Shown one piece after another: positions 1 through 64,000 of a stretch of DNA of 64,000 nucleotides. Positions within the stretch are counted from its first letter, which is position 1. Every line of letters starts with the position of its first letter. The notes beneath the pieces are model-generated. The model saw only the letters and a program-made list of their open reading frames with translations, was not told where the DNA came from and ran no database searches. Source of the stretch: a bacterium (lineage in GTDB: Bacteria; UBA8248); NCBI GenBank assembly GCA_965213625.1, contig CBDBZU010000004.1:384001-448000 (forward strand), in the 5' to 3' direction. A program made the position numbers and the translations under genes.

Positions 1-98
1 CTATGCGCTTTTGCCACTAATGTCAATCGAGTGGAGGTGGTTGGCGATCACGGAGCCATGTAAGGACGTAGCCCGAAACGTAGGGGGAACTCCTATCC

Positions 99-1583
99 TC
101 AGGTCTTCTTCGCCTTGCGTCCTCTGCGGAAGATTCCGTCATAGAAGGTGAACACGGAGACAAACATCAGAAGGGTGCCGATGGGGCTCGTGAGGAAATA
201 CCACACCGGCTTGTTCTCGAAGGTGATGAGCGCGCGGCGCAGGTTCTCGTCCGCCAGCGACCCCAGGATGACGGCCAGCACCATGGGCGCCAGCGGGAGG
301 CCCAAGCTCCTGAGCGCGTAGCCGACGAAGCCTGCGGCCAGCATCACGTAGACGTCGAACATGCTCAGGCGCACCGCGTACGCCCCCAGGATGCAGATGG
401 GGATGATGATGGGCATCAGCAGGGTGCGCGGCAGGCTGTAGAGCTTGACGGCGGGCTTCACCAGCAGGAGGCCGAACACGTACATCAGGAAGTTCGCCAC
501 GATGAGCGCACCGTAGATGAAGTAGACGAGCCCCGGGTTTTCGATGTTGATGGTGGGGCCCATCACCACGTGCTTGAGTTCCAGGGCCGCCATGAAGGCG
601 GCAGCGGGCGGGCTGCCCGGAATCCCCAGCGTGAGCGTGGGGAGGATGGTGCCGCCGATGCACGCGTTGTTCGCCACCTCCCCGCACACGATACCCTCGT
701 AGCTCCCCTTGCCGAATTTTTCGCGCTCCTCCGGGCTGGCGCGGCGCTTGCCAACGTCGTAGGCCACGAAGGCGGCGATGTTCCCCCCCGCGCCGGGTAT
801 GGCGCCTATCACCGTGCCGATGATGCCCGAGCGCACCGAGGCGCGCGCATAACGCCACAGCATGGAGAAGGGGGGCACCACGCGGTCCACTTTTTCGGGG
901 ATCACGGGTGGCTCCTTCTGGGGCAGCACCCAGAGCACCTCGGTCAGGCCGAAGAAGCCGATGATGACCGGGATATAGCTGATGCCGTCTTCGAGCAGCA
1001 CGTTCCCGAAGGTGAAGCGCGGTACGCCGTAGATGTTGTCGAGACCCACGAAAGCGATGAGCAGCCCCAGCCAGCCGGATATCCAGCCCTTGATGGGCGC
1101 TTCGCCCGAGGTGAGCGTGCCGCAGATGGCGATCCCCCAAAGGGCCAGCAGGAACATCTCCCAGGAGCGGAACTGCAGGGCGATGAGCAGGATGAGGGGT
1201 ATGAACGCCACCAGGATCAGAATGCCCACCCAGTTGCCGAGAAAAGACGCCACGAGCGCTGTGCCGAGCGCCTGTCCACCCTCTCCTCTCTGGGCGAGTT
1301 GGTGGCCCTCGATCATGGTGGGAACGGCCGCGGGCGTGCCGGGAATGTTGATGAGCACCGCGGTAATCGAACCGCCGAAGACGCTCGCCGTATAAACGCC
1401 CAAAAGAAACATGATGGCCACGTCCTGGCTCATCTGGGTGGAGAGACCGATCAAGAGCACCATGGACATGGTCGTCGAGATGCCCGGCATCGACCCCCAG
1501 AGCAGTCCCAGTACGGTGCCCAGGATGCAGAAGAACACCAGATACGGGTTCAGGGCGTGGATGAGTTGATCGATGAAAAACAC
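99..1583 (-). CDS. tctA: Tripartite tricarboxylate transporter large permease (TctA family)
   Basis: Polytopic membrane protein with TctA motifs GGSITAVLINIPGTP and EVANNA...PTLTLGIPGS; last gene of a tctCBA run. Confidence 0.92.
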   Translation of the reverse strand: MFFIDQLIHALNPYLVFFCILGTVLGLLWGSMPGISTTMSMVLLIGLSTQMSQDVAIMFLLGVYTASVFGGSITAVLINIPGTPAAVPTMIEGHQLAQRGEGGQALGTALVASFLGNWVGILILVAFIPLILLIALQFRSWEMFLLALWGIAICGTLTSGEAPIKGWISGWLGLLIAFVGLDNIYGVPRFTFGNVLLEDGISYIPVIIGFFGLTEVLWVLPQKEPPVIPEKVDRVVPPFSMLWRYARASVRSGIIGTVIGAIPGAGGNIAAFVAYDVGKRRASPEEREKFGKGSYEGIVCGEVANNACIGGTILPTLTLGIPGSPPAAAFMAALELKHVVMGPTINIENPGLVYFIYGALIVANFLMYVFGLLLVKPAVKLYSLPRTLLMPIIIPICILGAYAVRLSMFDVYVMLAAGFVGYALRSLGLPLAPMVLAVILGSLADENLRRALITFENKPVWYFLTSPIGTLLMFVSVFTFYDGIFRRGRKAKKT

Positions 1584-1586
1584 GGC

Positions 1587-2219
1587 CTACCCCGAACCCG
1601 GCAGCGGAATGCGGAAGCCGTAGCGAAACGCGGCGGCCAGAACCAGCGTCGATATCGCGGATACGATAAGGCACTGCGTAAAGGACTTCGGCCAGAAGAT
1701 GCGCAGCACGATCGCCAGCATTGGAATGGTCACGGCCTCGAAGCTGCTGAATCCGAGCCGAAAACCTCCAATCATCAACGGGATCGTAACGATGAACGTC
1801 ACCCAGTCGAGGAGCACCACGTAAACGACCACCAGGCCCATCAGGATGAGCGCCCACTGGTTCTCGTAATCGGCGAAATACCTCCCCAGCAATTCCGCCG
1901 GGGAGAGGTTCAGCTCCGACCCGCCGCCTTGTTTGAGCGCGCCGAATCCCAAACCGATGGACATGGCCAGCAGACTCAAGCCCGTAAGGATGGGCATGAA
2001 GCCAGGAGCGGTGAAGATGTTCTTCTCGGGATTGGGCATGAGCAGCCCGAGGATAATAGCGAGAATCGCGACAACGGCCACAAGGGTCGCCATCGCCAGG
2101 TCCCTGCCTGGAGTGACGACGGCTCCCCCTTCCTCGGAAAGCAGATTCGAGGCGGCAGTGTCTTCGGGTTCATCCGCAGGCGGATGCGTCTTGCGATCAT
2201 CGTCGTTCGAGGAAACCAT
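1587..2219 (-). CDS. tctB: TctB-family small membrane subunit
   Basis: 4-5 TM segments, APGFMP motif, C-terminal FRIPLP; lies between tctC and tctA; start moved to ATG at 2219. Confidence 0.75.
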   Translation of the reverse strand: MVSSNDDDRKTHPPADEPEDTAASNLLSEEGGAVVTPGRDLAMATLVAVVAILAIILGLLMPNPEKNIFTAPGFMPILTGLSLLAMSIGLGFGALKQGGGSELNLSPAELLGRYFADYENQWALILMGLVVVYVVLLDWVTFIVTIPLMIGGFRLGFSSFEAVTIPMLAIVLRIFWPKSFTQCLIVSAISTLVLAAAFRYGFRIPLPGSG

Positions 2220-2256
2220 GCAACTCTCTCGGCATAGAACAAAATCAATGAATACG

Positions 2257-2307
2257 GCCTCCCCGAGCGGGCCGCCTCGTCTCCAAGGCAGCCCGCTCGG
2301 GGCAGGC
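2257..2307. terminator. GC-rich intergenic hairpin after tctC (attenuator or mRNA-stabilising stem)
   Basis: CCCCGAGCGGGC...GCCCGCTCGGGG inverted repeat between tctC and tctB. Confidence 0.55.
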
Positions 2308-2329
2308 ATTGCGCGATGAGCCGTCTAGC

Positions 2330-3475
2330 TCATATGCGAGGCTTGTAGCCCTTCGGCGGCCACCAGGCGTCGAAATCTTTGGGTTCGGGAAGCCCGAGTT
2401 CCTTGGGTCCGCGCACCTTTTTGCCGATGTGCTTCTGCAGCTTGAGCAGCGTCGCAGCGCTCAGGCACTCGAGCTGCGCGGCCCGGCGATCGGCTGCCTC
2501 CCCCACGCGGACGTCGATCTGGAAGTACTTGCGCGTGGCGATTTTCCCGAAGGCCTCGGACTTCGCAGCCGCAGTCCAGACCGGCTTGATCTTGTTGAGC
2601 ACGTCGACGGGCGTCTCCCGCCTCAGGGCGATGCTGTACATCCCGCCCATCGGCAACAGGGCCTTGAGCGCGGGTATGTAGTTGGCGATGTTGAGCGCCT
2701 TGCCGTAGCCCGGGATGTCCAGATCCTTCGGCCCCGTGTGCATGAGGTTTCTGAGTTTACCGGCGCGCAGGAACTCGACGTGCTCGTGCACGCCGCCGCC
2801 TGCGATGTCCACCTCGCCCTGTAAGCCCGCGACGGTTGCGGGTTTTCCGCCCTTGTAGGGCACGAAGCGCAATTCGATGCCCGCTGCGTCCGCGACGGTG
2901 GCGCCCACCTCGTGCCAGATGCTGCCCACGCCCGAAGTCGAGATGGTGAGCTTGCCGGATTTTTTCTTGGCAGCTGCGACCACATCGTTAAAGGTCTTGA
3001 AGGGCGAGTCGGGCCGCACCGACCAGCTCGCGAGCGAAGCAGCCGCCGCAAAGTGCTGCCAGTCCACCCACGCCGCCGAATCCGTGTATCCCATCGGCCT
3101 GACGAACTTGTTGTAGTTCCCGGCGCCCAGCCAGGTGTAGCCGTCGGCCGCCTTGTTGAGCACGTAGCGCGTGGCCACGCCTCCCACGGACCCCGGGCGG
3201 TTGATGACGTTGACGGGCCAGCCGGTAGTACGGGCCATCTCGCCGCACAGGGTGCGGATGACGGTGTCCGTGCCGCCGCCCGCGGCGTACATCACCACTC
3301 CCGTGATGGGGCGCGCGGGCCAGTTCGCGGCGTCCGCCTTTCTGGACGTGAACACCATCGGCGCCACCGCCGCGGCGCCTGCGACCCCAAGGGTCCGGAT
3401 GAAGCTCCTGCGCGTCAGATCGGACGATTCGGGAATGATGATTTGGGGATGCTCATGAGACTCCTGCTTGGACAT
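2330..3475 (-). CDS. tctC: TctC/Bug-family substrate-binding protein with Tat signal
   Basis: WPARPIT...YAAGGGTD, NRPG, VPYKGG motifs; TRRSFI twin-arginine motif; GAGGAG RBS before ATG at 3475. Confidence 0.9.
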   Translation of the reverse strand: MSKQESHEHPQIIIPESSDLTRRSFIRTLGVAGAAAVAPMVFTSRKADAANWPARPITGVVMYAAGGGTDTVIRTLCGEMARTTGWPVNVINRPGSVGGVATRYVLNKAADGYTWLGAGNYNKFVRPMGYTDSAAWVDWQHFAAAASLASWSVRPDSPFKTFNDVVAAAKKKSGKLTISTSGVGSIWHEVGATVADAAGIELRFVPYKGGKPATVAGLQGEVDIAGGGVHEHVEFLRAGKLRNLMHTGPKDLDIPGYGKALNIANYIPALKALLPMGGMYSIALRRETPVDVLNKIKPVWTAAAKSEAFGKIATRKYFQIDVRVGEAADRRAAQLECLSAATLLKLQKHIGKKVRGPKELGLPEPKDFDAWWPPKGYKPRI

Positions 3476-3819
3476 GATGCTCTCCTCTTTGTAGAAAAAA
3501 AACGACCGCTCCAGAGCAAACGGCGGCCAACCACAAACCCGTCTGGCTTTCGTTACACCCAGAATCTCTTCATACTTTTTTTGACTGGATTCGATCCTAG
3601 CACGAAATACGGATGACGCCAAATTTCCATTGGAGACTCGCCCAAAACCCGCCTTTCGCACGCTGCGGTTTCGTGTAGAATCACACTGTTTCGGGGGACC
3701 AGGCGAAATCGTTCATCCAATCGTAACGCGCGCAACACCTAATCGTAATCCGGCTGTGATAAAATACCACGAACGTGAAAAATAGATGAATCCCACATCA
3801 GCAGAAGGAAACGCGAGAT

Positions 3820-4848
3820 ATGAAGCTAGGCGTATTGACGGGGGGCGGAGACTGCCCCGGCCTGAACGCGGTCATCCGCGCGGTGACGGCTTCGAATTTC
3901 CATCGCGGGAGTCATACGCTGGGTATTCGCCGGGGCTGGCGCGGCCTGGTGGACGGTGATTTCGTCGAAATCACGGGCCCGATGATCTCCGGCATCCTCG
4001 ACAAGGGGGGCACCATTCTGGGTTCCTCCAGGACGAACCCCACCAAAGACGCGGCCATGCTCGAGAAGCTCAAGGAAAACTGGCGCGCCTCGCGCATCGA
4101 CGGCCTCATCGCCATCGGTGGGGATGACACGCTGAGCGTCGCCGCTTTCCTGAGCAAAGAAGGTTACAACGTCATCAGCGTGCCCAAGACAATCGACAAC
4201 GACATCGGCTTCACGGACTACTCGTTCGGCTTTCACACCGCCGTCGGCGTCATCACCGACGCCATCGACCGCCTGCGCACCACGGCGGAGGCCCACGACC
4301 GCGTCATCATCCTGGAGGTCATGGGACGCCACTCGGGCTGGCTCGCCACCTACGCGGGCATCGCCGGAGGGGCCGACCTCATCCTCGTGCCCGAGCGGCC
4401 CTTCAACATCGAAGAAGTCGTCGAGGTGCTCAAGGCGCGCTTCGCGCGCGGGCGCAACTTCGCCAACGTGGTCGTGGCGGAGGGCGCGAAGCCCGAGGGA
4501 ATAGAGAACTACATCACGCGCAGCCAGGCGGTGGACGAGTTCGGGCACGTGCAACTCGGCGGCGTCGGCGAATTTCTCGCCAATGAGGTCGGGGACCGGA
4601 TGAACGTGGATACGCGCGCCGTCATCCTGGGGCACATCCAGCGCGGCGGCTCCCCCGTGCCCTACGACAGGGTGCTGGCGACGCGCCTGGGCGTGCGCGC
4701 GAGCGAACTCGCCCACGAGGGAACCTGGGGCGTGATGGCGGCGCTGCAGGGGCGCGACGTCAACCCCGTGCCGCTCGAAGACGTCCTCGGCAAGGTGAAC
4801 ACCCTGCGGGAAGACTTCTTCGACGCCGCGGAATTGTTCTTCGGATAG
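3820..4848 (+). CDS. pfkA: 6-phosphofructokinase, probably pyrophosphate-dependent
   Basis: LTGGGDCPGLN, GGDD, PKTIDND, EVMGR and LGHIQRGG motifs. Confidence 0.93.
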   Translation: MKLGVLTGGGDCPGLNAVIRAVTASNFHRGSHTLGIRRGWRGLVDGDFVEITGPMISGILDKGGTILGSSRTNPTKDAAMLEKLKENWRASRIDGLIAIGGDDTLSVAAFLSKEGYNVISVPKTIDNDIGFTDYSFGFHTAVGVITDAIDRLRTTAEAHDRVIILEVMGRHSGWLATYAGIAGGADLILVPERPFNIEEVVEVLKARFARGRNFANVVVAEGAKPEGIENYITRSQAVDEFGHVQLGGVGEFLANEVGDRMNVDTRAVILGHIQRGGSPVPYDRVLATRLGVRASELAHEGTWGVMAALQGRDVNPVPLEDVLGKVNTLREDFFDAAELFFG

Positions 4849-4917
4849 AATTCCGCGCACCTCGGAGCGCCCGTTCTCATCGGGCCTCCGCCGCGCTCTC
4901 CCAAGCCATCGGTTGAA

Positions 4918-6609
4918 TCAGAAAACCGGCGTTTCCCGGTAGGTTCCCCAGACCGACTTCAGTTTCTCGGTGATTTCTCCCATTGTCGCGCCCTCGCGCA
5001 CGAGTTCAATGGTTGTGGGCATGATGTTACGCGTTTCGTCCTTAGCGTCCGAGACGAGTTCCTCCAGAAGCATCTCCACCCTGGCGTTGTCGCGCTCCTC
5101 GCGCACCCTTTTCGTCCGCGCAATCTGCCGATCGGCGGTCGAGTAATCATAGGGATGGGTCTCAATCTCCTGGTTTTCGTCTTCCTCGACCATGGTGTTG
5201 ACCCCGATGACCGGCTTCTCGCCGGATTGCTTGCGCAAGGCGGTCTCATAAGCGAAGTCGGCGATCTGCTTCTGGAACCAGCCTTCCTCGATCAATTTGA
5301 CCGTGCCGCCGTTTTCATCCACATAGTCGAGAATCTCGAAAATGCGCTTCTCGAACTCGTTGGTCAGGCTCTCGAGGTAGTAGGAGCCGCCCACCGGATC
5401 GATGACGTTGGTGACGTTTGTTTCCTCTGCAATTACCTGCTGCGTGCGCAAAGCCATCCGCATGGCGTCCTCGGTCGGGATCGCGAACGCTTCGTCATAA
5501 CCGTTGGTGTGTAGCGACTGGCAACCGCCGAGGACTGCGGCGAGGGCCTGGAACGCCGTGCGCACGATGTTGATCCGGAATTGCGGCTTGGTGAGGGTCG
5601 CGGCCGCTGTCTGGCAGTGGAAACGAAGCCGCATCGATTCGGGGTTCTTTGCGCCGAAGCGCTCTTTCATGATCCTGGCGTAACAGCGGCGCAGCGCCCG
5701 GAACTTGGCGATCTCCTCGAACAGGTCCGCTTGCGAGACGTAGAAGAAAGCCAGCCTCGGCGCGAATTCGTCGACGCTCATGCCGGTCTTCAGCACCTCC
5801 TCCACGTAGACGATCAGGTTGGCCATGGTGAAGGCGGCCTCCTGCAAGGGCGAGGCGCCGGCTTCGGAGATGTGATAACCCGAGATGTTGATCGGGTTGT
5901 AGCGCTTCATGTTGCGGCCGCAGAAGGATATGCAATCACGCACGATGCGGACCGACGGCGCGATGGGATAGATGAACTCCTTCTGCGCCATATACTCTTT
6001 CAGTATGTCCGCCTGGATGGTTCCCGAAAGCCTGTTCAGGTCGAGACCGCGCTTCTCGGCCAGCGCCACATACATGGCGAGCAGGATCCAGGCGCTCGGG
6101 TTGATGGTCATCGACACGGATATGTTCTCGAGATCGATGCCGTCGTACAGCGCCTCCATGTCGGCGAGTGTATCCACGGCCACGCCTTCGCGGCCCACCT
6201 CGCCCTCGCTCATCGGATGGTCGGAGTCGTAGCCCATGAGCGTGGGCATGTCGAAGTCGGTCGAAAGTCCCGTCTGTCCCTGTGAGATCAGGTATTTGAA
6301 GCGTTCGTTGGTGTCTTCGCCGGTGCCGAAACCGGCGATCTGGCGCATGGTCCACACCCGGCTGCGGTACATCGTCGGGTAGGGCCCGCGCGTAAAGGGA
6401 TAGCGCCCCGGCAGACCGATATCCTCGAGTGGCGTTTCATCGATATCGGCGGCGGTATAGACGCGCTGCACCGGAAAATCGCCGGTTGTGAAGAATTGCT
6501 CCTTGCGCTCGGCTTGTTTATTCAGGAAGGTGGCTACCTCGTTGCTCTCCCAACCCTCGATCTCGCTCCGGAGCTTCTCAAGCGAATCTGGAGTGAACAT
6601 CTCGTTCAT
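4918..6609 (-). CDS. hcmA: 2-hydroxyisobutyryl-CoA mutase large (substrate-binding) subunit
   Basis: Acyl-CoA mutase fold (PGRYPFTRGPYPTMY, INISGYHISEAG, QSLHTN) with TMRQIAGF (Ile) and STDFDMPT (Asp); start ATG at 6609. Confidence 0.88.
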   Translation of the reverse strand: MNEMFTPDSLEKLRSEIEGWESNEVATFLNKQAERKEQFFTTGDFPVQRVYTAADIDETPLEDIGLPGRYPFTRGPYPTMYRSRVWTMRQIAGFGTGEDTNERFKYLISQGQTGLSTDFDMPTLMGYDSDHPMSEGEVGREGVAVDTLADMEALYDGIDLENISVSMTINPSAWILLAMYVALAEKRGLDLNRLSGTIQADILKEYMAQKEFIYPIAPSVRIVRDCISFCGRNMKRYNPINISGYHISEAGASPLQEAAFTMANLIVYVEEVLKTGMSVDEFAPRLAFFYVSQADLFEEIAKFRALRRCYARIMKERFGAKNPESMRLRFHCQTAAATLTKPQFRINIVRTAFQALAAVLGGCQSLHTNGYDEAFAIPTEDAMRMALRTQQVIAEETNVTNVIDPVGGSYYLESLTNEFEKRIFEILDYVDENGGTVKLIEEGWFQKQIADFAYETALRKQSGEKPVIGVNTMVEEDENQEIETHPYDYSTADRQIARTKRVREERDNARVEMLLEELVSDAKDETRNIMPTTIELVREGATMGEITEKLKSVWGTYRETPVF

Positions 6610-7582
6610 GGTCTCCCTCTCTTTCGAGCGTCGTCGAGAGCAACTCTTCCGCCAGTGAATAGGGGTCGCTCTCCCGGCGCATGAGCTGTTCGGCGAGTTT
6701 CGCGCTCGCCGCAGCCCTAGCAGCGTTGAATCGATCATACAATAGATTTTCGGCGGTCTTGCGCAGCCGGAATTCGGCGATGCTTTTGCGACGCGCCAGG
6801 CCCGCATCCGTATCCGAGGCCAGGTCGCGGTGCCGGGCGACCGCCTCCAGCAGCTCGTCGATTCCTTCTCCGGTAACGGAGCTTGTGCCAATCACGGGGG
6901 CAGCCCAGTCGGATGGGTCGCGCCCGTGGACTCCCAGCGTCAGCATTTGCTTCAAATCCGTCAGCGTCCGATTGGCGTCGCTGCGGTCGCATTTAGAAAC
7001 GACATGGATGTCGGCGATCTCCAGGAGGCCCGCCTTGATCGCCTGGACCTCGTCGCCAAGGCCGGGCGCGGAAACCACCACCGTGGTGTGGGAAGCCCGC
7101 ACGATCTCGACCTCGTCCTGGCCCACGCCGACGGTTTCCAGAATGATGACCCCGAAACCGGCGGCATCGAGAATATCGACCGCCTCGAGAGCCGCGCGCG
7201 CCATGCCGCCGGTCGCCCCGTGCGTTGCCATGCTGCGGATATATATGCCGGAGTCTGCGCTCAAGTCGCTCATGCGAATGCGGTCCCCCAGGATGGAACC
7301 GCCGGAATACGGAGAAGATGGATCAATCGCGATGATGCCGACCATCTCGCCGCCGGCGCGCAGTCTTTGCGCAAGCCCGCTGACGAGTGTGGATTTTCCG
7401 CTGCCGGGCACCCCGGTCATGCCGACGACGTGCGCTCGTCCGGCGAGTTTGTGAATCCGGGCGAGTGCGTCACGCGCTTCCGCCAGGCCCGACTCCGCGC
7501 GCGATATGAGGCGGCCGATCGCGGCCGGCTCGCCTGCTTGAACGCGGGCGATGAGTTCCACGGAAGGGACATAGGCTCCCAT
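6578..7582 (-). CDS. meaH: MeaB-family GTPase chaperone of the B12 mutase
   Basis: GVPGSGKST, IDPSSPYSGGSILGDRIRM, ETVGVGQDE motifs; inside the mutase operon. Confidence 0.9.
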   Translation of the reverse strand: MGAYVPSVELIARVQAGEPAAIGRLISRAESGLAEARDALARIHKLAGRAHVVGMTGVPGSGKSTLVSGLAQRLRAGGEMVGIIAIDPSSPYSGGSILGDRIRMSDLSADSGIYIRSMATHGATGGMARAALEAVDILDAAGFGVIILETVGVGQDEVEIVRASHTTVVVSAPGLGDEVQAIKAGLLEIADIHVVSKCDRSDANRTLTDLKQMLTLGVHGRDPSDWAAPVIGTSSVTGEGIDELLEAVARHRDLASDTDAGLARRKSIAEFRLRKTAENLLYDRFNAARAAASAKLAEQLMRRESDPYSLAEELLSTTLEREGDHERDVHSRFA

Positions 7583-9012
7583 CAGCGGTTTTCTTCATCC
7601 AGTTGTGTTTGCATCTCCTGGAAGACGGCCCTGTCGTCGATAACGCGGCGCGCCTTGAAATCCGTTCGGGGGATCGAGCCCGGCTCGACGATCTCAACAC
7701 CCGTCCGCAGCCCGAGCACCATCTGCAATTTATGCGCCACCTCGGTGCAGAACCGCGCGGCACCCTCGGGGTCGGCGAAGGTATCGGGGTCGGACTCGAC
7801 GCGCAACAGTAACTCGTCCATCGCCGCCTCGCGGCTGATTACGATCCGGTGCTCCCCGCCATAGTGCGCAAGTTCGTTGAGCGCGGCGTCTATCTCGCTC
7901 GGATAAACGTTCTCGCCGCGGATCGTGAACATGTCGTCGATGCGCCCGAAAATACCGTGCGGCAGGCGCGGATAAGTGCGTCCACACGGGTTCGGTTCGT
8001 CGACCCACCGGGTCAGGTCTCCCGACGCCAGGCGAATCATCGGCTGAGAGGCGCGTTCGAGATGGGTGTACACGGGAGTTCCCCGTTCCCCGTAGGGGAC
8101 CCGGCGCATGGTTTCGGGATCGCACACTTCCGTGTAGACGACGTCCTGCCAGCAGAGCATCCCGTCCGTCTCGGCCGAACTCGCCACGTTCATCCACGGA
8201 CTCATCTCGGCCATGGAGCCGCTGTCGTAAACCCTGGCCCCGTAGAGCTCCTCGATGCGCTCGCGGATGGCCGGGATCGAGGCGCCGGGCTCGCCGGAGA
8301 AGAACATGACTTTGAGCTGCAAGTCGCGAGGGTTCAGGCCCTCGTCTTCCGCGACCTGGGCGAGGTGTAAGGCGTAGGTCGGCGTACCGTAGAAGGCCGT
8401 GGGCTTCAGCATGTCGAGCCATTGCACGCAGCGCGCCGACATGCCGGACGCGCCGGCGCCGAACGGGAAAGCTCTTGCGCCGAGGCGTTCCGCGCCGGCG
8501 AGCGCTCCCCAGCTCCCCATGTAGAGAGAAAATACGGCGGCGACGCAAATCGTATCCCCGGGGCGCAGGCCCATGCCCCACATGATGCGCGCATGCGCGT
8601 TGGCTATGGCGCGCCAGTCGCCCTGCGAGATGGCGAAGGCGGTGGGCCGCCCGGTCGTACCGCTGGTGCCATGGATGTGAAAGACATCGTCTTCGCCCAC
8701 GCAGAGGTAATCGCCAAAGGGCGGATGGCGTTCCTGGGCCTCTCGCAGGTCCTTCTTGGTCAGGACCGGAACCTTCTCCTCGAAGTCTTCGAGCGACTTG
8801 AGCTGGCTCGGGTGAAAACCGGCCTCATCCCATTTGCGGCGATAGAGGGGGGCATGCTCGTAGGCGTAGGCGCAGACCTGGCCGAGACGCTCCAGGATGG
8901 CCTTCTCCCGGTCTCCCGCCGGCATCGTCTCCCGCCGGGGGAACCAGTAGCGGTTGTCCCGAGCCGGCAGAAAGTTCTCGTCGTAAGCGGGTGGGAATGA
9001 CCAGGACTCCAT
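7582..9012 (-). CDS. hcl: PaaK-like acyl-CoA ligase, probably 2-hydroxyisobutyrate-CoA ligase
   Basis: HGTSGTTGRP AMP-binding loop, GRIDDMFTIRGENVYP; located between hcmB and meaH. Confidence 0.8.
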   Translation of the reverse strand: MESWSFPPAYDENFLPARDNRYWFPRRETMPAGDREKAILERLGQVCAYAYEHAPLYRRKWDEAGFHPSQLKSLEDFEEKVPVLTKKDLREAQERHPPFGDYLCVGEDDVFHIHGTSGTTGRPTAFAISQGDWRAIANAHARIMWGMGLRPGDTICVAAVFSLYMGSWGALAGAERLGARAFPFGAGASGMSARCVQWLDMLKPTAFYGTPTYALHLAQVAEDEGLNPRDLQLKVMFFSGEPGASIPAIRERIEELYGARVYDSGSMAEMSPWMNVASSAETDGMLCWQDVVYTEVCDPETMRRVPYGERGTPVYTHLERASQPMIRLASGDLTRWVDEPNPCGRTYPRLPHGIFGRIDDMFTIRGENVYPSEIDAALNELAHYGGEHRIVISREAAMDELLLRVESDPDTFADPEGAARFCTEVAHKLQMVLGLRTGVEIVEPGSIPRTDFKARRVIDDRAVFQEMQTQLDEENR

Positions 9013-9022
9013 GGATGTCGGC

Positions 9023-9430
9023 TCAGCGCGCGCCGCGCTCCTCCACGAGTCGGGTAAGCGTATCGATAATCGTTTGCGGCGGCGTATCCTGCAGCAACAC
9101 CTTGCTTACCCCCATTTTCTTGAGATTGACCACATCTTCGTCCGGCATGACGCCGCCGGCCACGACGATCATGTCATCGGCGCCCCTGGCCCGAAGCAGG
9201 TCGAATATCTTGGGGAACACGGTCATCTGCACGCCGGACAGGAGACTTACGCCAAGCACGTCGACATCTTCCTGTACGGCGGCGGTCACCACCTCTTCCG
9301 GTGAGCGGTGCAGGCCGGTATAGATCACGTCCATACCGGCGTCCCGCAGGGCGCGTGCGACTATCTTGACGCCCCGGTCGTGACCGTCGAGACCTACCTT
9401 CGCCAACAGGACGCGAATTGGCTGACTCAT
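9023..9430 (-). CDS. hcmB: Cobalamin-binding small subunit of the mutase
   Basis: GLDGHDRG (DxHxxG) and SLLSG B12-binding motifs; start ATG at 9430. Confidence 0.9.
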   Translation of the reverse strand: MSQPIRVLLAKVGLDGHDRGVKIVARALRDAGMDVIYTGLHRSPEEVVTAAVQEDVDVLGVSLLSGVQMTVFPKIFDLLRARGADDMIVVAGGVMPDEDVVNLKKMGVSKVLLQDTPPQTIIDTLTRLVEERGAR

Positions 9431-9456
9431 GAGGCGTTCCTCATCGGGTTCTTTTC

Positions 9457-9477
9457 TGTATGCGAAATCAGTATACA
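9457..9477. promoter_or_regulatory. Candidate operator upstream of hcmB
   Basis: Imperfect palindrome TGTATGC-N7-GTATACA ~27 bp upstream of the start codon. Confidence 0.35.
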
Positions 9478-9612
9478 ACCTGCACAAAAAAACACCATAC
9501 CTTCAACGGGAAACAGAACCGGCACACAGGAAGAAACCATCTCGTGGACGCTCTTGTTCACCCGGATGAACGTATGAATTTTCCTCAGGCTGCCATTAAA
9601 CCGCGGGCGCAT

Positions 9613-9661
9613 CGAATAACGAAGGCGCCGCCGGACTCACCGGCGGCGCCTTCGTTATTCG
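9613..9661. terminator. Perfect 22-bp stem-loop (terminator-like)
   Basis: CGAATAACGAAGGCGCCGCCGG-ACTCA-CCGGCGGCGCCTTCGTTATTCG, just downstream of ORF 9675..9962. Confidence 0.7.
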
Positions 9662-9674
9662 GGATGCAGCCTGC

Positions 9675-9962
9675 TCACCACCGCTTGAAATCCTTGAGGA
9701 GCACGCCGCTCTCGGGGTCTTCATCACCTGTGGGTTCTTTGAGGCTCGCCTCGAGGCTTACCTCGGTTGAGGCGCCGAGCTTCCAGCGCACGCCGGCGCG
9801 CCAGGTCTCCGCGTTTTCCGAGTACGCCACGCCCGTAAACGGCGTCAGCAGCCCGCGCGGGGCGTCGAGGCCGTAGGCCAAAGCCACGTCGATGGCCGTG
9901 AAGGTGGAGGCCGCCGTGGTCACCACGTCCTCGATAATGGCGACTTTTAACTTGTAGGCCAT
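9675..9962 (-). pseudogene. Chimeric remnant: phosphoribosyltransferase (PyrE-like) fragment joined to an outer-membrane beta-barrel C-terminus
   Basis: N-terminal KVAIIEDVVTT resembles the PRPP-binding loop; the remainder has amphipathic strands (YGL..GLLTPFTGVAYS..WRAGVRWKL..VSLEAS) ending in terminal Trp. Confidence 0.5.
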
Positions 9963-10699
9963 TTAATAATAAATTGATTTTTCCTTTGAGATTCATTTCC
10001 GTCCGTTTAGAGGAAACAGGTTATTTTCAACGGACCAGAAATCCCGTTACCCTGCTGATAGCATTGATATATCTTCATTGGCAGAAATTCTGTTTGTAAT
10101 TTGTTAACTACGATATGTAATCAAAACGGAAACGAGAAAATTCTAACTCCTGCGTAGACTGGCGGGTCCAGTTCGTATTTTTATCGAGAATCCGGTTCAC
10201 TATGACTTGCTTGCGCTTGTACCTTGTCCTCAATCAGCGGCGGCATTCATTACGCTCTTACCAAGAAGAACGCACCTGCACAGAAGACAGTAGCCAATCC
10301 TCCAATATCGTTGCGCTCAGGCGGAGAATAATTGCAGAATGACAATCAGGATAATCTGCTTGCCTGAGCCATTTCGAAATCTTACACCGAGATGATGGCG
10401 TCTAACGGTCATCACTTTGACCCGATATGAAACGATATCCAAGGGTAAAAAGTCGATACTGCTAGTAGTTTCACAAGAGGCGATATCTGCTTGCGTCTCC
10501 CTTCTCATTGAGGCCAAGGGACCGATAACCGGAGTCGAAAGGCCGCATGGGCCGCTCTTCTTGACACGCATACCGCCCCTCGCTAGGTTGCCGGAAATCA
10601 TCATAATGATGCCGCGTCTCGCTAGACGCCCTCCTCGGCGGGGATGGGCGTCATCATCGAAGACGGCAATATTACCAGCCTTATCCTGAGGGGAACCCT

Positions 10700-11080
10700 A
10701 TGCCCGTTTATCGTTTCGAGGATTTGCCCACAGTGCAGCAAAACCCGAATCTCTCCAGCAACCGGGGGGAGTCCATCAAGGGCGAGCGCATGCATTTCTG
10801 CCACAGGAAGCGTCCCGAGGGTACGAAAGCCGAGCCGCACTATCACCCCTGCGAACCGTTCATCTATGTGTTGAAAGGCCGCCAGCGCATCACGGTGGAT
10901 GGCGAAGAACACATGGCGGGACCGGGGGACGGCATCCACATACCGACGAACGCCGTGCACTCAACGGTCGCTTTGGATGACATGGAAACCATTTACGTCA
11001 AGGACACCTCCTGGAGTCTCAAGGGCGTACCCGCAGGCGAGGCGGCTCCCGACGCGCCTCCCGAAGACAACCCGTTCTAA
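10700..11080 (+). CDS. Cupin-domain protein
   Basis: PHYHPCE...VLKG and GDGIHIPTNAVHS cupin motifs. Confidence 0.85.
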   Translation: MPVYRFEDLPTVQQNPNLSSNRGESIKGERMHFCHRKRPEGTKAEPHYHPCEPFIYVLKGRQRITVDGEEHMAGPGDGIHIPTNAVHSTVALDDMETIYVKDTSWSLKGVPAGEAAPDAPPEDNPF

Positions 11081-11096
11081 TCTAAGAGGAAGAGTC

Positions 11097-12230
11097 ATGC
11101 ACGAATTTTTTCCCGGAAACTATATGCGCTCGTTCGTCACCTGCATCTCGCTGAGCTGCGGGGGCAGCGTGGACGAGATAGACCGCATCGTGAAGAATTT
11201 AGAAGGTACCGACCCTGCCGACAACGAGGCGTGGCACCGCGAGTGGACGGCCATGGCGGAGCGCGTGGAGAAAATCGGCACAGAGGCGGCCGAGCGCAAT
11301 CGTCGCCTCACGGCCTCTCGCGCCTTTTTCCGCGCGTGCAACTACTATCTCTACGGGGAGCGCTTTTTGCCGCCCACGAACGAGAAGAAAATCCCGAGCT
11401 ACAAGAAAGCGCTCGCGTGTTTCGATAAAGCCATCGCGAACGACAACGCGCTCAATCTGGAGAAAGTCGAGGTTCCCTGCGAGGGGCAGACCCTGCCGGG
11501 ATTTTTCATGAAGCCCGAAAGCGAGGGGAGGGACTACCCTGTCGTCATCTTCGTGGGCGGTCTCGACAGCACGAAGGAGAGCCAGTACTTCATGGCGGCG
11601 GCGGACATCATCGCGCGGGGGATGGCGTGCCTCATCGTCGATACGCCGGGCATCGGCGAGGCGCTCAGGTTGAGAAACATCCGCACCCGTCACGATTATG
11701 AAGTCGCAGGCGCCGCCTTGGTCGATTATCTGGAAACCAGAGAAGACGTGGACGCAAGCCGCATCGGCCTCGTGGGTCTGAGCATGGGCGGGTACTACGC
11801 GCCGCGCATCGCCGCCTTCGAGAAGCGAATCAGCGCCTGCGCCGCCTGGGCGGGGCACGGAGATTACTACCCCATCTGGTACGAACGCCTGAGAGTCCCC
11901 ACCGGCATCGGGCAGTTCCGGCCCAGTCCCAAGTTCCAGATCCTCTGGGTGCTGGGGGTCGAGACGGCGGATGAGGTGCTGGAGGAGATGAAGAAGTTCA
12001 CCATCGAAAAAGAAGCGGCGCAGATTCAGTGCCCCTTCCTCATCACCCACGGGGAGGGCGACCGGCAGACGCCTGCGTCCGAAGCGCAAAAGCTCTACGA
12101 CGCCGTGGGCGCAGAGGATAAGACCATCCGCATCTTCACGCACGAGGAAGGCGGGGCGGAGCACTGCCACTTCGACAACATCGAACTCGGCAGAAGTTTT
12201 ATACTGGACTGGTTCGCCGAGAAGCTTTAA
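11097..12230 (+). CDS. Alpha/beta hydrolase, 2,6-dihydroxypseudooxynicotine hydrolase/FrsA-like
   Basis: GGLDSTKE, GLSMGGYYAPR (Ser), HGEGD (Asp), GGAEHCH (His); RBS GAGGA before ATG at 11097. Confidence 0.85.
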   Translation: MHEFFPGNYMRSFVTCISLSCGGSVDEIDRIVKNLEGTDPADNEAWHREWTAMAERVEKIGTEAAERNRRLTASRAFFRACNYYLYGERFLPPTNEKKIPSYKKALACFDKAIANDNALNLEKVEVPCEGQTLPGFFMKPESEGRDYPVVIFVGGLDSTKESQYFMAAADIIARGMACLIVDTPGIGEALRLRNIRTRHDYEVAGAALVDYLETREDVDASRIGLVGLSMGGYYAPRIAAFEKRISACAAWAGHGDYYPIWYERLRVPTGIGQFRPSPKFQILWVLGVETADEVLEEMKKFTIEKEAAQIQCPFLITHGEGDRQTPASEAQKLYDAVGAEDKTIRIFTHEEGGAEHCHFDNIELGRSFILDWFAEKL

Positions 12231-12326
12231 TCAGGCCGGCAGCGTGCTGAACACACGTCATCGCGGCATGTTCTCAGGGCGAATCCAGAAGCGTTATTGG
12301 GAATCAAAGCGGCGTATCGTTCATGT

Positions 12327-13301
12327 TTACAGCGTGAGGACGATTTTCCCGAGAAACTTCCCGCTCAACATCTGTTCATGCGCCGCATTGGCCTCGGCCA
12401 GCGGAAAGACGGCGCCTAAATGCACCTTGAAGCTCCCGTCGCGCAGCATGGGCAGGTAGCGCGGCACGACTTCGGGCATCTTGCGGGCGAGGTTGACGCC
12501 GGTAACGCCGAAAATACGCGCATCCTTCGTCATCACAGCGGGGACGCGAAAGCCCGCGCGCTGCTCCTTGCCGAGACCCGCTCCCATCACGACGATACGC
12601 CCGTCCACGCAGATGGCGTCGAGGTCCTTGTCGAAGTTGTCGAAGGCGGCGCACTCGATTATCACGTCCACGCCGCGCCCGCCGGTCAACGCGAGGCAAC
12701 GCTCGGCGAAATCCTCCCGTCGGTAGTCGATTGTTTCCTCCGCCCCCAGCTTCCGGCAGAACGCCGCCTTCTCTTCCGAACTCACCGTGGCGAACACCCT
12801 GCAGCCCATGCGCCGGGCGAGTTGCACCGCCGCGGATCCTACGCCGCCCGCACCGCCGTGCACCAGGACGCTCTCCCCCGGCCCGGCTTTGGCCTTGATG
12901 ACCAGCGCGTTCCATGCCGTCCTCAGACCCAGCGTGACGCCCGCCGCCTCTTCGTGCGTCATGTTCTCTGGCACGACCGCCGCCGCAGGGGCGCGCAGCC
13001 GCACCACCTCCGCGTAGGCCCCGCCCGCGCAGGCGCCGAATACGCGCTGGCCGACCTCGAAGCCCGCCACGCCCTCGCCGATTCCGATCACCTCGCCCGA
13101 GGCCTCGAGACCGGGAACATAGGGCGGCGTATGGTGGCCCGAGTGGTGGCTTTTGCCCGAACGGGTGGCGACGTCGCTCGGGTTCACGCCCGCAGCCCTT
13201 AAGTGCACCAGCAACTCATCCGGGCCGGGCTCAGGTATTTCCACCTCTTCCAGCCGCATCGGAGTCTCCAGACCGAACGCCTGCACACGCATCGCCTTCA
13301 T
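12327..13301 (-). CDS. qor: NADPH:quinone reductase (zeta-crystallin/MDR family)
   Basis: AAGVNPSD, PGLEASG, VLVHGGAGGVG, GKIVL motifs. Confidence 0.85.
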   Translation of the reverse strand: MKAMRVQAFGLETPMRLEEVEIPEPGPDELLVHLRAAGVNPSDVATRSGKSHHSGHHTPPYVPGLEASGEVIGIGEGVAGFEVGQRVFGACAGGAYAEVVRLRAPAAAVVPENMTHEEAAGVTLGLRTAWNALVIKAKAGPGESVLVHGGAGGVGSAAVQLARRMGCRVFATVSSEEKAAFCRKLGAEETIDYRREDFAERCLALTGGRGVDVIIECAAFDNFDKDLDAICVDGRIVVMGAGLGKEQRAGFRVPAVMTKDARIFGVTGVNLARKMPEVVPRYLPMLRDGSFKVHLGAVFPLAEANAAHEQMLSGKFLGKIVLTL

Positions 13302-13336
13302 GGGACGTCTCCTCGTTCGGGAGCCTCAAGGCTCCC

Positions 13337-14326
13337 TCAACTCTCCAGAAAGTTCTCCACCTCGAGGTAGAGTTCCTCTCGTCTTTTCTCCCATTCCATG
13401 TAGTGCGTGCCGTCGCCGATGACGACGAAGCGCTTGCCCCGGCTGTTCGTCATCTTCCCGAATAAATCCCATGCTTCGGCCTCGTTTACCGAACCGTCGT
13501 AGTCTCCAAAGATGAGCAGCGCCGGGCAGCGCAGCTTCGCCGCGTCGTAGGCGGGAATCCCCCGCGCGCGGTCGAACAGGTCGGCATACGAGCCGTTGGG
13601 CGATTTCACCGCCGAGGGCCGCCGGCCCGCCCCCTCGGGGCTGTAGTACAGGCGCGTCTCCCACACCGCGCGCACCACGTGCCGCTCCCGCCAGCGGTGG
13701 TGCCGCGTCCCCGGAATATGGCCCCACCAACGCCTGTGGAGGTCGGCTTCCGTCGTCCAGAACCACGCGCCGAGTTTCTCGTTGAAATGGCCGGGGCGTT
13801 CGGGGTCCTCGAACTGCTCGGCCCGCGCGGGGTTCACGCCCGCGTAGTAGGGGGCGTAGAGCACGATCTTTCGTACTTGTGGGTTGTGGGCCGAGGCGAA
13901 GGTGGGAACCGTGGTCGAGCCCCACGAGCGCCCGAGGATGTTCACCTTATCCACCTCGCGCAAATTCCGGATAAAGCGCACTGCCGCGCCGATGTCGCGC
14001 GCCGCGGTATAACCCCGGATGGCGGGCGGTTTGCCGACCGGGTCATCGATCATCTCCCGGGGATAGGTGGAATAGCCAAAACCGCGCACCGAGACGGCAA
14101 AGACGTCGTAGCCGCGCGAGGCCAGGCGATCCATCCAGGAATACCCCGGCACGGGCAGGTCGAACACCACGGGGGCCGCCGGTCCGCGCCCGTGCACCAG
14201 CAGGAGCGTCTCGGCAGGCGTGAAGCGGCGCTTTCCCCTGGGGCGCTTTTCGCGCACGTGGAGCCGGATGCCCTTATCGAAGGCGTCGATGTAGTGATCC
14301 TCACAGGCTATTTTGGCAGACGCCAT
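13337..14326 (-). CDS. Alpha/beta fold hydrolase
   Basis: LLVHG, RGFGYS, GRSWGS nucleophile elbow, GDYD and GTH triad residues. Confidence 0.8.
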   Translation of the reverse strand: MASAKIACEDHYIDAFDKGIRLHVREKRPRGKRRFTPAETLLLVHGRGPAAPVVFDLPVPGYSWMDRLASRGYDVFAVSVRGFGYSTYPREMIDDPVGKPPAIRGYTAARDIGAAVRFIRNLREVDKVNILGRSWGSTTVPTFASAHNPQVRKIVLYAPYYAGVNPARAEQFEDPERPGHFNEKLGAWFWTTEADLHRRWWGHIPGTRHHRWRERHVVRAVWETRLYYSPEGAGRRPSAVKSPNGSYADLFDRARGIPAYDAAKLRCPALLIFGDYDGSVNEAEAWDLFGKMTNSRGKRFVVIGDGTHYMEWEKRREELYLEVENFLES

Positions 14327-15375
14327 TATCCGGTCTCCTTATCCGTAGTCTCACTCACCGCCACCTCTCTCCACACCCTCGGAAACACCTCCTCGGCCAT
14401 AAGCCTCATGGTGTCGAGCGCGAGCGCGTGGGGCATGCCCGGCCACTGGAGGCTGATGATGAGATGGTTCACGCCCAGGCGGCGGTTAAGCCGCGTGATC
14501 TGCCCGGCCACGTCGTCGGGCGAACCCAGGATGAAGCGGTCCTTGATCAATTCCTCCAACTGGACGCCGAAATCGTTGTCCCCCTCCGGCATGGCCTTGT
14601 CCTGCCCCCACTCGTGGTAGGAGTCATATTTTTTCTTGAGGAAGGGCCCGCACAGGCGAAGCACTTCCTCGCGACTTTCCGCCACGAACACCTCCCGGCG
14701 CATGGGAATTTCCTGAGGCGGCGAATGGCCCGCCTCATCCAATGCCTCGCAGAATACCTCCATCTGCCGCTCGATGGTGTCCAGCCGGTTGTGGGGGTTG
14801 ATGTACCAGGGAAGGCCAAGACGCCCCGCGCGCCTGATGCCCCCATCCGCGTTCGCGCCGATCCAGATGGGCGGGTGCGGTTTCTGGAGCGGCTTTGCCG
14901 AGCACGAAGCGCCGTCCAATTCGAAGTGCGACCCCCGCATCCAGACCTTCTCCTCGCTCCAGAGGCGGCGGATGGCTTCGAGATTTTCGTTGAAGCGGTG
15001 CAGGCTCTCTTTTTTACTGGTTCCGAATGCCTTGAACTCCACCTCGCGGTAGCCGAGTCCTACGCCCACGGTGAGCTTGCCGCCGGATATCACGTCGATT
15101 GTCGCCAGTTGTTCGGCCAGATCGAGCGGCTTGTGCAGCGGGAGGAGAATAATCCCCGCGACGAGGCGAAGCTCCGGCGCTTCGGCGGCGACGCGGGTCA
15201 GGAAAGGAAGCTGCTGAAAGCCCTGAAAGGGATGGGTGCTGTAGTGCGAACCCTTGGTGATGGAGGCGAAGCCTATGTCGCGCGCAAGGCGCACCTGTTC
15301 CAGGTGCTCTTCCAGGCGAGCGCGCATGTCGTCGCCCCGGGCGAAGTTGCCCCTCAGCATGAGGCCGAATTGCAT
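14326..15375 (-). CDS. Luciferase-like (LLM class) flavin-dependent oxidoreductase
   Basis: LAEQLATIDVISGG, GLGYREVEF, PLQKPHPPIWIGA motifs; start ATG at 15375. Confidence 0.88.
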   Translation of the reverse strand: MQFGLMLRGNFARGDDMRARLEEHLEQVRLARDIGFASITKGSHYSTHPFQGFQQLPFLTRVAAEAPELRLVAGIILLPLHKPLDLAEQLATIDVISGGKLTVGVGLGYREVEFKAFGTSKKESLHRFNENLEAIRRLWSEEKVWMRGSHFELDGASCSAKPLQKPHPPIWIGANADGGIRRAGRLGLPWYINPHNRLDTIERQMEVFCEALDEAGHSPPQEIPMRREVFVAESREEVLRLCGPFLKKKYDSYHEWGQDKAMPEGDNDFGVQLEELIKDRFILGSPDDVAGQITRLNRRLGVNHLIISLQWPGMPHALALDTMRLMAEEVFPRVWREVAVSETTDKETG

Positions 15376-15416
15376 GGCGTAGCCCTTCCCTCGTAAGCGC
15401 AAGACGGTCGGCGTTC

Positions 15417-15456
15417 AAAAAAAACCGCGAGGGAGCATGCCGCTCCCCCGCGGTTT
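15417..15456 (-). terminator. Rho-independent terminator after the SBP gene
   Basis: On the minus strand, CCGCGGGGGAGC-GGCAT-GCTCCCTCGCGG followed by T8. Confidence 0.75.
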
Positions 15457-15469
15457 GATGCCGCTCGGA

Positions 15470-17017
15470 TTAGTTCTTCATCTTCTTCATGTCGATTTCC
15501 CACGCGAAGAACGTCTCATCGTGCCTCGGCTTGAATCCAAGCGCCTTCTTGTAGGCGAAGATGTCGTTCGTCTTGTAGAGAATCTTGAACAGCGCCTTCT
15601 TCTTGATGAGCGCGGTCACCTTCTGGAACTCCATGTGCTGTTTCTTGAGGTCGGCCGTGGCCGCGGCCTTGTCGATGGCCGCATCCATGTCCTTCATGCA
15701 GTGGACGCTGGAGTGGCCCCGGCAGGAGGACGTCGCCCGCGTGATACCGCCCGGGTCGCCGCCCGCGTTTCCGTAGCCTTGCAGGAACATCGCCACACCC
15801 TTCTTTTTCTTCTGGAACGCCTTGCGCGTCTTCTTCCAGAGGGGATAGGGCATCGTGCGGCAGATGGTGTCGATCTTGATGCGCTTCAGGAAGCCGGCGA
15901 TGGCCTCACAGCTTTTCACGTCGCCCGGATACCGGCCGATGGTGCCGTAAATTGTCGCCTTGAAGCCTTTTTCGTAGCCTGCTTCCTTCATGAGGGCCTT
16001 CGCCTTGTTGATGTCGAAGCCGTACCACTTGTCCTCGGGGTTGTAGCCCGCGAAGTTCCACGGATGGTAGAGCGAACCCCAGAGCTTCGCCCGTCCGGCG
16101 AGGAAGGTGGTGCGCAGAAGATCGGCGTCGATGGCGTAGTTCACGGCGAGGCGCACCTTTTGATTTGCGAAGGGGCCGCCCTGGCGCGTCACCATGGAGA
16201 CGAACATCATCCGCACGGCGGGCACGTCGGCCACGGCGAGTTTCGCGTCTTTCTCGAGCTGCGGGATGAACTGGGGCTTGACCTTCATGACCATGTCCAC
16301 CTCACCCTTCTGGAGGGCCTTCACGCGGGTGGTGGCCTCTTTGATCCCGCGCACGATGACGGTCTTCGCCCGGTTGGGGTATTGCGAGTTGCCCCACCAG
16401 TTGGGGTTCGCCTCGAACACCATCTTGCGGCCCTTGGCCCATTCCTTGAGGATGTAGGGGCCGGAGCCGAAGGTTTTTCTCGAAATAACGGACCACTCCA
16501 GGCCCTTCGCCTTAAGAGACATGATGTGGCCGAAGCGCCCCAGGCGGTTCAGCAAGCCGTTGTCGGGCACCTTGCTGTGCCAGATGAAGCGGTGGGGGCC
16601 GACTATCTCGATGCGGTCGAACGCCTTGAAGAAGACCCGCTGACGGCTTTTCTTGTTCATGATGCGCGTCATCGAGAACTTCACGTTCTCAGACGTGAGT
16701 TCGGAACCGTCGGCGAACTTCACGCCCTTGCGCAGCCAGAACTCCACCTTCTTGGGGCTGTGAATCTTCCATTTCGTGGCGAGCCAGGGCTTGCGTTTTC
16801 CGGTGCCCGCTTCGGCGGAAACGAGCGTGTCGTAAGACCAGCGCCAGAGCATCGTGCCGATGAAATTCGACTTGGGATGCGGGTCCATCGTGGGCGTGAC
16901 GCCCGGAAGCGCGATCACGAGTTTACCCGCGGCCATGGCATGCGCCTTCGGCGCGGCCATGAGGCCTGTACCGACGATGAGAACCGCCAGCAGAACAACC
17001 ATCCATTTACGCATCAC
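15470..17017 (-). CDS. ABC transporter substrate-binding protein, family 5 (Dpp/Opp/Nik-like)
   Basis: Signal peptide, LRKGVKFADG, GSGPY and KVRLAVNYAID motifs. Confidence 0.9.
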   Translation of the reverse strand: MMRKWMVVLLAVLIVGTGLMAAPKAHAMAAGKLVIALPGVTPTMDPHPKSNFIGTMLWRWSYDTLVSAEAGTGKRKPWLATKWKIHSPKKVEFWLRKGVKFADGSELTSENVKFSMTRIMNKKSRQRVFFKAFDRIEIVGPHRFIWHSKVPDNGLLNRLGRFGHIMSLKAKGLEWSVISRKTFGSGPYILKEWAKGRKMVFEANPNWWGNSQYPNRAKTVIVRGIKEATTRVKALQKGEVDMVMKVKPQFIPQLEKDAKLAVADVPAVRMMFVSMVTRQGGPFANQKVRLAVNYAIDADLLRTTFLAGRAKLWGSLYHPWNFAGYNPEDKWYGFDINKAKALMKEAGYEKGFKATIYGTIGRYPGDVKSCEAIAGFLKRIKIDTICRTMPYPLWKKTRKAFQKKKKGVAMFLQGYGNAGGDPGGITRATSSCRGHSSVHCMKDMDAAIDKAAATADLKKQHMEFQKVTALIKKKALFKILYKTNDIFAYKKALGFKPRHDETFFAWEIDMKKMKN

Positions 17018-17193
17018 AGACGTCCTCCCTTTCTTGTTGAATTGAAATCATGGAACCAGATAGAAACTCCTCTTGAAACCACTTGCACGAAAAAACCAAC
17101 GATGACGGCACGATACACATGCCGATTATCGTCTTGATCTGGAAACGCCTTCGCCTTTCAGGAGAGCACGCATCTAAAGGATGGGCTTTCTGT

Positions 17194-17224
17194 TTGACAA
17201 GCGTTGATCGATTCGACTTATAAT
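17194..17224 (+). promoter_or_regulatory. Sigma70-type promoter with 19-bp spacer
   Basis: TTGACA(17194)-N19-TATAAT(17219) upstream of the permease genes. Confidence 0.55.
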
Positions 17225-17380
17225 AAATATAAGAGCATTATAGAGAAATACGTCTTTACTGCACAAGCGCGTCTTCCTCATTTTCCGCATCGGCTCCAGG
17301 CCCATCCAGGAAGATTTCGGGGACGCTCTTTTGAGTGGCACGCGTCCGCCACCCGAGGGCGAGCAAGAAAAGGTCGAACC

Positions 17381-18316
17381 ATGCGCGCATACATAATCCG
17401 CCGGTTGCTGCAGAGCCTCATCGTCATCAAGGTGGTGCTTGTCGTCGTCTTCGTGATGCTTCACTTGACGGGCGACCCCGCCGACGTGCTGATGCCCGAG
17501 GATTCCACGCTCGAGGACGTGGCCGAATTCAAGAAAGCCATGGGCTTCGACAAACCGCTCCACGTGCAGTATTTCAACTTCCTCTTCGGCTTCGGGAAGA
17601 GCAAGGGAGTGCTCAGGGGGGATTTCGGCTTTTCGTTCCGCCACGAGCTGCCGGCTGTGGACCTTGTGTTCGAGCATTTTCCGGCGACCATCGATCTGGC
17701 CCTCGTCGCCGTCATCATCTCGATAGTCGTCGCCCTGCCTACAGGCATACTCTCGGCCACGTTCCGAAACACCTGGATCGACTACGTGAGTTCGATCGGC
17801 TCGATGTTCGGCCAGTCGATGCCGAACTTCTGGCTCGGCCTCATGCTCATCCTCATCTTCGCCGTCGGCCTCGATCTCCTGCCCACCTCGGGTTATGAGG
17901 GATGGGAGTACATCATCCTCCCCGCGCTCACGGCGGGTCTCTACCAGACGGCGCGCATCATGCGGGTCGTGCGCTCGGGTATGCTGGAGGTGCTGGGCAG
18001 CGACTACATACAGACGGCGCGTTCGAAGGGCGTCTCGGAGTATCTCGTCATCGTGCGCCACGCGCTCAAGAACGCCTCCATCCCAGTCGTCACGCTCATC
18101 GGGCTGGAACTCGGCGTGCTGCTCGGCGGCACGGTCGTCACGGAGGCCGTCTTCGCGTGGCCAGGCGTGGGCTTTCTGGTGATAGACGCCATCAACAACC
18201 AGGACTATCCCGTCGTTCAGGCGGCGGTGACGCTGCTCGCGCTCATTTTCGTGGGCATCAACCTGATCGTGGACATCATCTATGCGTGGCTCGACCCGCG
18301 CATCGTGTACGGTTAA
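17381..18316 (+). CDS. Peptide/nickel ABC permease (DppB-like)
   Basis: GDFGFSF, PATIDLA, DYIQTARSKG EAA loop, LDPRI C-terminus. Confidence 0.92.
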   Translation: MRAYIIRRLLQSLIVIKVVLVVVFVMLHLTGDPADVLMPEDSTLEDVAEFKKAMGFDKPLHVQYFNFLFGFGKSKGVLRGDFGFSFRHELPAVDLVFEHFPATIDLALVAVIISIVVALPTGILSATFRNTWIDYVSSIGSMFGQSMPNFWLGLMLILIFAVGLDLLPTSGYEGWEYIILPALTAGLYQTARIMRVVRSGMLEVLGSDYIQTARSKGVSEYLVIVRHALKNASIPVVTLIGLELGVLLGGTVVTEAVFAWPGVGFLVIDAINNQDYPVVQAAVTLLALIFVGINLIVDIIYAWLDPRIVYG

Positions 18317-18329
18317 CGGGAGAGAGATT

Positions 18330-19259
18330 TTGGCCCAGGAACAACACGCGACGGTAGGTGAATTCGCGGAGGCCGCCGAAGAGCCGCGCGGACCCACAAA
18401 CTTCCAGTTGGCCGTCCGCGACCTGAAGCGGCGTCCGCCGGCGCTGTTCGGGCTGATCTTTCTCGTTATCGTGCTCCTCTGGGCGCTCGTCCCCTGGCTA
18501 TTTTCGCCGCTCGACCCTTATGATCAAAACCTGAGAATCTTCCTGAAACCCCCGGGGTTCGTCGACCCGGCTGGAAACTTTTACCTGCTCGGAACCGATC
18601 AGCAGGGGCGCGATATGCTGAGCCGCATCATCTGGGGCGCGCGCATATCGCTCATCGTGGGTTTCGCCGCCGTCGTGGTGAGCGGTTTCATCGGCATCAC
18701 CATGGGCATCGTGGCCGGTTATTTCGGCGGGGTTATCGACGCCATCATCAGCCGCATCATCGACTCGGCGCTATCGATACCCTTCATCCTCCTCGCCATG
18801 AGCATCGTCGCCATCATGGGGCCGAGTCTCAGGAACGTCATTCTCGCCATCGCGATCAGGACTTGGATCGTCTATGCGCGCGTGATTCGCGGCACCGTCT
18901 TGTCGGTGAAAGAAGTCGAGTACATCACGGGGGCCAAGGCTTCGGGGTGTTCGACTTTCCGGGTGCTCTTCATGCACGTGCTGCCCAACGTGCTCTCGCC
19001 CGCCATCGTCATCGCCACGCTCTATCTGGGCCGGATGATCATCATCGAGGCCGCGCTTTCCTTCCTCGGCGTGGGCGTGCCGCCGCCGACACCCACATGG
19101 GGCGGAATGCTCTCCCACGGGCGTGAATACATCGACACGGCCTGGTGGATAGCCTTCTTCCCGGGAATGATCCTCATGCTGACGGTGCTGAGCGTGAACC
19201 TTCTGGGCGACTGGCTACGGGACACGCTCGACCCCAAGATGAAGCGCCTGACGGAGTAG
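18330..19259 (+). CDS. Peptide/nickel ABC permease (DppC-like)
   Basis: LLGTDQQGRDMLSR, HVLPN, LGDWLRDTLDPK; probable TTG start at 18330. Confidence 0.92.
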   Translation: MAQEQHATVGEFAEAAEEPRGPTNFQLAVRDLKRRPPALFGLIFLVIVLLWALVPWLFSPLDPYDQNLRIFLKPPGFVDPAGNFYLLGTDQQGRDMLSRIIWGARISLIVGFAAVVVSGFIGITMGIVAGYFGGVIDAIISRIIDSALSIPFILLAMSIVAIMGPSLRNVILAIAIRTWIVYARVIRGTVLSVKEVEYITGAKASGCSTFRVLFMHVLPNVLSPAIVIATLYLGRMIIIEAALSFLGVGVPPPTPTWGGMLSHGREYIDTAWWIAFFPGMILMLTVLSVNLLGDWLRDTLDPKMKRLTE

Positions 19260-19262
19260 GCC

Positions 19263-20426
19263 TCAGGCCAGTTTTCGCTGCAGCCAGTCGTAGATGTAGG
19301 TCGTCCCCAACGTCATGTTGTCGCGCTGGCAGTGTTGCGCGCCGCCTTCTTTCGCCGTGAAAACCTTGAAAGTCTTATCCTTTGAACCCGCTGCGTTGAA
19401 CAGCTTCCTGGCGTCGCGCATGGGTATCTGCTTATCCTCCGCCCCGTGGACCAGCAGGAAGGGGCATCGCATCTTCTGAACCACGCCATCCAGGCGAAAA
19501 CCCTCGAGTTTTTCGAGCGCCTCCTCCGCGGTTTTCGCGTCCATGATCCACAGGATGTGATGATCGGGCACCGCGTGAAGCGAAGTGCCCCAGGCCGCGA
19601 GACGCTTTTTCCAGGTGGCGTGGTAGTCCCATATCGCCCCCCATGCGACGCAGGCCTTATAGCGATGGTCCATGCTCGCCGCTCTCGGGGCGTAGTACCC
19701 CCCCGCGCTGAGCGCGATGATGGCCGCTTGCTTCGCGTTCACGTCCCCTCTTGTTTCGAGATAATCGAGCGCTGCGCTGCCGGCAATTTCATAGTCATGG
19801 CGCAGGTAGAGGTTCCTGAACCGTGCGGCCTCGCCCGAACCAGGACCGTCTACGACGAGGCAACTCATCCCGCGCGCAACCAGGCTCTCCACCCCCCGGA
19901 CGTAGACGAGTTCCTTGGTGTTGTCGAGGCCGTCGAAAAAGACCACGACGGGCGGCTTTTTCCTTCTCGTGTTCTCGGCGTGAACGAGCCAGGCGGGCAG
20001 CGATGCGCCGTTCTCGTAGGGAATCTCGACGCGCTCGATTCGCGGCGTATCCGCCAGGCCGGCAAAGCGCTCGAAACAATCGAGTGATTTTCTGAATACG
20101 GTGTGGCCACGCCTGTCCTTAGGCGTGCGGAAGCGCTCTCCCATCTGATAGTAGACGCACGCCCTCAGGTGATGGGCGGCCGCGGTGAGGTGCGAGCCAT
20201 CGCTCTCCGCCGCCAGACCGAGCTTGCGAACGCGGTCGCCCATGCGCACCCACTCGCGGAACCAGGCCTCGTCATCCCCCGGTTCTTGGGCGAGTCGACG
20301 GCCCACCCGGTCGACTTCTCCGATTTCGGAAGCACCCCACCGCGCGCACGAAATCATGAAGCACACCGCCGAGGACCACCGGTAATTTTCGGGGAAATAA
20401 GTGAACCAGTTCTCCTCCGCCGGCAT
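19263..20426 (-). CDS. Alpha/beta hydrolase, DHPON-hydrolase-like (paralog 2)
   Basis: DGLDNTKE, ALSAGGYYAPR, HGAED, GGAQHCQ; start ATG at 20426. Confidence 0.85.
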   Translation of the reverse strand: MPAEENWFTYFPENYRWSSAVCFMISCARWGASEIGEVDRVGRRLAQEPGDDEAWFREWVRMGDRVRKLGLAAESDGSHLTAAAHHLRACVYYQMGERFRTPKDRRGHTVFRKSLDCFERFAGLADTPRIERVEIPYENGASLPAWLVHAENTRRKKPPVVVFFDGLDNTKELVYVRGVESLVARGMSCLVVDGPGSGEAARFRNLYLRHDYEIAGSAALDYLETRGDVNAKQAAIIALSAGGYYAPRAASMDHRYKACVAWGAIWDYHATWKKRLAAWGTSLHAVPDHHILWIMDAKTAEEALEKLEGFRLDGVVQKMRCPFLLVHGAEDKQIPMRDARKLFNAAGSKDKTFKVFTAKEGGAQHCQRDNMTLGTTYIYDWLQRKLA

Positions 20427-20556
20427 ATCCGCCAAAATCCCGCCTCCTGCGTATCTGGGGCATATCACTACTGCCAGGTGAACCTTCTTGAAGATTGAGG
20501 CTATGATATACCCACCTAAAACTTGAATCCACTCGATGACGCCGTGAGGAGGAACC

Positions 20557-21918
20557 ATGACGACGGGAGGGCTTTCCGAGGTATTCGCCTACATCGACGC
20601 GCACGCGGAGCAGACGGTGGCGGATCTGTGCGAACTCTGCCGCCAGCCGAGCATCTCCACCACCCATATCGGGATAGAGGGGATGGCCGTGCTCATGCAG
20701 GAACGCCTGGAGCGAACGGGCTTCGACGTCACCCGCCATGAAACCTCTCACAACCCCATCTTCACCGGCTTTCTGCCGGGGCGCTCGGGTAAAACGCTTC
20801 TCTTCTACAACCACTACGACGTTCAGCCGCCGGACCCCGAGGGTGAATGGATAAGCCCGCCGTTCGAGCCCGCGATCCGCGACGGCCACGTCTTTGCCCG
20901 GGGGGCGACGGACAACAAGGGCAACATCATGAGCCGCCTGGCCGCCTTCGAGGCTTTCCTGGCCGTGCGCGGGGAGCTTCCCTGCAACGTCAAGTACCTG
21001 ATCGAGGGTAACGAGGAGATGAGCAGTCCCTCCCTGCGCCACTTCGTTCCCGAAAACGCAGAACTCCTCTCAGCGGACGGCTGCATCTGGGAGGACACCT
21101 TCCGCGAGGACGCCCCCGTACTCTCACTCGGCAACAAGGGGATGTGCTACCTGGAGCTAAGCTGCCAGACGGCAAACGTGGATTTTCACAGCAGCCACGC
21201 CCAGATTTACGAGAACGCCGGCTGGCGGCTTACCTGGGCACTGGGCACGATGAAGGACGAGAACGAAAACATCCTGATAGACGGCTATTTCGATGAGGTC
21301 GCCCCGCTGAACGAGTCCGAAGAGGCCCTCATCGAGAAGATAAAATCCTATGATGCCGATGAGCGCATGAAAAAATTCGAGCTCAGGCGCTTTCTACTCG
21401 ATCTGCCCGGCGAGGAATTGCCGAGGCGGCATCTGACGAATCCCAGCTTCAACATCGCAGGCCTGAACGCGGGCTACACCGGGCAGGGTCGAAAGACCAT
21501 CGTCGCGGGACGCGCGAGCGCGAAGATCGACTGCCGTCTCGTGGTGGCCCAGACGCCCGAGCACATCTACGGGTGCGTGCGCCGCCATCTGGACAAGCAC
21601 GGCTTCAAGGACATCGAGGTCGAAATGCTGGGAACGGGCTCTTACCCCGCCAAGAGCGACCCGGATAGTACCGTCGTCAAAGCGTGCCAGGCGGCGTCGA
21701 GAGAGGTCTATGGCAAGGAGGCGATCATCAACCCCTTCGGCAGCGGTAGCACACCGACCTGGACGATCATCCGCCACCTGGGAATTCCGCTTTGCTCAAC
21801 CGGGGTGGGCTACATCACAGCGCGTACACACAGCGTGAATGAGAACCTCAAGATCGAACACCTGATCGAAGGCGCGAAATACATGGCGGCCATCTGCGAG
21901 CGCTTCGCCGCCTCCTGA
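20557..21918 (+). CDS. M20/M25/M40 family metallo-amidohydrolase
   Basis: YNHYDVQP, ARGATDNKG, EGNEE and HSVNE metal-ligand motifs. Confidence 0.9.
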   Translation: MTTGGLSEVFAYIDAHAEQTVADLCELCRQPSISTTHIGIEGMAVLMQERLERTGFDVTRHETSHNPIFTGFLPGRSGKTLLFYNHYDVQPPDPEGEWISPPFEPAIRDGHVFARGATDNKGNIMSRLAAFEAFLAVRGELPCNVKYLIEGNEEMSSPSLRHFVPENAELLSADGCIWEDTFREDAPVLSLGNKGMCYLELSCQTANVDFHSSHAQIYENAGWRLTWALGTMKDENENILIDGYFDEVAPLNESEEALIEKIKSYDADERMKKFELRRFLLDLPGEELPRRHLTNPSFNIAGLNAGYTGQGRKTIVAGRASAKIDCRLVVAQTPEHIYGCVRRHLDKHGFKDIEVEMLGTGSYPAKSDPDSTVVKACQAASREVYGKEAIINPFGSGSTPTWTIIRHLGIPLCSTGVGYITARTHSVNENLKIEHLIEGAKYMAAICERFAAS

Positions 21919-21927
21919 AGCGAGAGG

Positions 21928-23103
21928 CTAGGCTTTCAGCTTTTCCGCCAGCCAGTCGCAGATGTAGGGCACGGCGAGTGGCACATTGTCCATCTGGCAG
22001 TGCTGCGCGCCGCCCTCCTCGTTCCTGAAAACGCGCAGCGTCTTGTCCTTCGAACCCACCAGGCGGAACAGCGCGCGGGCCGCTTCCAGAGAGACCTGCT
22101 GATCATCCTCGCCATGCACGAGAAGATAGGGGCAGCGCATTTTCTGTACGACACCGTCCAGGCGGAAATCCTCGAGTTTTTCGAGCGCCTCTTCCACCGT
22201 CTTCGCGTTCAGTATCCAGAGGATGTGGTGCGGCGGAACGGACAGCGCGCTCTTGTAAGCCGCCTCGATGCGTCGCTTCCAGCGTTCGTGATAATCAGGC
22301 TCCGCCCCCCAGCCCACGCAGGCCTTGAAGCGCTTCTCCATACTCGCGTTTCTGGGAGCGTAGTATCCGCCCAGGCTGATGCCCATGACGCCGGCGCGCT
22401 TCGCGTTCACGTCATCGCGCGTCTCGAGATAATCGAGCGCGGCAGCACCCGCCACCTCGTGGTCATAGCGGAGATAGAGCTTGCGGAAACGGATGGACTC
22501 GCCGTTGCCGGGCGCGTCCACAATCAACACGCTCATCCCCCGTCGAATGAGGTCCTCGACGCCCAGCATGTACTGAATCTCTTTCGTGACGTCGAGTCCG
22601 TCGAAAAACACGACGACAGGCGGTTTCGCCTTTTTCGTGTTCTGCGCATGAACGAGCCAGGCGGGCAGCGCAGCGCCGCCCTCGAAGGGAATCTCGACGC
22701 GCTCGATCTTTGGGCTATCCACCAGGCCGGCGAAGCGCGCAAAGCTATCGAGCGATTTCCGGTAAGCGGCGAGCGCCTTTCTGTCCTTGGGCGTTCTAAA
22801 CCGCTCGCCGAGCTGATAATAGGTGCAGGCGCGCTTGAAAAGTGCAGCGGCTGTGAGACGATTTCCCTTACGCTCCGCCGCCAGTCCCAGCCTGCGGACG
22901 CGATCTCCCATCCCGGTCCACTCATCGAACCAGGCTTCGTCGTCTCCCACCTTGTCTTTCAAGCGCTTGCCGACCTGATCGATCTCCCCCATCGACGCCC
23001 CGCCCCAGTAGGAGACGGAACATGCCATGCTCACCGCCGCCGACCAGCGGTACTCTTCCGGGAAATACGCGAACCAATCGGCGCGCCCTATCGCTTTGGC
23101 CAC
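21928..23103 (-). CDS. Alpha/beta hydrolase, DHPON-hydrolase-like (paralog 3)
   Basis: DGLDVTKE, GISLGGYYAPR, HGEDD, GGAQHCQ. Confidence 0.85.
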   Translation of the reverse strand: MAKAIGRADWFAYFPEEYRWSAAVSMACSVSYWGGASMGEIDQVGKRLKDKVGDDEAWFDEWTGMGDRVRRLGLAAERKGNRLTAAALFKRACTYYQLGERFRTPKDRKALAAYRKSLDSFARFAGLVDSPKIERVEIPFEGGAALPAWLVHAQNTKKAKPPVVVFFDGLDVTKEIQYMLGVEDLIRRGMSVLIVDAPGNGESIRFRKLYLRYDHEVAGAAALDYLETRDDVNAKRAGVMGISLGGYYAPRNASMEKRFKACVGWGAEPDYHERWKRRIEAAYKSALSVPPHHILWILNAKTVEEALEKLEDFRLDGVVQKMRCPYLLVHGEDDQQVSLEAARALFRLVGSKDKTLRVFRNEEGGAQHCQMDNVPLAVPYICDWLAEKLKA

Positions 23104-23162
23104 CTGCTTGCTCCTTTCGATATGAAAAAGACCGCGCCATCATCGGATGCGGCCCGAATACC

Positions 23163-23495
23163 CTACTCCTCGTTCCCGGGAATGAGCGCCTCGCGAGGCG
23201 GGCTGTAAATCCCGATGTAACGGATGGGCGTGAGCGCATCCACCTGATGCACGAGGTCTGGTTCGACGTGTATCGCCTGGCCCGCCTTAATCTCGCGCTC
23301 CTCATCGCCCAGGCGGAAGCGCGCCCGGCCTTCAAGGAGATAGATCATCTGCTCGTTCGGGTGGCTGTGCTCCGTGGTGGAACCCGCATCGCGCTCGACG
23401 TATACGAGCATCAGATTCTCGCCCACGATCACGCGGCGCTTGTAACCCTCGAGTTGTTTGTAATCCACTTCCTGCAAATCGTAAAAACCGCCCAT
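23163..23495 (-). CDS. Cupin-domain protein
   Basis: HSHPNEQMIYLLEG and GQAIHVEPDLVH motifs, SPPRE C-terminus. Confidence 0.87.
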   Translation of the reverse strand: MGGFYDLQEVDYKQLEGYKRRVIVGENLMLVYVERDAGSTTEHSHPNEQMIYLLEGRARFRLGDEEREIKAGQAIHVEPDLVHQVDALTPIRYIGIYSPPREALIPGNEE

Positions 23496-23531
23496 CCCTC
23501 ACCTCCTGAAAAAATACGGCTCAATCCACGC

Positions 23532-24326
23532 TCATCGCCCCGAAAAGTGGGGCGGTCTCTTCTCCATGAAAGCCCTTCTGCCCTCAACGTAATCCGCACT
23601 CTCGAAACAAGCCTGGACCGCCGCTTGAACCGCATCCACGTCGCGCTCCGCCTCGTCTTTTTGCGCCTCGGTGATGGCCGTCTTGTATGCCCGGACGGAC
23701 AAGGGGGCGTTCGCTGCGATTTTCGCGGCCAGTGCGCGGACGTTCTCTTCGAGTTCATCCGCGGGCGCGACGCGGTTCACGAGGCCGAATTCGAGCGCTT
23801 GACGCGCGGAATATCTTTCTGCGGAAAAGGTCATCTCCTTGGCGCGCGCAGGCCCCACCAGCGCGATGAGCTCCCTCATGCTCTCGTGTCCGTAGGCCAT
23901 GCCGAGCCGAGCCGCCGGAACCCCGAAACGGGCGTCTTCTGAAGCGATGCGGATGTCCGCGCTCAGGGCGAGCGTGAGACCGCCGCCCAGACAGTAGCCG
24001 TGGATCATGGCGAGCAGGGGTTTGCCGAGGTTCGTCAGGCTGCGCTTGGCGCTCCACAACACGCTCGAGTAGTGCTTCACCTTATCGGGGTCGTTGCGGC
24101 TCTTCTCGAACTCGGAGATGTCGGCCCCCGAGACGAAGGCCTTCTCCCCGGCGCCGCGCATGACGACGACGCGCACAGCATCGTCCGTCTCGAAGGATTC
24201 GATGATCTGCGGAATCGCTTCCCACATATCGAGGCTCACGGCATTTCTCTTCGCCGGGTTGTTAAAGATCATCCAGCCGACGCCGTCCTCGACCTTCGCC
24301 AGCATCTTCTCGGTAACTGGCTTCAC
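23532..24326 (-). CDS. Enoyl-CoA hydratase/isomerase family protein
   Basis: NNPAKRNA, AFVSGADISEF, GYCLGGG, EGRRAFMEKRPP. Confidence 0.9.
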   Translation of the reverse strand: MKPVTEKMLAKVEDGVGWMIFNNPAKRNAVSLDMWEAIPQIIESFETDDAVRVVVMRGAGEKAFVSGADISEFEKSRNDPDKVKHYSSVLWSAKRSLTNLGKPLLAMIHGYCLGGGLTLALSADIRIASEDARFGVPAARLGMAYGHESMRELIALVGPARAKEMTFSAERYSARQALEFGLVNRVAPADELEENVRALAAKIAANAPLSVRAYKTAITEAQKDEAERDVDAVQAAVQACFESADYVEGRRAFMEKRPPHFSGR

Positions 24327-25510
24327 ACCACGCCCTCCTCGCGCAACGCCTCGATTTGCGCGGTGTCATACCCAAAATGCTCCTGCAGCAACTCCTCGGT
24401 GTGCTCGCCCGGTTCGGGCGCGGCGGAGCGCATGGGCTGGGGACTTTTGCCCATCTTGAGCGCCTGGCCCACGACCCGCATCTCCCCGAGTTTGGGATGA
24501 TGGACCTCTGGCGCCATGCCCAGCGTCTCCACCTGAGGGTCGGCCATCGTCTGATCCACCGAATAGATGGGGCCGCATGGAATCCCCGCCTCGTTCAGGA
24601 GCGCCACCCATTCCCCGGTTATTTTCCGAGATGTCAGGGCGTTGATGCGCGCATTCAGGGCGTCACGGTTCACGAGGCGGCTCTCCCTGTCCGCGTAGTC
24701 GGGATTCTCCGCCAACTCCGGTGCGCCGATCGCGCGGGTCAGACGCTCCCACAGGCGCTGCCCGCCCGCCTGGATGTTGATGAGGCCGTCCGCCGTCTCG
24801 AACACTCCGGTGGGGATGAACGTGGGGTGGTTGTTGCCCGCCTGGCCGGGGACCTCCCCCGCCATCAGGTAGCGAGCCATCTGCAAGTCCATCATCTGAA
24901 TCTGCGCCTCTAAAAGGGAGGTGTGCACCCAGCGTCCCTCACCTGTCCTCTCTCGGTCGAGCAGGGCAATCAAAATCCCCTGGGCGAGAATCATCCCGGC
25001 GGATAAATCAGATACCGCAACCCCCACGCGCATCGGCCCGCCCCCCGGCGCACCCGTGACCGACATCAGCCCGCTCATGCCCTGGGCTATCTGGTCGAGC
25101 CCTGGCCTCTCGGCGTAGGGGCCCGCCTGCCCGAAACCGGAGATGCTCCCGTAGACGATTCCAGGATTCACCCGCCGCACCGCCTCATAGTCGATTCCGA
25201 GCCGCTCCTTCACACGGGGGCGATAGTTCTCGACGATGACGTCGACGCGTTTTGCGAGCGCAAAGAAAATCTCCCTGCCCTTTTCAGTTTTCAAATTCAG
25301 CGTAAGGCTTTTCTTGTTGCGGTGTAAGTTCTGGAAATCGAACCCGTGCCTGCGCCCGCCCATCACGTCGACCCCCATCGAGGCGGGAAGCTCTATCTTG
25401 ATGACCTCCGCTCCCCAGTCGGCGAGTTGGCGCACCGCCGTGGGTCCAGAGCGGGCCTGTGTGAGGTCGAGCACCTTGAAGCGAGCGAGCGGCAGATACG
25501 GTTCGGTCAC
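24323..25510 (-). CDS. Family III CoA-transferase (CaiB/BaiF)
   Basis: KVLDLTQARSGP, LADWGAEVIKIE, RNKKS, ENYRP, SISGFGQ, VAVSD. Confidence 0.92.
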   Translation of the reverse strand: MTEPYLPLARFKVLDLTQARSGPTAVRQLADWGAEVIKIELPASMGVDVMGGRRHGFDFQNLHRNKKSLTLNLKTEKGREIFFALAKRVDVIVENYRPRVKERLGIDYEAVRRVNPGIVYGSISGFGQAGPYAERPGLDQIAQGMSGLMSVTGAPGGGPMRVGVAVSDLSAGMILAQGILIALLDRERTGEGRWVHTSLLEAQIQMMDLQMARYLMAGEVPGQAGNNHPTFIPTGVFETADGLINIQAGGQRLWERLTRAIGAPELAENPDYADRESRLVNRDALNARINALTSRKITGEWVALLNEAGIPCGPIYSVDQTMADPQVETLGMAPEVHHPKLGEMRVVGQALKMGKSPQPMRSAAPEPGEHTEELLQEHFGYDTAQIEALREEGVV

Positions 25511-25724
25511 GATGGAGACTCCACCTGATGTGAGGGAACATCCGGGTTTTGAGCAACTTTCACGATTTATGAGTGTTTGGGCGTATCTTAGCAGGTTTCG
25601 GGAGGAGGCCTAAACGCACCGGGGGTATACTTTCATTTTCCACGCGAAAAACTTCGTGGACGCCAATAATGCCTTGCGTCAAGTCAGAGGTGTCAATTTC
25701 AGGCAACGAGTGATTCATCTCGAA

Positions 25725-26668
25725 TCGATAACGCTCCTTTCTCAGTCGCGTTCTACCTTCGGCGGCTACTCAGGGTGAAGTCGTTTCGGTAGCCAAAAAT
25801 GACGAGGGGTACGCGTTCCCTAGCAGAACCGGGATTTTCAACAGCCCCCTTGTCAGGGTCAAAACCGACCGAAGAGGGAGGTATTGCGAGACGATGTGTT
25901 TCTCGTATATGGCTTATGCAAACGCTCGTTCCTCACTCGCGTTCGACCCCCCGACAAGGGGGTGTTTTTCATCGGGCATTCCCCTCGGGATGTCCGACCC
26001 CTCAAAGGGGGAGTGGATGTCCCCTACTCCCTGGTTAGTAAAACCCTTAATTGATCGAACCCATTAGAAAAAGAGGGACAGGTCGCGACCTGTCCCTACA
26101 AAACCTGCAAGACTCCTTTGTTGTACTTTCTCAACAACCCTTCATCAGTCGCATTTTCCCGCATTTGCGATCAGGGGAGAGGAGGCGGACGGCAGTATCC
26201 TGAAAGATTTGCGCGCTTCACGAATGCCTCATCCCGGCGGCGCGAACGCCCCGCATTTGCGCGCATTTGCCGTCGCGGGAGAAGAAGCTGACGGGCGTAT
26301 CCTGAAAGGTTTGCGCGCGACGCGGTTTCCACTCGTGGGGGGGGAGTCCGGCTCCGGTTTCCACGAGGCCGGTGTGCGCATTTGCCCGCATCTGCGGTGG
26401 CGCTGCTCAGGGAGAGAGCGGGTATGATGGCGGAGCCGCGCGGTTCCTTCGGGAATCAGCAAACCCTTCCTCATCGGGCGGGTCAAACCCTCGCTCATCG
26501 CTCGGGTTTTATATCTGAAAATTTCGATAAAATTAGATAAATTCACGGGGTTTATCGTTAAATTTCAGGCAATTTATTTTCCTGGGAAATGACGCCGACG
26601 GGTCGCAGCGCAGGGGAATTCTGCCATGGGCCGCCCGTTCCTTCATGACGGGAAATGCGGGGAGTTGC
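25725..26668 (-). repeat. Long non-coding repeat, copy A (inverted relative to 33829..34820)
   Basis: Reverse complement aligns with copy B along its length; the ORF track shows near-identical spurious peptides at 25799/34743 and 26209/34333. Confidence 0.95.
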
Positions 26669-26790
26669 GCACCCGCCTGGGGCGTTCGCGCGGCGCCGGG
26701 AGCGAAAGCGCAATCGGCCACGAATGGCGCACGTCACCCTCATTCGAGCGAAGCGCCCCAGGGGATGACGCCATAAGCAGCTGATTTCGC

Positions 26791-27567
26791 TTATTTTCCC
26801 TGGAAATCGGCGATCCTTTTCTCCAGGAACGCGGAGGCGCCCTCGAACTTGTCTTCCGTCGTCATGAGGCAGGCCTGGCCGAGGCGTTCAGCCACCATGC
26901 CGGCCTCGGGGCCGTACTTGAGGCCCGTGTTGATGGCGATTTTCGCGATGCGAACCGCCAGCGGGCCCTTGCTCATCATCTTTTCCGCGCATTTGCGCGC
27001 AGCTTCGAGCAACTCCCCGGCCGGGACGACCTGGTTCACCAGACCGATGCGGTGGGCCTCGCGCGCGTCGATGATGTCACCCGTCAGGATGAGTTCCTTC
27101 GCTTTGCCGACGCCCACCAGGGAGGCGAGCCTCTGGGTGCCGCCGGCTCCTGGCATGATGCCGAGGTTGACTTCGGGCTGGCCGAAACGGGCGGTTTCGC
27201 TCGCGATGCGGACGTCGCAAGCCATTGAAAGTTCACACCCTCCGCCCAGGGCGAAGCCGTTCACCGCGGCGATGACGGGCTTTTCGACCACCTCGAGGCG
27301 CATGAGGGCGCGCTGCGAAGGGGCGGCGAGGCCGTCGATGAGGCTTCGATTCTTAATCTGGGCGATGTCAGAACCGGCGGCGAAGCATTTATCGCCCGCG
27401 CCCGTGAAGATGATGACCTGAACGTCATCGTCCGCTTCCAGTTCCTCCACCACGGCGCCCACTTCGCGCCAGGTCTTGGGGTCGAGCGCGTTCCGCTTCT
27501 CGGGGCGGTTGATGGTGATGAGCGCGATTCCTTGTGATATCTCGATCAACAGGTTGTCATACGGCAT
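26791..27567 (-). CDS. Enoyl-CoA hydratase (crotonase-like)
   Basis: INRPEKRNAL, AAVNGFALGGGCEL, GQPEVNLGIMPGAGGTQRL with both catalytic Glu; start ATG at 27567. Confidence 0.92.
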   Translation of the reverse strand: MPYDNLLIEISQGIALITINRPEKRNALDPKTWREVGAVVEELEADDDVQVIIFTGAGDKCFAAGSDIAQIKNRSLIDGLAAPSQRALMRLEVVEKPVIAAVNGFALGGGCELSMACDVRIASETARFGQPEVNLGIMPGAGGTQRLASLVGVGKAKELILTGDIIDAREAHRIGLVNQVVPAGELLEAARKCAEKMMSKGPLAVRIAKIAINTGLKYGPEAGMVAERLGQACLMTTEDKFEGASAFLEKRIADFQGK

Positions 27568-27795
27568 TTCGTCGAACTCCTTTTGCGTTGCGTATGTGGA
27601 CATCTCCATGGTGAGGAGAGACGTGGATGCGTGAATCGATGAGAAGATAGCCCATGGAACGGCGTGCGTCACCTGACGGCGCGATTGGCGGCATTCCATG
27701 GAAATTTGAAAAATCTACTCCAGCCGGTGGCCGCACTCACCAACAAACGTAAATAAACAAATAAAATCAGAGAGTTGCCTGAGAGCACCTTATTG

Positions 27796-27822
27796 TTAGC
27801 AGCCGAGTGACTTGAGTGCTAA
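27796..27822 (+). promoter_or_regulatory. CIRCE element (HrcA operator)
   Basis: TTAGCAGCC-N9-GAGTGCTAA versus consensus TTAGCACTC-N9-GAGTGCTAA, upstream of groES. Confidence 0.9.
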
Positions 27823-27828
27823 TAGCGC

Positions 27829-27857
27829 TTGACAAACATTCTCTTTTTCCATATACA
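27829..27857 (+). promoter_or_regulatory. Sigma70 promoter of groESL
   Basis: TTGACA-N17-TATACA immediately after CIRCE. Confidence 0.6.
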
Positions 27858-27970
27858 GAATCGCGCAGAAGGAATGGGTCAAGTATTCGGGATAGCGTTT
27901 CTCCCGGAACTCGATCCTCCAGATATAAGAGATTCAACGAAACAGCAACATATCTACCAATAAGGAGGAA

Positions 27971-29952
<1,982 letters not shown>

Positions 29953-29970
29953 GTTGTAGTTCTGTAGTTC

Positions 29971-30001
29971 AAAAGGGGGCCTCTCGGGGCCCCCTTTTTT
30001 T
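29971..30001 (+). terminator. Rho-independent terminator of groESL
   Basis: AAAAGGGGGCC-TCTCGG-GGCCCCC followed by a T tract. Confidence 0.88.
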
Positions 30002-30144
30002 ATGGAGATTTTACTGCCGGGTGCTTTGTGGGGCGGATATTCGTTTCACAAGACTAAAACTTGGCGGGTTTCGAGGTTTCATTCCGCTGGTTTGCCTTCT
30101 CGAATGTATTCAAGCGATGATAATGATCGAGTAGAGAGGGATGT

Positions 30145-31404
30145 ATGGCGAGAGATAAACCAAAAAGACTTCCTTTCACCCTTTTCCTGGTATCGTTATC
30201 CTTGCACCTGCTCGTATTCGCGGCCTCGAGTCATGAATACGCCTGGAAAAAACCTGCCAAGGTAAGCCGGCCTCTCAAGTTTCGAGTCGTTTCCGTCGAG
30301 AAGCCCGAGGAAAAACTTCCCCCGAATCCCCAAAGTCGGTTTTTATCGAACGCCAACCGAAAAGAAAGTGGTTCCGGCAAACCCAGCAAGACCCCACGCT
30401 TAAAGCGCGAAACCAAAGACCAGGTTCCTTCTAGGAAAAGTGGGCTTGGTCCTAAGGTAGCGTCTTTAGCCCCAGCTCCAAAACCGGAGGCACAGGCTCC
30501 AGCCGTCTTGCCGGTGAGACCAAAACCCCCGGCAGTGGTAACACCAATACCTCAGATAAAAAAGGTGGAAAAATCGGACGAAAGGAAACCTCCTGAAACT
30601 AAAGAAACGAATGAAACGCCAAAGTCAAAGGAAACCGCGAGACTTGCTCCTGTGTCCAAACCATTATCTGAGGGCCCATCCATTGTTCCTGAAACAAAGA
30701 TAAAACCTGAAGAAAAGTCAAAAGTGCGCGGAAAACCAGAAAAGAAAAAAATAGAAACCCAAGCGGTTCCAACAAAGAAGCGTAAGCCCAGGCCGGTGGC
30801 CAAGAATAAAAAGCCAAAGAAGGTTGTCGAGAAAAAGCCTCAGAAGGAGAACAAGAGAGTCGAGGCGAAGAGAGAAACCAAGGAGAAACTGAATTTGGCT
30901 GCATTGAAGCCTGTTTCTCGACCGATTCCACCGCAGCGGCTAGCCTTGAAGCGGCCTAAACCCAAAGACCCTTTAGCGCTATTTCGAGTCAAGCCACGGC
31001 CCGAAGGCAAGCCCAATCTCCCAAAATTCGATCTCTCAGACGAGGTAGCGGACAGAATCGCGAAAAAAAGCTTATCGGATAACGACATGGAAAAAGAAGA
31101 AGGGGAGACAATTTCGCTTGATACGCGTGATTTTCGCTACGCTTCTTATTTCGCTCATATCAAGAGAAGAATCCAAAACGCCTGGATATGGCCTGCCGAG
31201 GCGCAAAGAAACAGGGGCAAGTTGTTGTTGCGCTTTAAGCTGAGAGAAAATGGAACTCTGGAGGAATTGCGTCTGATCAAGTCTGCAGGCGTACGAATTC
31301 TCGATGATTTGGCGATGGCCGCCGTTACCAAGGCGGCGCCGTTTGAGCCGTTTCCTGAAGGCCTCGATCGCAAGACCATAACAGCCACGTTTGTGTATGA
31401 CTGA
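30145..31404 (+). CDS. TonB/TolA-like protein with long Lys/Pro-rich linker
   Basis: N-terminal TM with SLSLHLL (SHLS motif), K/P/E-rich linker, TonB_C-like end (YFAHIKRRIQNAW..SAGVRILDDLAMAAV..AAPF). Confidence 0.8.
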   Translation: MARDKPKRLPFTLFLVSLSLHLLVFAASSHEYAWKKPAKVSRPLKFRVVSVEKPEEKLPPNPQSRFLSNANRKESGSGKPSKTPRLKRETKDQVPSRKSGLGPKVASLAPAPKPEAQAPAVLPVRPKPPAVVTPIPQIKKVEKSDERKPPETKETNETPKSKETARLAPVSKPLSEGPSIVPETKIKPEEKSKVRGKPEKKKIETQAVPTKKRKPRPVAKNKKPKKVVEKKPQKENKRVEAKRETKEKLNLAALKPVSRPIPPQRLALKRPKPKDPLALFRVKPRPEGKPNLPKFDLSDEVADRIAKKSLSDNDMEKEEGETISLDTRDFRYASYFAHIKRRIQNAWIWPAEAQRNRGKLLLRFKLRENGTLEELRLIKSAGVRILDDLAMAAVTKAAPFEPFPEGLDRKTITATFVYD

Positions 31405-31518
31405 ACTGAACGGGAGTATCGTTTCCGCATCTTGGGGTGATCTATTTGGTTGACACCTTCTGGTGCGGATTCTAGGATGATTTTTTCGACGATTCATCGC
31501 TAAACAGAGGACTTCCCT

Positions 31519-32190
31519 TTGCCTGAATCATCGCCACGTATGAGCAAGCAAATCGAAGATTATTTGAAGAACATCTTCAAGCTTCAACAGGAATCGTCTC
31601 CTGTTACCACCAGCGCGATTGCGGATTGTATGGACATATCGGCAGCGTCGGTGACGAGCATGGTCAAAAAACTCGATCATCAGGGTTTGCTTACATATAA
31701 GCCGTATAAAGGGGTCGTTTTAAGCTCAAAGGGGGAGAAAGTCGCATTAGAGATTATCCGACACCACCGATTGCTCGAGTTGTATCTCAACCAGAAGATG
31801 GGAATTGAATGGGACAAGGTAGATGTCGAGGCGGAAGAATTGGAACATGTTTTGAGTGAGGAGCTGGAAGCCGTTTTGGATAAGGAACTCGGCTATCCCA
31901 CCCTGGATCCTCACGGAGATCCGATCCCCGCTAAAGATGGCACCATGATTGATACGAAAGAAATTGGTCTTCTCTCGCTTGAGACGGGTCGACCCACAAA
32001 AATCACCCGCGTTTTGCAGGACGACCCGAACATATTGCGCTACTTGGGAGAACTTGGTTTCTTCCCTGAAATGCCCATTGAGGTCATTGAGCAATCGCCT
32101 CTGGCCGGCACGGTAACGTTATTGGTCAACGGAAACAGACATACGTTGGGACGTGATATCGCCTCTCGAATATTCGCGCTGAATGAATAA
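31519..32190 (+). CDS. DtxR/MntR-family metal-dependent repressor with FeoA domain
   Basis: EDYLKNIF, SVTSMVKKL, RHHRLLELYL, EAEELEH, DPHGDPIP; alternative start ATG at 31540. Confidence 0.92.
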   Translation: MPESSPRMSKQIEDYLKNIFKLQQESSPVTTSAIADCMDISAASVTSMVKKLDHQGLLTYKPYKGVVLSSKGEKVALEIIRHHRLLELYLNQKMGIEWDKVDVEAEELEHVLSEELEAVLDKELGYPTLDPHGDPIPAKDGTMIDTKEIGLLSLETGRPTKITRVLQDDPNILRYLGELGFFPEMPIEVIEQSPLAGTVTLLVNGNRHTLGRDIASRIFALNE

Positions 32191-32235
32191 AACCACCATC
32201 GTTGAGTTCTTGCGTAAATTTCATTAGGAGAAAAC

Positions 32236-32778
32236 ATGCCTGCAAAGAAACAGACAACCAGGAAGAAGACCGCCAAACAAGATTTTGACCACCGCTTCCG
32301 CGCCATCTATGCCAAGGATGTCGAGTGGCAAGAAGATGTGAGCAACGAGTTGCTGACTCTGCCGCCAGGAGTGAAGGTGAAGATTTTCTCCCATGACCCG
32401 GTGATGAAGCGCATCGACATGAAGGTGAAGTTTCCGAAAGGCTATGTAGAACCTCGCCATACGCACAAGAGTTGGCATTCGATACTGGTGACTCGAGGCA
32501 GGATGTGCGTTGCGGGTAAGGATTTGAGGCCGGGAGACTATGTTTTCGGCTGGGATTTGCCGCATGGCCCATATGAATATCCCGATGGCTGCGAGGTTTT
32601 TGTCGTCTTTATGGGCGATGGTACGCAGCATGTCTGGGAAGAAGAAAAACATCTCAAGCACAAATTAAAGTGGGAAGCCGAATCGGCCTCGGGCAAAAAA
32701 GCCGTCGCCAAGGGTGATACGGCCAGGAAGCAAGCGCTGGCCGAAAAAAGAGCCGCCTCGAAATCCGGGTCCAAGTGA
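32236..32778 (+). CDS. Cupin-domain protein (ChrR-like cupin)
   Basis: PRHTH...H and PGDYVF...PHGP motifs; basic tails; RBS AGGAG. Confidence 0.7.
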   Translation: MPAKKQTTRKKTAKQDFDHRFRAIYAKDVEWQEDVSNELLTLPPGVKVKIFSHDPVMKRIDMKVKFPKGYVEPRHTHKSWHSILVTRGRMCVAGKDLRPGDYVFGWDLPHGPYEYPDGCEVFVVFMGDGTQHVWEEEKHLKHKLKWEAESASGKKAVAKGDTARKQALAEKRAASKSGSK

Positions 32779-33818
32779 AAAGCGGATCGCGCAAAATAAT
32801 GACGCCGCAGCGAATCGCCGTAATCGGCGCCGGTGCGTGGGGAACGGCGTTGGCGGATTTATTCTCCGAGAACGGCCATGAGGTGATGCTCTGGGTTTTT
32901 GAGGCCGACCTTTGCGCTCGCATGGAGTCGCGCCACGAAAACGACATTTATTTCCCTGGCATCGCCCTGCACGACAATTTGCGGTTCACGTCCGATTTGG
33001 CCGAAGCCGCCTCGGCGGGCCAGGATGTTCTCCTTAGCGTAATGCCGAGCCATGTCGTCCGGGCGGTATGGACGAAGCTGGCGACCTCGGTTCACGAAGA
33101 GACGCTCATCGCAAGCGCCACGAAGGGTGTGGAAGAAAATACCCTGCGCCTGCCGACCCAGATAATCTCCGAGTGTATCGGTGAGACTGTCGGCGGTCGG
33201 CGCGCCCTCGCCTGTCTCTCGGGGCCGACGTTCGCCCGCGAGCTTGCGGAGAGAAAGCCTACGGCCATCACGGCGGCCTCCGATGAGCCCGGCATGGCGC
33301 ACACGATTCAAGAAGCGCTCTCGGCGCCCAATCTCAGGGTTTACACGAGCGCCGATCCAATTGGCGTACAACTCGGCGGGGCGCTCAAAAACGTCATCGC
33401 CCTGGCGGCGGGTATCGCGGACGGCATGGAGCTCGGGCACAACGCGAGGGCGGCGCTCATCGTGCGCGGGCTGGCGGAAATCGGCCGCTTGGGCGCCGCG
33501 ATGGGCGGCAGGACGGAAACCTTCGCAGGCCTTGCGGGAATGGGCGATCTGGTGCTCACGTGCACGGGGGACTTGAGCAGGAACAGGACGGTGGGCGTGC
33601 AGTTGGGCAAGGGCGAGCCTCTACAGAAGATCCTCGATTCCATGACGGCCGTGGCCGAGGGTGTCTCCACCGCGCCGGCGGCCGTGGGGCTGGCGGATAA
33701 GTTCGGTGTCGAGATGCCCATATGCCGCGAGGTGCACGCCATATTGTTCGAGGGCCGCAGACCCGAGGACGCCGTGAAGGCCCTCATGTCGCGTCCGCTC
33801 AAGGCCGAACACCCCTAG
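32775..33818 (+). CDS. gpsA: NAD(P)H-dependent glycerol-3-phosphate dehydrogenase
   Basis: GAGAWGTALA, LSGPTFA, GGALKNVIA, GDLVLTCTGDLSRN; alternative start ATG at 32799. Confidence 0.97.
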   Translation: MKSGSRKIMTPQRIAVIGAGAWGTALADLFSENGHEVMLWVFEADLCARMESRHENDIYFPGIALHDNLRFTSDLAEAASAGQDVLLSVMPSHVVRAVWTKLATSVHEETLIASATKGVEENTLRLPTQIISECIGETVGGRRALACLSGPTFARELAERKPTAITAASDEPGMAHTIQEALSAPNLRVYTSADPIGVQLGGALKNVIALAAGIADGMELGHNARAALIVRGLAEIGRLGAAMGGRTETFAGLAGMGDLVLTCTGDLSRNRTVGVQLGKGEPLQKILDSMTAVAEGVSTAPAAVGLADKFGVEMPICREVHAILFEGRRPEDAVKALMSRPLKAEHP

Positions 33819-33828
33819 GCTGCGGCGG

Positions 33829-34820
33829 GCAATTCCGCGCATTTCCCGTCATGAAGGAACGGGCGGCCCATGGCAGAATTCCCCTGCGCTGCGACCCGTC
33901 GGCGTCATTTCCCAGGAAAATAAATAGCCGGATATTTACCGATAAACCCCGTCAATTTATCGATATTTATCGAATTTTTCAGATATAAAACCCGACCGAT
34001 GAGCGAGGGTTTGACCCGACCGATGAGGAAGGGTTTCACGCGAGCCATGAGCGAGGGTTTGACCCGACCGGGGATGGAGGGTTTGCTGATTCCCGGACAA
34101 GCCGATTGGCTCCGCCATCATACCCGCTCTCTCCCCCACGCCCGCTACCGCAGATGCGGGCAAATACGCGCGCCGGTCTCGTGGATACCGAAGCCGGACT
34201 CCCCCGCGAGTGGAATTCGCATCGCGCGCAAACCTTTCAGGATACGCCCGTCAGCTTCTTCTCCCGCGACGGCAAATGCGCGCAAATGCGGGGCGTTCGC
34301 GCCACCGGGATGAGGCATTCGTGAAGCGCGCAAATCTTTCAGGATACTGCCGTCCGCCTCCTCTCCCCTGATCGCAAATGCGGGAAAATGCGACTGATGA
34401 AGGGTTGTTGAGAAAGTACAACAAAGGAGTCTTGCAGGTTTTGTAGGGACAGGTCGCGACCTGTCCCTCTTTTTCTAATGGGTTCGATCAATTAAGGGTT
34501 TTGCCAACCAGGGAGTAGGGGACATCCACTCCCCCTTTGAGGGGTCGGACATCCCGAGGGGAATGCCCGATGAAAAACACCCCCTTGTAGGGGGGTCAAA
34601 CGCGAGTGAGGAACGAGCGTTTGCATAAGCCATATACGAGAAACACATCGTCTCGCAAAACCTCCCTCTTCGGTCGGTTTTGACCCTGACAAGGGGGCTG
34701 TTGAAAATCCCGGTTCTGCTAGGGAGCGCGTACCCCTCGTCATTTTTGGCTACCGAAACGACCTCACCCTGAGTAGCCGCCGAAGGTAGAACGCGACTGA
34801 GAAAGGAGCGTTTGTATCGA
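33829..34820 (+). repeat. Long non-coding repeat, copy B
   Basis: Inverted copy of 25725..26668; has two more 24-bp tandem units than copy A. Confidence 0.95.
33991..34086 (+). repeat. 4 x 24-bp tandem repeat next to an AT-rich tract
   Basis: CCCGACCGATGAGCGAGGGTTTGA / CCCGACCGATGAGGAAGGGTTTCA / CGCGAGCCATGAGCGAGGGTTTGA / CCCGACCGGGGATGGAGGGTTTGC. Confidence 0.9.
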
Positions 34821-34925
34821 AGGGCGAGGGGAGTCGAACGCCTCGCGCTGGGCGAGAGAGCATCCTTCGATACGCGGCTTCGCCGCTACTCAGGATGAGG
34901 CGGAAAGGGCTTTTTCAACAGTCCC
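34694..34925. mobile_element. MITE-like element with IS5/IS1182-like ends enclosing a REP-like pair
   Basis: Left GGGGCTGTTGAAAATCCC, right GGGCTTTTTCAACAGTCCC; internal CTCACCCTGAGTAGC...TCGAAGGG / CCTTCGATAC...GCTACTCAGGATGAG. Confidence 0.6.
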
Positions 34926-35095
34926 TGTAGGGGCACTTCTCCTCGACTGGAAGCCTCTGCGCAGATGATGCGGCGCGGCATTCATCGCCAACGATTACGA
35001 TCCCGCGTATATAAATCGACATCACTATCCACCACACGCCGGGCATGCCCGGTGCGCCGTATCCATGACTTCTCGAAACCCTGGAGCCGGGAACA

Positions 35096-35641
35096 TTGCG
35101 CAAGGCCGATTCGAAAGCGGAGCCGTTCGTTCGCGACGCCACGAAAGACGACCTCCCCGCGGTCCGTAAGATCTACACCCACTATGTCCTGCACGGATCA
35201 GCCTCGTTCGAGGAGAAGCCGCCGGACTTGGAGGAGATGCGCCGCCGCTTCCGCGCCGTAAAGGCGAAGGGTCTCCCCTGGCTCGCCGCTGAGGTCGAAG
35301 GCGCCGTCTGCGGCTATGCCTACGCCGCGCCCTATCACCACAGGCCGGCGTATCGCCACGCCGTCGAAAACTCGGTCTATGTCGAGCAGGACGCCTTGCG
35401 ACTGGGCATCGGCGCAGCGCTGCTCGATAAGCTAATCGACTCTTGCACGGAACGGGGCATGCGCCAGATGGTCGCTGTCATCGGCGACTCGGCGAACGCG
35501 GCCTCCATTAAACTGCACGAGCGCGCCGGTTTCCGCCGCGTCGGCGCTCTACGGTCGGTCGGCTTCAAGCACGGCAGGTGGCTCGACTGCGTCATCATGC
35601 AACGCGCCCTGGGCGATGGGGATGAGACGCCGCCTGACTGA
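35096..35641 (+). CDS. GNAT N-acetyltransferase (phosphinothricin acetyltransferase/YncA-like)
   Basis: ASFEEKPP, GYAYA, ENSVYV, SIKLHERAGF, VGFKHGRWLD. Confidence 0.9.
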   Translation: MRKADSKAEPFVRDATKDDLPAVRKIYTHYVLHGSASFEEKPPDLEEMRRRFRAVKAKGLPWLAAEVEGAVCGYAYAAPYHHRPAYRHAVENSVYVEQDALRLGIGAALLDKLIDSCTERGMRQMVAVIGDSANAASIKLHERAGFRRVGALRSVGFKHGRWLDCVIMQRALGDGDETPPD

Positions 35642-35670
35642 GTGAGGGCGCCCGGCTGCAAATAAATTGA

Positions 35671-35945
35671 TTAACGGTTACTCGCCCGATCGATCATTCG
35701 CTTGACGTGATCGCTCACCTTGACGGCAATAATATCTACTTGAGGATGCGCGTTCTTGTAGACCCTGAAAATTTCATCCGCGAAAGCTCGGCCGATGCTC
35801 TTGATACCCTTGAAATCGAGAAGAACTTCTTTGAAGCCATCGAGGCGCATCAGCAACCTCTTGGCCTGAGAGCGGGAAATAAGCTCTTCTCCTTCATACA
35901 ACAGAAGCTGCAGGGGAACGTGGGTTCTGGAAAAATCGACGTCCT
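35671..35945 (-). pseudogene. Orphan C-terminal STAS-like (DUF4325-type) fragment
   Basis: DFSRTHVPL..YEGEELISRSQAKRLL..VLLDFKGIKSIGRAFADEIFRV; no N-terminal HTH/ATPase part; lower GC. Confidence 0.6.
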
Positions 35946-36194
35946 GCCCGGCATCGAACCGGCAATTCCGCCGGAAGACGCCGCCTCCGTCTGAAAACTC
36001 TTCGGATTCCCCCCGGCTCGACCTGCCCTCGCGAAATTTGCGGTTGCGCCGGAATTGCGCTTGTCATAGTATATTTACTTGCGTCACAACACATTGCCGA
36101 TGAGTTTAAAAAGGTGGTTGGCCGTTCGTTTTCGTCCGGCGAGCCGGTAGCTGATGATGTGGGTATTAACCAACTCTCATAAAAGGAGAACCCC

Positions 36195-37310
36195 ATGAAA
36201 CGTCGTGACTTTATTGCCGGAACCGCGGCAGGGACCGCCGCTGCGGTCGTTGCGGGCAGCGGATTGGCCCAGGCGCAGAAGGCGCCCGCCGTAATGAGGA
36301 AGCGCCTCGAGATCGCCATCGTCACCACCTGGCCGCGCGATTTCCCCGGTCTCGGCACCGGGGCACAGCGTTTCGCCAAACGGCTCCAGGATATGAGCGA
36401 CGGCCGCATCAAGGTGAGCTACTTCGCCGCAGGCGAGCGCGTCGGCGCATTCGACTCGTTCGACGAGGTGGCTTCGGGCAACGCGCAGGCCTATCACGCG
36501 GCCGACTACTACTGGAAGGGCAAGCATCCGGGGTGGGCCTATTTCACTGCCGTTCCTTTCGGCCTCACCTACACCGAATTCAACGCCTGGATCCGTTTCG
36601 GCGGCGGGCAGCAGCTCTGGGACGAACTGGCCGCAGGGTTCGGGCTCAAGGGCGTCATGTGCGGCAACACGGGCGTCCAGATGGGCGGCTGGTTCCGCAA
36701 GGAGATCAACAGCCCCGACGACTTGAAGGGCCTCAAGATGCGTATCCCGGGCCTGGGCGGCGACGTCATGGCGAAGCTCGGCGCCTCGCCTGTCTCCCTG
36801 CCGGGCGGGCAGATTTACGAGAACCTCGTCTCGGGCGCCATCGATGCCACCGAATGGGTGGGGCCGTGGAACGACGAATTCATGAAGTTCTACGAGGCGG
36901 CCAAGTACTACTACTATCCGGGCATGCACGAGCCCGGCTCGATGCTCTCTGCGGGCTTCAACAAGAAGTTCTGGGATTCGCTCTCGAAAGCCGATCAGAC
37001 GCTCATCGAGGCCGCCGCCGGCATGGAGAACGACGTGATGATGGCCGAGTACAACGCCAAGAACGGGGCGGCGCTGGCGCGGCTCACGCGCGATCAGGGC
37101 GTCCAGGTGCGCAAGTTCAACGACGACATCTACGACGCGTTCGGGAAAGCGGCCGAGGAAGTCTTTGCGGGGGTGGTGACCCACAGCCCGCTCGCCAAGC
37201 GCATCCATGAGAGCTTCGACAAGGCGCGCCGGGAGATCGGCGCCTGGTCGAATCTTTCCGACCAGGCATTCGTGGCGCAGCGCAACCGCGTGCTGGGCGT
37301 TTCGAACTAG
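36195..37310 (+). CDS. dctP: TRAP transporter substrate-binding protein (DctP/TakP-like), Tat signal
   Basis: MKRRDF Tat motif, GNTGVQMGGWFRKEI, GLKMRIPGLGG, IDATEWVGP. Confidence 0.93.
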   Translation: MKRRDFIAGTAAGTAAAVVAGSGLAQAQKAPAVMRKRLEIAIVTTWPRDFPGLGTGAQRFAKRLQDMSDGRIKVSYFAAGERVGAFDSFDEVASGNAQAYHAADYYWKGKHPGWAYFTAVPFGLTYTEFNAWIRFGGGQQLWDELAAGFGLKGVMCGNTGVQMGGWFRKEINSPDDLKGLKMRIPGLGGDVMAKLGASPVSLPGGQIYENLVSGAIDATEWVGPWNDEFMKFYEAAKYYYYPGMHEPGSMLSAGFNKKFWDSLSKADQTLIEAAAGMENDVMMAEYNAKNGAALARLTRDQGVQVRKFNDDIYDAFGKAAEEVFAGVVTHSPLAKRIHESFDKARREIGAWSNLSDQAFVAQRNRVLGVSN

Positions 37311-37352
37311 GCGACCGGCGCATAGCATGACGGACCGCTACGGTTTCTTACG

Positions 37353-38348
37353 GTGACGGAAGATCGGCAGGACACGGACGAAAGACGGCCCGGCATCGCG
37401 GACGCGCTCTATCGCGCGTTCGCGCTGTCGCTGGCCGCGACGACGTTCGTTTTCCTCTTCAACAACTATCTGGTCTACTGGCTGAGTTGGCCGGGAGTCG
37501 CTGGCATCTACTCCGGCGGAGGGGCGTCGTTCCTGGCATTGCTCCAGATCATCGGCTACGTCATTCCGGTCGTCGCCATCATCGTCTTCTCCCTCAGGAA
37601 CCGGGAGAGGCCGTTCGCTTCCGACGCTACGCTTCTCTATTCCGTCACCGCCTATATCATCTCTGCGGCCTTCTGGGCGACGTTCTTCATCGGCATCGTC
37701 GACGGCGTCATATCGTTCCTGCGCGTGGAAGGGTTGTTGCCCGCGGTGTTCGGCAAGACGCTGGCCCAGCAACTGGGCGTTTCGAGTTTCCGCGGTGTCT
37801 ACGTGCACTTGCCGCTCATGATCGCGGCGGCCGTGGTGGCCTACTACAGGCGAGGGCTCGATTTCATCTGGCTCGCGCTGCTCGTGGTCGTCGCCGAGTT
37901 CCAGATAGTCATCGCGCGCTTCATCTTCTCCTATGAGCAGGCTTTCATGGGCGATCTCGTGCGTTTCTGGTACGCAGCACTTTTCCTCTTCGCCAGCGCC
38001 CACACCCTGGTCGCCGGAGGCCACGTCCGCGTGGACGTGCTCTACACGCATTTCAGCGATCGGCGTAAGGCCCTGGTCAACGCGTGGGGCTCGTTGTTGC
38101 TGGGCGTGCCGCTGTGCTGGACCATCCTCGGCGTCGGCATGTCGGGCAAGGCGTCCGTCATCAACAGCCCGCTGCTATATTTCGAGACGTCCCAGAGTGG
38201 TTACGGCCTCTACGTCAAATACCTGATGGCTGGATTTCTCGCCGTCTACGCCGTGTCCATGATGACGCAGTTCCTGGCGTACTACCTTGATTCCATGGCG
38301 GTCCTTCGCGGGCAGTCGCCGAGCCAATCCACACAAGAGCCGGCCTGA
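37353..38348 (+). CDS. dctQ: TRAP small permease (DctQ), N-terminally extended
   Basis: GGHVRVDVLY DctQ motif in the C-terminal half; 331 aa. Confidence 0.85.
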   Translation: MTEDRQDTDERRPGIADALYRAFALSLAATTFVFLFNNYLVYWLSWPGVAGIYSGGGASFLALLQIIGYVIPVVAIIVFSLRNRERPFASDATLLYSVTAYIISAAFWATFFIGIVDGVISFLRVEGLLPAVFGKTLAQQLGVSSFRGVYVHLPLMIAAAVVAYYRRGLDFIWLALLVVVAEFQIVIARFIFSYEQAFMGDLVRFWYAALFLFASAHTLVAGGHVRVDVLYTHFSDRRKALVNAWGSLLLGVPLCWTILGVGMSGKASVINSPLLYFETSQSGYGLYVKYLMAGFLAVYAVSMMTQFLAYYLDSMAVLRGQSPSQSTQEPA

Positions 38349-38350
38349 CC

Positions 38351-41002
38351 GTGGAGCTCTTCTTTCTCGCACTGCTCATCCTGGCCATGGCCCTGGCGCT
38401 GGCGTCGGGTTACCCGGTGGCCTTCGCGCTGCCCGGCTCGGCCATCCTGACCATCGCCCTCGCGTCGATTACCGGCTACATCTTCGCCGGGGATGTCAGC
38501 GCCTTTTTCGCGCAGGACGGCCCCGTCCAGTGGCTGACGGCCGGCGTCACCAATTTCCGGGGCGTCTACTGGGAGGTCGAGCGCGACACCATCATCGCCG
38601 TGCCCCTGTTCGTGTTCATGGGCATCATGCTGCAGCGCTCGAAGATCGCCGAAGACCTGCTGGTGACCATGGCGCGCCTGTTTGGTCCGGTTCCGGGCGG
38701 CCTCGGCATCTCGGTGGTGCTCGTGGGGGCGCTGCTCGCCGCCACCACCGGCATTCTCGGCGCCACCGTGGTGGCCATGGGCCTCATCTCGCTGCCGGCC
38801 ATGCTGCGCAACGGCTACTCGCGCCGGCTCGCCACCGGCACCATTTGCGCGTCGGGCACGCTGGGGCAGATCATCCCGCCCTCGGTGGTGCTTATCATCC
38901 TGGCGGATCAGCTCTCGAACGCCACCGATCAGGCGGGCACGCTGCGGCTTGTGGACTTCAAGGCTTCCACCGGCCAGTTCATAATGCCCACGGAATTCAG
39001 CATCACATCGGCCAGCGCAGGCGACATGTTCCTGGGCGCCATCGTTCCCGGCCTGGTGCTGGTGGGTCTCTATGTCGCCTACATTCTCGCGGCCGCCCTC
39101 ATCCGGCCGAACAGCGCGCCGGCCATCCCCATGGAAGGCGACTTCGACCGCCAGTTCGCCGTCCGCGTGGTGATGGCGCTGATTCCGCCCCTGGCGCTCA
39201 TCCTGGCCGTGCTCGGCTCCATCATTGCGGGCATCGCCACGGTAAACCAGGCTGGCGCCATCGGCGCCGTCGGCGCCACCATCATGGCGGGGTACCGGTT
39301 GAGCGAGGGGCAGCGCGGGTGCTACACGCCGGCCATCATCGCGGGCCTGTCACTGCTCGCGCTCTTCATCCTGCTGGTCACCGTCGACCTGAACATACGC
39401 ACCATCCACGGCGTCTACGAGGCGGTCGGCGTGACGTTCGCCGGGTTCGCGGTCTTGGGGCTGCTGGTCTCCGTGGCCTGGAGCGGCTGGCGCGCCTACC
39501 GCACCGAGAACATGCTCGCGGGCGTCATGGTCGAGACCGCCAAGACCACGGCCATGGTCTTCATCATCCTCCTGGGCGCGGCCATGCTGACGTCGGCCTT
39601 CCGGGGCTTCGGCGGCGAGGAGTTGGTGAAGGAATTCCTCACCACCCTGCCCGGCGGCTTCTGGAGCCAGTTCATCGTCGTCATGGCGGTCATCTTCATC
39701 CTCGGATTTTTCCTCGATTTCATCGAGATCGCGGTCGTGGTGGTGCCCATCGTGGCCCCCATCCTGCTCGCGGACCCCTCGGCCAACGTCACCGCTGTCT
39801 GGCTCGGGGTGATGATCGGCGTCAACATGCAGACCTCATTCCTGACGCCGCCGTTCGGTTTCGCGCTGTTCTATTTGCGCGGCGTGGCGCCGCCCAACGT
39901 GCTGACGACGGACATCTACCGGGGCGTGGTCCCCTTCATCGTATTGCAGCTCATGGCCCTGGGCATCGTCGGCTTCTATCCGCCCCTGGTGAACTACCTG
40001 CCGATGCGCACGTCGCTCACCGGAGAGACCGCGCCGCCTCCGCGCAACCCGCGCCTCCAGAACTGCCTGGAGCAATACCTCTTCGAGCAATACGACCGCG
40101 ACGGCGAGACGATACGCGCGAGCATACGGACCGCGCAAAAACTCGATACCGGCTATCTGCCGAAAAAAGTCCGGGGGCAACTGACCGGCGGCATGGAGAA
40201 GGCCGCCCGGACCTTCGACCTGGTCGCGCAAGTGCGCCGCGCCAGTGCGGAACGACAGAAGTTCGGGGAGACTTACAAGGACGTGCATACCGTCATTCGG
40301 CGGGTCAACGCGGACGAAAGACGGATAGACCGCGAAATACGTGAGCTCCGCACCACCATCCGGCGCATGGGACGAGACACGGACGCCGCAGCGGCGCTGC
40401 GCCACGAAATCGACGATTTGACGAAGCAAAGGGCGCGCGTGGAGGCGAGACGCCCCGAAGGCGGGAAGAAGATGCGCAAGCGCTACCAGTCGCTGGAAAA
40501 GAAGGAAACGCGCGCCCGCCGCACCTACCGCCGCAACGTCGACGACGCATACACCTCCGTGATCACGGTGCGCAAGATGCTGGCGGGAGTGCCTGCTCTA
40601 AAAGAAGCGGGAGCCAAGCTCAAGGCGTTGCCGGAGATCCTCCAAACCCAATCGGCCAAAAAGGCGGGTTCCGCCATCCGTGAAGCCGAACGGGCATTCA
40701 GAACCGTTCCCGGAACCTACGATTTGCGCTCCAATCTATCCAGAGCGCGCTCAGACGCAAGACGGGGCAAGTCCGGCAAAAAGCGCGCCGAGAAACGACT
40801 GAACGATGTGCTCGCCCTGTTCGAGCGCGAGGTGGCGTGGCGCTCCCGGGCCGCACTGGAACTGGACTCCGGTCTGGCCGCCTACGAAGCCGCCCTGCGC
40901 GGAACCATCGGCATCCGCCAACTGGAACGGCTTCCGTCCCAAATCGCGAAACCCGTGGCGGCCTGCATGTCGAACCACCGCGACATCTCGTTGAGCTTCT
41001 AG
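38351..41002 (+). CDS. dctM: TRAP large permease (DctM) with large C-terminal soluble extension
   Basis: GYPVAFAL, AVPLFVFMG, ASGTLGQIIPPS, QTSFLTPPFGFALFYLRG; ~330 hydrophilic aa after the last TM. Confidence 0.92.
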   Translation: MELFFLALLILAMALALASGYPVAFALPGSAILTIALASITGYIFAGDVSAFFAQDGPVQWLTAGVTNFRGVYWEVERDTIIAVPLFVFMGIMLQRSKIAEDLLVTMARLFGPVPGGLGISVVLVGALLAATTGILGATVVAMGLISLPAMLRNGYSRRLATGTICASGTLGQIIPPSVVLIILADQLSNATDQAGTLRLVDFKASTGQFIMPTEFSITSASAGDMFLGAIVPGLVLVGLYVAYILAAALIRPNSAPAIPMEGDFDRQFAVRVVMALIPPLALILAVLGSIIAGIATVNQAGAIGAVGATIMAGYRLSEGQRGCYTPAIIAGLSLLALFILLVTVDLNIRTIHGVYEAVGVTFAGFAVLGLLVSVAWSGWRAYRTENMLAGVMVETAKTTAMVFIILLGAAMLTSAFRGFGGEELVKEFLTTLPGGFWSQFIVVMAVIFILGFFLDFIEIAVVVVPIVAPILLADPSANVTAVWLGVMIGVNMQTSFLTPPFGFALFYLRGVAPPNVLTTDIYRGVVPFIVLQLMALGIVGFYPPLVNYLPMRTSLTGETAPPPRNPRLQNCLEQYLFEQYDRDGETIRASIRTAQKLDTGYLPKKVRGQLTGGMEKAARTFDLVAQVRRASAERQKFGETYKDVHTVIRRVNADERRIDREIRELRTTIRRMGRDTDAAAALRHEIDDLTKQRARVEARRPEGGKKMRKRYQSLEKKETRARRTYRRNVDDAYTSVITVRKMLAGVPALKEAGAKLKALPEILQTQSAKKAGSAIREAERAFRTVPGTYDLRSNLSRARSDARRGKSGKKRAEKRLNDVLALFEREVAWRSRAALELDSGLAAYEAALRGTIGIRQLERLPSQIAKPVAACMSNHRDISLSF

Positions 41003-41065
41003 CAACGCCTTCCGCAAGCCGCCTACCGTCAGTCCGCAGCGCCGATTCACTTGGTCGCATAGTTG

Positions 41066-41385
41066 GGGGTTCTTGAAAAAGTCCCTCAAGGAAAAACGCC
41101 TGCGGCGCATTCGTCGCTCTTGCGTGTAATTTTTCTCTCCCCTTGAGCAACTCGCCACTCCGCCTCACCCTGAGTAGCGGTCCCTCGACTTCGCTCGGGG
41201 CAGGCTCCGCCGTCTCCCCACCTCCCTCACCCTGAGTAGCCGCCGAAGGTAGAACGCGACTGAGAAAGGAGCGTTTGTATCGAAGGGACCTGTCCTGAGC
41301 CTGTCGAAGGGCGAAGTTCGCGCCTGCTGGGGCGAAGCGCCTCCCATCCTTCGATACGGCGCTAGCGCGCCTACTCAGGAAGAGG
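41066..41385. repeat. Intergenic REP/MITE mosaic
   Basis: IS-end-like GGGGTTCTTGAAAAAGTCCC; 63-bp unit at 41225..41287 identical to 34762..34824; CCTGAGCCTGTCGAAGGG motif. Confidence 0.8.
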
Positions 41386-41458
41386 TCAATACGGTGGCCA
41401 TACCAGACGAGCGCCAAACGCGCTCGCTCACAATCCTGATCGCCTGGAACGCGCCCCC

Positions 41459-43132
41459 TTAAACCCCAATGAGCGGCTTCGCGACCTCCCGCGCCTGGTC
41501 CAGATTCTCGAGGACCCGCTCATCCGGCACCTCGCGCAGTACGTCGAGCGCATCGAGGGTCTCGGCAACGTCGTCTGTAAGCCCGATAACGATGGATTCG
41601 GTCTCCTCGTCGGTGGCGACGTCGATGAGTTGCTTGATGACCATGGCGGCGCTGTCGTCGATGTAGGTGGCGTCCGTGAAATTGAAGATGACGACCTCGT
41701 GGTCCTTGATGTCCAGGCTTATCGTCCGGACCAGCTTCTTCGAAGACGCGACGGTGAAGCTCCCCCGGAGCGCCACCATGCCGACGCGCGCCTCGAACGG
41801 ATCGACTCCCTCTACCTCTTCTCCCTCGTAGAGGAACATCTGGTCCAGAAGCGGCACGGAGACCACGCTGTCGAGCTCCAGGTTTTCGAGCTGTCCCGCG
41901 TGGGCGAGGCCCGCGACGATGAGTCCTATCGCCACGGCGCTTATCAGGTCGACGAACACCGTGAGCAACAGCGTCGTCAGCAGGACGAACAGATGTTCGC
42001 GCTTGATGCGGTGGAGGCGGGTGAGCAGGCCCCAGTCGATTATGTCCCAGCCCACCTTGATCAGAACGCCCGCGAGGGCCGCGAGCGGAATCGATTCCAC
42101 ATACGGCCCCAGACCCAGCAAAATCGCCAGCAGGAACACCGCGAATATCGCGCCCGCCGCCCGGGTCCGTCCGCCGGAGCGGATGTTGGGCACGGTGTAG
42201 ACCGGTGTGCCTGCGCCGGGCAGTCCGCCGATGAGGCCCGCCGCCGCGTTGCCCACGCCCTGGCCGATGAGTTCGCGGTCCGGGTCGTGGCTCGTGCGGG
42301 TCATCGAGTCGGCCACCAGGCAGGTGAGAAGGCTCACCACCGATCCGATCAGGGCGAGGATGAGCGCTGGCTCCACAGCGTGCGCCAGAAAACCCAGGGA
42401 GGGCAGGCCCAGTTGCAGCCCCGGCAGGCCGGTCGGCACCTCCCCGATGACGGGCGCATCGTGCAGCCACACCACGCCTATGAACGTGCCCGCGAAAAGT
42501 CCCACGAGGGGCGTGGGCAGAATTTTCCGCAAACGCGACGGCCAGAAGACGGCAACGCCGAGCGTGACGACGCCTACCCCTAAGGCGCTCAGGTTGATGT
42601 TCGCCAGAGTCTCAGGCAGCGCGAGTATCATCCCCACCGCGCCGCCGGGTACGGGGTCGGAACCAAAAAAGGGCAGGACCTGAATCGCCATCACGAGGAC
42701 GCCGATGCCGGACATGAAGCCCGAGACGACCACATAGGGCGTGTAGGCCACGAAGCGGCCTAGCTTCAACACGCCGAGGAGCGCTTGTAAGAGACCGCCC
42801 AGCACGACCACCGTCAGGGCTTCGGTGAGATCTTTCGCATACGTGGTGATGATGACCGCCATCACGATGGCCATCGGCGCCGTGGGGCCGGATATCTGGG
42901 TCGCCGTTCCGCCGAAGACGGCCGCGAAAAAGCCCACAGCTATCGCGCCGTAGAGCCCCGCTGCAGCCCCCATACCGGATGCGACGCCGTAGGCCAGCGA
43001 AAGCGGCAAAGCCACCACCATGGCGGTGACGCCGCCGAAAAGGTCTCCGCGAAGCGTATCGAAATCGTATTTCACGCGCTGATGCCCTTTCGCGTATTTC
43101 ATCGCCGAGTATGCGTTCGGGCGTTCACTCAA
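41459..43132 (-). CDS. SulP/SLC26 anion transporter with STAS domain
   Basis: GDLFGGV..VALPLSLAYG, GLYGA, QISGPT, RELIGQG, C-terminal STAS (YIDDSA). Confidence 0.93.
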   Translation of the reverse strand: MSERPNAYSAMKYAKGHQRVKYDFDTLRGDLFGGVTAMVVALPLSLAYGVASGMGAAAGLYGAIAVGFFAAVFGGTATQISGPTAPMAIVMAVIITTYAKDLTEALTVVVLGGLLQALLGVLKLGRFVAYTPYVVVSGFMSGIGVLVMAIQVLPFFGSDPVPGGAVGMILALPETLANINLSALGVGVVTLGVAVFWPSRLRKILPTPLVGLFAGTFIGVVWLHDAPVIGEVPTGLPGLQLGLPSLGFLAHAVEPALILALIGSVVSLLTCLVADSMTRTSHDPDRELIGQGVGNAAAGLIGGLPGAGTPVYTVPNIRSGGRTRAAGAIFAVFLLAILLGLGPYVESIPLAALAGVLIKVGWDIIDWGLLTRLHRIKREHLFVLLTTLLLTVFVDLISAVAIGLIVAGLAHAGQLENLELDSVVSVPLLDQMFLYEGEEVEGVDPFEARVGMVALRGSFTVASSKKLVRTISLDIKDHEVVIFNFTDATYIDDSAAMVIKQLIDVATDEETESIVIGLTDDVAETLDALDVLREVPDERVLENLDQAREVAKPLIGV

Positions 43133-43168
43133 AGCATATCACACCCTTGGCGAATCGTGGGTGGGCGC

Positions 43169-43480
43169 GGGATTGTTGAAGAACCCCCTCGATGCGGGAA
43201 AACCACCGTCATTCCGGCGAAAGCCGGAATCCATTTTATGGTTTTTGCTTTCGTTTTCGCATTTGATTCCGACTTGCGGGAGGTCAAACGCGACCGAATC
43301 CCGAACAGATGAGTCGGATATATGGATATATATGGCGGCGTCCGTATCTTCCCTGGCCGGGAGCGAGGACCTCCGGGCGAAAGCCCAAAGACAAAGGCGA
43401 AAATGGATTCCGGCTTTCGCCGGAATGACGAGCAAAGGCGGTGGTCAATACCGAGCGAGGAGAGCTTTTTCAACGACCCC
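43169..43480. mobile_element. MITE-like element carrying an inverted pair of CGTC-type REP palindromes
   Basis: Ends GGGATTGTTGAAGAACCC / AGAGCTTTTTCAACGACCCC; perfect 31-bp inverted pair CGTCATTCCGGCGAAAGCCGGAATCCATTTT at 43207..43237 and 43400..43430. Confidence 0.7.
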
Positions 43481-43581
43481 GCTCCTGCGACTTCGTTGCT
43501 TCCACTTCCCCGCGCGCGTCGTTTAATGGTATGAATGGCGCGGTTTCATTTGTTCGACCATTCCCCCACCCTGGAATCCGC

Positions 43582-44766
43582 ATGAGCACACGCACCAACA
43601 TCCTCATCATCGCGTCGAGCCATTCGGTGAACTCGCTCTACAACCGGATACTGACGCCCATCCTACCGCTCATCATGGCGGATTTCGGGCTGAACTACGC
43701 GCAGACGGGCCTCATCGCCTCCGTCTACGCCCTATCGAGCAGCCTGTTTCAGCTGCCCATCTCCTTTCTGGGGGATTTCACCGGAAGAACCCGACTCATT
43801 CTGGGCTTCTCCCTCCTGTTCAACGCCCTGCCCGCCTGGTTCTACGGCTATTCGAGCACCTACGCGGCGCTCCTCACCTTCGTCTTCCTGAGCGGGCTGG
43901 GCTGTTCGGCCTATCACCCCGCGGCGGTCTCGATGATCGCCGCAGAAAGCCCCAAAAACCGCGGCCTCGCCATGGGGCTTTTCAAGGCGGGGGGCGATTT
44001 CGGCAGCATCCTCACACCTGTAGCCATGGGCTGGCTCACGGTCTATCTCGCGAGCTGGCGCGCCGCGGCGCAGTATTTCGTGCTGCCGGGCATCGCGTGC
44101 GCGCTCCTCATCTGGCTGCGGTTTCAGGACGTGCCCAGCGAGCGGAAGTCGATGGCCAAGGAGGCCAAGTCGACTTTCAGCGAGCTTCTGGGCGATAAAT
44201 TCATGATCCTGATGACGCTGCTCTCCTCCTGCCGGGTGATGGGCTTGAGGGGCATCATGACCTTCCTGCCCCTGCTGCTGGCTGAGGGGCTGGGGCTGGG
44301 CACCATCGAGGTGGGCTGGGCCATCACGGCCTATTTCCTCGTCGGCACGGTCTTCGCCGTGATATGGGGGAAATACACCGACCCCAGGAAAGAGACGCGC
44401 GTCATCCTATTCATGATGGCGACGAGCGCACTCTCCCTCGCATTCCTGTCGCAAGCCGAATCCGTAGTCATCTTCTTCGGCCTGCTCGCGCTCCTGGGCG
44501 CGTGCCTGAACCCCTCCCAGAGCCTCATGCTCACCCTCACCACAGGCGTGGTTCGCGAGAAAAACCGCACCAGCGCCATCGGCCTCATGTACACGGCGAA
44601 CGAGGCGGCCTCGGTCATGTCGCCCTTCCTGGGGGGGCTCATCGCCCAGGCGGTGGGCTTGAGGCAATCGTTCCTCTTCTATTCCCTGCTCTGCCTCATC
44701 GCCACGAGCCTCGCCTGGCTCATTCACACCGAGCAGAAAAGACGCGCGCGCGTGAGCGCCGCCTGA
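43582..44766 (+). CDS. MFS transporter (Fsr-like)
   Basis: About 12 TM segments, GLGCSAYHP and RGLAMGLF motifs; start ATG at 43582. Confidence 0.88.
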   Translation: MSTRTNILIIASSHSVNSLYNRILTPILPLIMADFGLNYAQTGLIASVYALSSSLFQLPISFLGDFTGRTRLILGFSLLFNALPAWFYGYSSTYAALLTFVFLSGLGCSAYHPAAVSMIAAESPKNRGLAMGLFKAGGDFGSILTPVAMGWLTVYLASWRAAAQYFVLPGIACALLIWLRFQDVPSERKSMAKEAKSTFSELLGDKFMILMTLLSSCRVMGLRGIMTFLPLLLAEGLGLGTIEVGWAITAYFLVGTVFAVIWGKYTDPRKETRVILFMMATSALSLAFLSQAESVVIFFGLLALLGACLNPSQSLMLTLTTGVVREKNRTSAIGLMYTANEAASVMSPFLGGLIAQAVGLRQSFLFYSLLCLIATSLAWLIHTEQKRRARVSAA

Positions 44767-44910
44767 AATCTTTACAGGCAAGCGCCCGTTCTGTAGACTG
44801 CAAGAAAAAGGACCCGTTCATCCGAACCGTCAGGCCATTGGTGAAATCTTCGGGAGCGCGAGGACGGAGAAACCAGGGCTTGCTTATCCGCTAATAGGGG
44901 GAAAAGTGGG

Positions 44911-45459
44911 ATGACGAGGTATGAGTCCCTGAGTCTGCTCGCCGCATATTTGAATCTCATCGCCGCATACGGCGGCCTTGCGCTGATTCATCACGGCATC
45001 CGCGTGATGGCGCGGGGCGCGGAGACGCGCGCGGCGACTTCCGAGCGCACGCACAACGAGAGGATGACCGAATCTCAGCGAAAGCACGACGAGTGGATGG
45101 AAGAGTCACGGCGCAGAGATGCCGAATCTGAACGCAGGCATCAACAGGAGTTGGAGGAATCACGACGCAGACATGACGCGGTGATGGAAGAGTCACGGCG
45201 CAGAGACGCCAAATCTGAACGCAGGCATAAGCAGGAGTTGGAAGAATCTCTGCGCAGGCATAATGAGAGAATGTCGGATATTCAGCGCGGGCGGGAGGAA
45301 TCAAAAAGCAGTCACAATGAGAGAATGGCCTCGCTGCGGGCGCTGATAGACAGCCAGGCCGAGGGCCGCAAGGCGTTGCGCGAATCGATTGAAGCGCAAA
45401 CCGAGAGCCGCGAGGCGCTTCGGACGCTGGTAGCGCGCACGAGCGGTGAGTCGGCATGA
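44911..45459 (+). CDS. Membrane-anchored coiled-coil repeat protein of unknown function
   Basis: N-terminal hydrophobic helix followed by E/R/H-rich repeats; 2 x 87-bp internal duplication at 45085..45258. Confidence 0.65.
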   Translation: MTRYESLSLLAAYLNLIAAYGGLALIHHGIRVMARGAETRAATSERTHNERMTESQRKHDEWMEESRRRDAESERRHQQELEESRRRHDAVMEESRRRDAKSERRHKQELEESLRRHNERMSDIQRGREESKSSHNERMASLRALIDSQAEGRKALRESIEAQTESREALRTLVARTSGESA

Positions 45460-45544
45460 ACGCGCTTAGAATTTTGTTTGAATGTGGAAATACATATCCG
45501 GCGGCTATGACGCGCCACATTTGAATCAGGAGGAGTTCACCAAA

Positions 45545-46453
45545 ATGAACGCGAAAAACACGCTCGATAGTCTGGAAGTGGCGCCGACGGGCGCCGCCTT
45601 GGGGGCCGAGATCAGGGGCGTCGACCTGGCCCAGCCCATGCCCGATGAGGTGAAGCAAGCCCTGCGTGACGCATGGACGGAACACCTCGTTCTCCTGTTC
45701 CGTGATCAGGAGATGACCGAGGAGCAGCACCTCGACGCCACGCGCATCTTCGGCGAGGCCGTGGTGCCCGCCGCCAAGGCGTTTTACGACAAGGCGGGGA
45801 AACAGCAGTCCTGGGCCGCCAAGTATGCGGAAATCACCGTCGTCCACAATCTGGATGATGACGGAAATCCCGTGCAGCAGAACGAAAGCCTGGGATCCGG
45901 CGAGGTCGTCTGGCACAACGACAATTCCTACGCCGAAAAACCGCCCGCGGGCAGCATGCTCTACGGGCGGATGCTGCCGCCGTCGGGCGGGAACACCTGC
46001 TTCAGCAACCAGTACATGGCGTATGAGACCCTGCCCGAGGACGTGAAACAAAAAATCGAGGGCAAGACCGCCGTCCACGATGCGAGCAGAAACTCCGCGG
46101 GCACACTCCGGCCGGGCGTCAAGCTGCCCACCAAACCCTCCGAGGTGCCGGGGCCGCACCATCCCCTCGTGTGCACGCACCCCGAATCAGGCAGAAAAGC
46201 ACTCTATCTCGGTCGCAGGCGGGTCTATCCCTCCCAGTATATCGACGACATGGAAGAACAAGAGAGCGAGGAGCTTCTCGATTTCCTCTGGGAGCACGCA
46301 AGCCGCGACGAACTCGTCTGGGCCCACGTATGGCGGCTCGGCGACGTGCTGCTGTGGGACAACCGCTGCACCATGCACTACCGCGAGCCTCACGCGGGCA
46401 CGCATCCGCGCCTCATGCACCGCACGCAGATCCAGGGCGCGCAGCCAGTGTAG
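45545..46453 (+). CDS. TauD/TfdA-family Fe(II)/2-oxoglutarate dioxygenase
   Basis: GAEIRGVDL, WHNDNS (HxD), WDNRCTMH, RLMHR; RBS AGGAGG before ATG at 45545. Confidence 0.92.
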   Translation: MNAKNTLDSLEVAPTGAALGAEIRGVDLAQPMPDEVKQALRDAWTEHLVLLFRDQEMTEEQHLDATRIFGEAVVPAAKAFYDKAGKQQSWAAKYAEITVVHNLDDDGNPVQQNESLGSGEVVWHNDNSYAEKPPAGSMLYGRMLPPSGGNTCFSNQYMAYETLPEDVKQKIEGKTAVHDASRNSAGTLRPGVKLPTKPSEVPGPHHPLVCTHPESGRKALYLGRRRVYPSQYIDDMEEQESEELLDFLWEHASRDELVWAHVWRLGDVLLWDNRCTMHYREPHAGTHPRLMHRTQIQGAQPV

Positions 46454-46484
46454 GTTTCGTGGCGGAAAGTAGGTACGCTCAACT

Positions 46485-46890
46485 GTAGGGACAGGTCGCG
46501 ACCTGTCCCTACTTTTTTGAGGTTCCCCGAGGAGACGTTCATGCCTTTCACTCCTCCCTTGAGGGGACTTTTGAAAAACCCGGCACTTGGACAATGGACA
46601 AACGCGTGCTCCTCGACTTGTATGCCGCCGTATCCGTCTCACCCTGAGTAGCCGCCGAAGGCGGCGTATCGAAGGGCGCTCCCTCGATACGGCGCGCAAA
46701 CGCGCCTACTCGGGATGAGGGAGTGTTGAAATCCTCGGTCGAAATTGATCTCCGGTGTCGGAACCGATTGATGAATGAGGGTTCGACGGAATCCAGTTCC
46801 GATCTGAACGACGATACCATTACTCGGTCGACAAACTAGAACGTAGCGGACAGGCCCCCGTGCCTGTCCGAGGTCGCGACCTGTCCCTAC
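46485..46890. repeat. Intergenic REP mosaic bounded by GTAG-type palindromes
   Basis: Perfect 28-bp palindrome GTAGGGACAGGTCGCGACCTGTCCCTAC at 46485..46512, variant at 46843..46890, CTCACCCTGAGTAG pair at 46638..46720, IS-end-like motifs at 46563 and 46719. Confidence 0.85.
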
Positions 46891-47088
46891 TTGTTTTCTA
46901 CCCCAAAATCCCCTCTCGTCCCGATATGTGGAACGAATTACCGTCATTCGGACCCCCGCTTCCCTTTTCAGGCTCCGGCCGATTTGATACTCTCCCCAGA
47001 ATCAAAATAACGCGGATCGCTTGGAAGGCCGGGACCCGAACGGGGCGTTTCGGCATCTCCCGTATCCCCCTGCTTCGAGGAACGCACA

Positions 47089-48324
47089 ATGTATCTGAAC
47101 GCAGAGCGCGCGCGCGGGCTGATGGCCGATTTCGGTTTCGACGCCATCATCGCCTCCACGCCCGAGAACGTCACCTATCTCGCGGGCACCGTGGGGTGGT
47201 CGAACAAGGTCTATGCCTATTCCGTCCACATGTTCGCCGTCTTCGCGCGCGACGAAGGCGCGGCCCCCGCCCTCATCGTGCCGGGCCAGGAGGTCACCTA
47301 CGTTTCGGCCCAGCAGTCCTGGATAAAGGACCTCTACACCTTCGGCGGCAAGAGCGCCCTCATCCAGCCGCCAGGATCAGAAGCGCAGACGCCCGAGGAG
47401 GAAACCTACCTCGGCCTCTACAACGACGATCACAAGCGCAGCAAGAATCCCGGCGAGGCCCTTGCGCTCGCCCTCAAAAACCGCGGCCTTACGAAGGCGC
47501 GCCTCGCCCTCGATCAGGAACGCGTGATGCCGAACGTGCGCGCCCAGATAGAGGCGGCCCTGCCGGATGCGGAGATAGTCGACGCGGCGGATTTCTTCCG
47601 ATTGATCCGCATGGTCAAGACGCCGGACGAGATAGCCGCGCTCGCCGCCGCCGCCGAAGTGAACGAGAAGTCGGGAATCGCCGCCTCGAACGCGGTGGCC
47701 GAAGGCGCAACCGAGCGCGAGGTGGCTTCCGTATTCGCGGCGGAAGTGGGGCGCATGGGCGGCAAATGGCAGTGGTTCCACTTCTGCTCGGGCCGCCGGG
47801 CGACGGGCATCTTCCCGCCCACGGACAAGAAGATCGCCAAAGGCGAGATGTGGAAGTTCGACGCCGGCGTCGTCCTGAACAACTACCAGGGGGACACCGG
47901 CTGGGGCGGCGTGCTCGGCGAGCCGACCAAGGCGCAGCTCGATTTGTGGAAGGCGACGGAAGAAGGCTTCGAGGCCGCGATGTCGAAGGTCAAGGCGGGC
48001 GTGCTCGGCTCCACCATTCACCGCACCTTGCTGGAAGCCACGCGCGCGGCGGGGCTGCCCGAGCACAACGGCAACTTCGCCGGACACGCCATCGGACTGG
48101 AGCAACGCGAGGTGCCCTATGTTCTCGCGGAGCCCGCGCCGCAGGGCAGCCCCTTCCTGCCGGATTCAAGCGATTTCCCGCTCGAGGCGGGCACCACGAT
48201 ATGCGTCGAAAACCCCTGCCAGATATTCGGCATGGGCGGAACCCAGATAGAGAAAACCGTCGTCGTCACCGAAACCGGGTATGAGCCCGTCTACCCGCAG
48301 GAGAGAAAACTCTGGGTCGTCTAG
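47089..48324 (+). CDS. M24 family (Xaa-Pro peptidase/creatinase-like) hydrolase
   Basis: PENVTYL, RMVKTPDEI, metal ligands in FDAG..YQGD, GHAIG, CVENP, QIEK. Confidence 0.88.
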   Translation: MYLNAERARGLMADFGFDAIIASTPENVTYLAGTVGWSNKVYAYSVHMFAVFARDEGAAPALIVPGQEVTYVSAQQSWIKDLYTFGGKSALIQPPGSEAQTPEEETYLGLYNDDHKRSKNPGEALALALKNRGLTKARLALDQERVMPNVRAQIEAALPDAEIVDAADFFRLIRMVKTPDEIAALAAAAEVNEKSGIAASNAVAEGATEREVASVFAAEVGRMGGKWQWFHFCSGRRATGIFPPTDKKIAKGEMWKFDAGVVLNNYQGDTGWGGVLGEPTKAQLDLWKATEEGFEAAMSKVKAGVLGSTIHRTLLEATRAAGLPEHNGNFAGHAIGLEQREVPYVLAEPAPQGSPFLPDSSDFPLEAGTTICVENPCQIFGMGGTQIEKTVVVTETGYEPVYPQERKLWVV

Positions 48325-48366
48325 ACGATCCGGCAAAAACGATTTCCAACCAGTAAAGGACAGGCC

Positions 48367-49134
48367 ATGTGCGCTACCAGGTTCATCGACTTGAGCACCC
48401 CCATCATGAACGGCTCGAACGAGCCGCGCCCGCCCGAGGTCACCTACCTCGATCATGAGGAGTTCGGCGCGCGCTCGGCCAAGACCTGGGACATCCCGAT
48501 AGAGGAGCTGCACGACGGCGTGGGCGGGGCGGCGGAGTTCGTCACCGTCTCCACCCACTCGGCCACCCACATGGACGCCCCCTGGCACTACGGCCCCACC
48601 GTGGCGGGCGAGCCCTCCCGCAAGATAGACAAGGTGCCGCTCGAATGGTGCTACGGCGACGGCGTGGTGCTGGATTTGCGGCACAAGAAAACAGGCGACT
48701 GGATCAGCGAAGAGGACATCAGGGAGTGTCTCGCCAAGATAGATTACGAGGTCAAGGCTGGCGACATCGTGCTCCTGTGGACGGGCACGGACGAGCACCG
48801 CGACAGCCCCGATTATCCCGAACTCCACCCGGGCATGAGCATCCCGGCGACGGAGTATCTACTCGATCGCGGGGTGCGCGTCATCGCCATCGACGCCTTC
48901 GGCTTCGACAGGCCATTCAGCTTCCAGGTGCCCGAGTTCAAGGCGGGCAAGAGGGAATCCCTCATGCCGTGCCACCACATTCTGGGCAGGCAGCGCGAGT
49001 ATTTCCAGATCGAACAAATCACCAACATCGGCGCGATCCCGAAGCCGCACGGCTTCAAGATCTGCTGTTTCCCGATCAACGTGAAGGACGCGAGCGGCGC
49101 GTGGGTGCGCCCGGTCGCGATAGTGGAAGATTAG
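48367..49134 (+). CDS. Cyclase-family (kynurenine formamidase-like) metal hydrolase
   Basis: HSATHMDAPWH (HxxTHxD), GDIVLLWTG, QIE, ASGAWVRPVA. Confidence 0.9.
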   Translation: MCATRFIDLSTPIMNGSNEPRPPEVTYLDHEEFGARSAKTWDIPIEELHDGVGGAAEFVTVSTHSATHMDAPWHYGPTVAGEPSRKIDKVPLEWCYGDGVVLDLRHKKTGDWISEEDIRECLAKIDYEVKAGDIVLLWTGTDEHRDSPDYPELHPGMSIPATEYLLDRGVRVIAIDAFGFDRPFSFQVPEFKAGKRESLMPCHHILGRQREYFQIEQITNIGAIPKPHGFKICCFPINVKDASGAWVRPVAIVED

Positions 49135-49180
49135 GACGAGAATTTTTGCTGACTCATAATTCCCAAGGAGGAGAACTCTC

Positions 49181-50323
49181 ATGAAAAAGTTTCGACTCGT
49201 AATCGCCGTCGCGGCCCTGTTCGCGTTTCTCGTCGCGGCGCCGGCGCCGTCCGATGCCATGAAGCTCAAGAACATCAAGGTGACGATGGCGAACCCGCTG
49301 TTCAACCCTGGAATTTCCTTTCTGTGGATCGGTAATTTCCTGGGCTACTACCAGGAAAGCGGCGTGGACGCGCAGTTCGTCGCCGCCCAGGGCGGCGCGC
49401 AGGCGATGGGCTGGGTGCTCTCGGGCCGCACGCACGTCGGCCTGCCGAGGCCCATCCCGATTCTCTTCCGCGCCGCGCGCGGCAAGAAGATGCCTCCCGT
49501 CAAGGGCGTCTACATCCTGAACCGGGACGCCATCTACGCCGACGGCGTGGCCGTGCCGCCGGGCAGCAAGATCAAGTCCGTCTGCGACTTGCAGGGAAAG
49601 AAAGTCGGCGTCATGAGCCAGCGCGACTCGGGCCCCATCTTCGTGCGGAAAGCGCTCGAGACCTGCGGCATCCCCGCCGACAAGCAGGAAGTGACGTATC
49701 TTCCCGTCGGGCCCGCCTCCAAAGCCGCCGCCGCTATGAAGCTCGGCCGCGTGGAGGCCTGGGCGAACGTGGACATCCAGTACACACTGGCGAAGGCGGC
49801 CGGGTTCAAGTTCGACATGATCCCCTACCAGAAGGACTGGACGCAGAATCTCTTCGGCAACGTCGTGTGGATCAACACAAAATTCCTGGCGGACAACCGC
49901 GACACCGTGGTGGGCTTTCTGCGCGGTCTGGCCAAGGGCAGCCTGTTCTTCTACACGAACCCCGAAGCCGCGCTTAAAATCCACTGGGTGCTATATCCCG
50001 AATCGAAGCCCAAGGGCATGAGCGACGCGCAGGCCACCGCCCGGATGATCAAGGTGCTCAAGTCGCGCGCGCCCAAGCTGCGCCTGGATGATGAAAAGAT
50101 CAACAAGTTCGGCGCGCATCACGACGGCGAGTGGGCCGAGTACGTGAAGTTCGTGGGTCTGGACAAGAAGTTGACCAAAGAGCAGGTGAAATCGCTGTAC
50201 ACGAACGAGCTGATTGACGAGGTCAACAACTTCGACCGCAACGAGGTCATCAAGCGCGCCAAGAACTTCGACTTCGCCAAGGAGTTGAAGAAATTCAAGG
50301 CGATGATGAAGATGCAGAAGTAA
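49181..50323 (+). CDS. ABC substrate-binding protein, NMT1/SsuA/TauA-like
   Basis: Signal peptide, IKSVCDLQGKKVGV, FLRGLAKG, YTNELI; precedes permease and ATPase. Confidence 0.85.
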   Translation: MKKFRLVIAVAALFAFLVAAPAPSDAMKLKNIKVTMANPLFNPGISFLWIGNFLGYYQESGVDAQFVAAQGGAQAMGWVLSGRTHVGLPRPIPILFRAARGKKMPPVKGVYILNRDAIYADGVAVPPGSKIKSVCDLQGKKVGVMSQRDSGPIFVRKALETCGIPADKQEVTYLPVGPASKAAAAMKLGRVEAWANVDIQYTLAKAAGFKFDMIPYQKDWTQNLFGNVVWINTKFLADNRDTVVGFLRGLAKGSLFFYTNPEAALKIHWVLYPESKPKGMSDAQATARMIKVLKSRAPKLRLDDEKINKFGAHHDGEWAEYVKFVGLDKKLTKEQVKSLYTNELIDEVNNFDRNEVIKRAKNFDFAKELKKFKAMMKMQK

Positions 50324-50335
50324 GAGGCCGGCGAT

Positions 50336-51256
50336 ATGGCGACTACCGAACAGAAGGATGAAACCCCAAAGGCTGCAGGCGGCCCCACGCTTTCGGAGAC
50401 GCTGCTGCAAAGGCCGTATCTGCTCTTCGCCGTCTCCTTCGTGGTGCTGATCATCGTCTGGGAATGGACGGTGACCTACTTCGAGGTGGACGATTTCATC
50501 TTCCCGGCGCCCTCGGGCGTGGCCACGGCGCTTCTGCGCGGGCTGTTCTTCTACGACGTGGGCGGGGAAGTCGAGGGCGCAGCGGACTTCATGGGGCTGA
50601 TGAAGACGAGCTTCTACAACCACATCAGCCACACGCTGTTCGAGGCCGTCATGGGCTTTTTCATGGGCAGCTTCATCGGGCTGGGGCTCGGGCTGGCGTT
50701 CATGCAGTCGAAATGGGTCGAGGCGATCATCATGCCTTACGTGGTCGCGTTCCAGACCCTGCCCAAGCTCGCCATCGCGCCCCTGTTCATCATCTGGTTC
50801 GGCTACGAGGTGAAGTCGAAAATCTTCCTGGCCGGCCTCGTGGCGTTCTTCCCGCTTCTGGTGAACACCATGGTGGGGCTCAAGTCCGCGGCGTCGGACC
50901 AGATAGACCTCATGCGCTCGCTCTCCGCCTCGCGCTGGCAGATGTTCTGGAAGATGCAGTTCCCCAACGCCCTGCCCTTCATCTTCGCGGGCTTCGAGAT
51001 AGCGGTGGTGTTCAGCCTGCTCGGCGCGATTCTCGGCGAGTTCGTGGGTGCGGGCCAGTGCATGTGGGGCGGCCGCGGCCAGTGCGGTCTGGGCATTCTG
51101 CTCATGCAGATGAGCTTCAGCAGCGACACGACGGGCACGTTCGCCATCCTGGTGATCCTCTCGTGCATGGGACTGGGAATGCACCAGGTGGTGCGCTTCG
51201 TGAAGAAGAAAGTGCTCTTCTGGGCGCCTGAGACGGACAAGACGATGGGCGCGTAA
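50336..51256 (+). CDS. ABC permease, NitT/TauT family
   Basis: FPAPS, QTLPKLAIAPLFIIWFG, FPNALPFIFAG, GEFVGA. Confidence 0.92.
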   Translation: MATTEQKDETPKAAGGPTLSETLLQRPYLLFAVSFVVLIIVWEWTVTYFEVDDFIFPAPSGVATALLRGLFFYDVGGEVEGAADFMGLMKTSFYNHISHTLFEAVMGFFMGSFIGLGLGLAFMQSKWVEAIIMPYVVAFQTLPKLAIAPLFIIWFGYEVKSKIFLAGLVAFFPLLVNTMVGLKSAASDQIDLMRSLSASRWQMFWKMQFPNALPFIFAGFEIAVVFSLLGAILGEFVGAGQCMWGGRGQCGLGILLMQMSFSSDTTGTFAILVILSCMGLGMHQVVRFVKKKVLFWAPETDKTMGA

Positions 51257-51280
51257 GAGACGAACAATCTAAGGAAACTG

Positions 51281-51305
51281 CCCCCGGCGATTCGTTCGCC
51301 GGGGG
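51281..51305. terminator. Short intergenic hairpin
   Basis: CCCCCGGCGA-TTCGT-TCGCCGGGGG. Confidence 0.5.
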
Positions 51306-51317
51306 TTTCGGAGAAAG

Positions 51318-52091
51318 ATGAACGGATATATTTCGGTAACGAACCTGGAGAAGGAATACGTCACCGCGAGCCGCGAGATCGTGCACGCCCTGACGGATAT
51401 CAACTTCGAGATCGCGGAGGGCGAGTTCGTCTCCGTCGTCGGTCCGAGCGGCTGCGGCAAGAGCACGTTGTTGAAAATACTGGGCGGCCTGCTCGCCAAG
51501 ACGTCGGGCGCCTGCTCGCTCAAGGACACGCCCATCGACGGCCCGCGAAACGACGTGGGCATCGTCTTTCAGGACCCGGTGCTGCTCCTCTGGCGGAACG
51601 TGCTCCAGAACACCATGCTGCCCGCCGAGATTCTGGGGCTGGACGCGAAGAAAACACTTCCGCGCGCGCACGACCTCATCCGCCTCGTGGGGCTGGACGG
51701 CTTCGAGGACAAGTACCCCCATGAACTCTCGGGCGGCATGCGCCAGCGTAACGCCATCATCCGAGCGCTCATCCACGACCCGAACGTCCTGCTGATGGAC
51801 GAGCCCTTCGGCGCGCTCGACGCCATGACGCGCGAGCAGATGAACCTGGAACTCCAGCGAATCTGGCTGGAGAGCAAGAAGACCGTCTTCTTCATCACCC
51901 ACTCCATCCCCGAGGCCGTTTTCCTGGGCGACAGGGTGATCGTCATGACGCCGAGGCCGGGCCGAATATCGGAGATCATCACCGTCGACATCCCCCGCCC
52001 GCGCTCGCTCTCCACCATGGGCGATGAGATGTTCGTCGAACTCACGCAGAGAATCCGAAACCTCCTCTACGTGGAAGGTTCCCTGGATTAG
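51318..52091 (+). CDS. ABC ATPase, NitT/TauT family
   Basis: GPSGCGKST, LSGGMRQR, LLMDEPFGALD. Confidence 0.95.
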   Translation: MNGYISVTNLEKEYVTASREIVHALTDINFEIAEGEFVSVVGPSGCGKSTLLKILGGLLAKTSGACSLKDTPIDGPRNDVGIVFQDPVLLLWRNVLQNTMLPAEILGLDAKKTLPRAHDLIRLVGLDGFEDKYPHELSGGMRQRNAIIRALIHDPNVLLMDEPFGALDAMTREQMNLELQRIWLESKKTVFFITHSIPEAVFLGDRVIVMTPRPGRISEIITVDIPRPRSLSTMGDEMFVELTQRIRNLLYVEGSLD

Positions 52092-52128
52092 ATCAACCAC
52101 CGGAAACACAGCCTGAGGAGCGCACCGA

Positions 52129-52932
52129 ATGGAGAAACTCATCATCACCAACTGCGCGGCGGATACCCGGAAGCACTCGGGCGTCCCCAAGCGGCTCCAG
52201 ACGCCCGACGCCGTCGCCAAAGAGATCAAGGAAAGCTACGACGCCGGCGCGGCCATCGCCCACATCCACGGCATCCCCATGAAGCTCGAAAGCTGGGAGC
52301 CGCTCACGAACGCGGTGCGCGAGGCCTGCCCCGAGGTACTAATCCAGTTCGGTATCGCCGCGATGGGCCTGCCGGGAAGACAGAAGATCATCCACTTGAA
52401 GCCGGATATGGCCTCCATCGCCTTAGGATCCCATGATTTCGCCTTCGTGGATGCCGACCTCCTCGTCGAACACTCCCGCCAGGAGATAGAAGACCAAGTG
52501 CGCCTGTTCAACGACCACGGCGTGAAGCCCGAGTTCGAGTGCTTCAACCTCGGCCACCTGTGGAACCTGGAGTGGCTGCTGGACAAGGGGCTGGTGGAAG
52601 ACCCCGTCGTCATCACCATCTTCTTCGGCTGGCCGGGCGGATTTTACGCCCCCGCCACGCTCAAGGAGCTTCTCCACCGCATCGACCACCTGCCCGAGGG
52701 CTGCGTGTTCTCGTGCAGTTCGGCGGGCCCGACTTCGAACGCGCTCGAGACCGTCACCATCATCGAGGGCGGCCACGTGCGCGTGGGCACCGAGGACGAG
52801 CCCTACTACACCGAGGGCGTGCTGTGCGAGAACAACGCGCAATTGGTCGCGCGCATCGCGCGGATCGGCCACGAACTCGGGCGCGACCCGGCCACGGTGG
52901 ATGAGGCGAAGAAAATACTCGGCATGGACTAG
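52129..52932 (+). CDS. Beta-keto acid cleavage enzyme (BKACE/DUF849), copy 1
   Basis: AGAAIAHIH (HxH), GVKPEFECF, GGHVRVGTED, NAQLVARI, GRDPAT. Confidence 0.88.
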   Translation: MEKLIITNCAADTRKHSGVPKRLQTPDAVAKEIKESYDAGAAIAHIHGIPMKLESWEPLTNAVREACPEVLIQFGIAAMGLPGRQKIIHLKPDMASIALGSHDFAFVDADLLVEHSRQEIEDQVRLFNDHGVKPEFECFNLGHLWNLEWLLDKGLVEDPVVITIFFGWPGGFYAPATLKELLHRIDHLPEGCVFSCSSAGPTSNALETVTIIEGGHVRVGTEDEPYYTEGVLCENNAQLVARIARIGHELGRDPATVDEAKKILGMD

Positions 52933-52964
52933 ACGGAATTTCAGGCATCATAAAGGAGCGTTTC

Positions 52965-53759
52965 ATGGATAAGATGATGATCATCAACTGCGCGGCGGAC
53001 ACCTCGATGCACGAGGGCGTGCCGCAGCGTTTCGCGGATTCTGAAGTCCTCGCCGACTCTGTGGAAAAGGCTTATGAGTCGGGCGCTTCCACCGCCCACA
53101 TCCATGCGCCGCCCACGAACTACGAGGCCTGGGCGTCTCACTCCAAGGCCATCAGGGACAGGTGCGGAATCATGCTCCAGTACGGCATCTCCACCCAGAC
53201 GGTCGAGCAGCGAAAAGAAGTGGTCAAGAACCATCCCGAGATGATGTCCGTCGCCGTGGGTGCGCACAACATGGCGTTTATCGCGCGCGACGTGATGATG
53301 CTCCACCCCCGCGAGGAATTGGCCGAGATGATGCGGCTGTGCAGGGACTACAACGTGAAGCCCGAGTTCGAGGTCTTCACTCTGGGTGAGACCTGGATGA
53401 TCGACGACCTGCTCCAAAAAGGGCTTCTCGAGCCGCCCGTTCTCATGACGTGCTTCTTCGGGCGTCCGGGTGGGGCGTGGTCGCCGCCCTCGCTGAGTGA
53501 GTTTTTGCACCGCGTCTCGAACCTGCCCGCGGATTCGGTCTACATCACGAGCGCCACCGGCCCCACGCACATCCACATGCAGACGATGGCGGTCATGCAC
53601 GGCGGCCACGTGCGCGTAGGCACGGAGGATGAGCCCTATCTCCACCCCGGCGAACTGGGCGACAACGCCGATCACGTCGCGCGCATCGCGCGTATCGCGG
53701 GCGAGATGGGCCGCGAAATCGCGAGCGTGGACGAGGCGAAAGCGATGATAGGAATTTGA
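52965..53759 (+). CDS. Beta-keto acid cleavage enzyme (BKACE/DUF849), copy 2
   Basis: AHIH, VKPEFEVF, GGHVRVGTED, GREIAS. Confidence 0.88.
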   Translation: MDKMMIINCAADTSMHEGVPQRFADSEVLADSVEKAYESGASTAHIHAPPTNYEAWASHSKAIRDRCGIMLQYGISTQTVEQRKEVVKNHPEMMSVAVGAHNMAFIARDVMMLHPREELAEMMRLCRDYNVKPEFEVFTLGETWMIDDLLQKGLLEPPVLMTCFFGRPGGAWSPPSLSEFLHRVSNLPADSVYITSATGPTHIHMQTMAVMHGGHVRVGTEDEPYLHPGELGDNADHVARIARIAGEMGREIASVDEAKAMIGI

Positions 53760-53797
53760 CGGCTTCTTTTCCCAATATTTCTGAGGATTATTAAAAC

Positions 53798-55483
53798 ATG
53801 CCCAAGATGAGCGGGGCGCAGTTCATGGCTGACGCCCTCCACGCCTACGGCGTCACCCACATATTCTTCGTGCCGACGATACTGAGCCACTCCCTCGCCC
53901 AGATGGATGAGCGCGGCACGGGCATCGCCCGCGTCCTGACGCACGGGGAGAAGGCCGCGGCCTACATGGCGGACGGCTACGCGCGCGCCTCGGGCCGCCC
54001 CGGCGTCTGCATGGCGCAAATCGTCGGCGGCGTGAACCTCGCAGCCGGGCTGCGCGACGCCCACCTGGCCTGCGCACCCCTCATCGCGTTTACGGGCGGC
54101 ACCACGCCGCAGATCCGCTACCGGAACGCCTATCAGGAAACGGAGGACATCAGCGCGTTCGACCCGGTCACCAAGTTCAACGCCACGGTGGATGACGTCA
54201 CGCGCTTTCCCGATCTGCTCCGTCAAGCCTTCCGCGTCGCCACCTCGGGCACGCCTGGTCCCGTGCACCTGCGCTTCGGCGGGAATTTGGGGCAGGTGGA
54301 GCAGGACGTGGCCGATCTGGAATTGATCGTCGAGGAGAACTTCAAACAGGTCCCCGCCTACCGGCCCGAACCGGAACCTGCAAGCATCACACATGCGCTG
54401 GAGGTAATCGCGAAAGCCGAGCGGCCCATCATCGTCGCGGGCGGCGGCGTCAGGACATCGGGCGCGAACGCCGAGTTGGTGGCGCTTGCCGAGAAGCTGC
54501 AGATTCCCGTCGCCACCTCCATGAACGGCAAGGAATCGATTCCGGGCGATCATCCCCTCTCGGTCGGCGTGGTGGGGACGTATTCCAGACGAAGCGCGAA
54601 CGAACTCGTGTCGGAAGCCGATCTCGTATTTTTCATCGGCACTCAGACGGGCGGCATGACCACCCACTTCTGGCGCGTACCCAAAATCGGCGTCAAGGCG
54701 GTTCAACTCGACATCGACCCCGAAGAACTCGGGCGCAACTACCCGCTCGAGGCCTCCATCATGGGCGATGCGAAAATTTCGCTCGGAAAACTCATCGAAG
54801 CGGCGGAAGAAGTCCCCGCGCGCGCGGCGTGGCTATCGCGCGTGGAGCAGGTGGGCGCGGCGTGGCGGGCGGAGTTCGCGCCGCTGCTGAACTCGGACGC
54901 CTCGCCCATGCGGCCCGAACGCGTCTGCAAGACGCTGGGCGAGCACCTGCCGTCTGACGCCATTGTCCTCGCCGACACCGGGCATTCGGGCATGTGGACG
55001 GGCGGCTACCTCGACCTCAAAAGCCCTGACGTCAGCTTCATCCGCGCGGCGGGCCACCTGGGCTGGGGATTCCCCGCCGCCTTGGGGGCCAAGTGCGGCG
55101 CGCCCGAGCGTCCCGTGGTCATCTTCACTGGGGATGCGGGTTTCTGGTACCACATCGGCGAAGTCGAGACCGCCGTGCGCTGGGGCATCAACGCCGTCAT
55201 CCTCGTGAACAACAACGGCTCCCAGAACCAGGAGACCAAGATTTTCGACGACGCCTACGGCGGGGAGCAGCACGGCAAGGCCCACGAACTCTGGCACTTC
55301 AACCAGACGAATTTTACAGAAATCGCCAAATCCATGGGCGCCGCGAGCATCCGCGTGGAAAAACCGGGCGAACTCGGAAGCGCGCTCGATCAGGCCTTCA
55401 GCATGAAGGGAGGCCCCGTCATCCTCGACGTCGTGACGGACATCGAAGCCCTCGCGCCGGGGGCTTATGGGCCGCCTGATTAG
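53798..55483 (+). CDS. Thiamine-diphosphate-dependent enzyme (acetolactate synthase superfamily)
   Basis: HGEKAAAYMADGYARASG, PGPVHL, TGDAGF...VNNN ThDP-binding motif. Confidence 0.9.
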   Translation: MPKMSGAQFMADALHAYGVTHIFFVPTILSHSLAQMDERGTGIARVLTHGEKAAAYMADGYARASGRPGVCMAQIVGGVNLAAGLRDAHLACAPLIAFTGGTTPQIRYRNAYQETEDISAFDPVTKFNATVDDVTRFPDLLRQAFRVATSGTPGPVHLRFGGNLGQVEQDVADLELIVEENFKQVPAYRPEPEPASITHALEVIAKAERPIIVAGGGVRTSGANAELVALAEKLQIPVATSMNGKESIPGDHPLSVGVVGTYSRRSANELVSEADLVFFIGTQTGGMTTHFWRVPKIGVKAVQLDIDPEELGRNYPLEASIMGDAKISLGKLIEAAEEVPARAAWLSRVEQVGAAWRAEFAPLLNSDASPMRPERVCKTLGEHLPSDAIVLADTGHSGMWTGGYLDLKSPDVSFIRAAGHLGWGFPAALGAKCGAPERPVVIFTGDAGFWYHIGEVETAVRWGINAVILVNNNGSQNQETKIFDDAYGGEQHGKAHELWHFNQTNFTEIAKSMGAASIRVEKPGELGSALDQAFSMKGGPVILDVVTDIEALAPGAYGPPD

Positions 55484-56796
55484 GGGTAAAAGTTGTCAAT
55501 TTGAGCCGCAATTTTGGGAAGTATCTCCATCGCATGCCCCTTTGTTTCTCTCTTCACAGAATCAGTAAATTCAGTCTCTGTCATTTCATCTTCAGGACGG
55601 TCAAAAAGAAGGCGCCACCAATTAGCGAAATGAGGAGAAACGTCTTCCTGAGGCCAACTATCAAACCCAAAGAACTCATTGATCTCATCCCAGGTTGCTT
55701 TTGATGAAGCGATTTTATCGTATAATTCCGGAGCACAATGCCGAATAATACAGATACCCGACACTAAGACAGGATTGCCACCGCCTGAAGAGGCCCCTGC
55801 ATAATACAAGGCGATATTCGTCATTATTTTTTCTACCGTTCTCAACGAAACATGACGATTTTGAATAATACATTCGAGAGAATCTGAAAAACCTTGATGC
55901 TTGTGAGGATCCATCGGAAGCAAATTTAACTCACCCCACAGATAAGTAATATATTCTCTTGTTTCCGTACCTGTTAACATTGACGAAGCTGAAAACCTAA
56001 GACGCACATCGTAGAATTTTTCAAGATAAGTGAGAGCATGTTCCTCGTCGCCTAGGCCGTGTGTGTTCTGAAAAATTTTTGCCAACTGCGGAAGATGTGC
56101 CGACAGCACGAAGTGAATGCCCGACACAGCGAAAATGTGTTTTATCTTCTCGATAAGTTCCACAGCAAAAGAAGGTCGGCACCGGTCAAGCTCATCGACA
56201 ATCAAGACGAGCGGCATTCCTTCTTCGGCTGACATTCCCTTCGCCAATTTCTCAAGCGCCTCCCGAAAAGAAGATAGAAGCTCTGCATCGGCTTCCGCAG
56301 ATTTCAGGCGCTCCTCAATAATTTCTGAAATGTCATCTATCGGGGCTTCACTCAGTTTCTTGACATCTTCAAGCGATATTTCACCCGAGCTAATTTTGTT
56401 TATCGCAATTTGAGCAATGATAGAGAGAGAGGCCTTCCCTAGTGATTTCGCACTTTCAAGGAAATTCGCGCGGGTGTTATCTTCGGGCAATTTTACTTTC
56501 TGGGCAGCAGCGAATATCTCTGCTGACAGGGCGATGAATGGGTCAGTTTGGTAGTCCCGAGCGAAAGCATCGAATTCAATCACGGGAATATTGGCGGTTC
56601 TCAACTCACCCGCCCACTGTTTCAGGAACGTGGTCTTTCCGCTTCCCCATTCACCATCCAGCAAAAAGACGATCGGGTCTTCTATATTCTTGACAAGATT
56701 TGTAAGACGACCAGAAAAGTCTTTACGCCAAAAACGATCATTTTCCATAAAGCCAGTTTTTTCACCAATTTCAAGAGGTCTCGGCTTGATTCTCAT
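55480..56796 (-). CDS. KAP-family P-loop NTPase
   Basis: LDGEWGSGKT, FDAF..DYQTDP, LIVDELDRCRP, IEKIKH, YLEKF; low GC; GGAGG RBS before ATG at 56796. Confidence 0.9.
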   Translation of the reverse strand: MRIKPRPLEIGEKTGFMENDRFWRKDFSGRLTNLVKNIEDPIVFLLDGEWGSGKTTFLKQWAGELRTANIPVIEFDAFARDYQTDPFIALSAEIFAAAQKVKLPEDNTRANFLESAKSLGKASLSIIAQIAINKISSGEISLEDVKKLSEAPIDDISEIIEERLKSAEADAELLSSFREALEKLAKGMSAEEGMPLVLIVDELDRCRPSFAVELIEKIKHIFAVSGIHFVLSAHLPQLAKIFQNTHGLGDEEHALTYLEKFYDVRLRFSASSMLTGTETREYITYLWGELNLLPMDPHKHQGFSDSLECIIQNRHVSLRTVEKIMTNIALYYAGASSGGGNPVLVSGICIIRHCAPELYDKIASSKATWDEINEFFGFDSWPQEDVSPHFANWWRLLFDRPEDEMTETEFTDSVKRETKGHAMEILPKIAAQIDNFYP

Positions 56797-56927
56797 GAAC
56801 CTGTTTCCTCCTAACAAACATCTATTTTTTAGTTAATCCGTCGCTCCCTACGCTGGGTACGCATCTTTCCTACAATACATGCAGGAGCACAACCACTGAT
56901 CTCACATGAGTGCGAGTTACCCTTAAT

Positions 56928-57154
56928 GGGGTCGTTGAAAAAGCTCTGATTTCTAGATTAGTCGTATGTAACCGACCAGTGAGAGAGAAAATCACTCCCC
57001 CCTTGAGGGGGAGTCGGTGAGGTAAGGGGGGTTTATCACGAAACCGAACCGGTGGGGGGTATAATTCGGAATGACAATAAACGCGTTTTACCCCCCACCG
57101 GCGCGACTTCGGACTACGTCCTTGTCTTGCCGACTCCCCCTCAAGGGGGGAGTG
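56928..57154. repeat. IS-end-like motif plus inverted REP-like pair
   Basis: 56928..56947 is the exact reverse complement of 43461..43480; perfect 25-bp inverted pair CACTCCCCCCTTGAGGGGGAGTCGG at 56993..57017 and 57130..57154. Confidence 0.85.
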
Positions 57155-57246
57155 GTTGTTGGTCGCTCTACAAGGGGCGAAGCCATTTCATAAGCGCATA
57201 TCGCTCAAGAAATCTATTCTCTGTTTTTGGGGGATTCCCCACCCAC

Positions 57247-58035
57247 CTAATGCGACAATATCTGGCTCAGGAAGAGTTTCGTGCGGTCCGATTGGGGTCG
57301 GTAGAAGAATTCTTCGGGCTCGTTCTGCTCGATAATCTGGCCCTCGTCCATGAAGATGACCCGGTGGGCGACCTGGCGCGCGAAGCCCATCTCGTGCGTC
57401 ACGACCAGCATCGTCATCTCGGTCTCGGCGAGTTCGACCATCACGTCGAGCACTTCCTTGATCATCTCAGGATCGAGCGCGGAAGTGGGTTCGTCGAAGA
57501 GCATGATCTTGGGCCGCATGCAGAGCGAGCGCGCAATGGCGACGCGCTGCTGCTGGCCGCCCGATAGCTGGCCGGGGAATTTCAGGGCCTGCTCGGGAAT
57601 CTTGACGCGCGTCAGGTATTCCATCGCGAGCTCTTCCGCCTCGGCCCTCGGCGTCTTGCGCACCCAGATGGGCGCGAGCGTGCAGTTTTCCAGCACCGTC
57701 AAGTGCGGGAAAAGGTTGAACTGCTGGAACAGCATGCCGACTTCCCGGCGCACGTTGTCGATTTGCTTCAAGTCTCCGGTCAACTCGATGCCTTGGACCA
57801 CGATGGCGCCTTTCTGGTGTTCTTCCAGGCGGTTGATGCAGCGGATGAGCGTCGATTTGCCCGAACCCGAGGGCCCGCATATGACGATGCGCTCGCCACG
57901 ATAGACGGTGAGGTCGATGTCGCGCAGGACGTGAAACTGGCCGAACCACTTGTTCATGCCCTCGATGCGGATAATCGGCTCGTTCGAGAGGGTTTCCGTA
58001 TTCACCGCCCCGGCTTCGCCCGCGTTTTCACTCAT
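57247..58035 (-). CDS. aapP: General L-amino acid ABC ATPase
   Basis: [41 protein letters not shown]; start ATG at 58035. Confidence 0.93.
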
Positions 58036-58052
58036 GAGTCGTTTCCTCCCGC

Positions 58053-59183
58053 TTAATTTCGGTGGCCCGTGTCGAGCTTGCGCTCGAGCCACATACTGTA
58101 GCGCGACATGCTGAAACAGAAGATGAAATAGATGACGGCCGCAAAGATGTAGGATTCATGCTCGAGACCCAGCCATTTGGGGTCTGTCACCGCCGAGCGG
58201 GCCACGAGCAGCAGGTCGAACAGCCCGATGATCGAGACCAGCGCCGTATCCTTGAACAGGGCGATGAAGGTGTTGACGATGCCCGGAATCACGATTTTGA
58301 GCGCCTGGGGCAGGATGATGAGCTGCATCGACTTCCAGTAGTTCAGTCCCAGCGCCATGGCCGCCTCGGTCTGGCCCTTCGGAAGAGCCTGCAGCCCGCC
58401 GCGCACCACCTCGGCCATATAGGCGGAGGCGAACATGATGAACCCTATCAGGGCGCGCAGCAGTTCGTTGGCGTTCACCCCCTCGGGCGTGAACAGCGGC
58501 AGCATGAACGACGCCATGAAGAGCACGGTGATGAGCGGCACCGAGCGCCACAGTTCGATGAAGGCGATGCAGATCGTGCGGATGACGGGCATCTCCGATC
58601 GCCGCCCGAGCGCCAGCAGAACGCCTATCGGCAGGGAGAACAATATGGCGACCGCGGCGAACACCAGCGTGAGCGTCAGGCCGCCCCACTTGTGCGTCGG
58701 CACGCTCTCCAGGCCGAAGGCGCCGTGGAGCAGAACGAAGGCGACGATGGGGAAGCCGAATACCAGGAAAAGCGCCGCGAAGGTGCGGCCCGGCACCCTG
58801 TCGGACAGCACCGGCAAGAGGTTCACGCAGAACAGGATGAAGGTGAGGTTCACCCGCCAGCGCTCGGGCTCGGGGTAGAAGCCGTAGATGTACTGCCCGA
58901 ACCGTTTCGGCACCAGAACCCAGCAGGCCCCCGCAATCCCCCGGCAATCCTTGTTGGACTCACCCTCCAAGAGCGAGTCGATGAAGGCCCACTCGAACAG
59001 CGGCGGCACGACCAGATAAAGTAGATAGAACGTCAGCAGCGTGAGCGCCGTATTGGCCGGCGAGGAGAACAGGTTCGCCCGCATCCAGCCGGCTACGCCC
59101 GCGGTCGAGACCGGCGGCGCCGCCTCGGGAATATTCTCCGTGCGGACGAAGCTCCTGTCCGGATTGTTGGCTATATCGCTCAT
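58053..59183 (-). CDS. aapM: General L-amino acid ABC permease
   Basis: [31 protein letters not shown]. Confidence 0.92.
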
Positions 59184-59187
59184 GGCC

Positions 59188-60387
59188 TCATCTCTCCACC
59201 AGCGATATGCGCCGGTTGTACCAGTTCATGTAGAGCGATATCAGGAGGCTGAAGGTGAGATACACCACCATGCACATAGCGATGATCTCGAGGGCCTGGC
59301 CGGTCTGGTTCAGCGAGATGCCGCCGAAGACGTTGAACAGATCGGGGTAGCCGATGGCGATGCCGAGGGATGAGTTCTTCGTCAGGTTCAGGTACTGGCT
59401 CACCAGCGGCGGCACGATGACCCGGAGCGCCTGGGGAATGATGACGAGCCTGAGCGTCGGCCCCGGCCGCACCCCCAGGGAATAGGAGGCTTCGCGCTGG
59501 CCGCGCGAGACGGCGAGAATGCCTGCGCGCACGATCTCGGCGATGAACGATGAGGTGTAGACAGTGAGCGCGGCCAGCGAAGCGAACAGCTCTATCTGGA
59601 TTTCCAGGCCGCCCGTGAAGCGGAAACGGCCAAGCTCCGCGTATTCCCAGGCCAGCGGAAAACCGGTCGCAACCGAGGCGAGCAGCGGCGCGCCGATGAG
59701 GACGCCGAGCGACGCCCAGAAGACGGGGAACTGCTCTCCGGTCGCGTCCTGGCGCCTGCGCGCCCATTTTTTGAGATAGATAATCGCCGCGATGGCGACG
59801 AAGACCGATGCCACGACCACCATAAAGCCCGGCTGGGGGAGCGGCTTCGGGATCGTGAGGCCGCGGTTGTGGATAAAGATCGTTCCGAACGGCGATATGG
59901 CCTGGCGCACCAGGGGCAGCGACTGAAAGACGGCGAAGTGCCAGAATAGAAAATGCAGCAGGAGCGGCACGTTGCGCACCGACTCGATATACACTCCCAC
60001 CAGTTTCGAGACCAGCCAGTTGTTCGAGAGCCTGAGCACGCCGAGAATGAAGCCCAGAATCGTCGCAAGCACGATGCCCAGGACCGAGATGAGGAGCGTG
60101 TTGAGCAGACCGACGATGAATACCGCCCCGTGGGTCGAGCCCGCCTCGACGGAGTAGGGAATGAGCGTGAGCGGAATCTCGAAGCCTGCCGGGTTATTGA
60201 GGAAATCGAACCCCGTCTTGATGTTGCGTTTTTCGAGGTTGATGAGCGTGTTGTTGATCAGGTAGAGGGCAAGGCCGATGAGAGCCAACACGAAGGCGAC
60301 CTGAAAGGCGATTGACCGGACTTTCGGGTCGTACCACCAACTGGCGGCGCTTGGCCGCGCGCCTGCTTGTTGAGAGTCTACCGCCAT
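59188..60387 (-). CDS. aapQ: General L-amino acid ABC permease
   Basis: VGLLNTL, RNVPLLL, AEIVRAGI, NLTKNSSL, QTGQALE. Confidence 0.92.
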   Translation of the reverse strand: MAVDSQQAGARPSAASWWYDPKVRSIAFQVAFVLALIGLALYLINNTLINLEKRNIKTGFDFLNNPAGFEIPLTLIPYSVEAGSTHGAVFIVGLLNTLLISVLGIVLATILGFILGVLRLSNNWLVSKLVGVYIESVRNVPLLLHFLFWHFAVFQSLPLVRQAISPFGTIFIHNRGLTIPKPLPQPGFMVVVASVFVAIAAIIYLKKWARRRQDATGEQFPVFWASLGVLIGAPLLASVATGFPLAWEYAELGRFRFTGGLEIQIELFASLAALTVYTSSFIAEIVRAGILAVSRGQREASYSLGVRPGPTLRLVIIPQALRVIVPPLVSQYLNLTKNSSLGIAIGYPDLFNVFGGISLNQTGQALEIIAMCMVVYLTFSLLISLYMNWYNRRISLVER

Positions 60388-60504
60388 ATCGAGCCCCCGG
60401 GGGTGCGACTTCGCCTGCGCGGTATCTTTGCTTCGAGAACGCGCCGCCCGTCCCCGGGGAAATCCCCGGAGCCGATGCGGTCTTATCTTACACGTTCAGT
60501 CGGC

Positions 60505-61530
60505 TTAGCGGAATGGAGGCGAGTAGAGAATGCCGCCCTTCGTCCAGAGCTGGTTGTAGCCGCGCGCAAGGCCAACGGCCGTCTTGGGGCCGATGTGGCG
60601 CTCGTAGATCTCGGAATAGTTGCCCACGCCCTTGATGACGTTGTAGGCCCAGTCCTTCGGGAGGCCGAGCATGCTGCCGAAATCGCCTTCCTGACCGAGC
60701 ATGCGTTTGATCTCGGGGTTGCTCGATTTCTTCATGGCGTCGACGTTCTTCGACGTAATGCCGAGTTCCTCGGCGACGATGAGCGCGTTGCGCACCCAGC
60801 GGGCGATGTCGCCCCACACGTTGTCACCATGACGCACGACGGGGCCCAGGGGCTCCTTCGAGATGATTTCGGGCAGAATCACGTGGTCGGCCGGGTTCTT
60901 GAGTACGGAGCGCTGGGCGGCCAGGCCGGAGCGGTCCGTCGTGTAGGCGTCGCAACGGTTGGCGGCGTAGTTCTGGCGCGCCTCGGCCGCGTCCTCGACG
61001 ACGACCGATTTGAACTTCATCTTGTTGCTGCGGAAAAAGTCCGCCAGGTTCAGCTCGGTCGTGGTTCCCGTCTGGATGCAGATCGAAGCGCCACCGAGTT
61101 CCTTGGCGCTCTTGACGCCGAGCGACTTGCGGGCGATGAAGCCCTGTCCGTCGTAGTACAGCACGCCCACGAACTCGAGGCCCAGGTTCACGTCGCGCTT
61201 GAAGGTCCACGTCGTGTTGCGCGAGAGGACGTCGATTTCACCCGATTGAAGCGCCGGGAAGCGCGTTTTGCCGGTCAGCGGCTTGTAGGTCACCTTGTCG
61301 GGATTGCCGAAAATCGCTGCGCTGATGCCGCGGCAGTAATCGACGTCGAAACCTCTCCAGACGCCCTTGTCGTCGGGCGCGGAGAATCCCGTCAGGCCGG
61401 TGTTGACGCCGCAGATGAGATTGCCGCGCTTTTTCACGGTCTCCAGTGTCGGGCTGGCGGCGAACGCGGCGCTTGCGATTACCGCCACGGCGGCAAACGC
61501 GCAAACTACGGTGAACAGGTGTTTTCTCAT
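60505..61530 (-). CDS. aapJ: General L-amino acid ABC substrate-binding protein
   Basis: LICGVNTGL.GF, GFDVDYCR, LSRNTTWT, ISKEPLGP, VGNYSE, LYSPPFR; start ATG at 61530. Confidence 0.93.
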   Translation of the reverse strand: MRKHLFTVVCAFAAVAVIASAAFAASPTLETVKKRGNLICGVNTGLTGFSAPDDKGVWRGFDVDYCRGISAAIFGNPDKVTYKPLTGKTRFPALQSGEIDVLSRNTTWTFKRDVNLGLEFVGVLYYDGQGFIARKSLGVKSAKELGGASICIQTGTTTELNLADFFRSNKMKFKSVVVEDAAEARQNYAANRCDAYTTDRSGLAAQRSVLKNPADHVILPEIISKEPLGPVVRHGDNVWGDIARWVRNALIVAEELGITSKNVDAMKKSSNPEIKRMLGQEGDFGSMLGLPKDWAYNVIKGVGNYSEIYERHIGPKTAVGLARGYNQLWTKGGILYSPPFR

Positions 61531-61759
61531 TGTAATTCTCTCCCTCGTGGGCCCTCGCGGGCATCTAGTAATTAAAGAAACGTCCTCTGTGAATGAGTCT
61601 AGTGTGGAAAGAAAAAAATAGCATGATGGGGATGCTCTCACAACCTTTTTTTCTGGCCTGCAGATGAAGATGGAGAATTTTCAGAATCAGCAGGAAAATA
61701 TGTCTGGTAGGTGCTGTTTCGTAACCGTCACTGTGACATCAAGCAACGTTGCCGTGAAC

Positions 61760-62047
61760 TCAAGCGCCAGGGCGAAGCCGAAGGCCCAGGGCGCGCATGA
61801 CCTTGAGCACGGTGGCGAACTCGGGATTCCCCTCGGGCGAGAGCGCCTTGTAGAGGCTCTCCCTGCCGAGACCGGTCTCGGCGGCGACCTTCGTCATCCC
61901 TCTGGCTCGCGCCGCGTCGCCCAACGCCGCCGCGATGAGCGCCGGGTCGCCATCTTCGAATGCCGCCTCGAGATAAAGAACGATATCCTCTTTGGTATTT
62001 AGATTATCCGCCGCATCCCACGGCTTGACCCTTGTATTCGTCATCAC
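61760..62047 (-). CDS. Addiction-module antitoxin, HTH (HI1420-like)
   Basis: WDAADNL, YLEAAFE, ALGDAARARGM, GLGRESLYKALS.EGNP.FAT. Confidence 0.92.
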   Translation of the reverse strand: MMTNTRVKPWDAADNLNTKEDIVLYLEAAFEDGDPALIAAALGDAARARGMTKVAAETGLGRESLYKALSPEGNPEFATVLKVMRALGLRLRPGA

Positions 62048-62053
62048 AAACTC

Positions 62054-62347
62054 CTATAGCTCTTGCGCCAAATTCCGCGCTCTTAGGATATCCCGAGCCT
62101 GAGTACTTTTATCTCCCCCGGCCAGCAGCAACACCAAGGATTGCCCTTGCTGTTCGAAGTAAACACGATAGCCGGGCCCGTAGTCTATCCGAAGTTCCGA
62201 GACGCCATGCCCGACAGCCCGCACGTCACCAGGGTTACCCAAAGACAACCGTCTGATGCGGGTATTGATGCGCGCCTTTGCCCGCTTATCCCGAAGCCTC
62301 TCGAACCATCGGGCGTATTGATCAGTTTGACGAACCTCGATCATCAC
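62054..62347 (-). CDS. RelE/ParE/HigB-family addiction-module toxin (HI1419-like)
   Basis: GNPGD..VG.GVSELRIDYGPGYRVY, LLLAGGDKSTQ; toxin-first gene order. Confidence 0.93.
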   Translation of the reverse strand: MMIEVRQTDQYARWFERLRDKRAKARINTRIRRLSLGNPGDVRAVGHGVSELRIDYGPGYRVYFEQQGQSLVLLLAGGDKSTQARDILRARNLAQEL

Positions 62348-62350
62348 TTA

Positions 62351-62379
62351 ATTGTATCCTGAAAGATACATCAAGGCAA
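62351..62379 (-). promoter_or_regulatory. TA promoter with overlapping operator; likely leaderless mRNA
   Basis: Minus strand TTGCCT-N17-TACAAT; TGTATC-N6-GATACA palindrome at 62353..62370; ATG begins 7 nt after the -10 box; no SD. Confidence 0.65.
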
Positions 62380-62463
62380 GCGGCAAAATGCAATTAACGT
62401 CGTTACCTAAATGACATCCACCCAAGCCTACTAGCGAAGCGATAGGGATACAATCGAGTGTCC

Positions 62464-63537
62464 CTACCCTCTGATTTTCTCGATGACGCTCAGCGTCTGT
62501 GCGCCGGGGGTGGGAATCCACATGGATTTCTGTCCCTCGCCGCCGCCTACGATGAGGATGAGGGCGTCCGCGTGGGTGAGGATGGGCACGGAGGCTTCAG
62601 GGTCCGTCCTGTCGACCCAGACGGGAAAGGTGGGGCCTTTCGATTTTCCGCGCACGCCCACGTGCTTCCAGGGCTTTCGCGCCTTCTCGAAGAGATAGCG
62701 CTTCACGTCCGCCTTGCTCCAGCCCACCCGCGCGATGTAGGCGGCGTGCTCGGGCGCCATGACGAGCACGGGTTCCCCCTGGGAGGAGAGATTGTTCCCA
62801 CCCAGCGTCGCCATCGAGTCCGCGTAGCCGAAGAGCAGCGCGAGTGGGTCGGTGTTGTAGTTGTCCGTGATGCAGTGGGGCGCCTCGCCGCAGGTGAGCG
62901 TCACCGTGCTCTCATCCGGCTCAAAGCCGCGCTCCACGTGATACGGCTCCCAGGGGTTCGCGTCTTCGTTCTCGGCGATGCAGTAGGTGTATTTGCCCGG
63001 ATGCGCGTGCTGGGCGCGGTCCACCTCGCCGGGGACGGCTCCCCCTAAGTTGATGAGGCAAAGCCTGAGCGCGCGGCCAATCGTCGCGTTCGCCCGCCAG
63101 CCGGGGCCGAAAAGGCCGGAGCCCGAGTTGAGCTTAAGGCGCTTGGCAATGGGGCCGTTCACGATGATGAGCGCGGTGGCGGGGTGCGTGGTCGTCTGGC
63201 GGTGGCTGAGCCCGTAGCGTGGCCTGGTGACGGCGGAGACGGCCGCGACGACGACGGGCAGGTACTCAGGCGCGCAGCCGGCCATCACGGCGTTCACCGC
63301 AATCGCGCGGACCGTCGCCACCCCCATGAGGGGAGGAATCTCGGCGATTTCCTCATCCGCCTCCCCCGGCCAGCCGGTAAGCAGACCCTCCACGCGCTCG
63401 CGCGTGGGCGGGACGATGGGCAGCCCGTCCGTCCAGCCGCGCTCGTAGAAATAGGCGTTCACCTCATCGAGGGAGCCCGTGAGCGGCAAAATCCGCCTAC
63501 CCGCCTCGAGAGAGGGGTTTTCGACGTTCACGGCCAA
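62464..63537 (-). CDS. Conserved protein of the type found next to UGSC (seleno)proteins
   Basis: GWTDGLPIVPPT, IAVNAVMAGC.PEY, IVNGPI, RANATIGRALRL, AENE..PW.PYH motifs. Confidence 0.78.
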   Translation of the reverse strand: MAVNVENPSLEAGRRILPLTGSLDEVNAYFYERGWTDGLPIVPPTRERVEGLLTGWPGEADEEIAEIPPLMGVATVRAIAVNAVMAGCAPEYLPVVVAAVSAVTRPRYGLSHRQTTTHPATALIIVNGPIAKRLKLNSGSGLFGPGWRANATIGRALRLCLINLGGAVPGEVDRAQHAHPGKYTYCIAENEDANPWEPYHVERGFEPDESTVTLTCGEAPHCITDNYNTDPLALLFGYADSMATLGGNNLSSQGEPVLVMAPEHAAYIARVGWSKADVKRYLFEKARKPWKHVGVRGKSKGPTFPVWVDRTDPEASVPILTHADALILIVGGGEGQKSMWIPTPGAQTLSVIEKIRG

Positions 63538-63549
63538 ATTCCGCCTCCC

Positions 63550-64000
63550 CTATTTCGGACTAAGATTCCGGGGGCCTCTGAATTTCTTCTCCGCATATTC
63601 GGCCCGAAGTTTTTCCGGGTCGCCGGTGAGCGCGCGGACGACTTCAGACACGACGGCGTCCGCCTTGGGATGAAGCGCTTCTCTCTCGGGAGCGGCGAGT
63701 GGATGTTCCATCTCGACGATGGGCAGTCCGCCGTAGCCCTGTCTCCTCGCTATTGCGCGCCCGCTGTGGCTGAAGCCCCGGCTCACGATAACGCAGGCGG
63801 GGCTTCCCATCCGCTCAATCTGAACCGCGTCGCGGACACTCCACGACGTGGAGGAACCTCAGTGCCCCACGCCGACGAGAACGGCGTCGCAGCGCGCGTG
63901 CAGCTCCTCGATAATTTCAGGGGATGCCGCCTGGGCCAGGTGATGCTTCCTGCGCTGGACGACTTCCTTGACGCCGAATGAGGCTCGAAGCCTCTCAAGC
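63550..64000 (-). CDS. UGSC-family selenoprotein (5'-truncated by window edge), Sec at UGA 63861..63859
   Basis: One frame reads ...CDAVLVGVGH-UGA-GSSTSWSVRDAVQIERMGSP...LPIVEMEHPL; the ORF track caught only the part after UGA. Confidence 0.8.
63828..63848 (-). promoter_or_regulatory. Candidate bacterial SECIS element
   Basis: Minus strand CGUCGUGGA-GUG-UCCGCGACG, a 9-bp stem (one G-U pair) with a G-containing loop, separated from the UGA by 10 nt. Confidence 0.7.

Follow-up and report, generated by a model that had tools for sequence, protein, structure and literature searches.

The minus strand at the edge of the window, the 64-kb stretch of DNA analyzed here, probably encodes the two subunits of one enzyme: a UGSC-family selenoprotein, whose UGA codon is decoded with the aid of a SECIS element, and an operon partner of the 'Unknown_1' family, with the selenol working together with two cysteines of the partner. 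The window contains the last two thirds of the selenoprotein gene, followed after 12 nt, in the same operon, by the gene of its regular partner. Both families have been recorded before. What is new is that the window protein and its closest relatives, which share the motif H-[U/C]-G-S-S (HxGSS), form one supported clade of 12 aligned sequences, in Sec and Cys forms, that falls below the curated naming cut-off of NCBIfam. Also new are the frequency of the gene pair among related loci, the predicted complex of a Cys-form pair, the flavodoxin-like model and a weak, recurrent similarity to GrdB/PrdB selenoproteins.

Results

An open reading frame continues through a UGA codon

On the minus strand, an open frame extends from the window edge (63999) to a stop codon at 63552..63550. 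It passes through one TGA, at 63861..63859, where the translation reads ...LVGVGH-U-GSSTSWSVRDAVQ.... The open frame and a match to Pfam PF24696 mark the segment 63550..64000 as the 3′ part (149 codons and a stop) of a selenoprotein gene in the H-U-G-S-S subclade of the UGSC family. In close relatives the N-terminal pieces have 98 aa and end in GVGH, whereas 46 residues precede U in the window; about 52 N-terminal codons lie past its edge. The ORF called with table 11 (63550..63810, 86 aa) is the part that starts at the first ATG downstream of the TGA.

The read-through fragment matches PF24696 (UGSC) with an E value of 6.2e-37 and a score of 127.8 bits (gathering score, 25). Fragment residues 2-125 align with profile positions 48-171 of 172, and Sec, at residue 47, is flanked by matched sequence on both sides. 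The assignment of the UGA (63859..63861, minus strand) to selenocysteine comes from the aligned codon in homologous genes of many phyla, which is TGA in 62 and TGC or TGT in 5. Cys is found at the Sec-aligned site in eight protein clusters, and Cys forms also occur within the HxGSS clade (P0121-P0128).

These observations agree with much of an earlier note on this DNA, which had described a single in-frame UGA in an otherwise open frame, the motif H-U-G-S-S and, from these, a selenoprotein gene. All three stand, the last because homology extends to either side of the UGA, homologs have Cys or Sec at the corresponding position and the hairpin qualifies as SECIS. The search that the note had proposed, for homologs aligning across the UGA with Cys at this position, is answered by PF24696, which spans the site, and by the five genes with Cys codons. 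Its expectation that gene callers would split the gene also proved right: public predictions for close relatives consist of a 98-aa N-terminal piece ending in GVGH and a C-terminal piece of 84-91 aa, and the gene and its close relatives are filed as two 'hypothetical proteins' cut at the Sec codon.

Within the 64-kb window, selA, selB and selD were absent (Pfam, 56 ORFs) and ARAGORN found no tRNA of any kind, tRNA-Sec included, so that Sec decoding in the source organism rests on comparative evidence. A scan of the called ORFs for a single in-frame TGA returned only neighboring genes that share a frame, and no further copy of the UGSC or partner gene was found by tblastn elsewhere in the window.

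The hairpin downstream of the UGA covaries across the family

Ten nucleotides after the UGA, as the earlier note had described, begins a hairpin (63828..63848, minus strand) with a 9-bp stem (63848..63840 with 63836..63828) and the loop GUG (63839..63837). All nine pairs form in the window sequence. Judged from pairing and covariation, it is the SECIS element of the UGSC family. Taken alone, the window hairpin stands out only modestly from shuffles (z scores of -1.19 and -1.67), and at the latter 10 of 200 shuffles fold equally well. Across the 62 UGA-bearing sequences, 84.1% of stem cells are paired versus 75.4% in shuffles, and none of 500 shuffles reaches the observed value; when the 3′ arm is shifted along the same sequences, 20-49% of the cells pair. 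One stem pair shows compensatory change, being GC in 33 and CG in 25 of the 62. The loop begins with GU in 58/62, and the Ser codon that supplies this GU is AGT in 44 of 45 cases, versus 9.9% AGT among the Ser codons of the partner genes.

Among Cys forms, the stem retains 3-4 of nine pairs in L015, L046 and L051 and seven in L005 and L050. The three closest HUGSS loci (L002-L004) keep 4-5 of the nine pairs and carry another hairpin at a greater distance downstream, indicating that the SECIS element is not uniform within the HxGSS clade. No Rfam family reached its gathering score anywhere in the window; around the UGA, Rfam gave chance-level matches (E 0.11-5.5), none of them a SECIS.

The window protein belongs to a divergent clade of the UGSC family

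UGSC was listed as a selenoprotein family without known function by Zhang and Gladyshev in 2007 (PMC1976440) and 2008 (PMC2398784), and the latter counts it among the most abundant selenoprotein families of ocean metagenomes. Three HUGSS sequences are already present in the 'UGSC-containing' part of the sequence file of PMC2398784. The earlier note had presented the gene as a hidden selenoprotein. In the sense of new, this does not hold: the family is known from both papers and has models in Pfam (PF24696) and NCBIfam (NF041046), and the window gene is one more member. Among the literature matches listed, 'HUGSS' and 'UGSC family' did not occur, and those for 'UGSS' concerned urban green spaces and other acronyms.

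PF24696 matches all 33 members of our UGSC alignment (A4), HxGSS rows included. The NCBIfam equivalog model NF041046 has a curated naming cut-off of 125 bits. Canonical members exceed it (L050, 149; L044, 141.4; L031, 134.6 bits), whereas the window fragment (105.8 bits) and the full-length HxGSS relatives L002 (107.6) and P0122 (102.5) fall short. The window protein departs from the [U/C]-G-S-C motif, with U, G and S kept and Ser as the fourth residue; the same Ser is found throughout the HxGSS clade (12 of 12 rows). In the tree, the window and the other 11 HxGSS rows are grouped with support of 99/97, and the window branches first inside the group. A clade-specific HxGSS model would repair both the split annotation and the missed naming.

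The downstream gene encodes a member of the 'Unknown_1' family

The partner gene (62464..63537, minus strand, 357 aa) starts with TTG at 63537, 12 nt after the UGSC stop, at the spacing given in the earlier note. A GGAGG ribosome-binding site (63544..63548, minus strand) lies 6 nt before the TTG. The gene was placed in 'Unknown_1' by its adjacency to UGSC and by its match to Figure S1A of PMC2398784, the 2008 paper in which an 'Unknown_1' domain is drawn fused to UGSC. The AVNAVMAGC.PEY.P block of the partner matches the 'Unknown_1' alignment, and the block AVNAVMAGCAPEYLPVVVAA...NGP agrees with the printed sequences, including the highlighted conserved Cys. The notion that this gene had gone unnoticed is thereby corrected. 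Fusions as in that figure are also found among the related loci, whereas the window has separate genes.

The partner family is large and uncurated. It has thousands of members, with at least 7999 homologs, and 'hypothetical protein' is the source name of every one of the 120 matches listed; no Pfam or NCBIfam model matches the partner. In the ESM Atlas it falls in unnamed 'hypothetical protein' clusters, one of which (at 0.89) carries PF24696 on 16% of its members, as fits fusions to UGSC. Residues D37, T45, C88, C186 and E189 are kept in 77/77 loci, including 17 without UGSC, and H200 is nearly universal; C88 and C186 are the only two Cys kept in all 77. The model of the partner is of mediocre confidence (pLDDT 72.1). 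A fold search with it returned nothing at E ≤0.001, the best match being a class I fumarate hydratase (E 5.5e-3, TM 0.29), and a sequence profile of the partner gave no match to solved structures at E ≤10.

UGSC and partner genes are paired across loci

Of 77 loci, 60 have a UGSC gene adjoining the partner on the same strand; it lies upstream of the partner in 30 of these and downstream in the other 30. In-frame, stop-free fusions, whose frames were checked by hand, occur in both orders (L004, L018, L019, L022, two in L024, three in L055, and L072). A RefSeq plasmid has a 'hypothetical protein' followed by a 'UGSC family (seleno)protein'. Culturable carriers of the pair include Roseovarius and Variovorax, with plasmid loci. 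The partner is found without a UGSC gene in 17/77 loci, some of them cut by contig ends. Five Poribacteria loci (L014, L017, L036, L039 and L043) have full flanks and lack the UGSC gene, which indicates that the partner can exist without it. No third gene is conserved: a CoA-transferase III gene is present in 11, TctC in 10 and a TrxB-like gene in 4 of 79 loci. Acyl-CoA dehydrogenase and asparaginase genes are also among the linked genes. Judged from the neighborhoods, the substrates may be small organic acids or CoA esters, but any assignment of the reaction is a guess.

The predicted fold is flavodoxin-like and the Sec loop lies at a predicted interface

The fold was modeled on a relative, L002, and not on the truncated protein of the window. 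The AlphaFold2 model (pLDDT 94.7) has five parallel strands in an α/β order, with U101 between strand 93-99 and helix 104-117. The Foldseek matches listed for it are lumazine synthases, a receiver domain, succinyl-CoA synthetase and similar proteins (TM 0.29-0.44 on the query), with no thioredoxin-fold protein among them. The UGSC fold is predicted to be flavodoxin-like and not thioredoxin-like, in contrast to the 'likely Trx-like' assignment given in PMC2398784. By sequence, the UGSC profile gave chance matches to solved structures, the best being a designed 'protein origami' (E 0.0049).

Co-folding was carried out with the cognate pair of locus L050, a Cys form with the canonical motif D-C-G-S-C from an organism other than that of the window. 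The pair reached an ipSAE of 0.84 in three of three runs, and the best of three controls reached 0.00. That mark was attained by 116/157 solved complexes and 2/215 mismatched pairs, counts that hold roughly here because our own alignments were used. The runs share at least 84% of their contacts, the partner chain has a pLDDT of at least 85, and the predicted interface comprises 126-183 contacts. These involve residues 112-114 (C-G-S) and 19-32 of the UGSC chain and residues 35-38, 73-77 and 101-109 of the partner chain. A search of solved structures gave no comparable complex. For this cognate Cys-form pair the prediction, a modeling result and not a measured one, supports binding and places the [U/C]GS loop in the contact region. 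The co-folding check suggested in the earlier note is thus positive for a related locus, whose pair was modeled in place of the window's own two proteins. Together with the adjacency in 60/77 loci and the in-frame fusions, the score of 0.84 against 0.00 upholds the note's proposal that the downstream gene is a functional partner.

Discussion

A selenol that may act with partner cysteines

We consider it likely that the two proteins act as one enzyme. On the comparative evidence, the UGA at 63861..63859 is decoded as Sec with the help of the hairpin 10 nt downstream. The small protein, ∼200 aa in full, is predicted to be a flavodoxin-like α/β domain with Sec placed between a β strand and the start of a helix. 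In the modeled L050 pair, the [U/C]-G-S loop and a conserved N-terminal peptide would dock onto the invariant partner motifs PPT, NxVMAGC and the TTTH region. The selenol may then act together with the universally kept Cys88 and Cys186 of the partner. Canonical U-G-S-C members could close an internal selenenylsulfide. The HxGSS clade is without the second Cys, so its selenol would have to be recycled by a partner Cys or an outside thiol; mono-selenol chemistry is a reasonable inference for this clade because there is no Cys at +3.

The alternative with most in its favor, although it remains doubtful, places the UGSC protein outside the active site as a thioredoxin-like electron carrier: electrons would pass from NAD(P)H through a TrxB-like flavoprotein and UGSC to a Cys88-Cys186 disulfide formed in the partner during catalysis. 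The conservation of both partner Cys in 77/77 loci, including the 17 without UGSC, suits such a disulfide, and the canonical UxxC lies where a strand passes into a helix, a placement shared with redox carriers. Thioredoxin-reductase-like genes (trxB or Pyr_redox_2) do lie nearby in L019, L046, L078 and L079, but these are just 4 of 79 loci. A fixed subunit agrees better than a diffusible carrier with the stable fusions, which occur in either order, and with the large interface of the model (126-183 contacts). A carrier of the dithiol type also needs a second Cys, and the HxGSS clade has none.

Glycine reductase (GrdB) and D-proline reductase (PrdB) use Sec to attack a substrate bound to the large subunit, with reductive cleavage of a carbon-heteroatom bond. 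It is conceivable, but unlikely, that the present pair is a distant, simplified relative of such Stickland-type reductases (protein B of glycine, sarcosine, betaine or D-proline reductase) and works in the same way. In both systems a larger subunit accompanies the Sec protein, and weak similarity recurs. Among 33 UGSC sequences, NCBIfam matches at E ≤10 were found to gly_red_sel_B (TIGR01917) in 12 (best E 7.6e-4), to PrdB (TIGR04483) in 7, to GrdF and various_sel_PB in 5 each and to GrdH in 3. In two sequences the matched span contains Sec (L002 residues 87-166 on profile positions 333-406 of 431), and a pairing of Sec with Sec is conceivable. However, the score is 14.9 bits against a cut-off of 602.2, Pfam GRDB matches 0/33 UGSC sequences, the GrdE and PrdA models match 0/28 partner sequences and no pyruvoyl-forming site was identified.

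Still more speculative, and quite improbable as a whole, is the widest form of the proposal. UGSC and 'Unknown_1' would constitute a two-subunit Se-dependent reductase, very widespread among aerobic and environmental bacteria and archaea, with a Sec domain sharing ancestry with GrdB/PrdB and small organic acids or CoA esters as substrates. In the HxGSS clade, of which the window is the earliest branch, the role of resolving thiol would have passed from the small subunit to Cys88 or Cys186 of the partner, or else to a thiol from outside. If true, the clade would be a one-selenol version of the enzyme.

Very unlikely, in our estimate, is a role of the Sec/Cys as ligand of a metal or iron-sulfur center at the subunit interface, shared with Cys88, Cys186 and His or Glu residues of the partner. 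Exactly two universal Cys, E189 and the nearly universal H200 could furnish ligands; the predicted interface includes the [U/C]GS loop, and one Sec/Cys suffices in the HxGSS clade. In the fold search the weak top matches to the partner were class I fumarate hydratases, which depend on Fe-S, but these are not significant (E ≥5.5e-3, TM ≤0.30) and no metal-site motif was identified. That the TGA is an ordinary stop or disabling mutation, leaving the 86-aa ORF and the upstream frame as separate or dead genes, can practically be set aside: table-11 calling and the public annotation of relatives do yield two pieces, but the codon is TGA in 62 homologous genes of many phyla and a Cys codon in others, a single family model (PF24696) runs across the site, the hairpin covaries and the codon used in its loop is under constraint as RNA.

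The modeled complex, a fold unlike that of thioredoxin, the weak GrdB/PrdB connection and a natural variant without second Cys turn a listed name into a two-protein enzyme that can be tested.

Comparison with known systems

Canonical UGSC proteins and the window protein share the Sec/Cys, Gly and Ser columns, the SECIS hairpin and the partner gene. They differ in the motif, D-U-G-S-C versus H-U-G-S-S, and the His at +9 of canonical members (SxHD) is Arg in the window.

GrdB and PrdB, whose motif type is given as UxxC in the table of PMC9312934, share this motif type with UGSC, as well as a second subunit and weak, recurring matches around Sec. Their profile has 431 positions, against ∼200 aa for UGSC, and the scores are far under the cut-offs; the similarity is weak but recurrent. 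The hosts also differ: Grd and Prd are known from clostridial fermenters, unlike UGSC.

An identical local motif, H-U-G-S-S, is present in the ArsC-type family 'Arsenate reductase 1 UxxS' (PMC2398784, Table 2 and sequence file), in 11 sequences of the file. This family (pfam03960) is unrelated, has its motif close to the N terminus and showed no homology to the window protein; the likeness amounts to five residues. With a single redox residue and Ser at +3, it provides a precedent for one-selenol chemistry.

An In-Frame UGA within a UGSC-Family Gene

The frame of the small protein runs on the minus strand from the window edge to a stop at 63552..63550 and, as described in the earlier note, is open through a single TGA (63861..63859), read here as selenocysteine (Sec). 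Translation around this codon gives ...ARCDAVLVGVGH-U-GSSTSWSVRDAVQIERM..., and ∼52 N-terminal residues lie beyond the window edge. All that table 11 shows of the gene is an 86-residue ORF (63550..63810, minus strand). The Pfam family PF24696 (UGSC family) matches residues 2–125 of the read-through fragment (E = 6.2e-37); Sec is residue 47, and homology therefore spans the UGA. Against the NCBIfam model NF041046 (UGSC family (seleno)protein) the fragment scores 105.8 bits, below the cut-off of 125 bits. Public predictions for close relatives consist of 98-residue pieces ending exactly in ...LVGVGH and 84–91-residue pieces beginning just past the UGA, such as two adjoining "hypothetical proteins" from a Nitrospinae-labelled MAG, which indicates that gene callers do split the gene at this codon, as had been anticipated. 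The features described in the earlier note are confirmed in every detail, and comparative evidence argues that this is a true selenoprotein gene. It is not a hidden or new one, as first claimed, since the UGSC family and the gene pair have been described since 2007–2008; it is a new member of both, belonging to a distinct H-U-G-S-S clade.

Conservation of the Sec Codon and a SECIS-like Hairpin

UGSC homologues were sought, reading through TGA, in the 77 loci retrieved as encoding relatives of the partner. At the position of the window UGA, 62 genes have TGA and five (L005, L015, L046, L050, and L051) have TGC or TGT; Cys also occupies this site, as H-C-G-S-S, in eight protein clusters (P0121–P0128). 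The 9-bp stem-loop reported 10 nt past the UGA was found at 63848..63828 on the minus strand (5′ arm CGUCGUGGA, loop GUG, 3′ arm UCCGCGACG), with 9/9 pairs formed. Taken alone, the window hairpin is unremarkable versus shuffles (z scores of −1.19 and −1.67), and no match to it was found in Rfam. The absence of a tRNA, selA, selB, or selD from the 64-kb window counts against Sec decoding.

When 62 UGA-bearing sequences, comprising the window and 61 from the loci (L022 at 190 was omitted because of N bases), are aligned without gaps, the hairpin lies at the same position. Pairing is seen in 84.1% of stem cells versus 75.4% after shuffling, with 0/500 shuffles reaching the observed value, and only 20%–49% of cells pair when the 3′ arm is slid. 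Six of the nine pairs vary on both sides, one of them being GC in 33 sequences and CG in 25, and the protein co-varies with the stem RNA, W..IH, C..VH, G..VL, and R..LR occurring as linked sets. In bacterial SECIS elements, the loop presents G and U at about this distance from the UGA. The loop starts with GU in 58/62 sequences. The Ser codon providing this GU is AGT in 44/45 cases, whereas AGT makes up only 9.9% of Ser codons in the neighboring partner genes. Among the Cys forms, three keep 3–4 of the nine stem pairs and two keep seven. These data are good comparative evidence in favor of a working SECIS. All five Cys-form genes carry a further Cys at codon 6 after the first (C-G-S-C-x-S-x-C), in place of the Ser (AGU) that supplies the SECIS loop in Sec forms; this third Cys near the motif appears at the very site released from the RNA constraint.

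The H-U-G-S-S Clade

The usual motif in the family alignment is D-U-G-S-C-T-S-W-S-[IV]-H-D. The window and three of the loci (L002, L003, and L004) have H-U-G-S-S, together with R replacing the later H. In a maximum-likelihood tree of 41 rows, a branch supported at 99/97 unites all 12 HxGSS rows (Sec or Cys at x), and the window branches first among them. The window retains the family-type hairpin; in L002–L004 only 4–5 of the nine pairs form at this position, and a different hairpin, CCGCG-CGUGA-CGCGG, follows a few bases downstream. Full-length HxGSS members score 102.5–107.6 bits against NF041046, below its cut-off, compared with 134–149 bits for canonical members. The UGSS variant is real and conserved, in Sec and Cys forms alike. 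As a novelty it does not stand: PMC2398784 lists three GVGHUGSS sequences under "UGSC-containing" among its GOS sequences (supplementary file 3).

The Partner Protein and Its Linkage to UGSC

The partner ORF (62464..63537, minus strand; 357 residues) begins with a TTG 12 nt past the stop of the small protein gene, the spacing first noted, and GGAGG can be read 6 nt upstream of the TTG. The partner has no Pfam or NCBIfam family and no solved relative in a sequence search. It has at least 7999 homologues, and the 120 matches listed all bear the source name "hypothetical protein." AlphaFold2 modelled it with middling confidence (pLDDT 72.1), and no fold among solved structures matched the model (best E = 5.5e-3, TM 0.29). 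The block AVNAVMAGCAPEYLPVVVAA...TTTH...NGP is the one printed for "Unknown_1" in Fig. S1A of PMC2398784, a panel that shows this domain fused to UGSC.

A UGSC gene adjoins the partner gene on the same strand in 60/77 loci, upstream and downstream equally often (30 each); in the other 17, some cut by contig ends and others not, none was found beside it. The two share one frame without a stop in L004 (an HUGSS locus), L018, L019, L022, L024, L055, and L072. L024 has two such fusions, one in the order partner-UGSC, and L055 has three in tandem (1311-6762, plus strand; 559, 563, and 563 residues). Three partner copies are found in L033, with UGSC genes, and in L028, with none. The L019 fusion (7375-8997, plus strand) has Ser at the Sec/Cys position (aligned motif GM-S-GGS) and may have lost the redox residue while keeping the fusion. 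Partner residues D37, T45, C88, C186, and E189 are conserved in 77/77 loci, whether UGSC is present or not.

A Predicted Complex

The cognate Cys-form UGSC protein and partner from L050 (a Sphingomonas MAG) were co-folded. Among canonical loci with this gene order, L050 is the nearest to the HxGSS clade, and it is readable under table 11. A score of 0.84 was obtained in 3/3 runs, and the best of three controls gave 0.00. The mark used is reached by 116/157 solved complexes and 2/215 mismatched pairs, a calibration that is only rough here because our own alignments were used. The runs share at least 84% of contacts, with a partner-chain pLDDT of at least 85. Searches with the partner and UGSC profiles found no similar solved complex, so the pass does not reflect a memorized structure. 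The confident interface comprises the C-G-S residues 112–114 and the conserved N-terminal peptide 19–32 of the small protein, and residues 35–38 (PPT), 73–77 (beside an invariant Cys), and 101–109 of the partner. The small protein and partner are predicted to bind, as modelled on relatives rather than the window's own proteins.

Fold and Possible Distant Relatives

The model of the L002 protein (pLDDT 94.7) is a five-stranded parallel α/β domain with U101 between strand 93–99 and helix 104–117. The Foldseek matches listed (lumazine synthases, a receiver domain, succinyl-CoA synthetase, and similar; TM 0.29–0.44) include no thioredoxin-fold protein. The "likely Trx-like fold" given for UGSC in PMC2398784 disagrees with this model and these matches.

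When 33 family members were scanned against NCBIfam at a lax threshold, weak matches to the selenoprotein B group recurred: TIGR01917 (GrdB) in 12/33 (best E = 7.6e-4), PrdB (TIGR04483) in seven, GrdF and various_sel_PB in five each, and GrdH in three. Two sequences have Sec within the segment that aligns to profile positions 333–406 of 431; the GrdB Sec presumably lies near position 350. In the relevant passages of three papers carrying both UGSC and GrdB/PrdB terms, lists and tables give the families separately. Kinship with selenoprotein B is offered as a lead only.

Gene Neighborhoods

The partner gene is followed immediately by an addiction-module-like pair (61760..62347, minus strand) with its own sigma-70-like promoter site (62379..62351, minus strand), and then by an amino-acid ABC transporter; nothing here is linked to the UGSC pair. 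The first module gene is a 97-residue ORF with no Pfam match at 1e-5, and the second (95 residues) matches PF21716, a probable addiction module antidote protein (E = 7.7e-31).

Neighbors differ across 79 loci, with family III CoA-transferases in 11, TctC receptors in 10, and TrxB-like reductases in four; a Roseovarius plasmid has the order hypothetical protein (partner), UGSC family (seleno)protein, trxB. Asparaginase occurs in 4/79, including two of the three HUGSS loci, where it adjoins the pair (L003:5038-6036, plus strand; L004:4842-6059, minus strand); L020 and L073 have such a gene as well. Genes for acyl-CoA and organic-acid metabolism are plentiful in the window, at 4918..9487, 23532..27699, and 52129..53759; they encode methylmalonyl-CoA-mutase-like and B12-binding proteins, a family III CoA-transferase, two enoyl-CoA hydratases, and two tandem BKACE genes. 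Such genes recur near UGSC pairs elsewhere; here they are 10–58 kb distant. At 44957..46699 (minus strand), ORFs of 170 and then 407 residues share a frame, separated by one TGA and three codons; they have no Pfam family and no tblastn similarity to UGSC or the partner, and are probably just neighboring genes.

Proposed Function

Most likely, UGSC and its partner are the two subunits of one enzyme, and the Sec loop would complete or serve the Cys-bearing site of the partner. The two-subunit part of the earlier proposal is retained; the partner itself is already on record as "Unknown_1" in Fig. S1A of PMC2398784. The small protein acting as a dedicated redox carrier for the partner ranks second, and Sec as a metal ligand at the interface is the least favored reading. 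Use of one selenol with Ser at +3 has a precedent in the ArsC-type "Arsenate reductase 1 UxxS" selenoproteins, which make up the other 11 HUGSS sequences in PMC2398784 supplementary file 3 and carry the same five residues, H-U-G-S-S, in an unrelated family.
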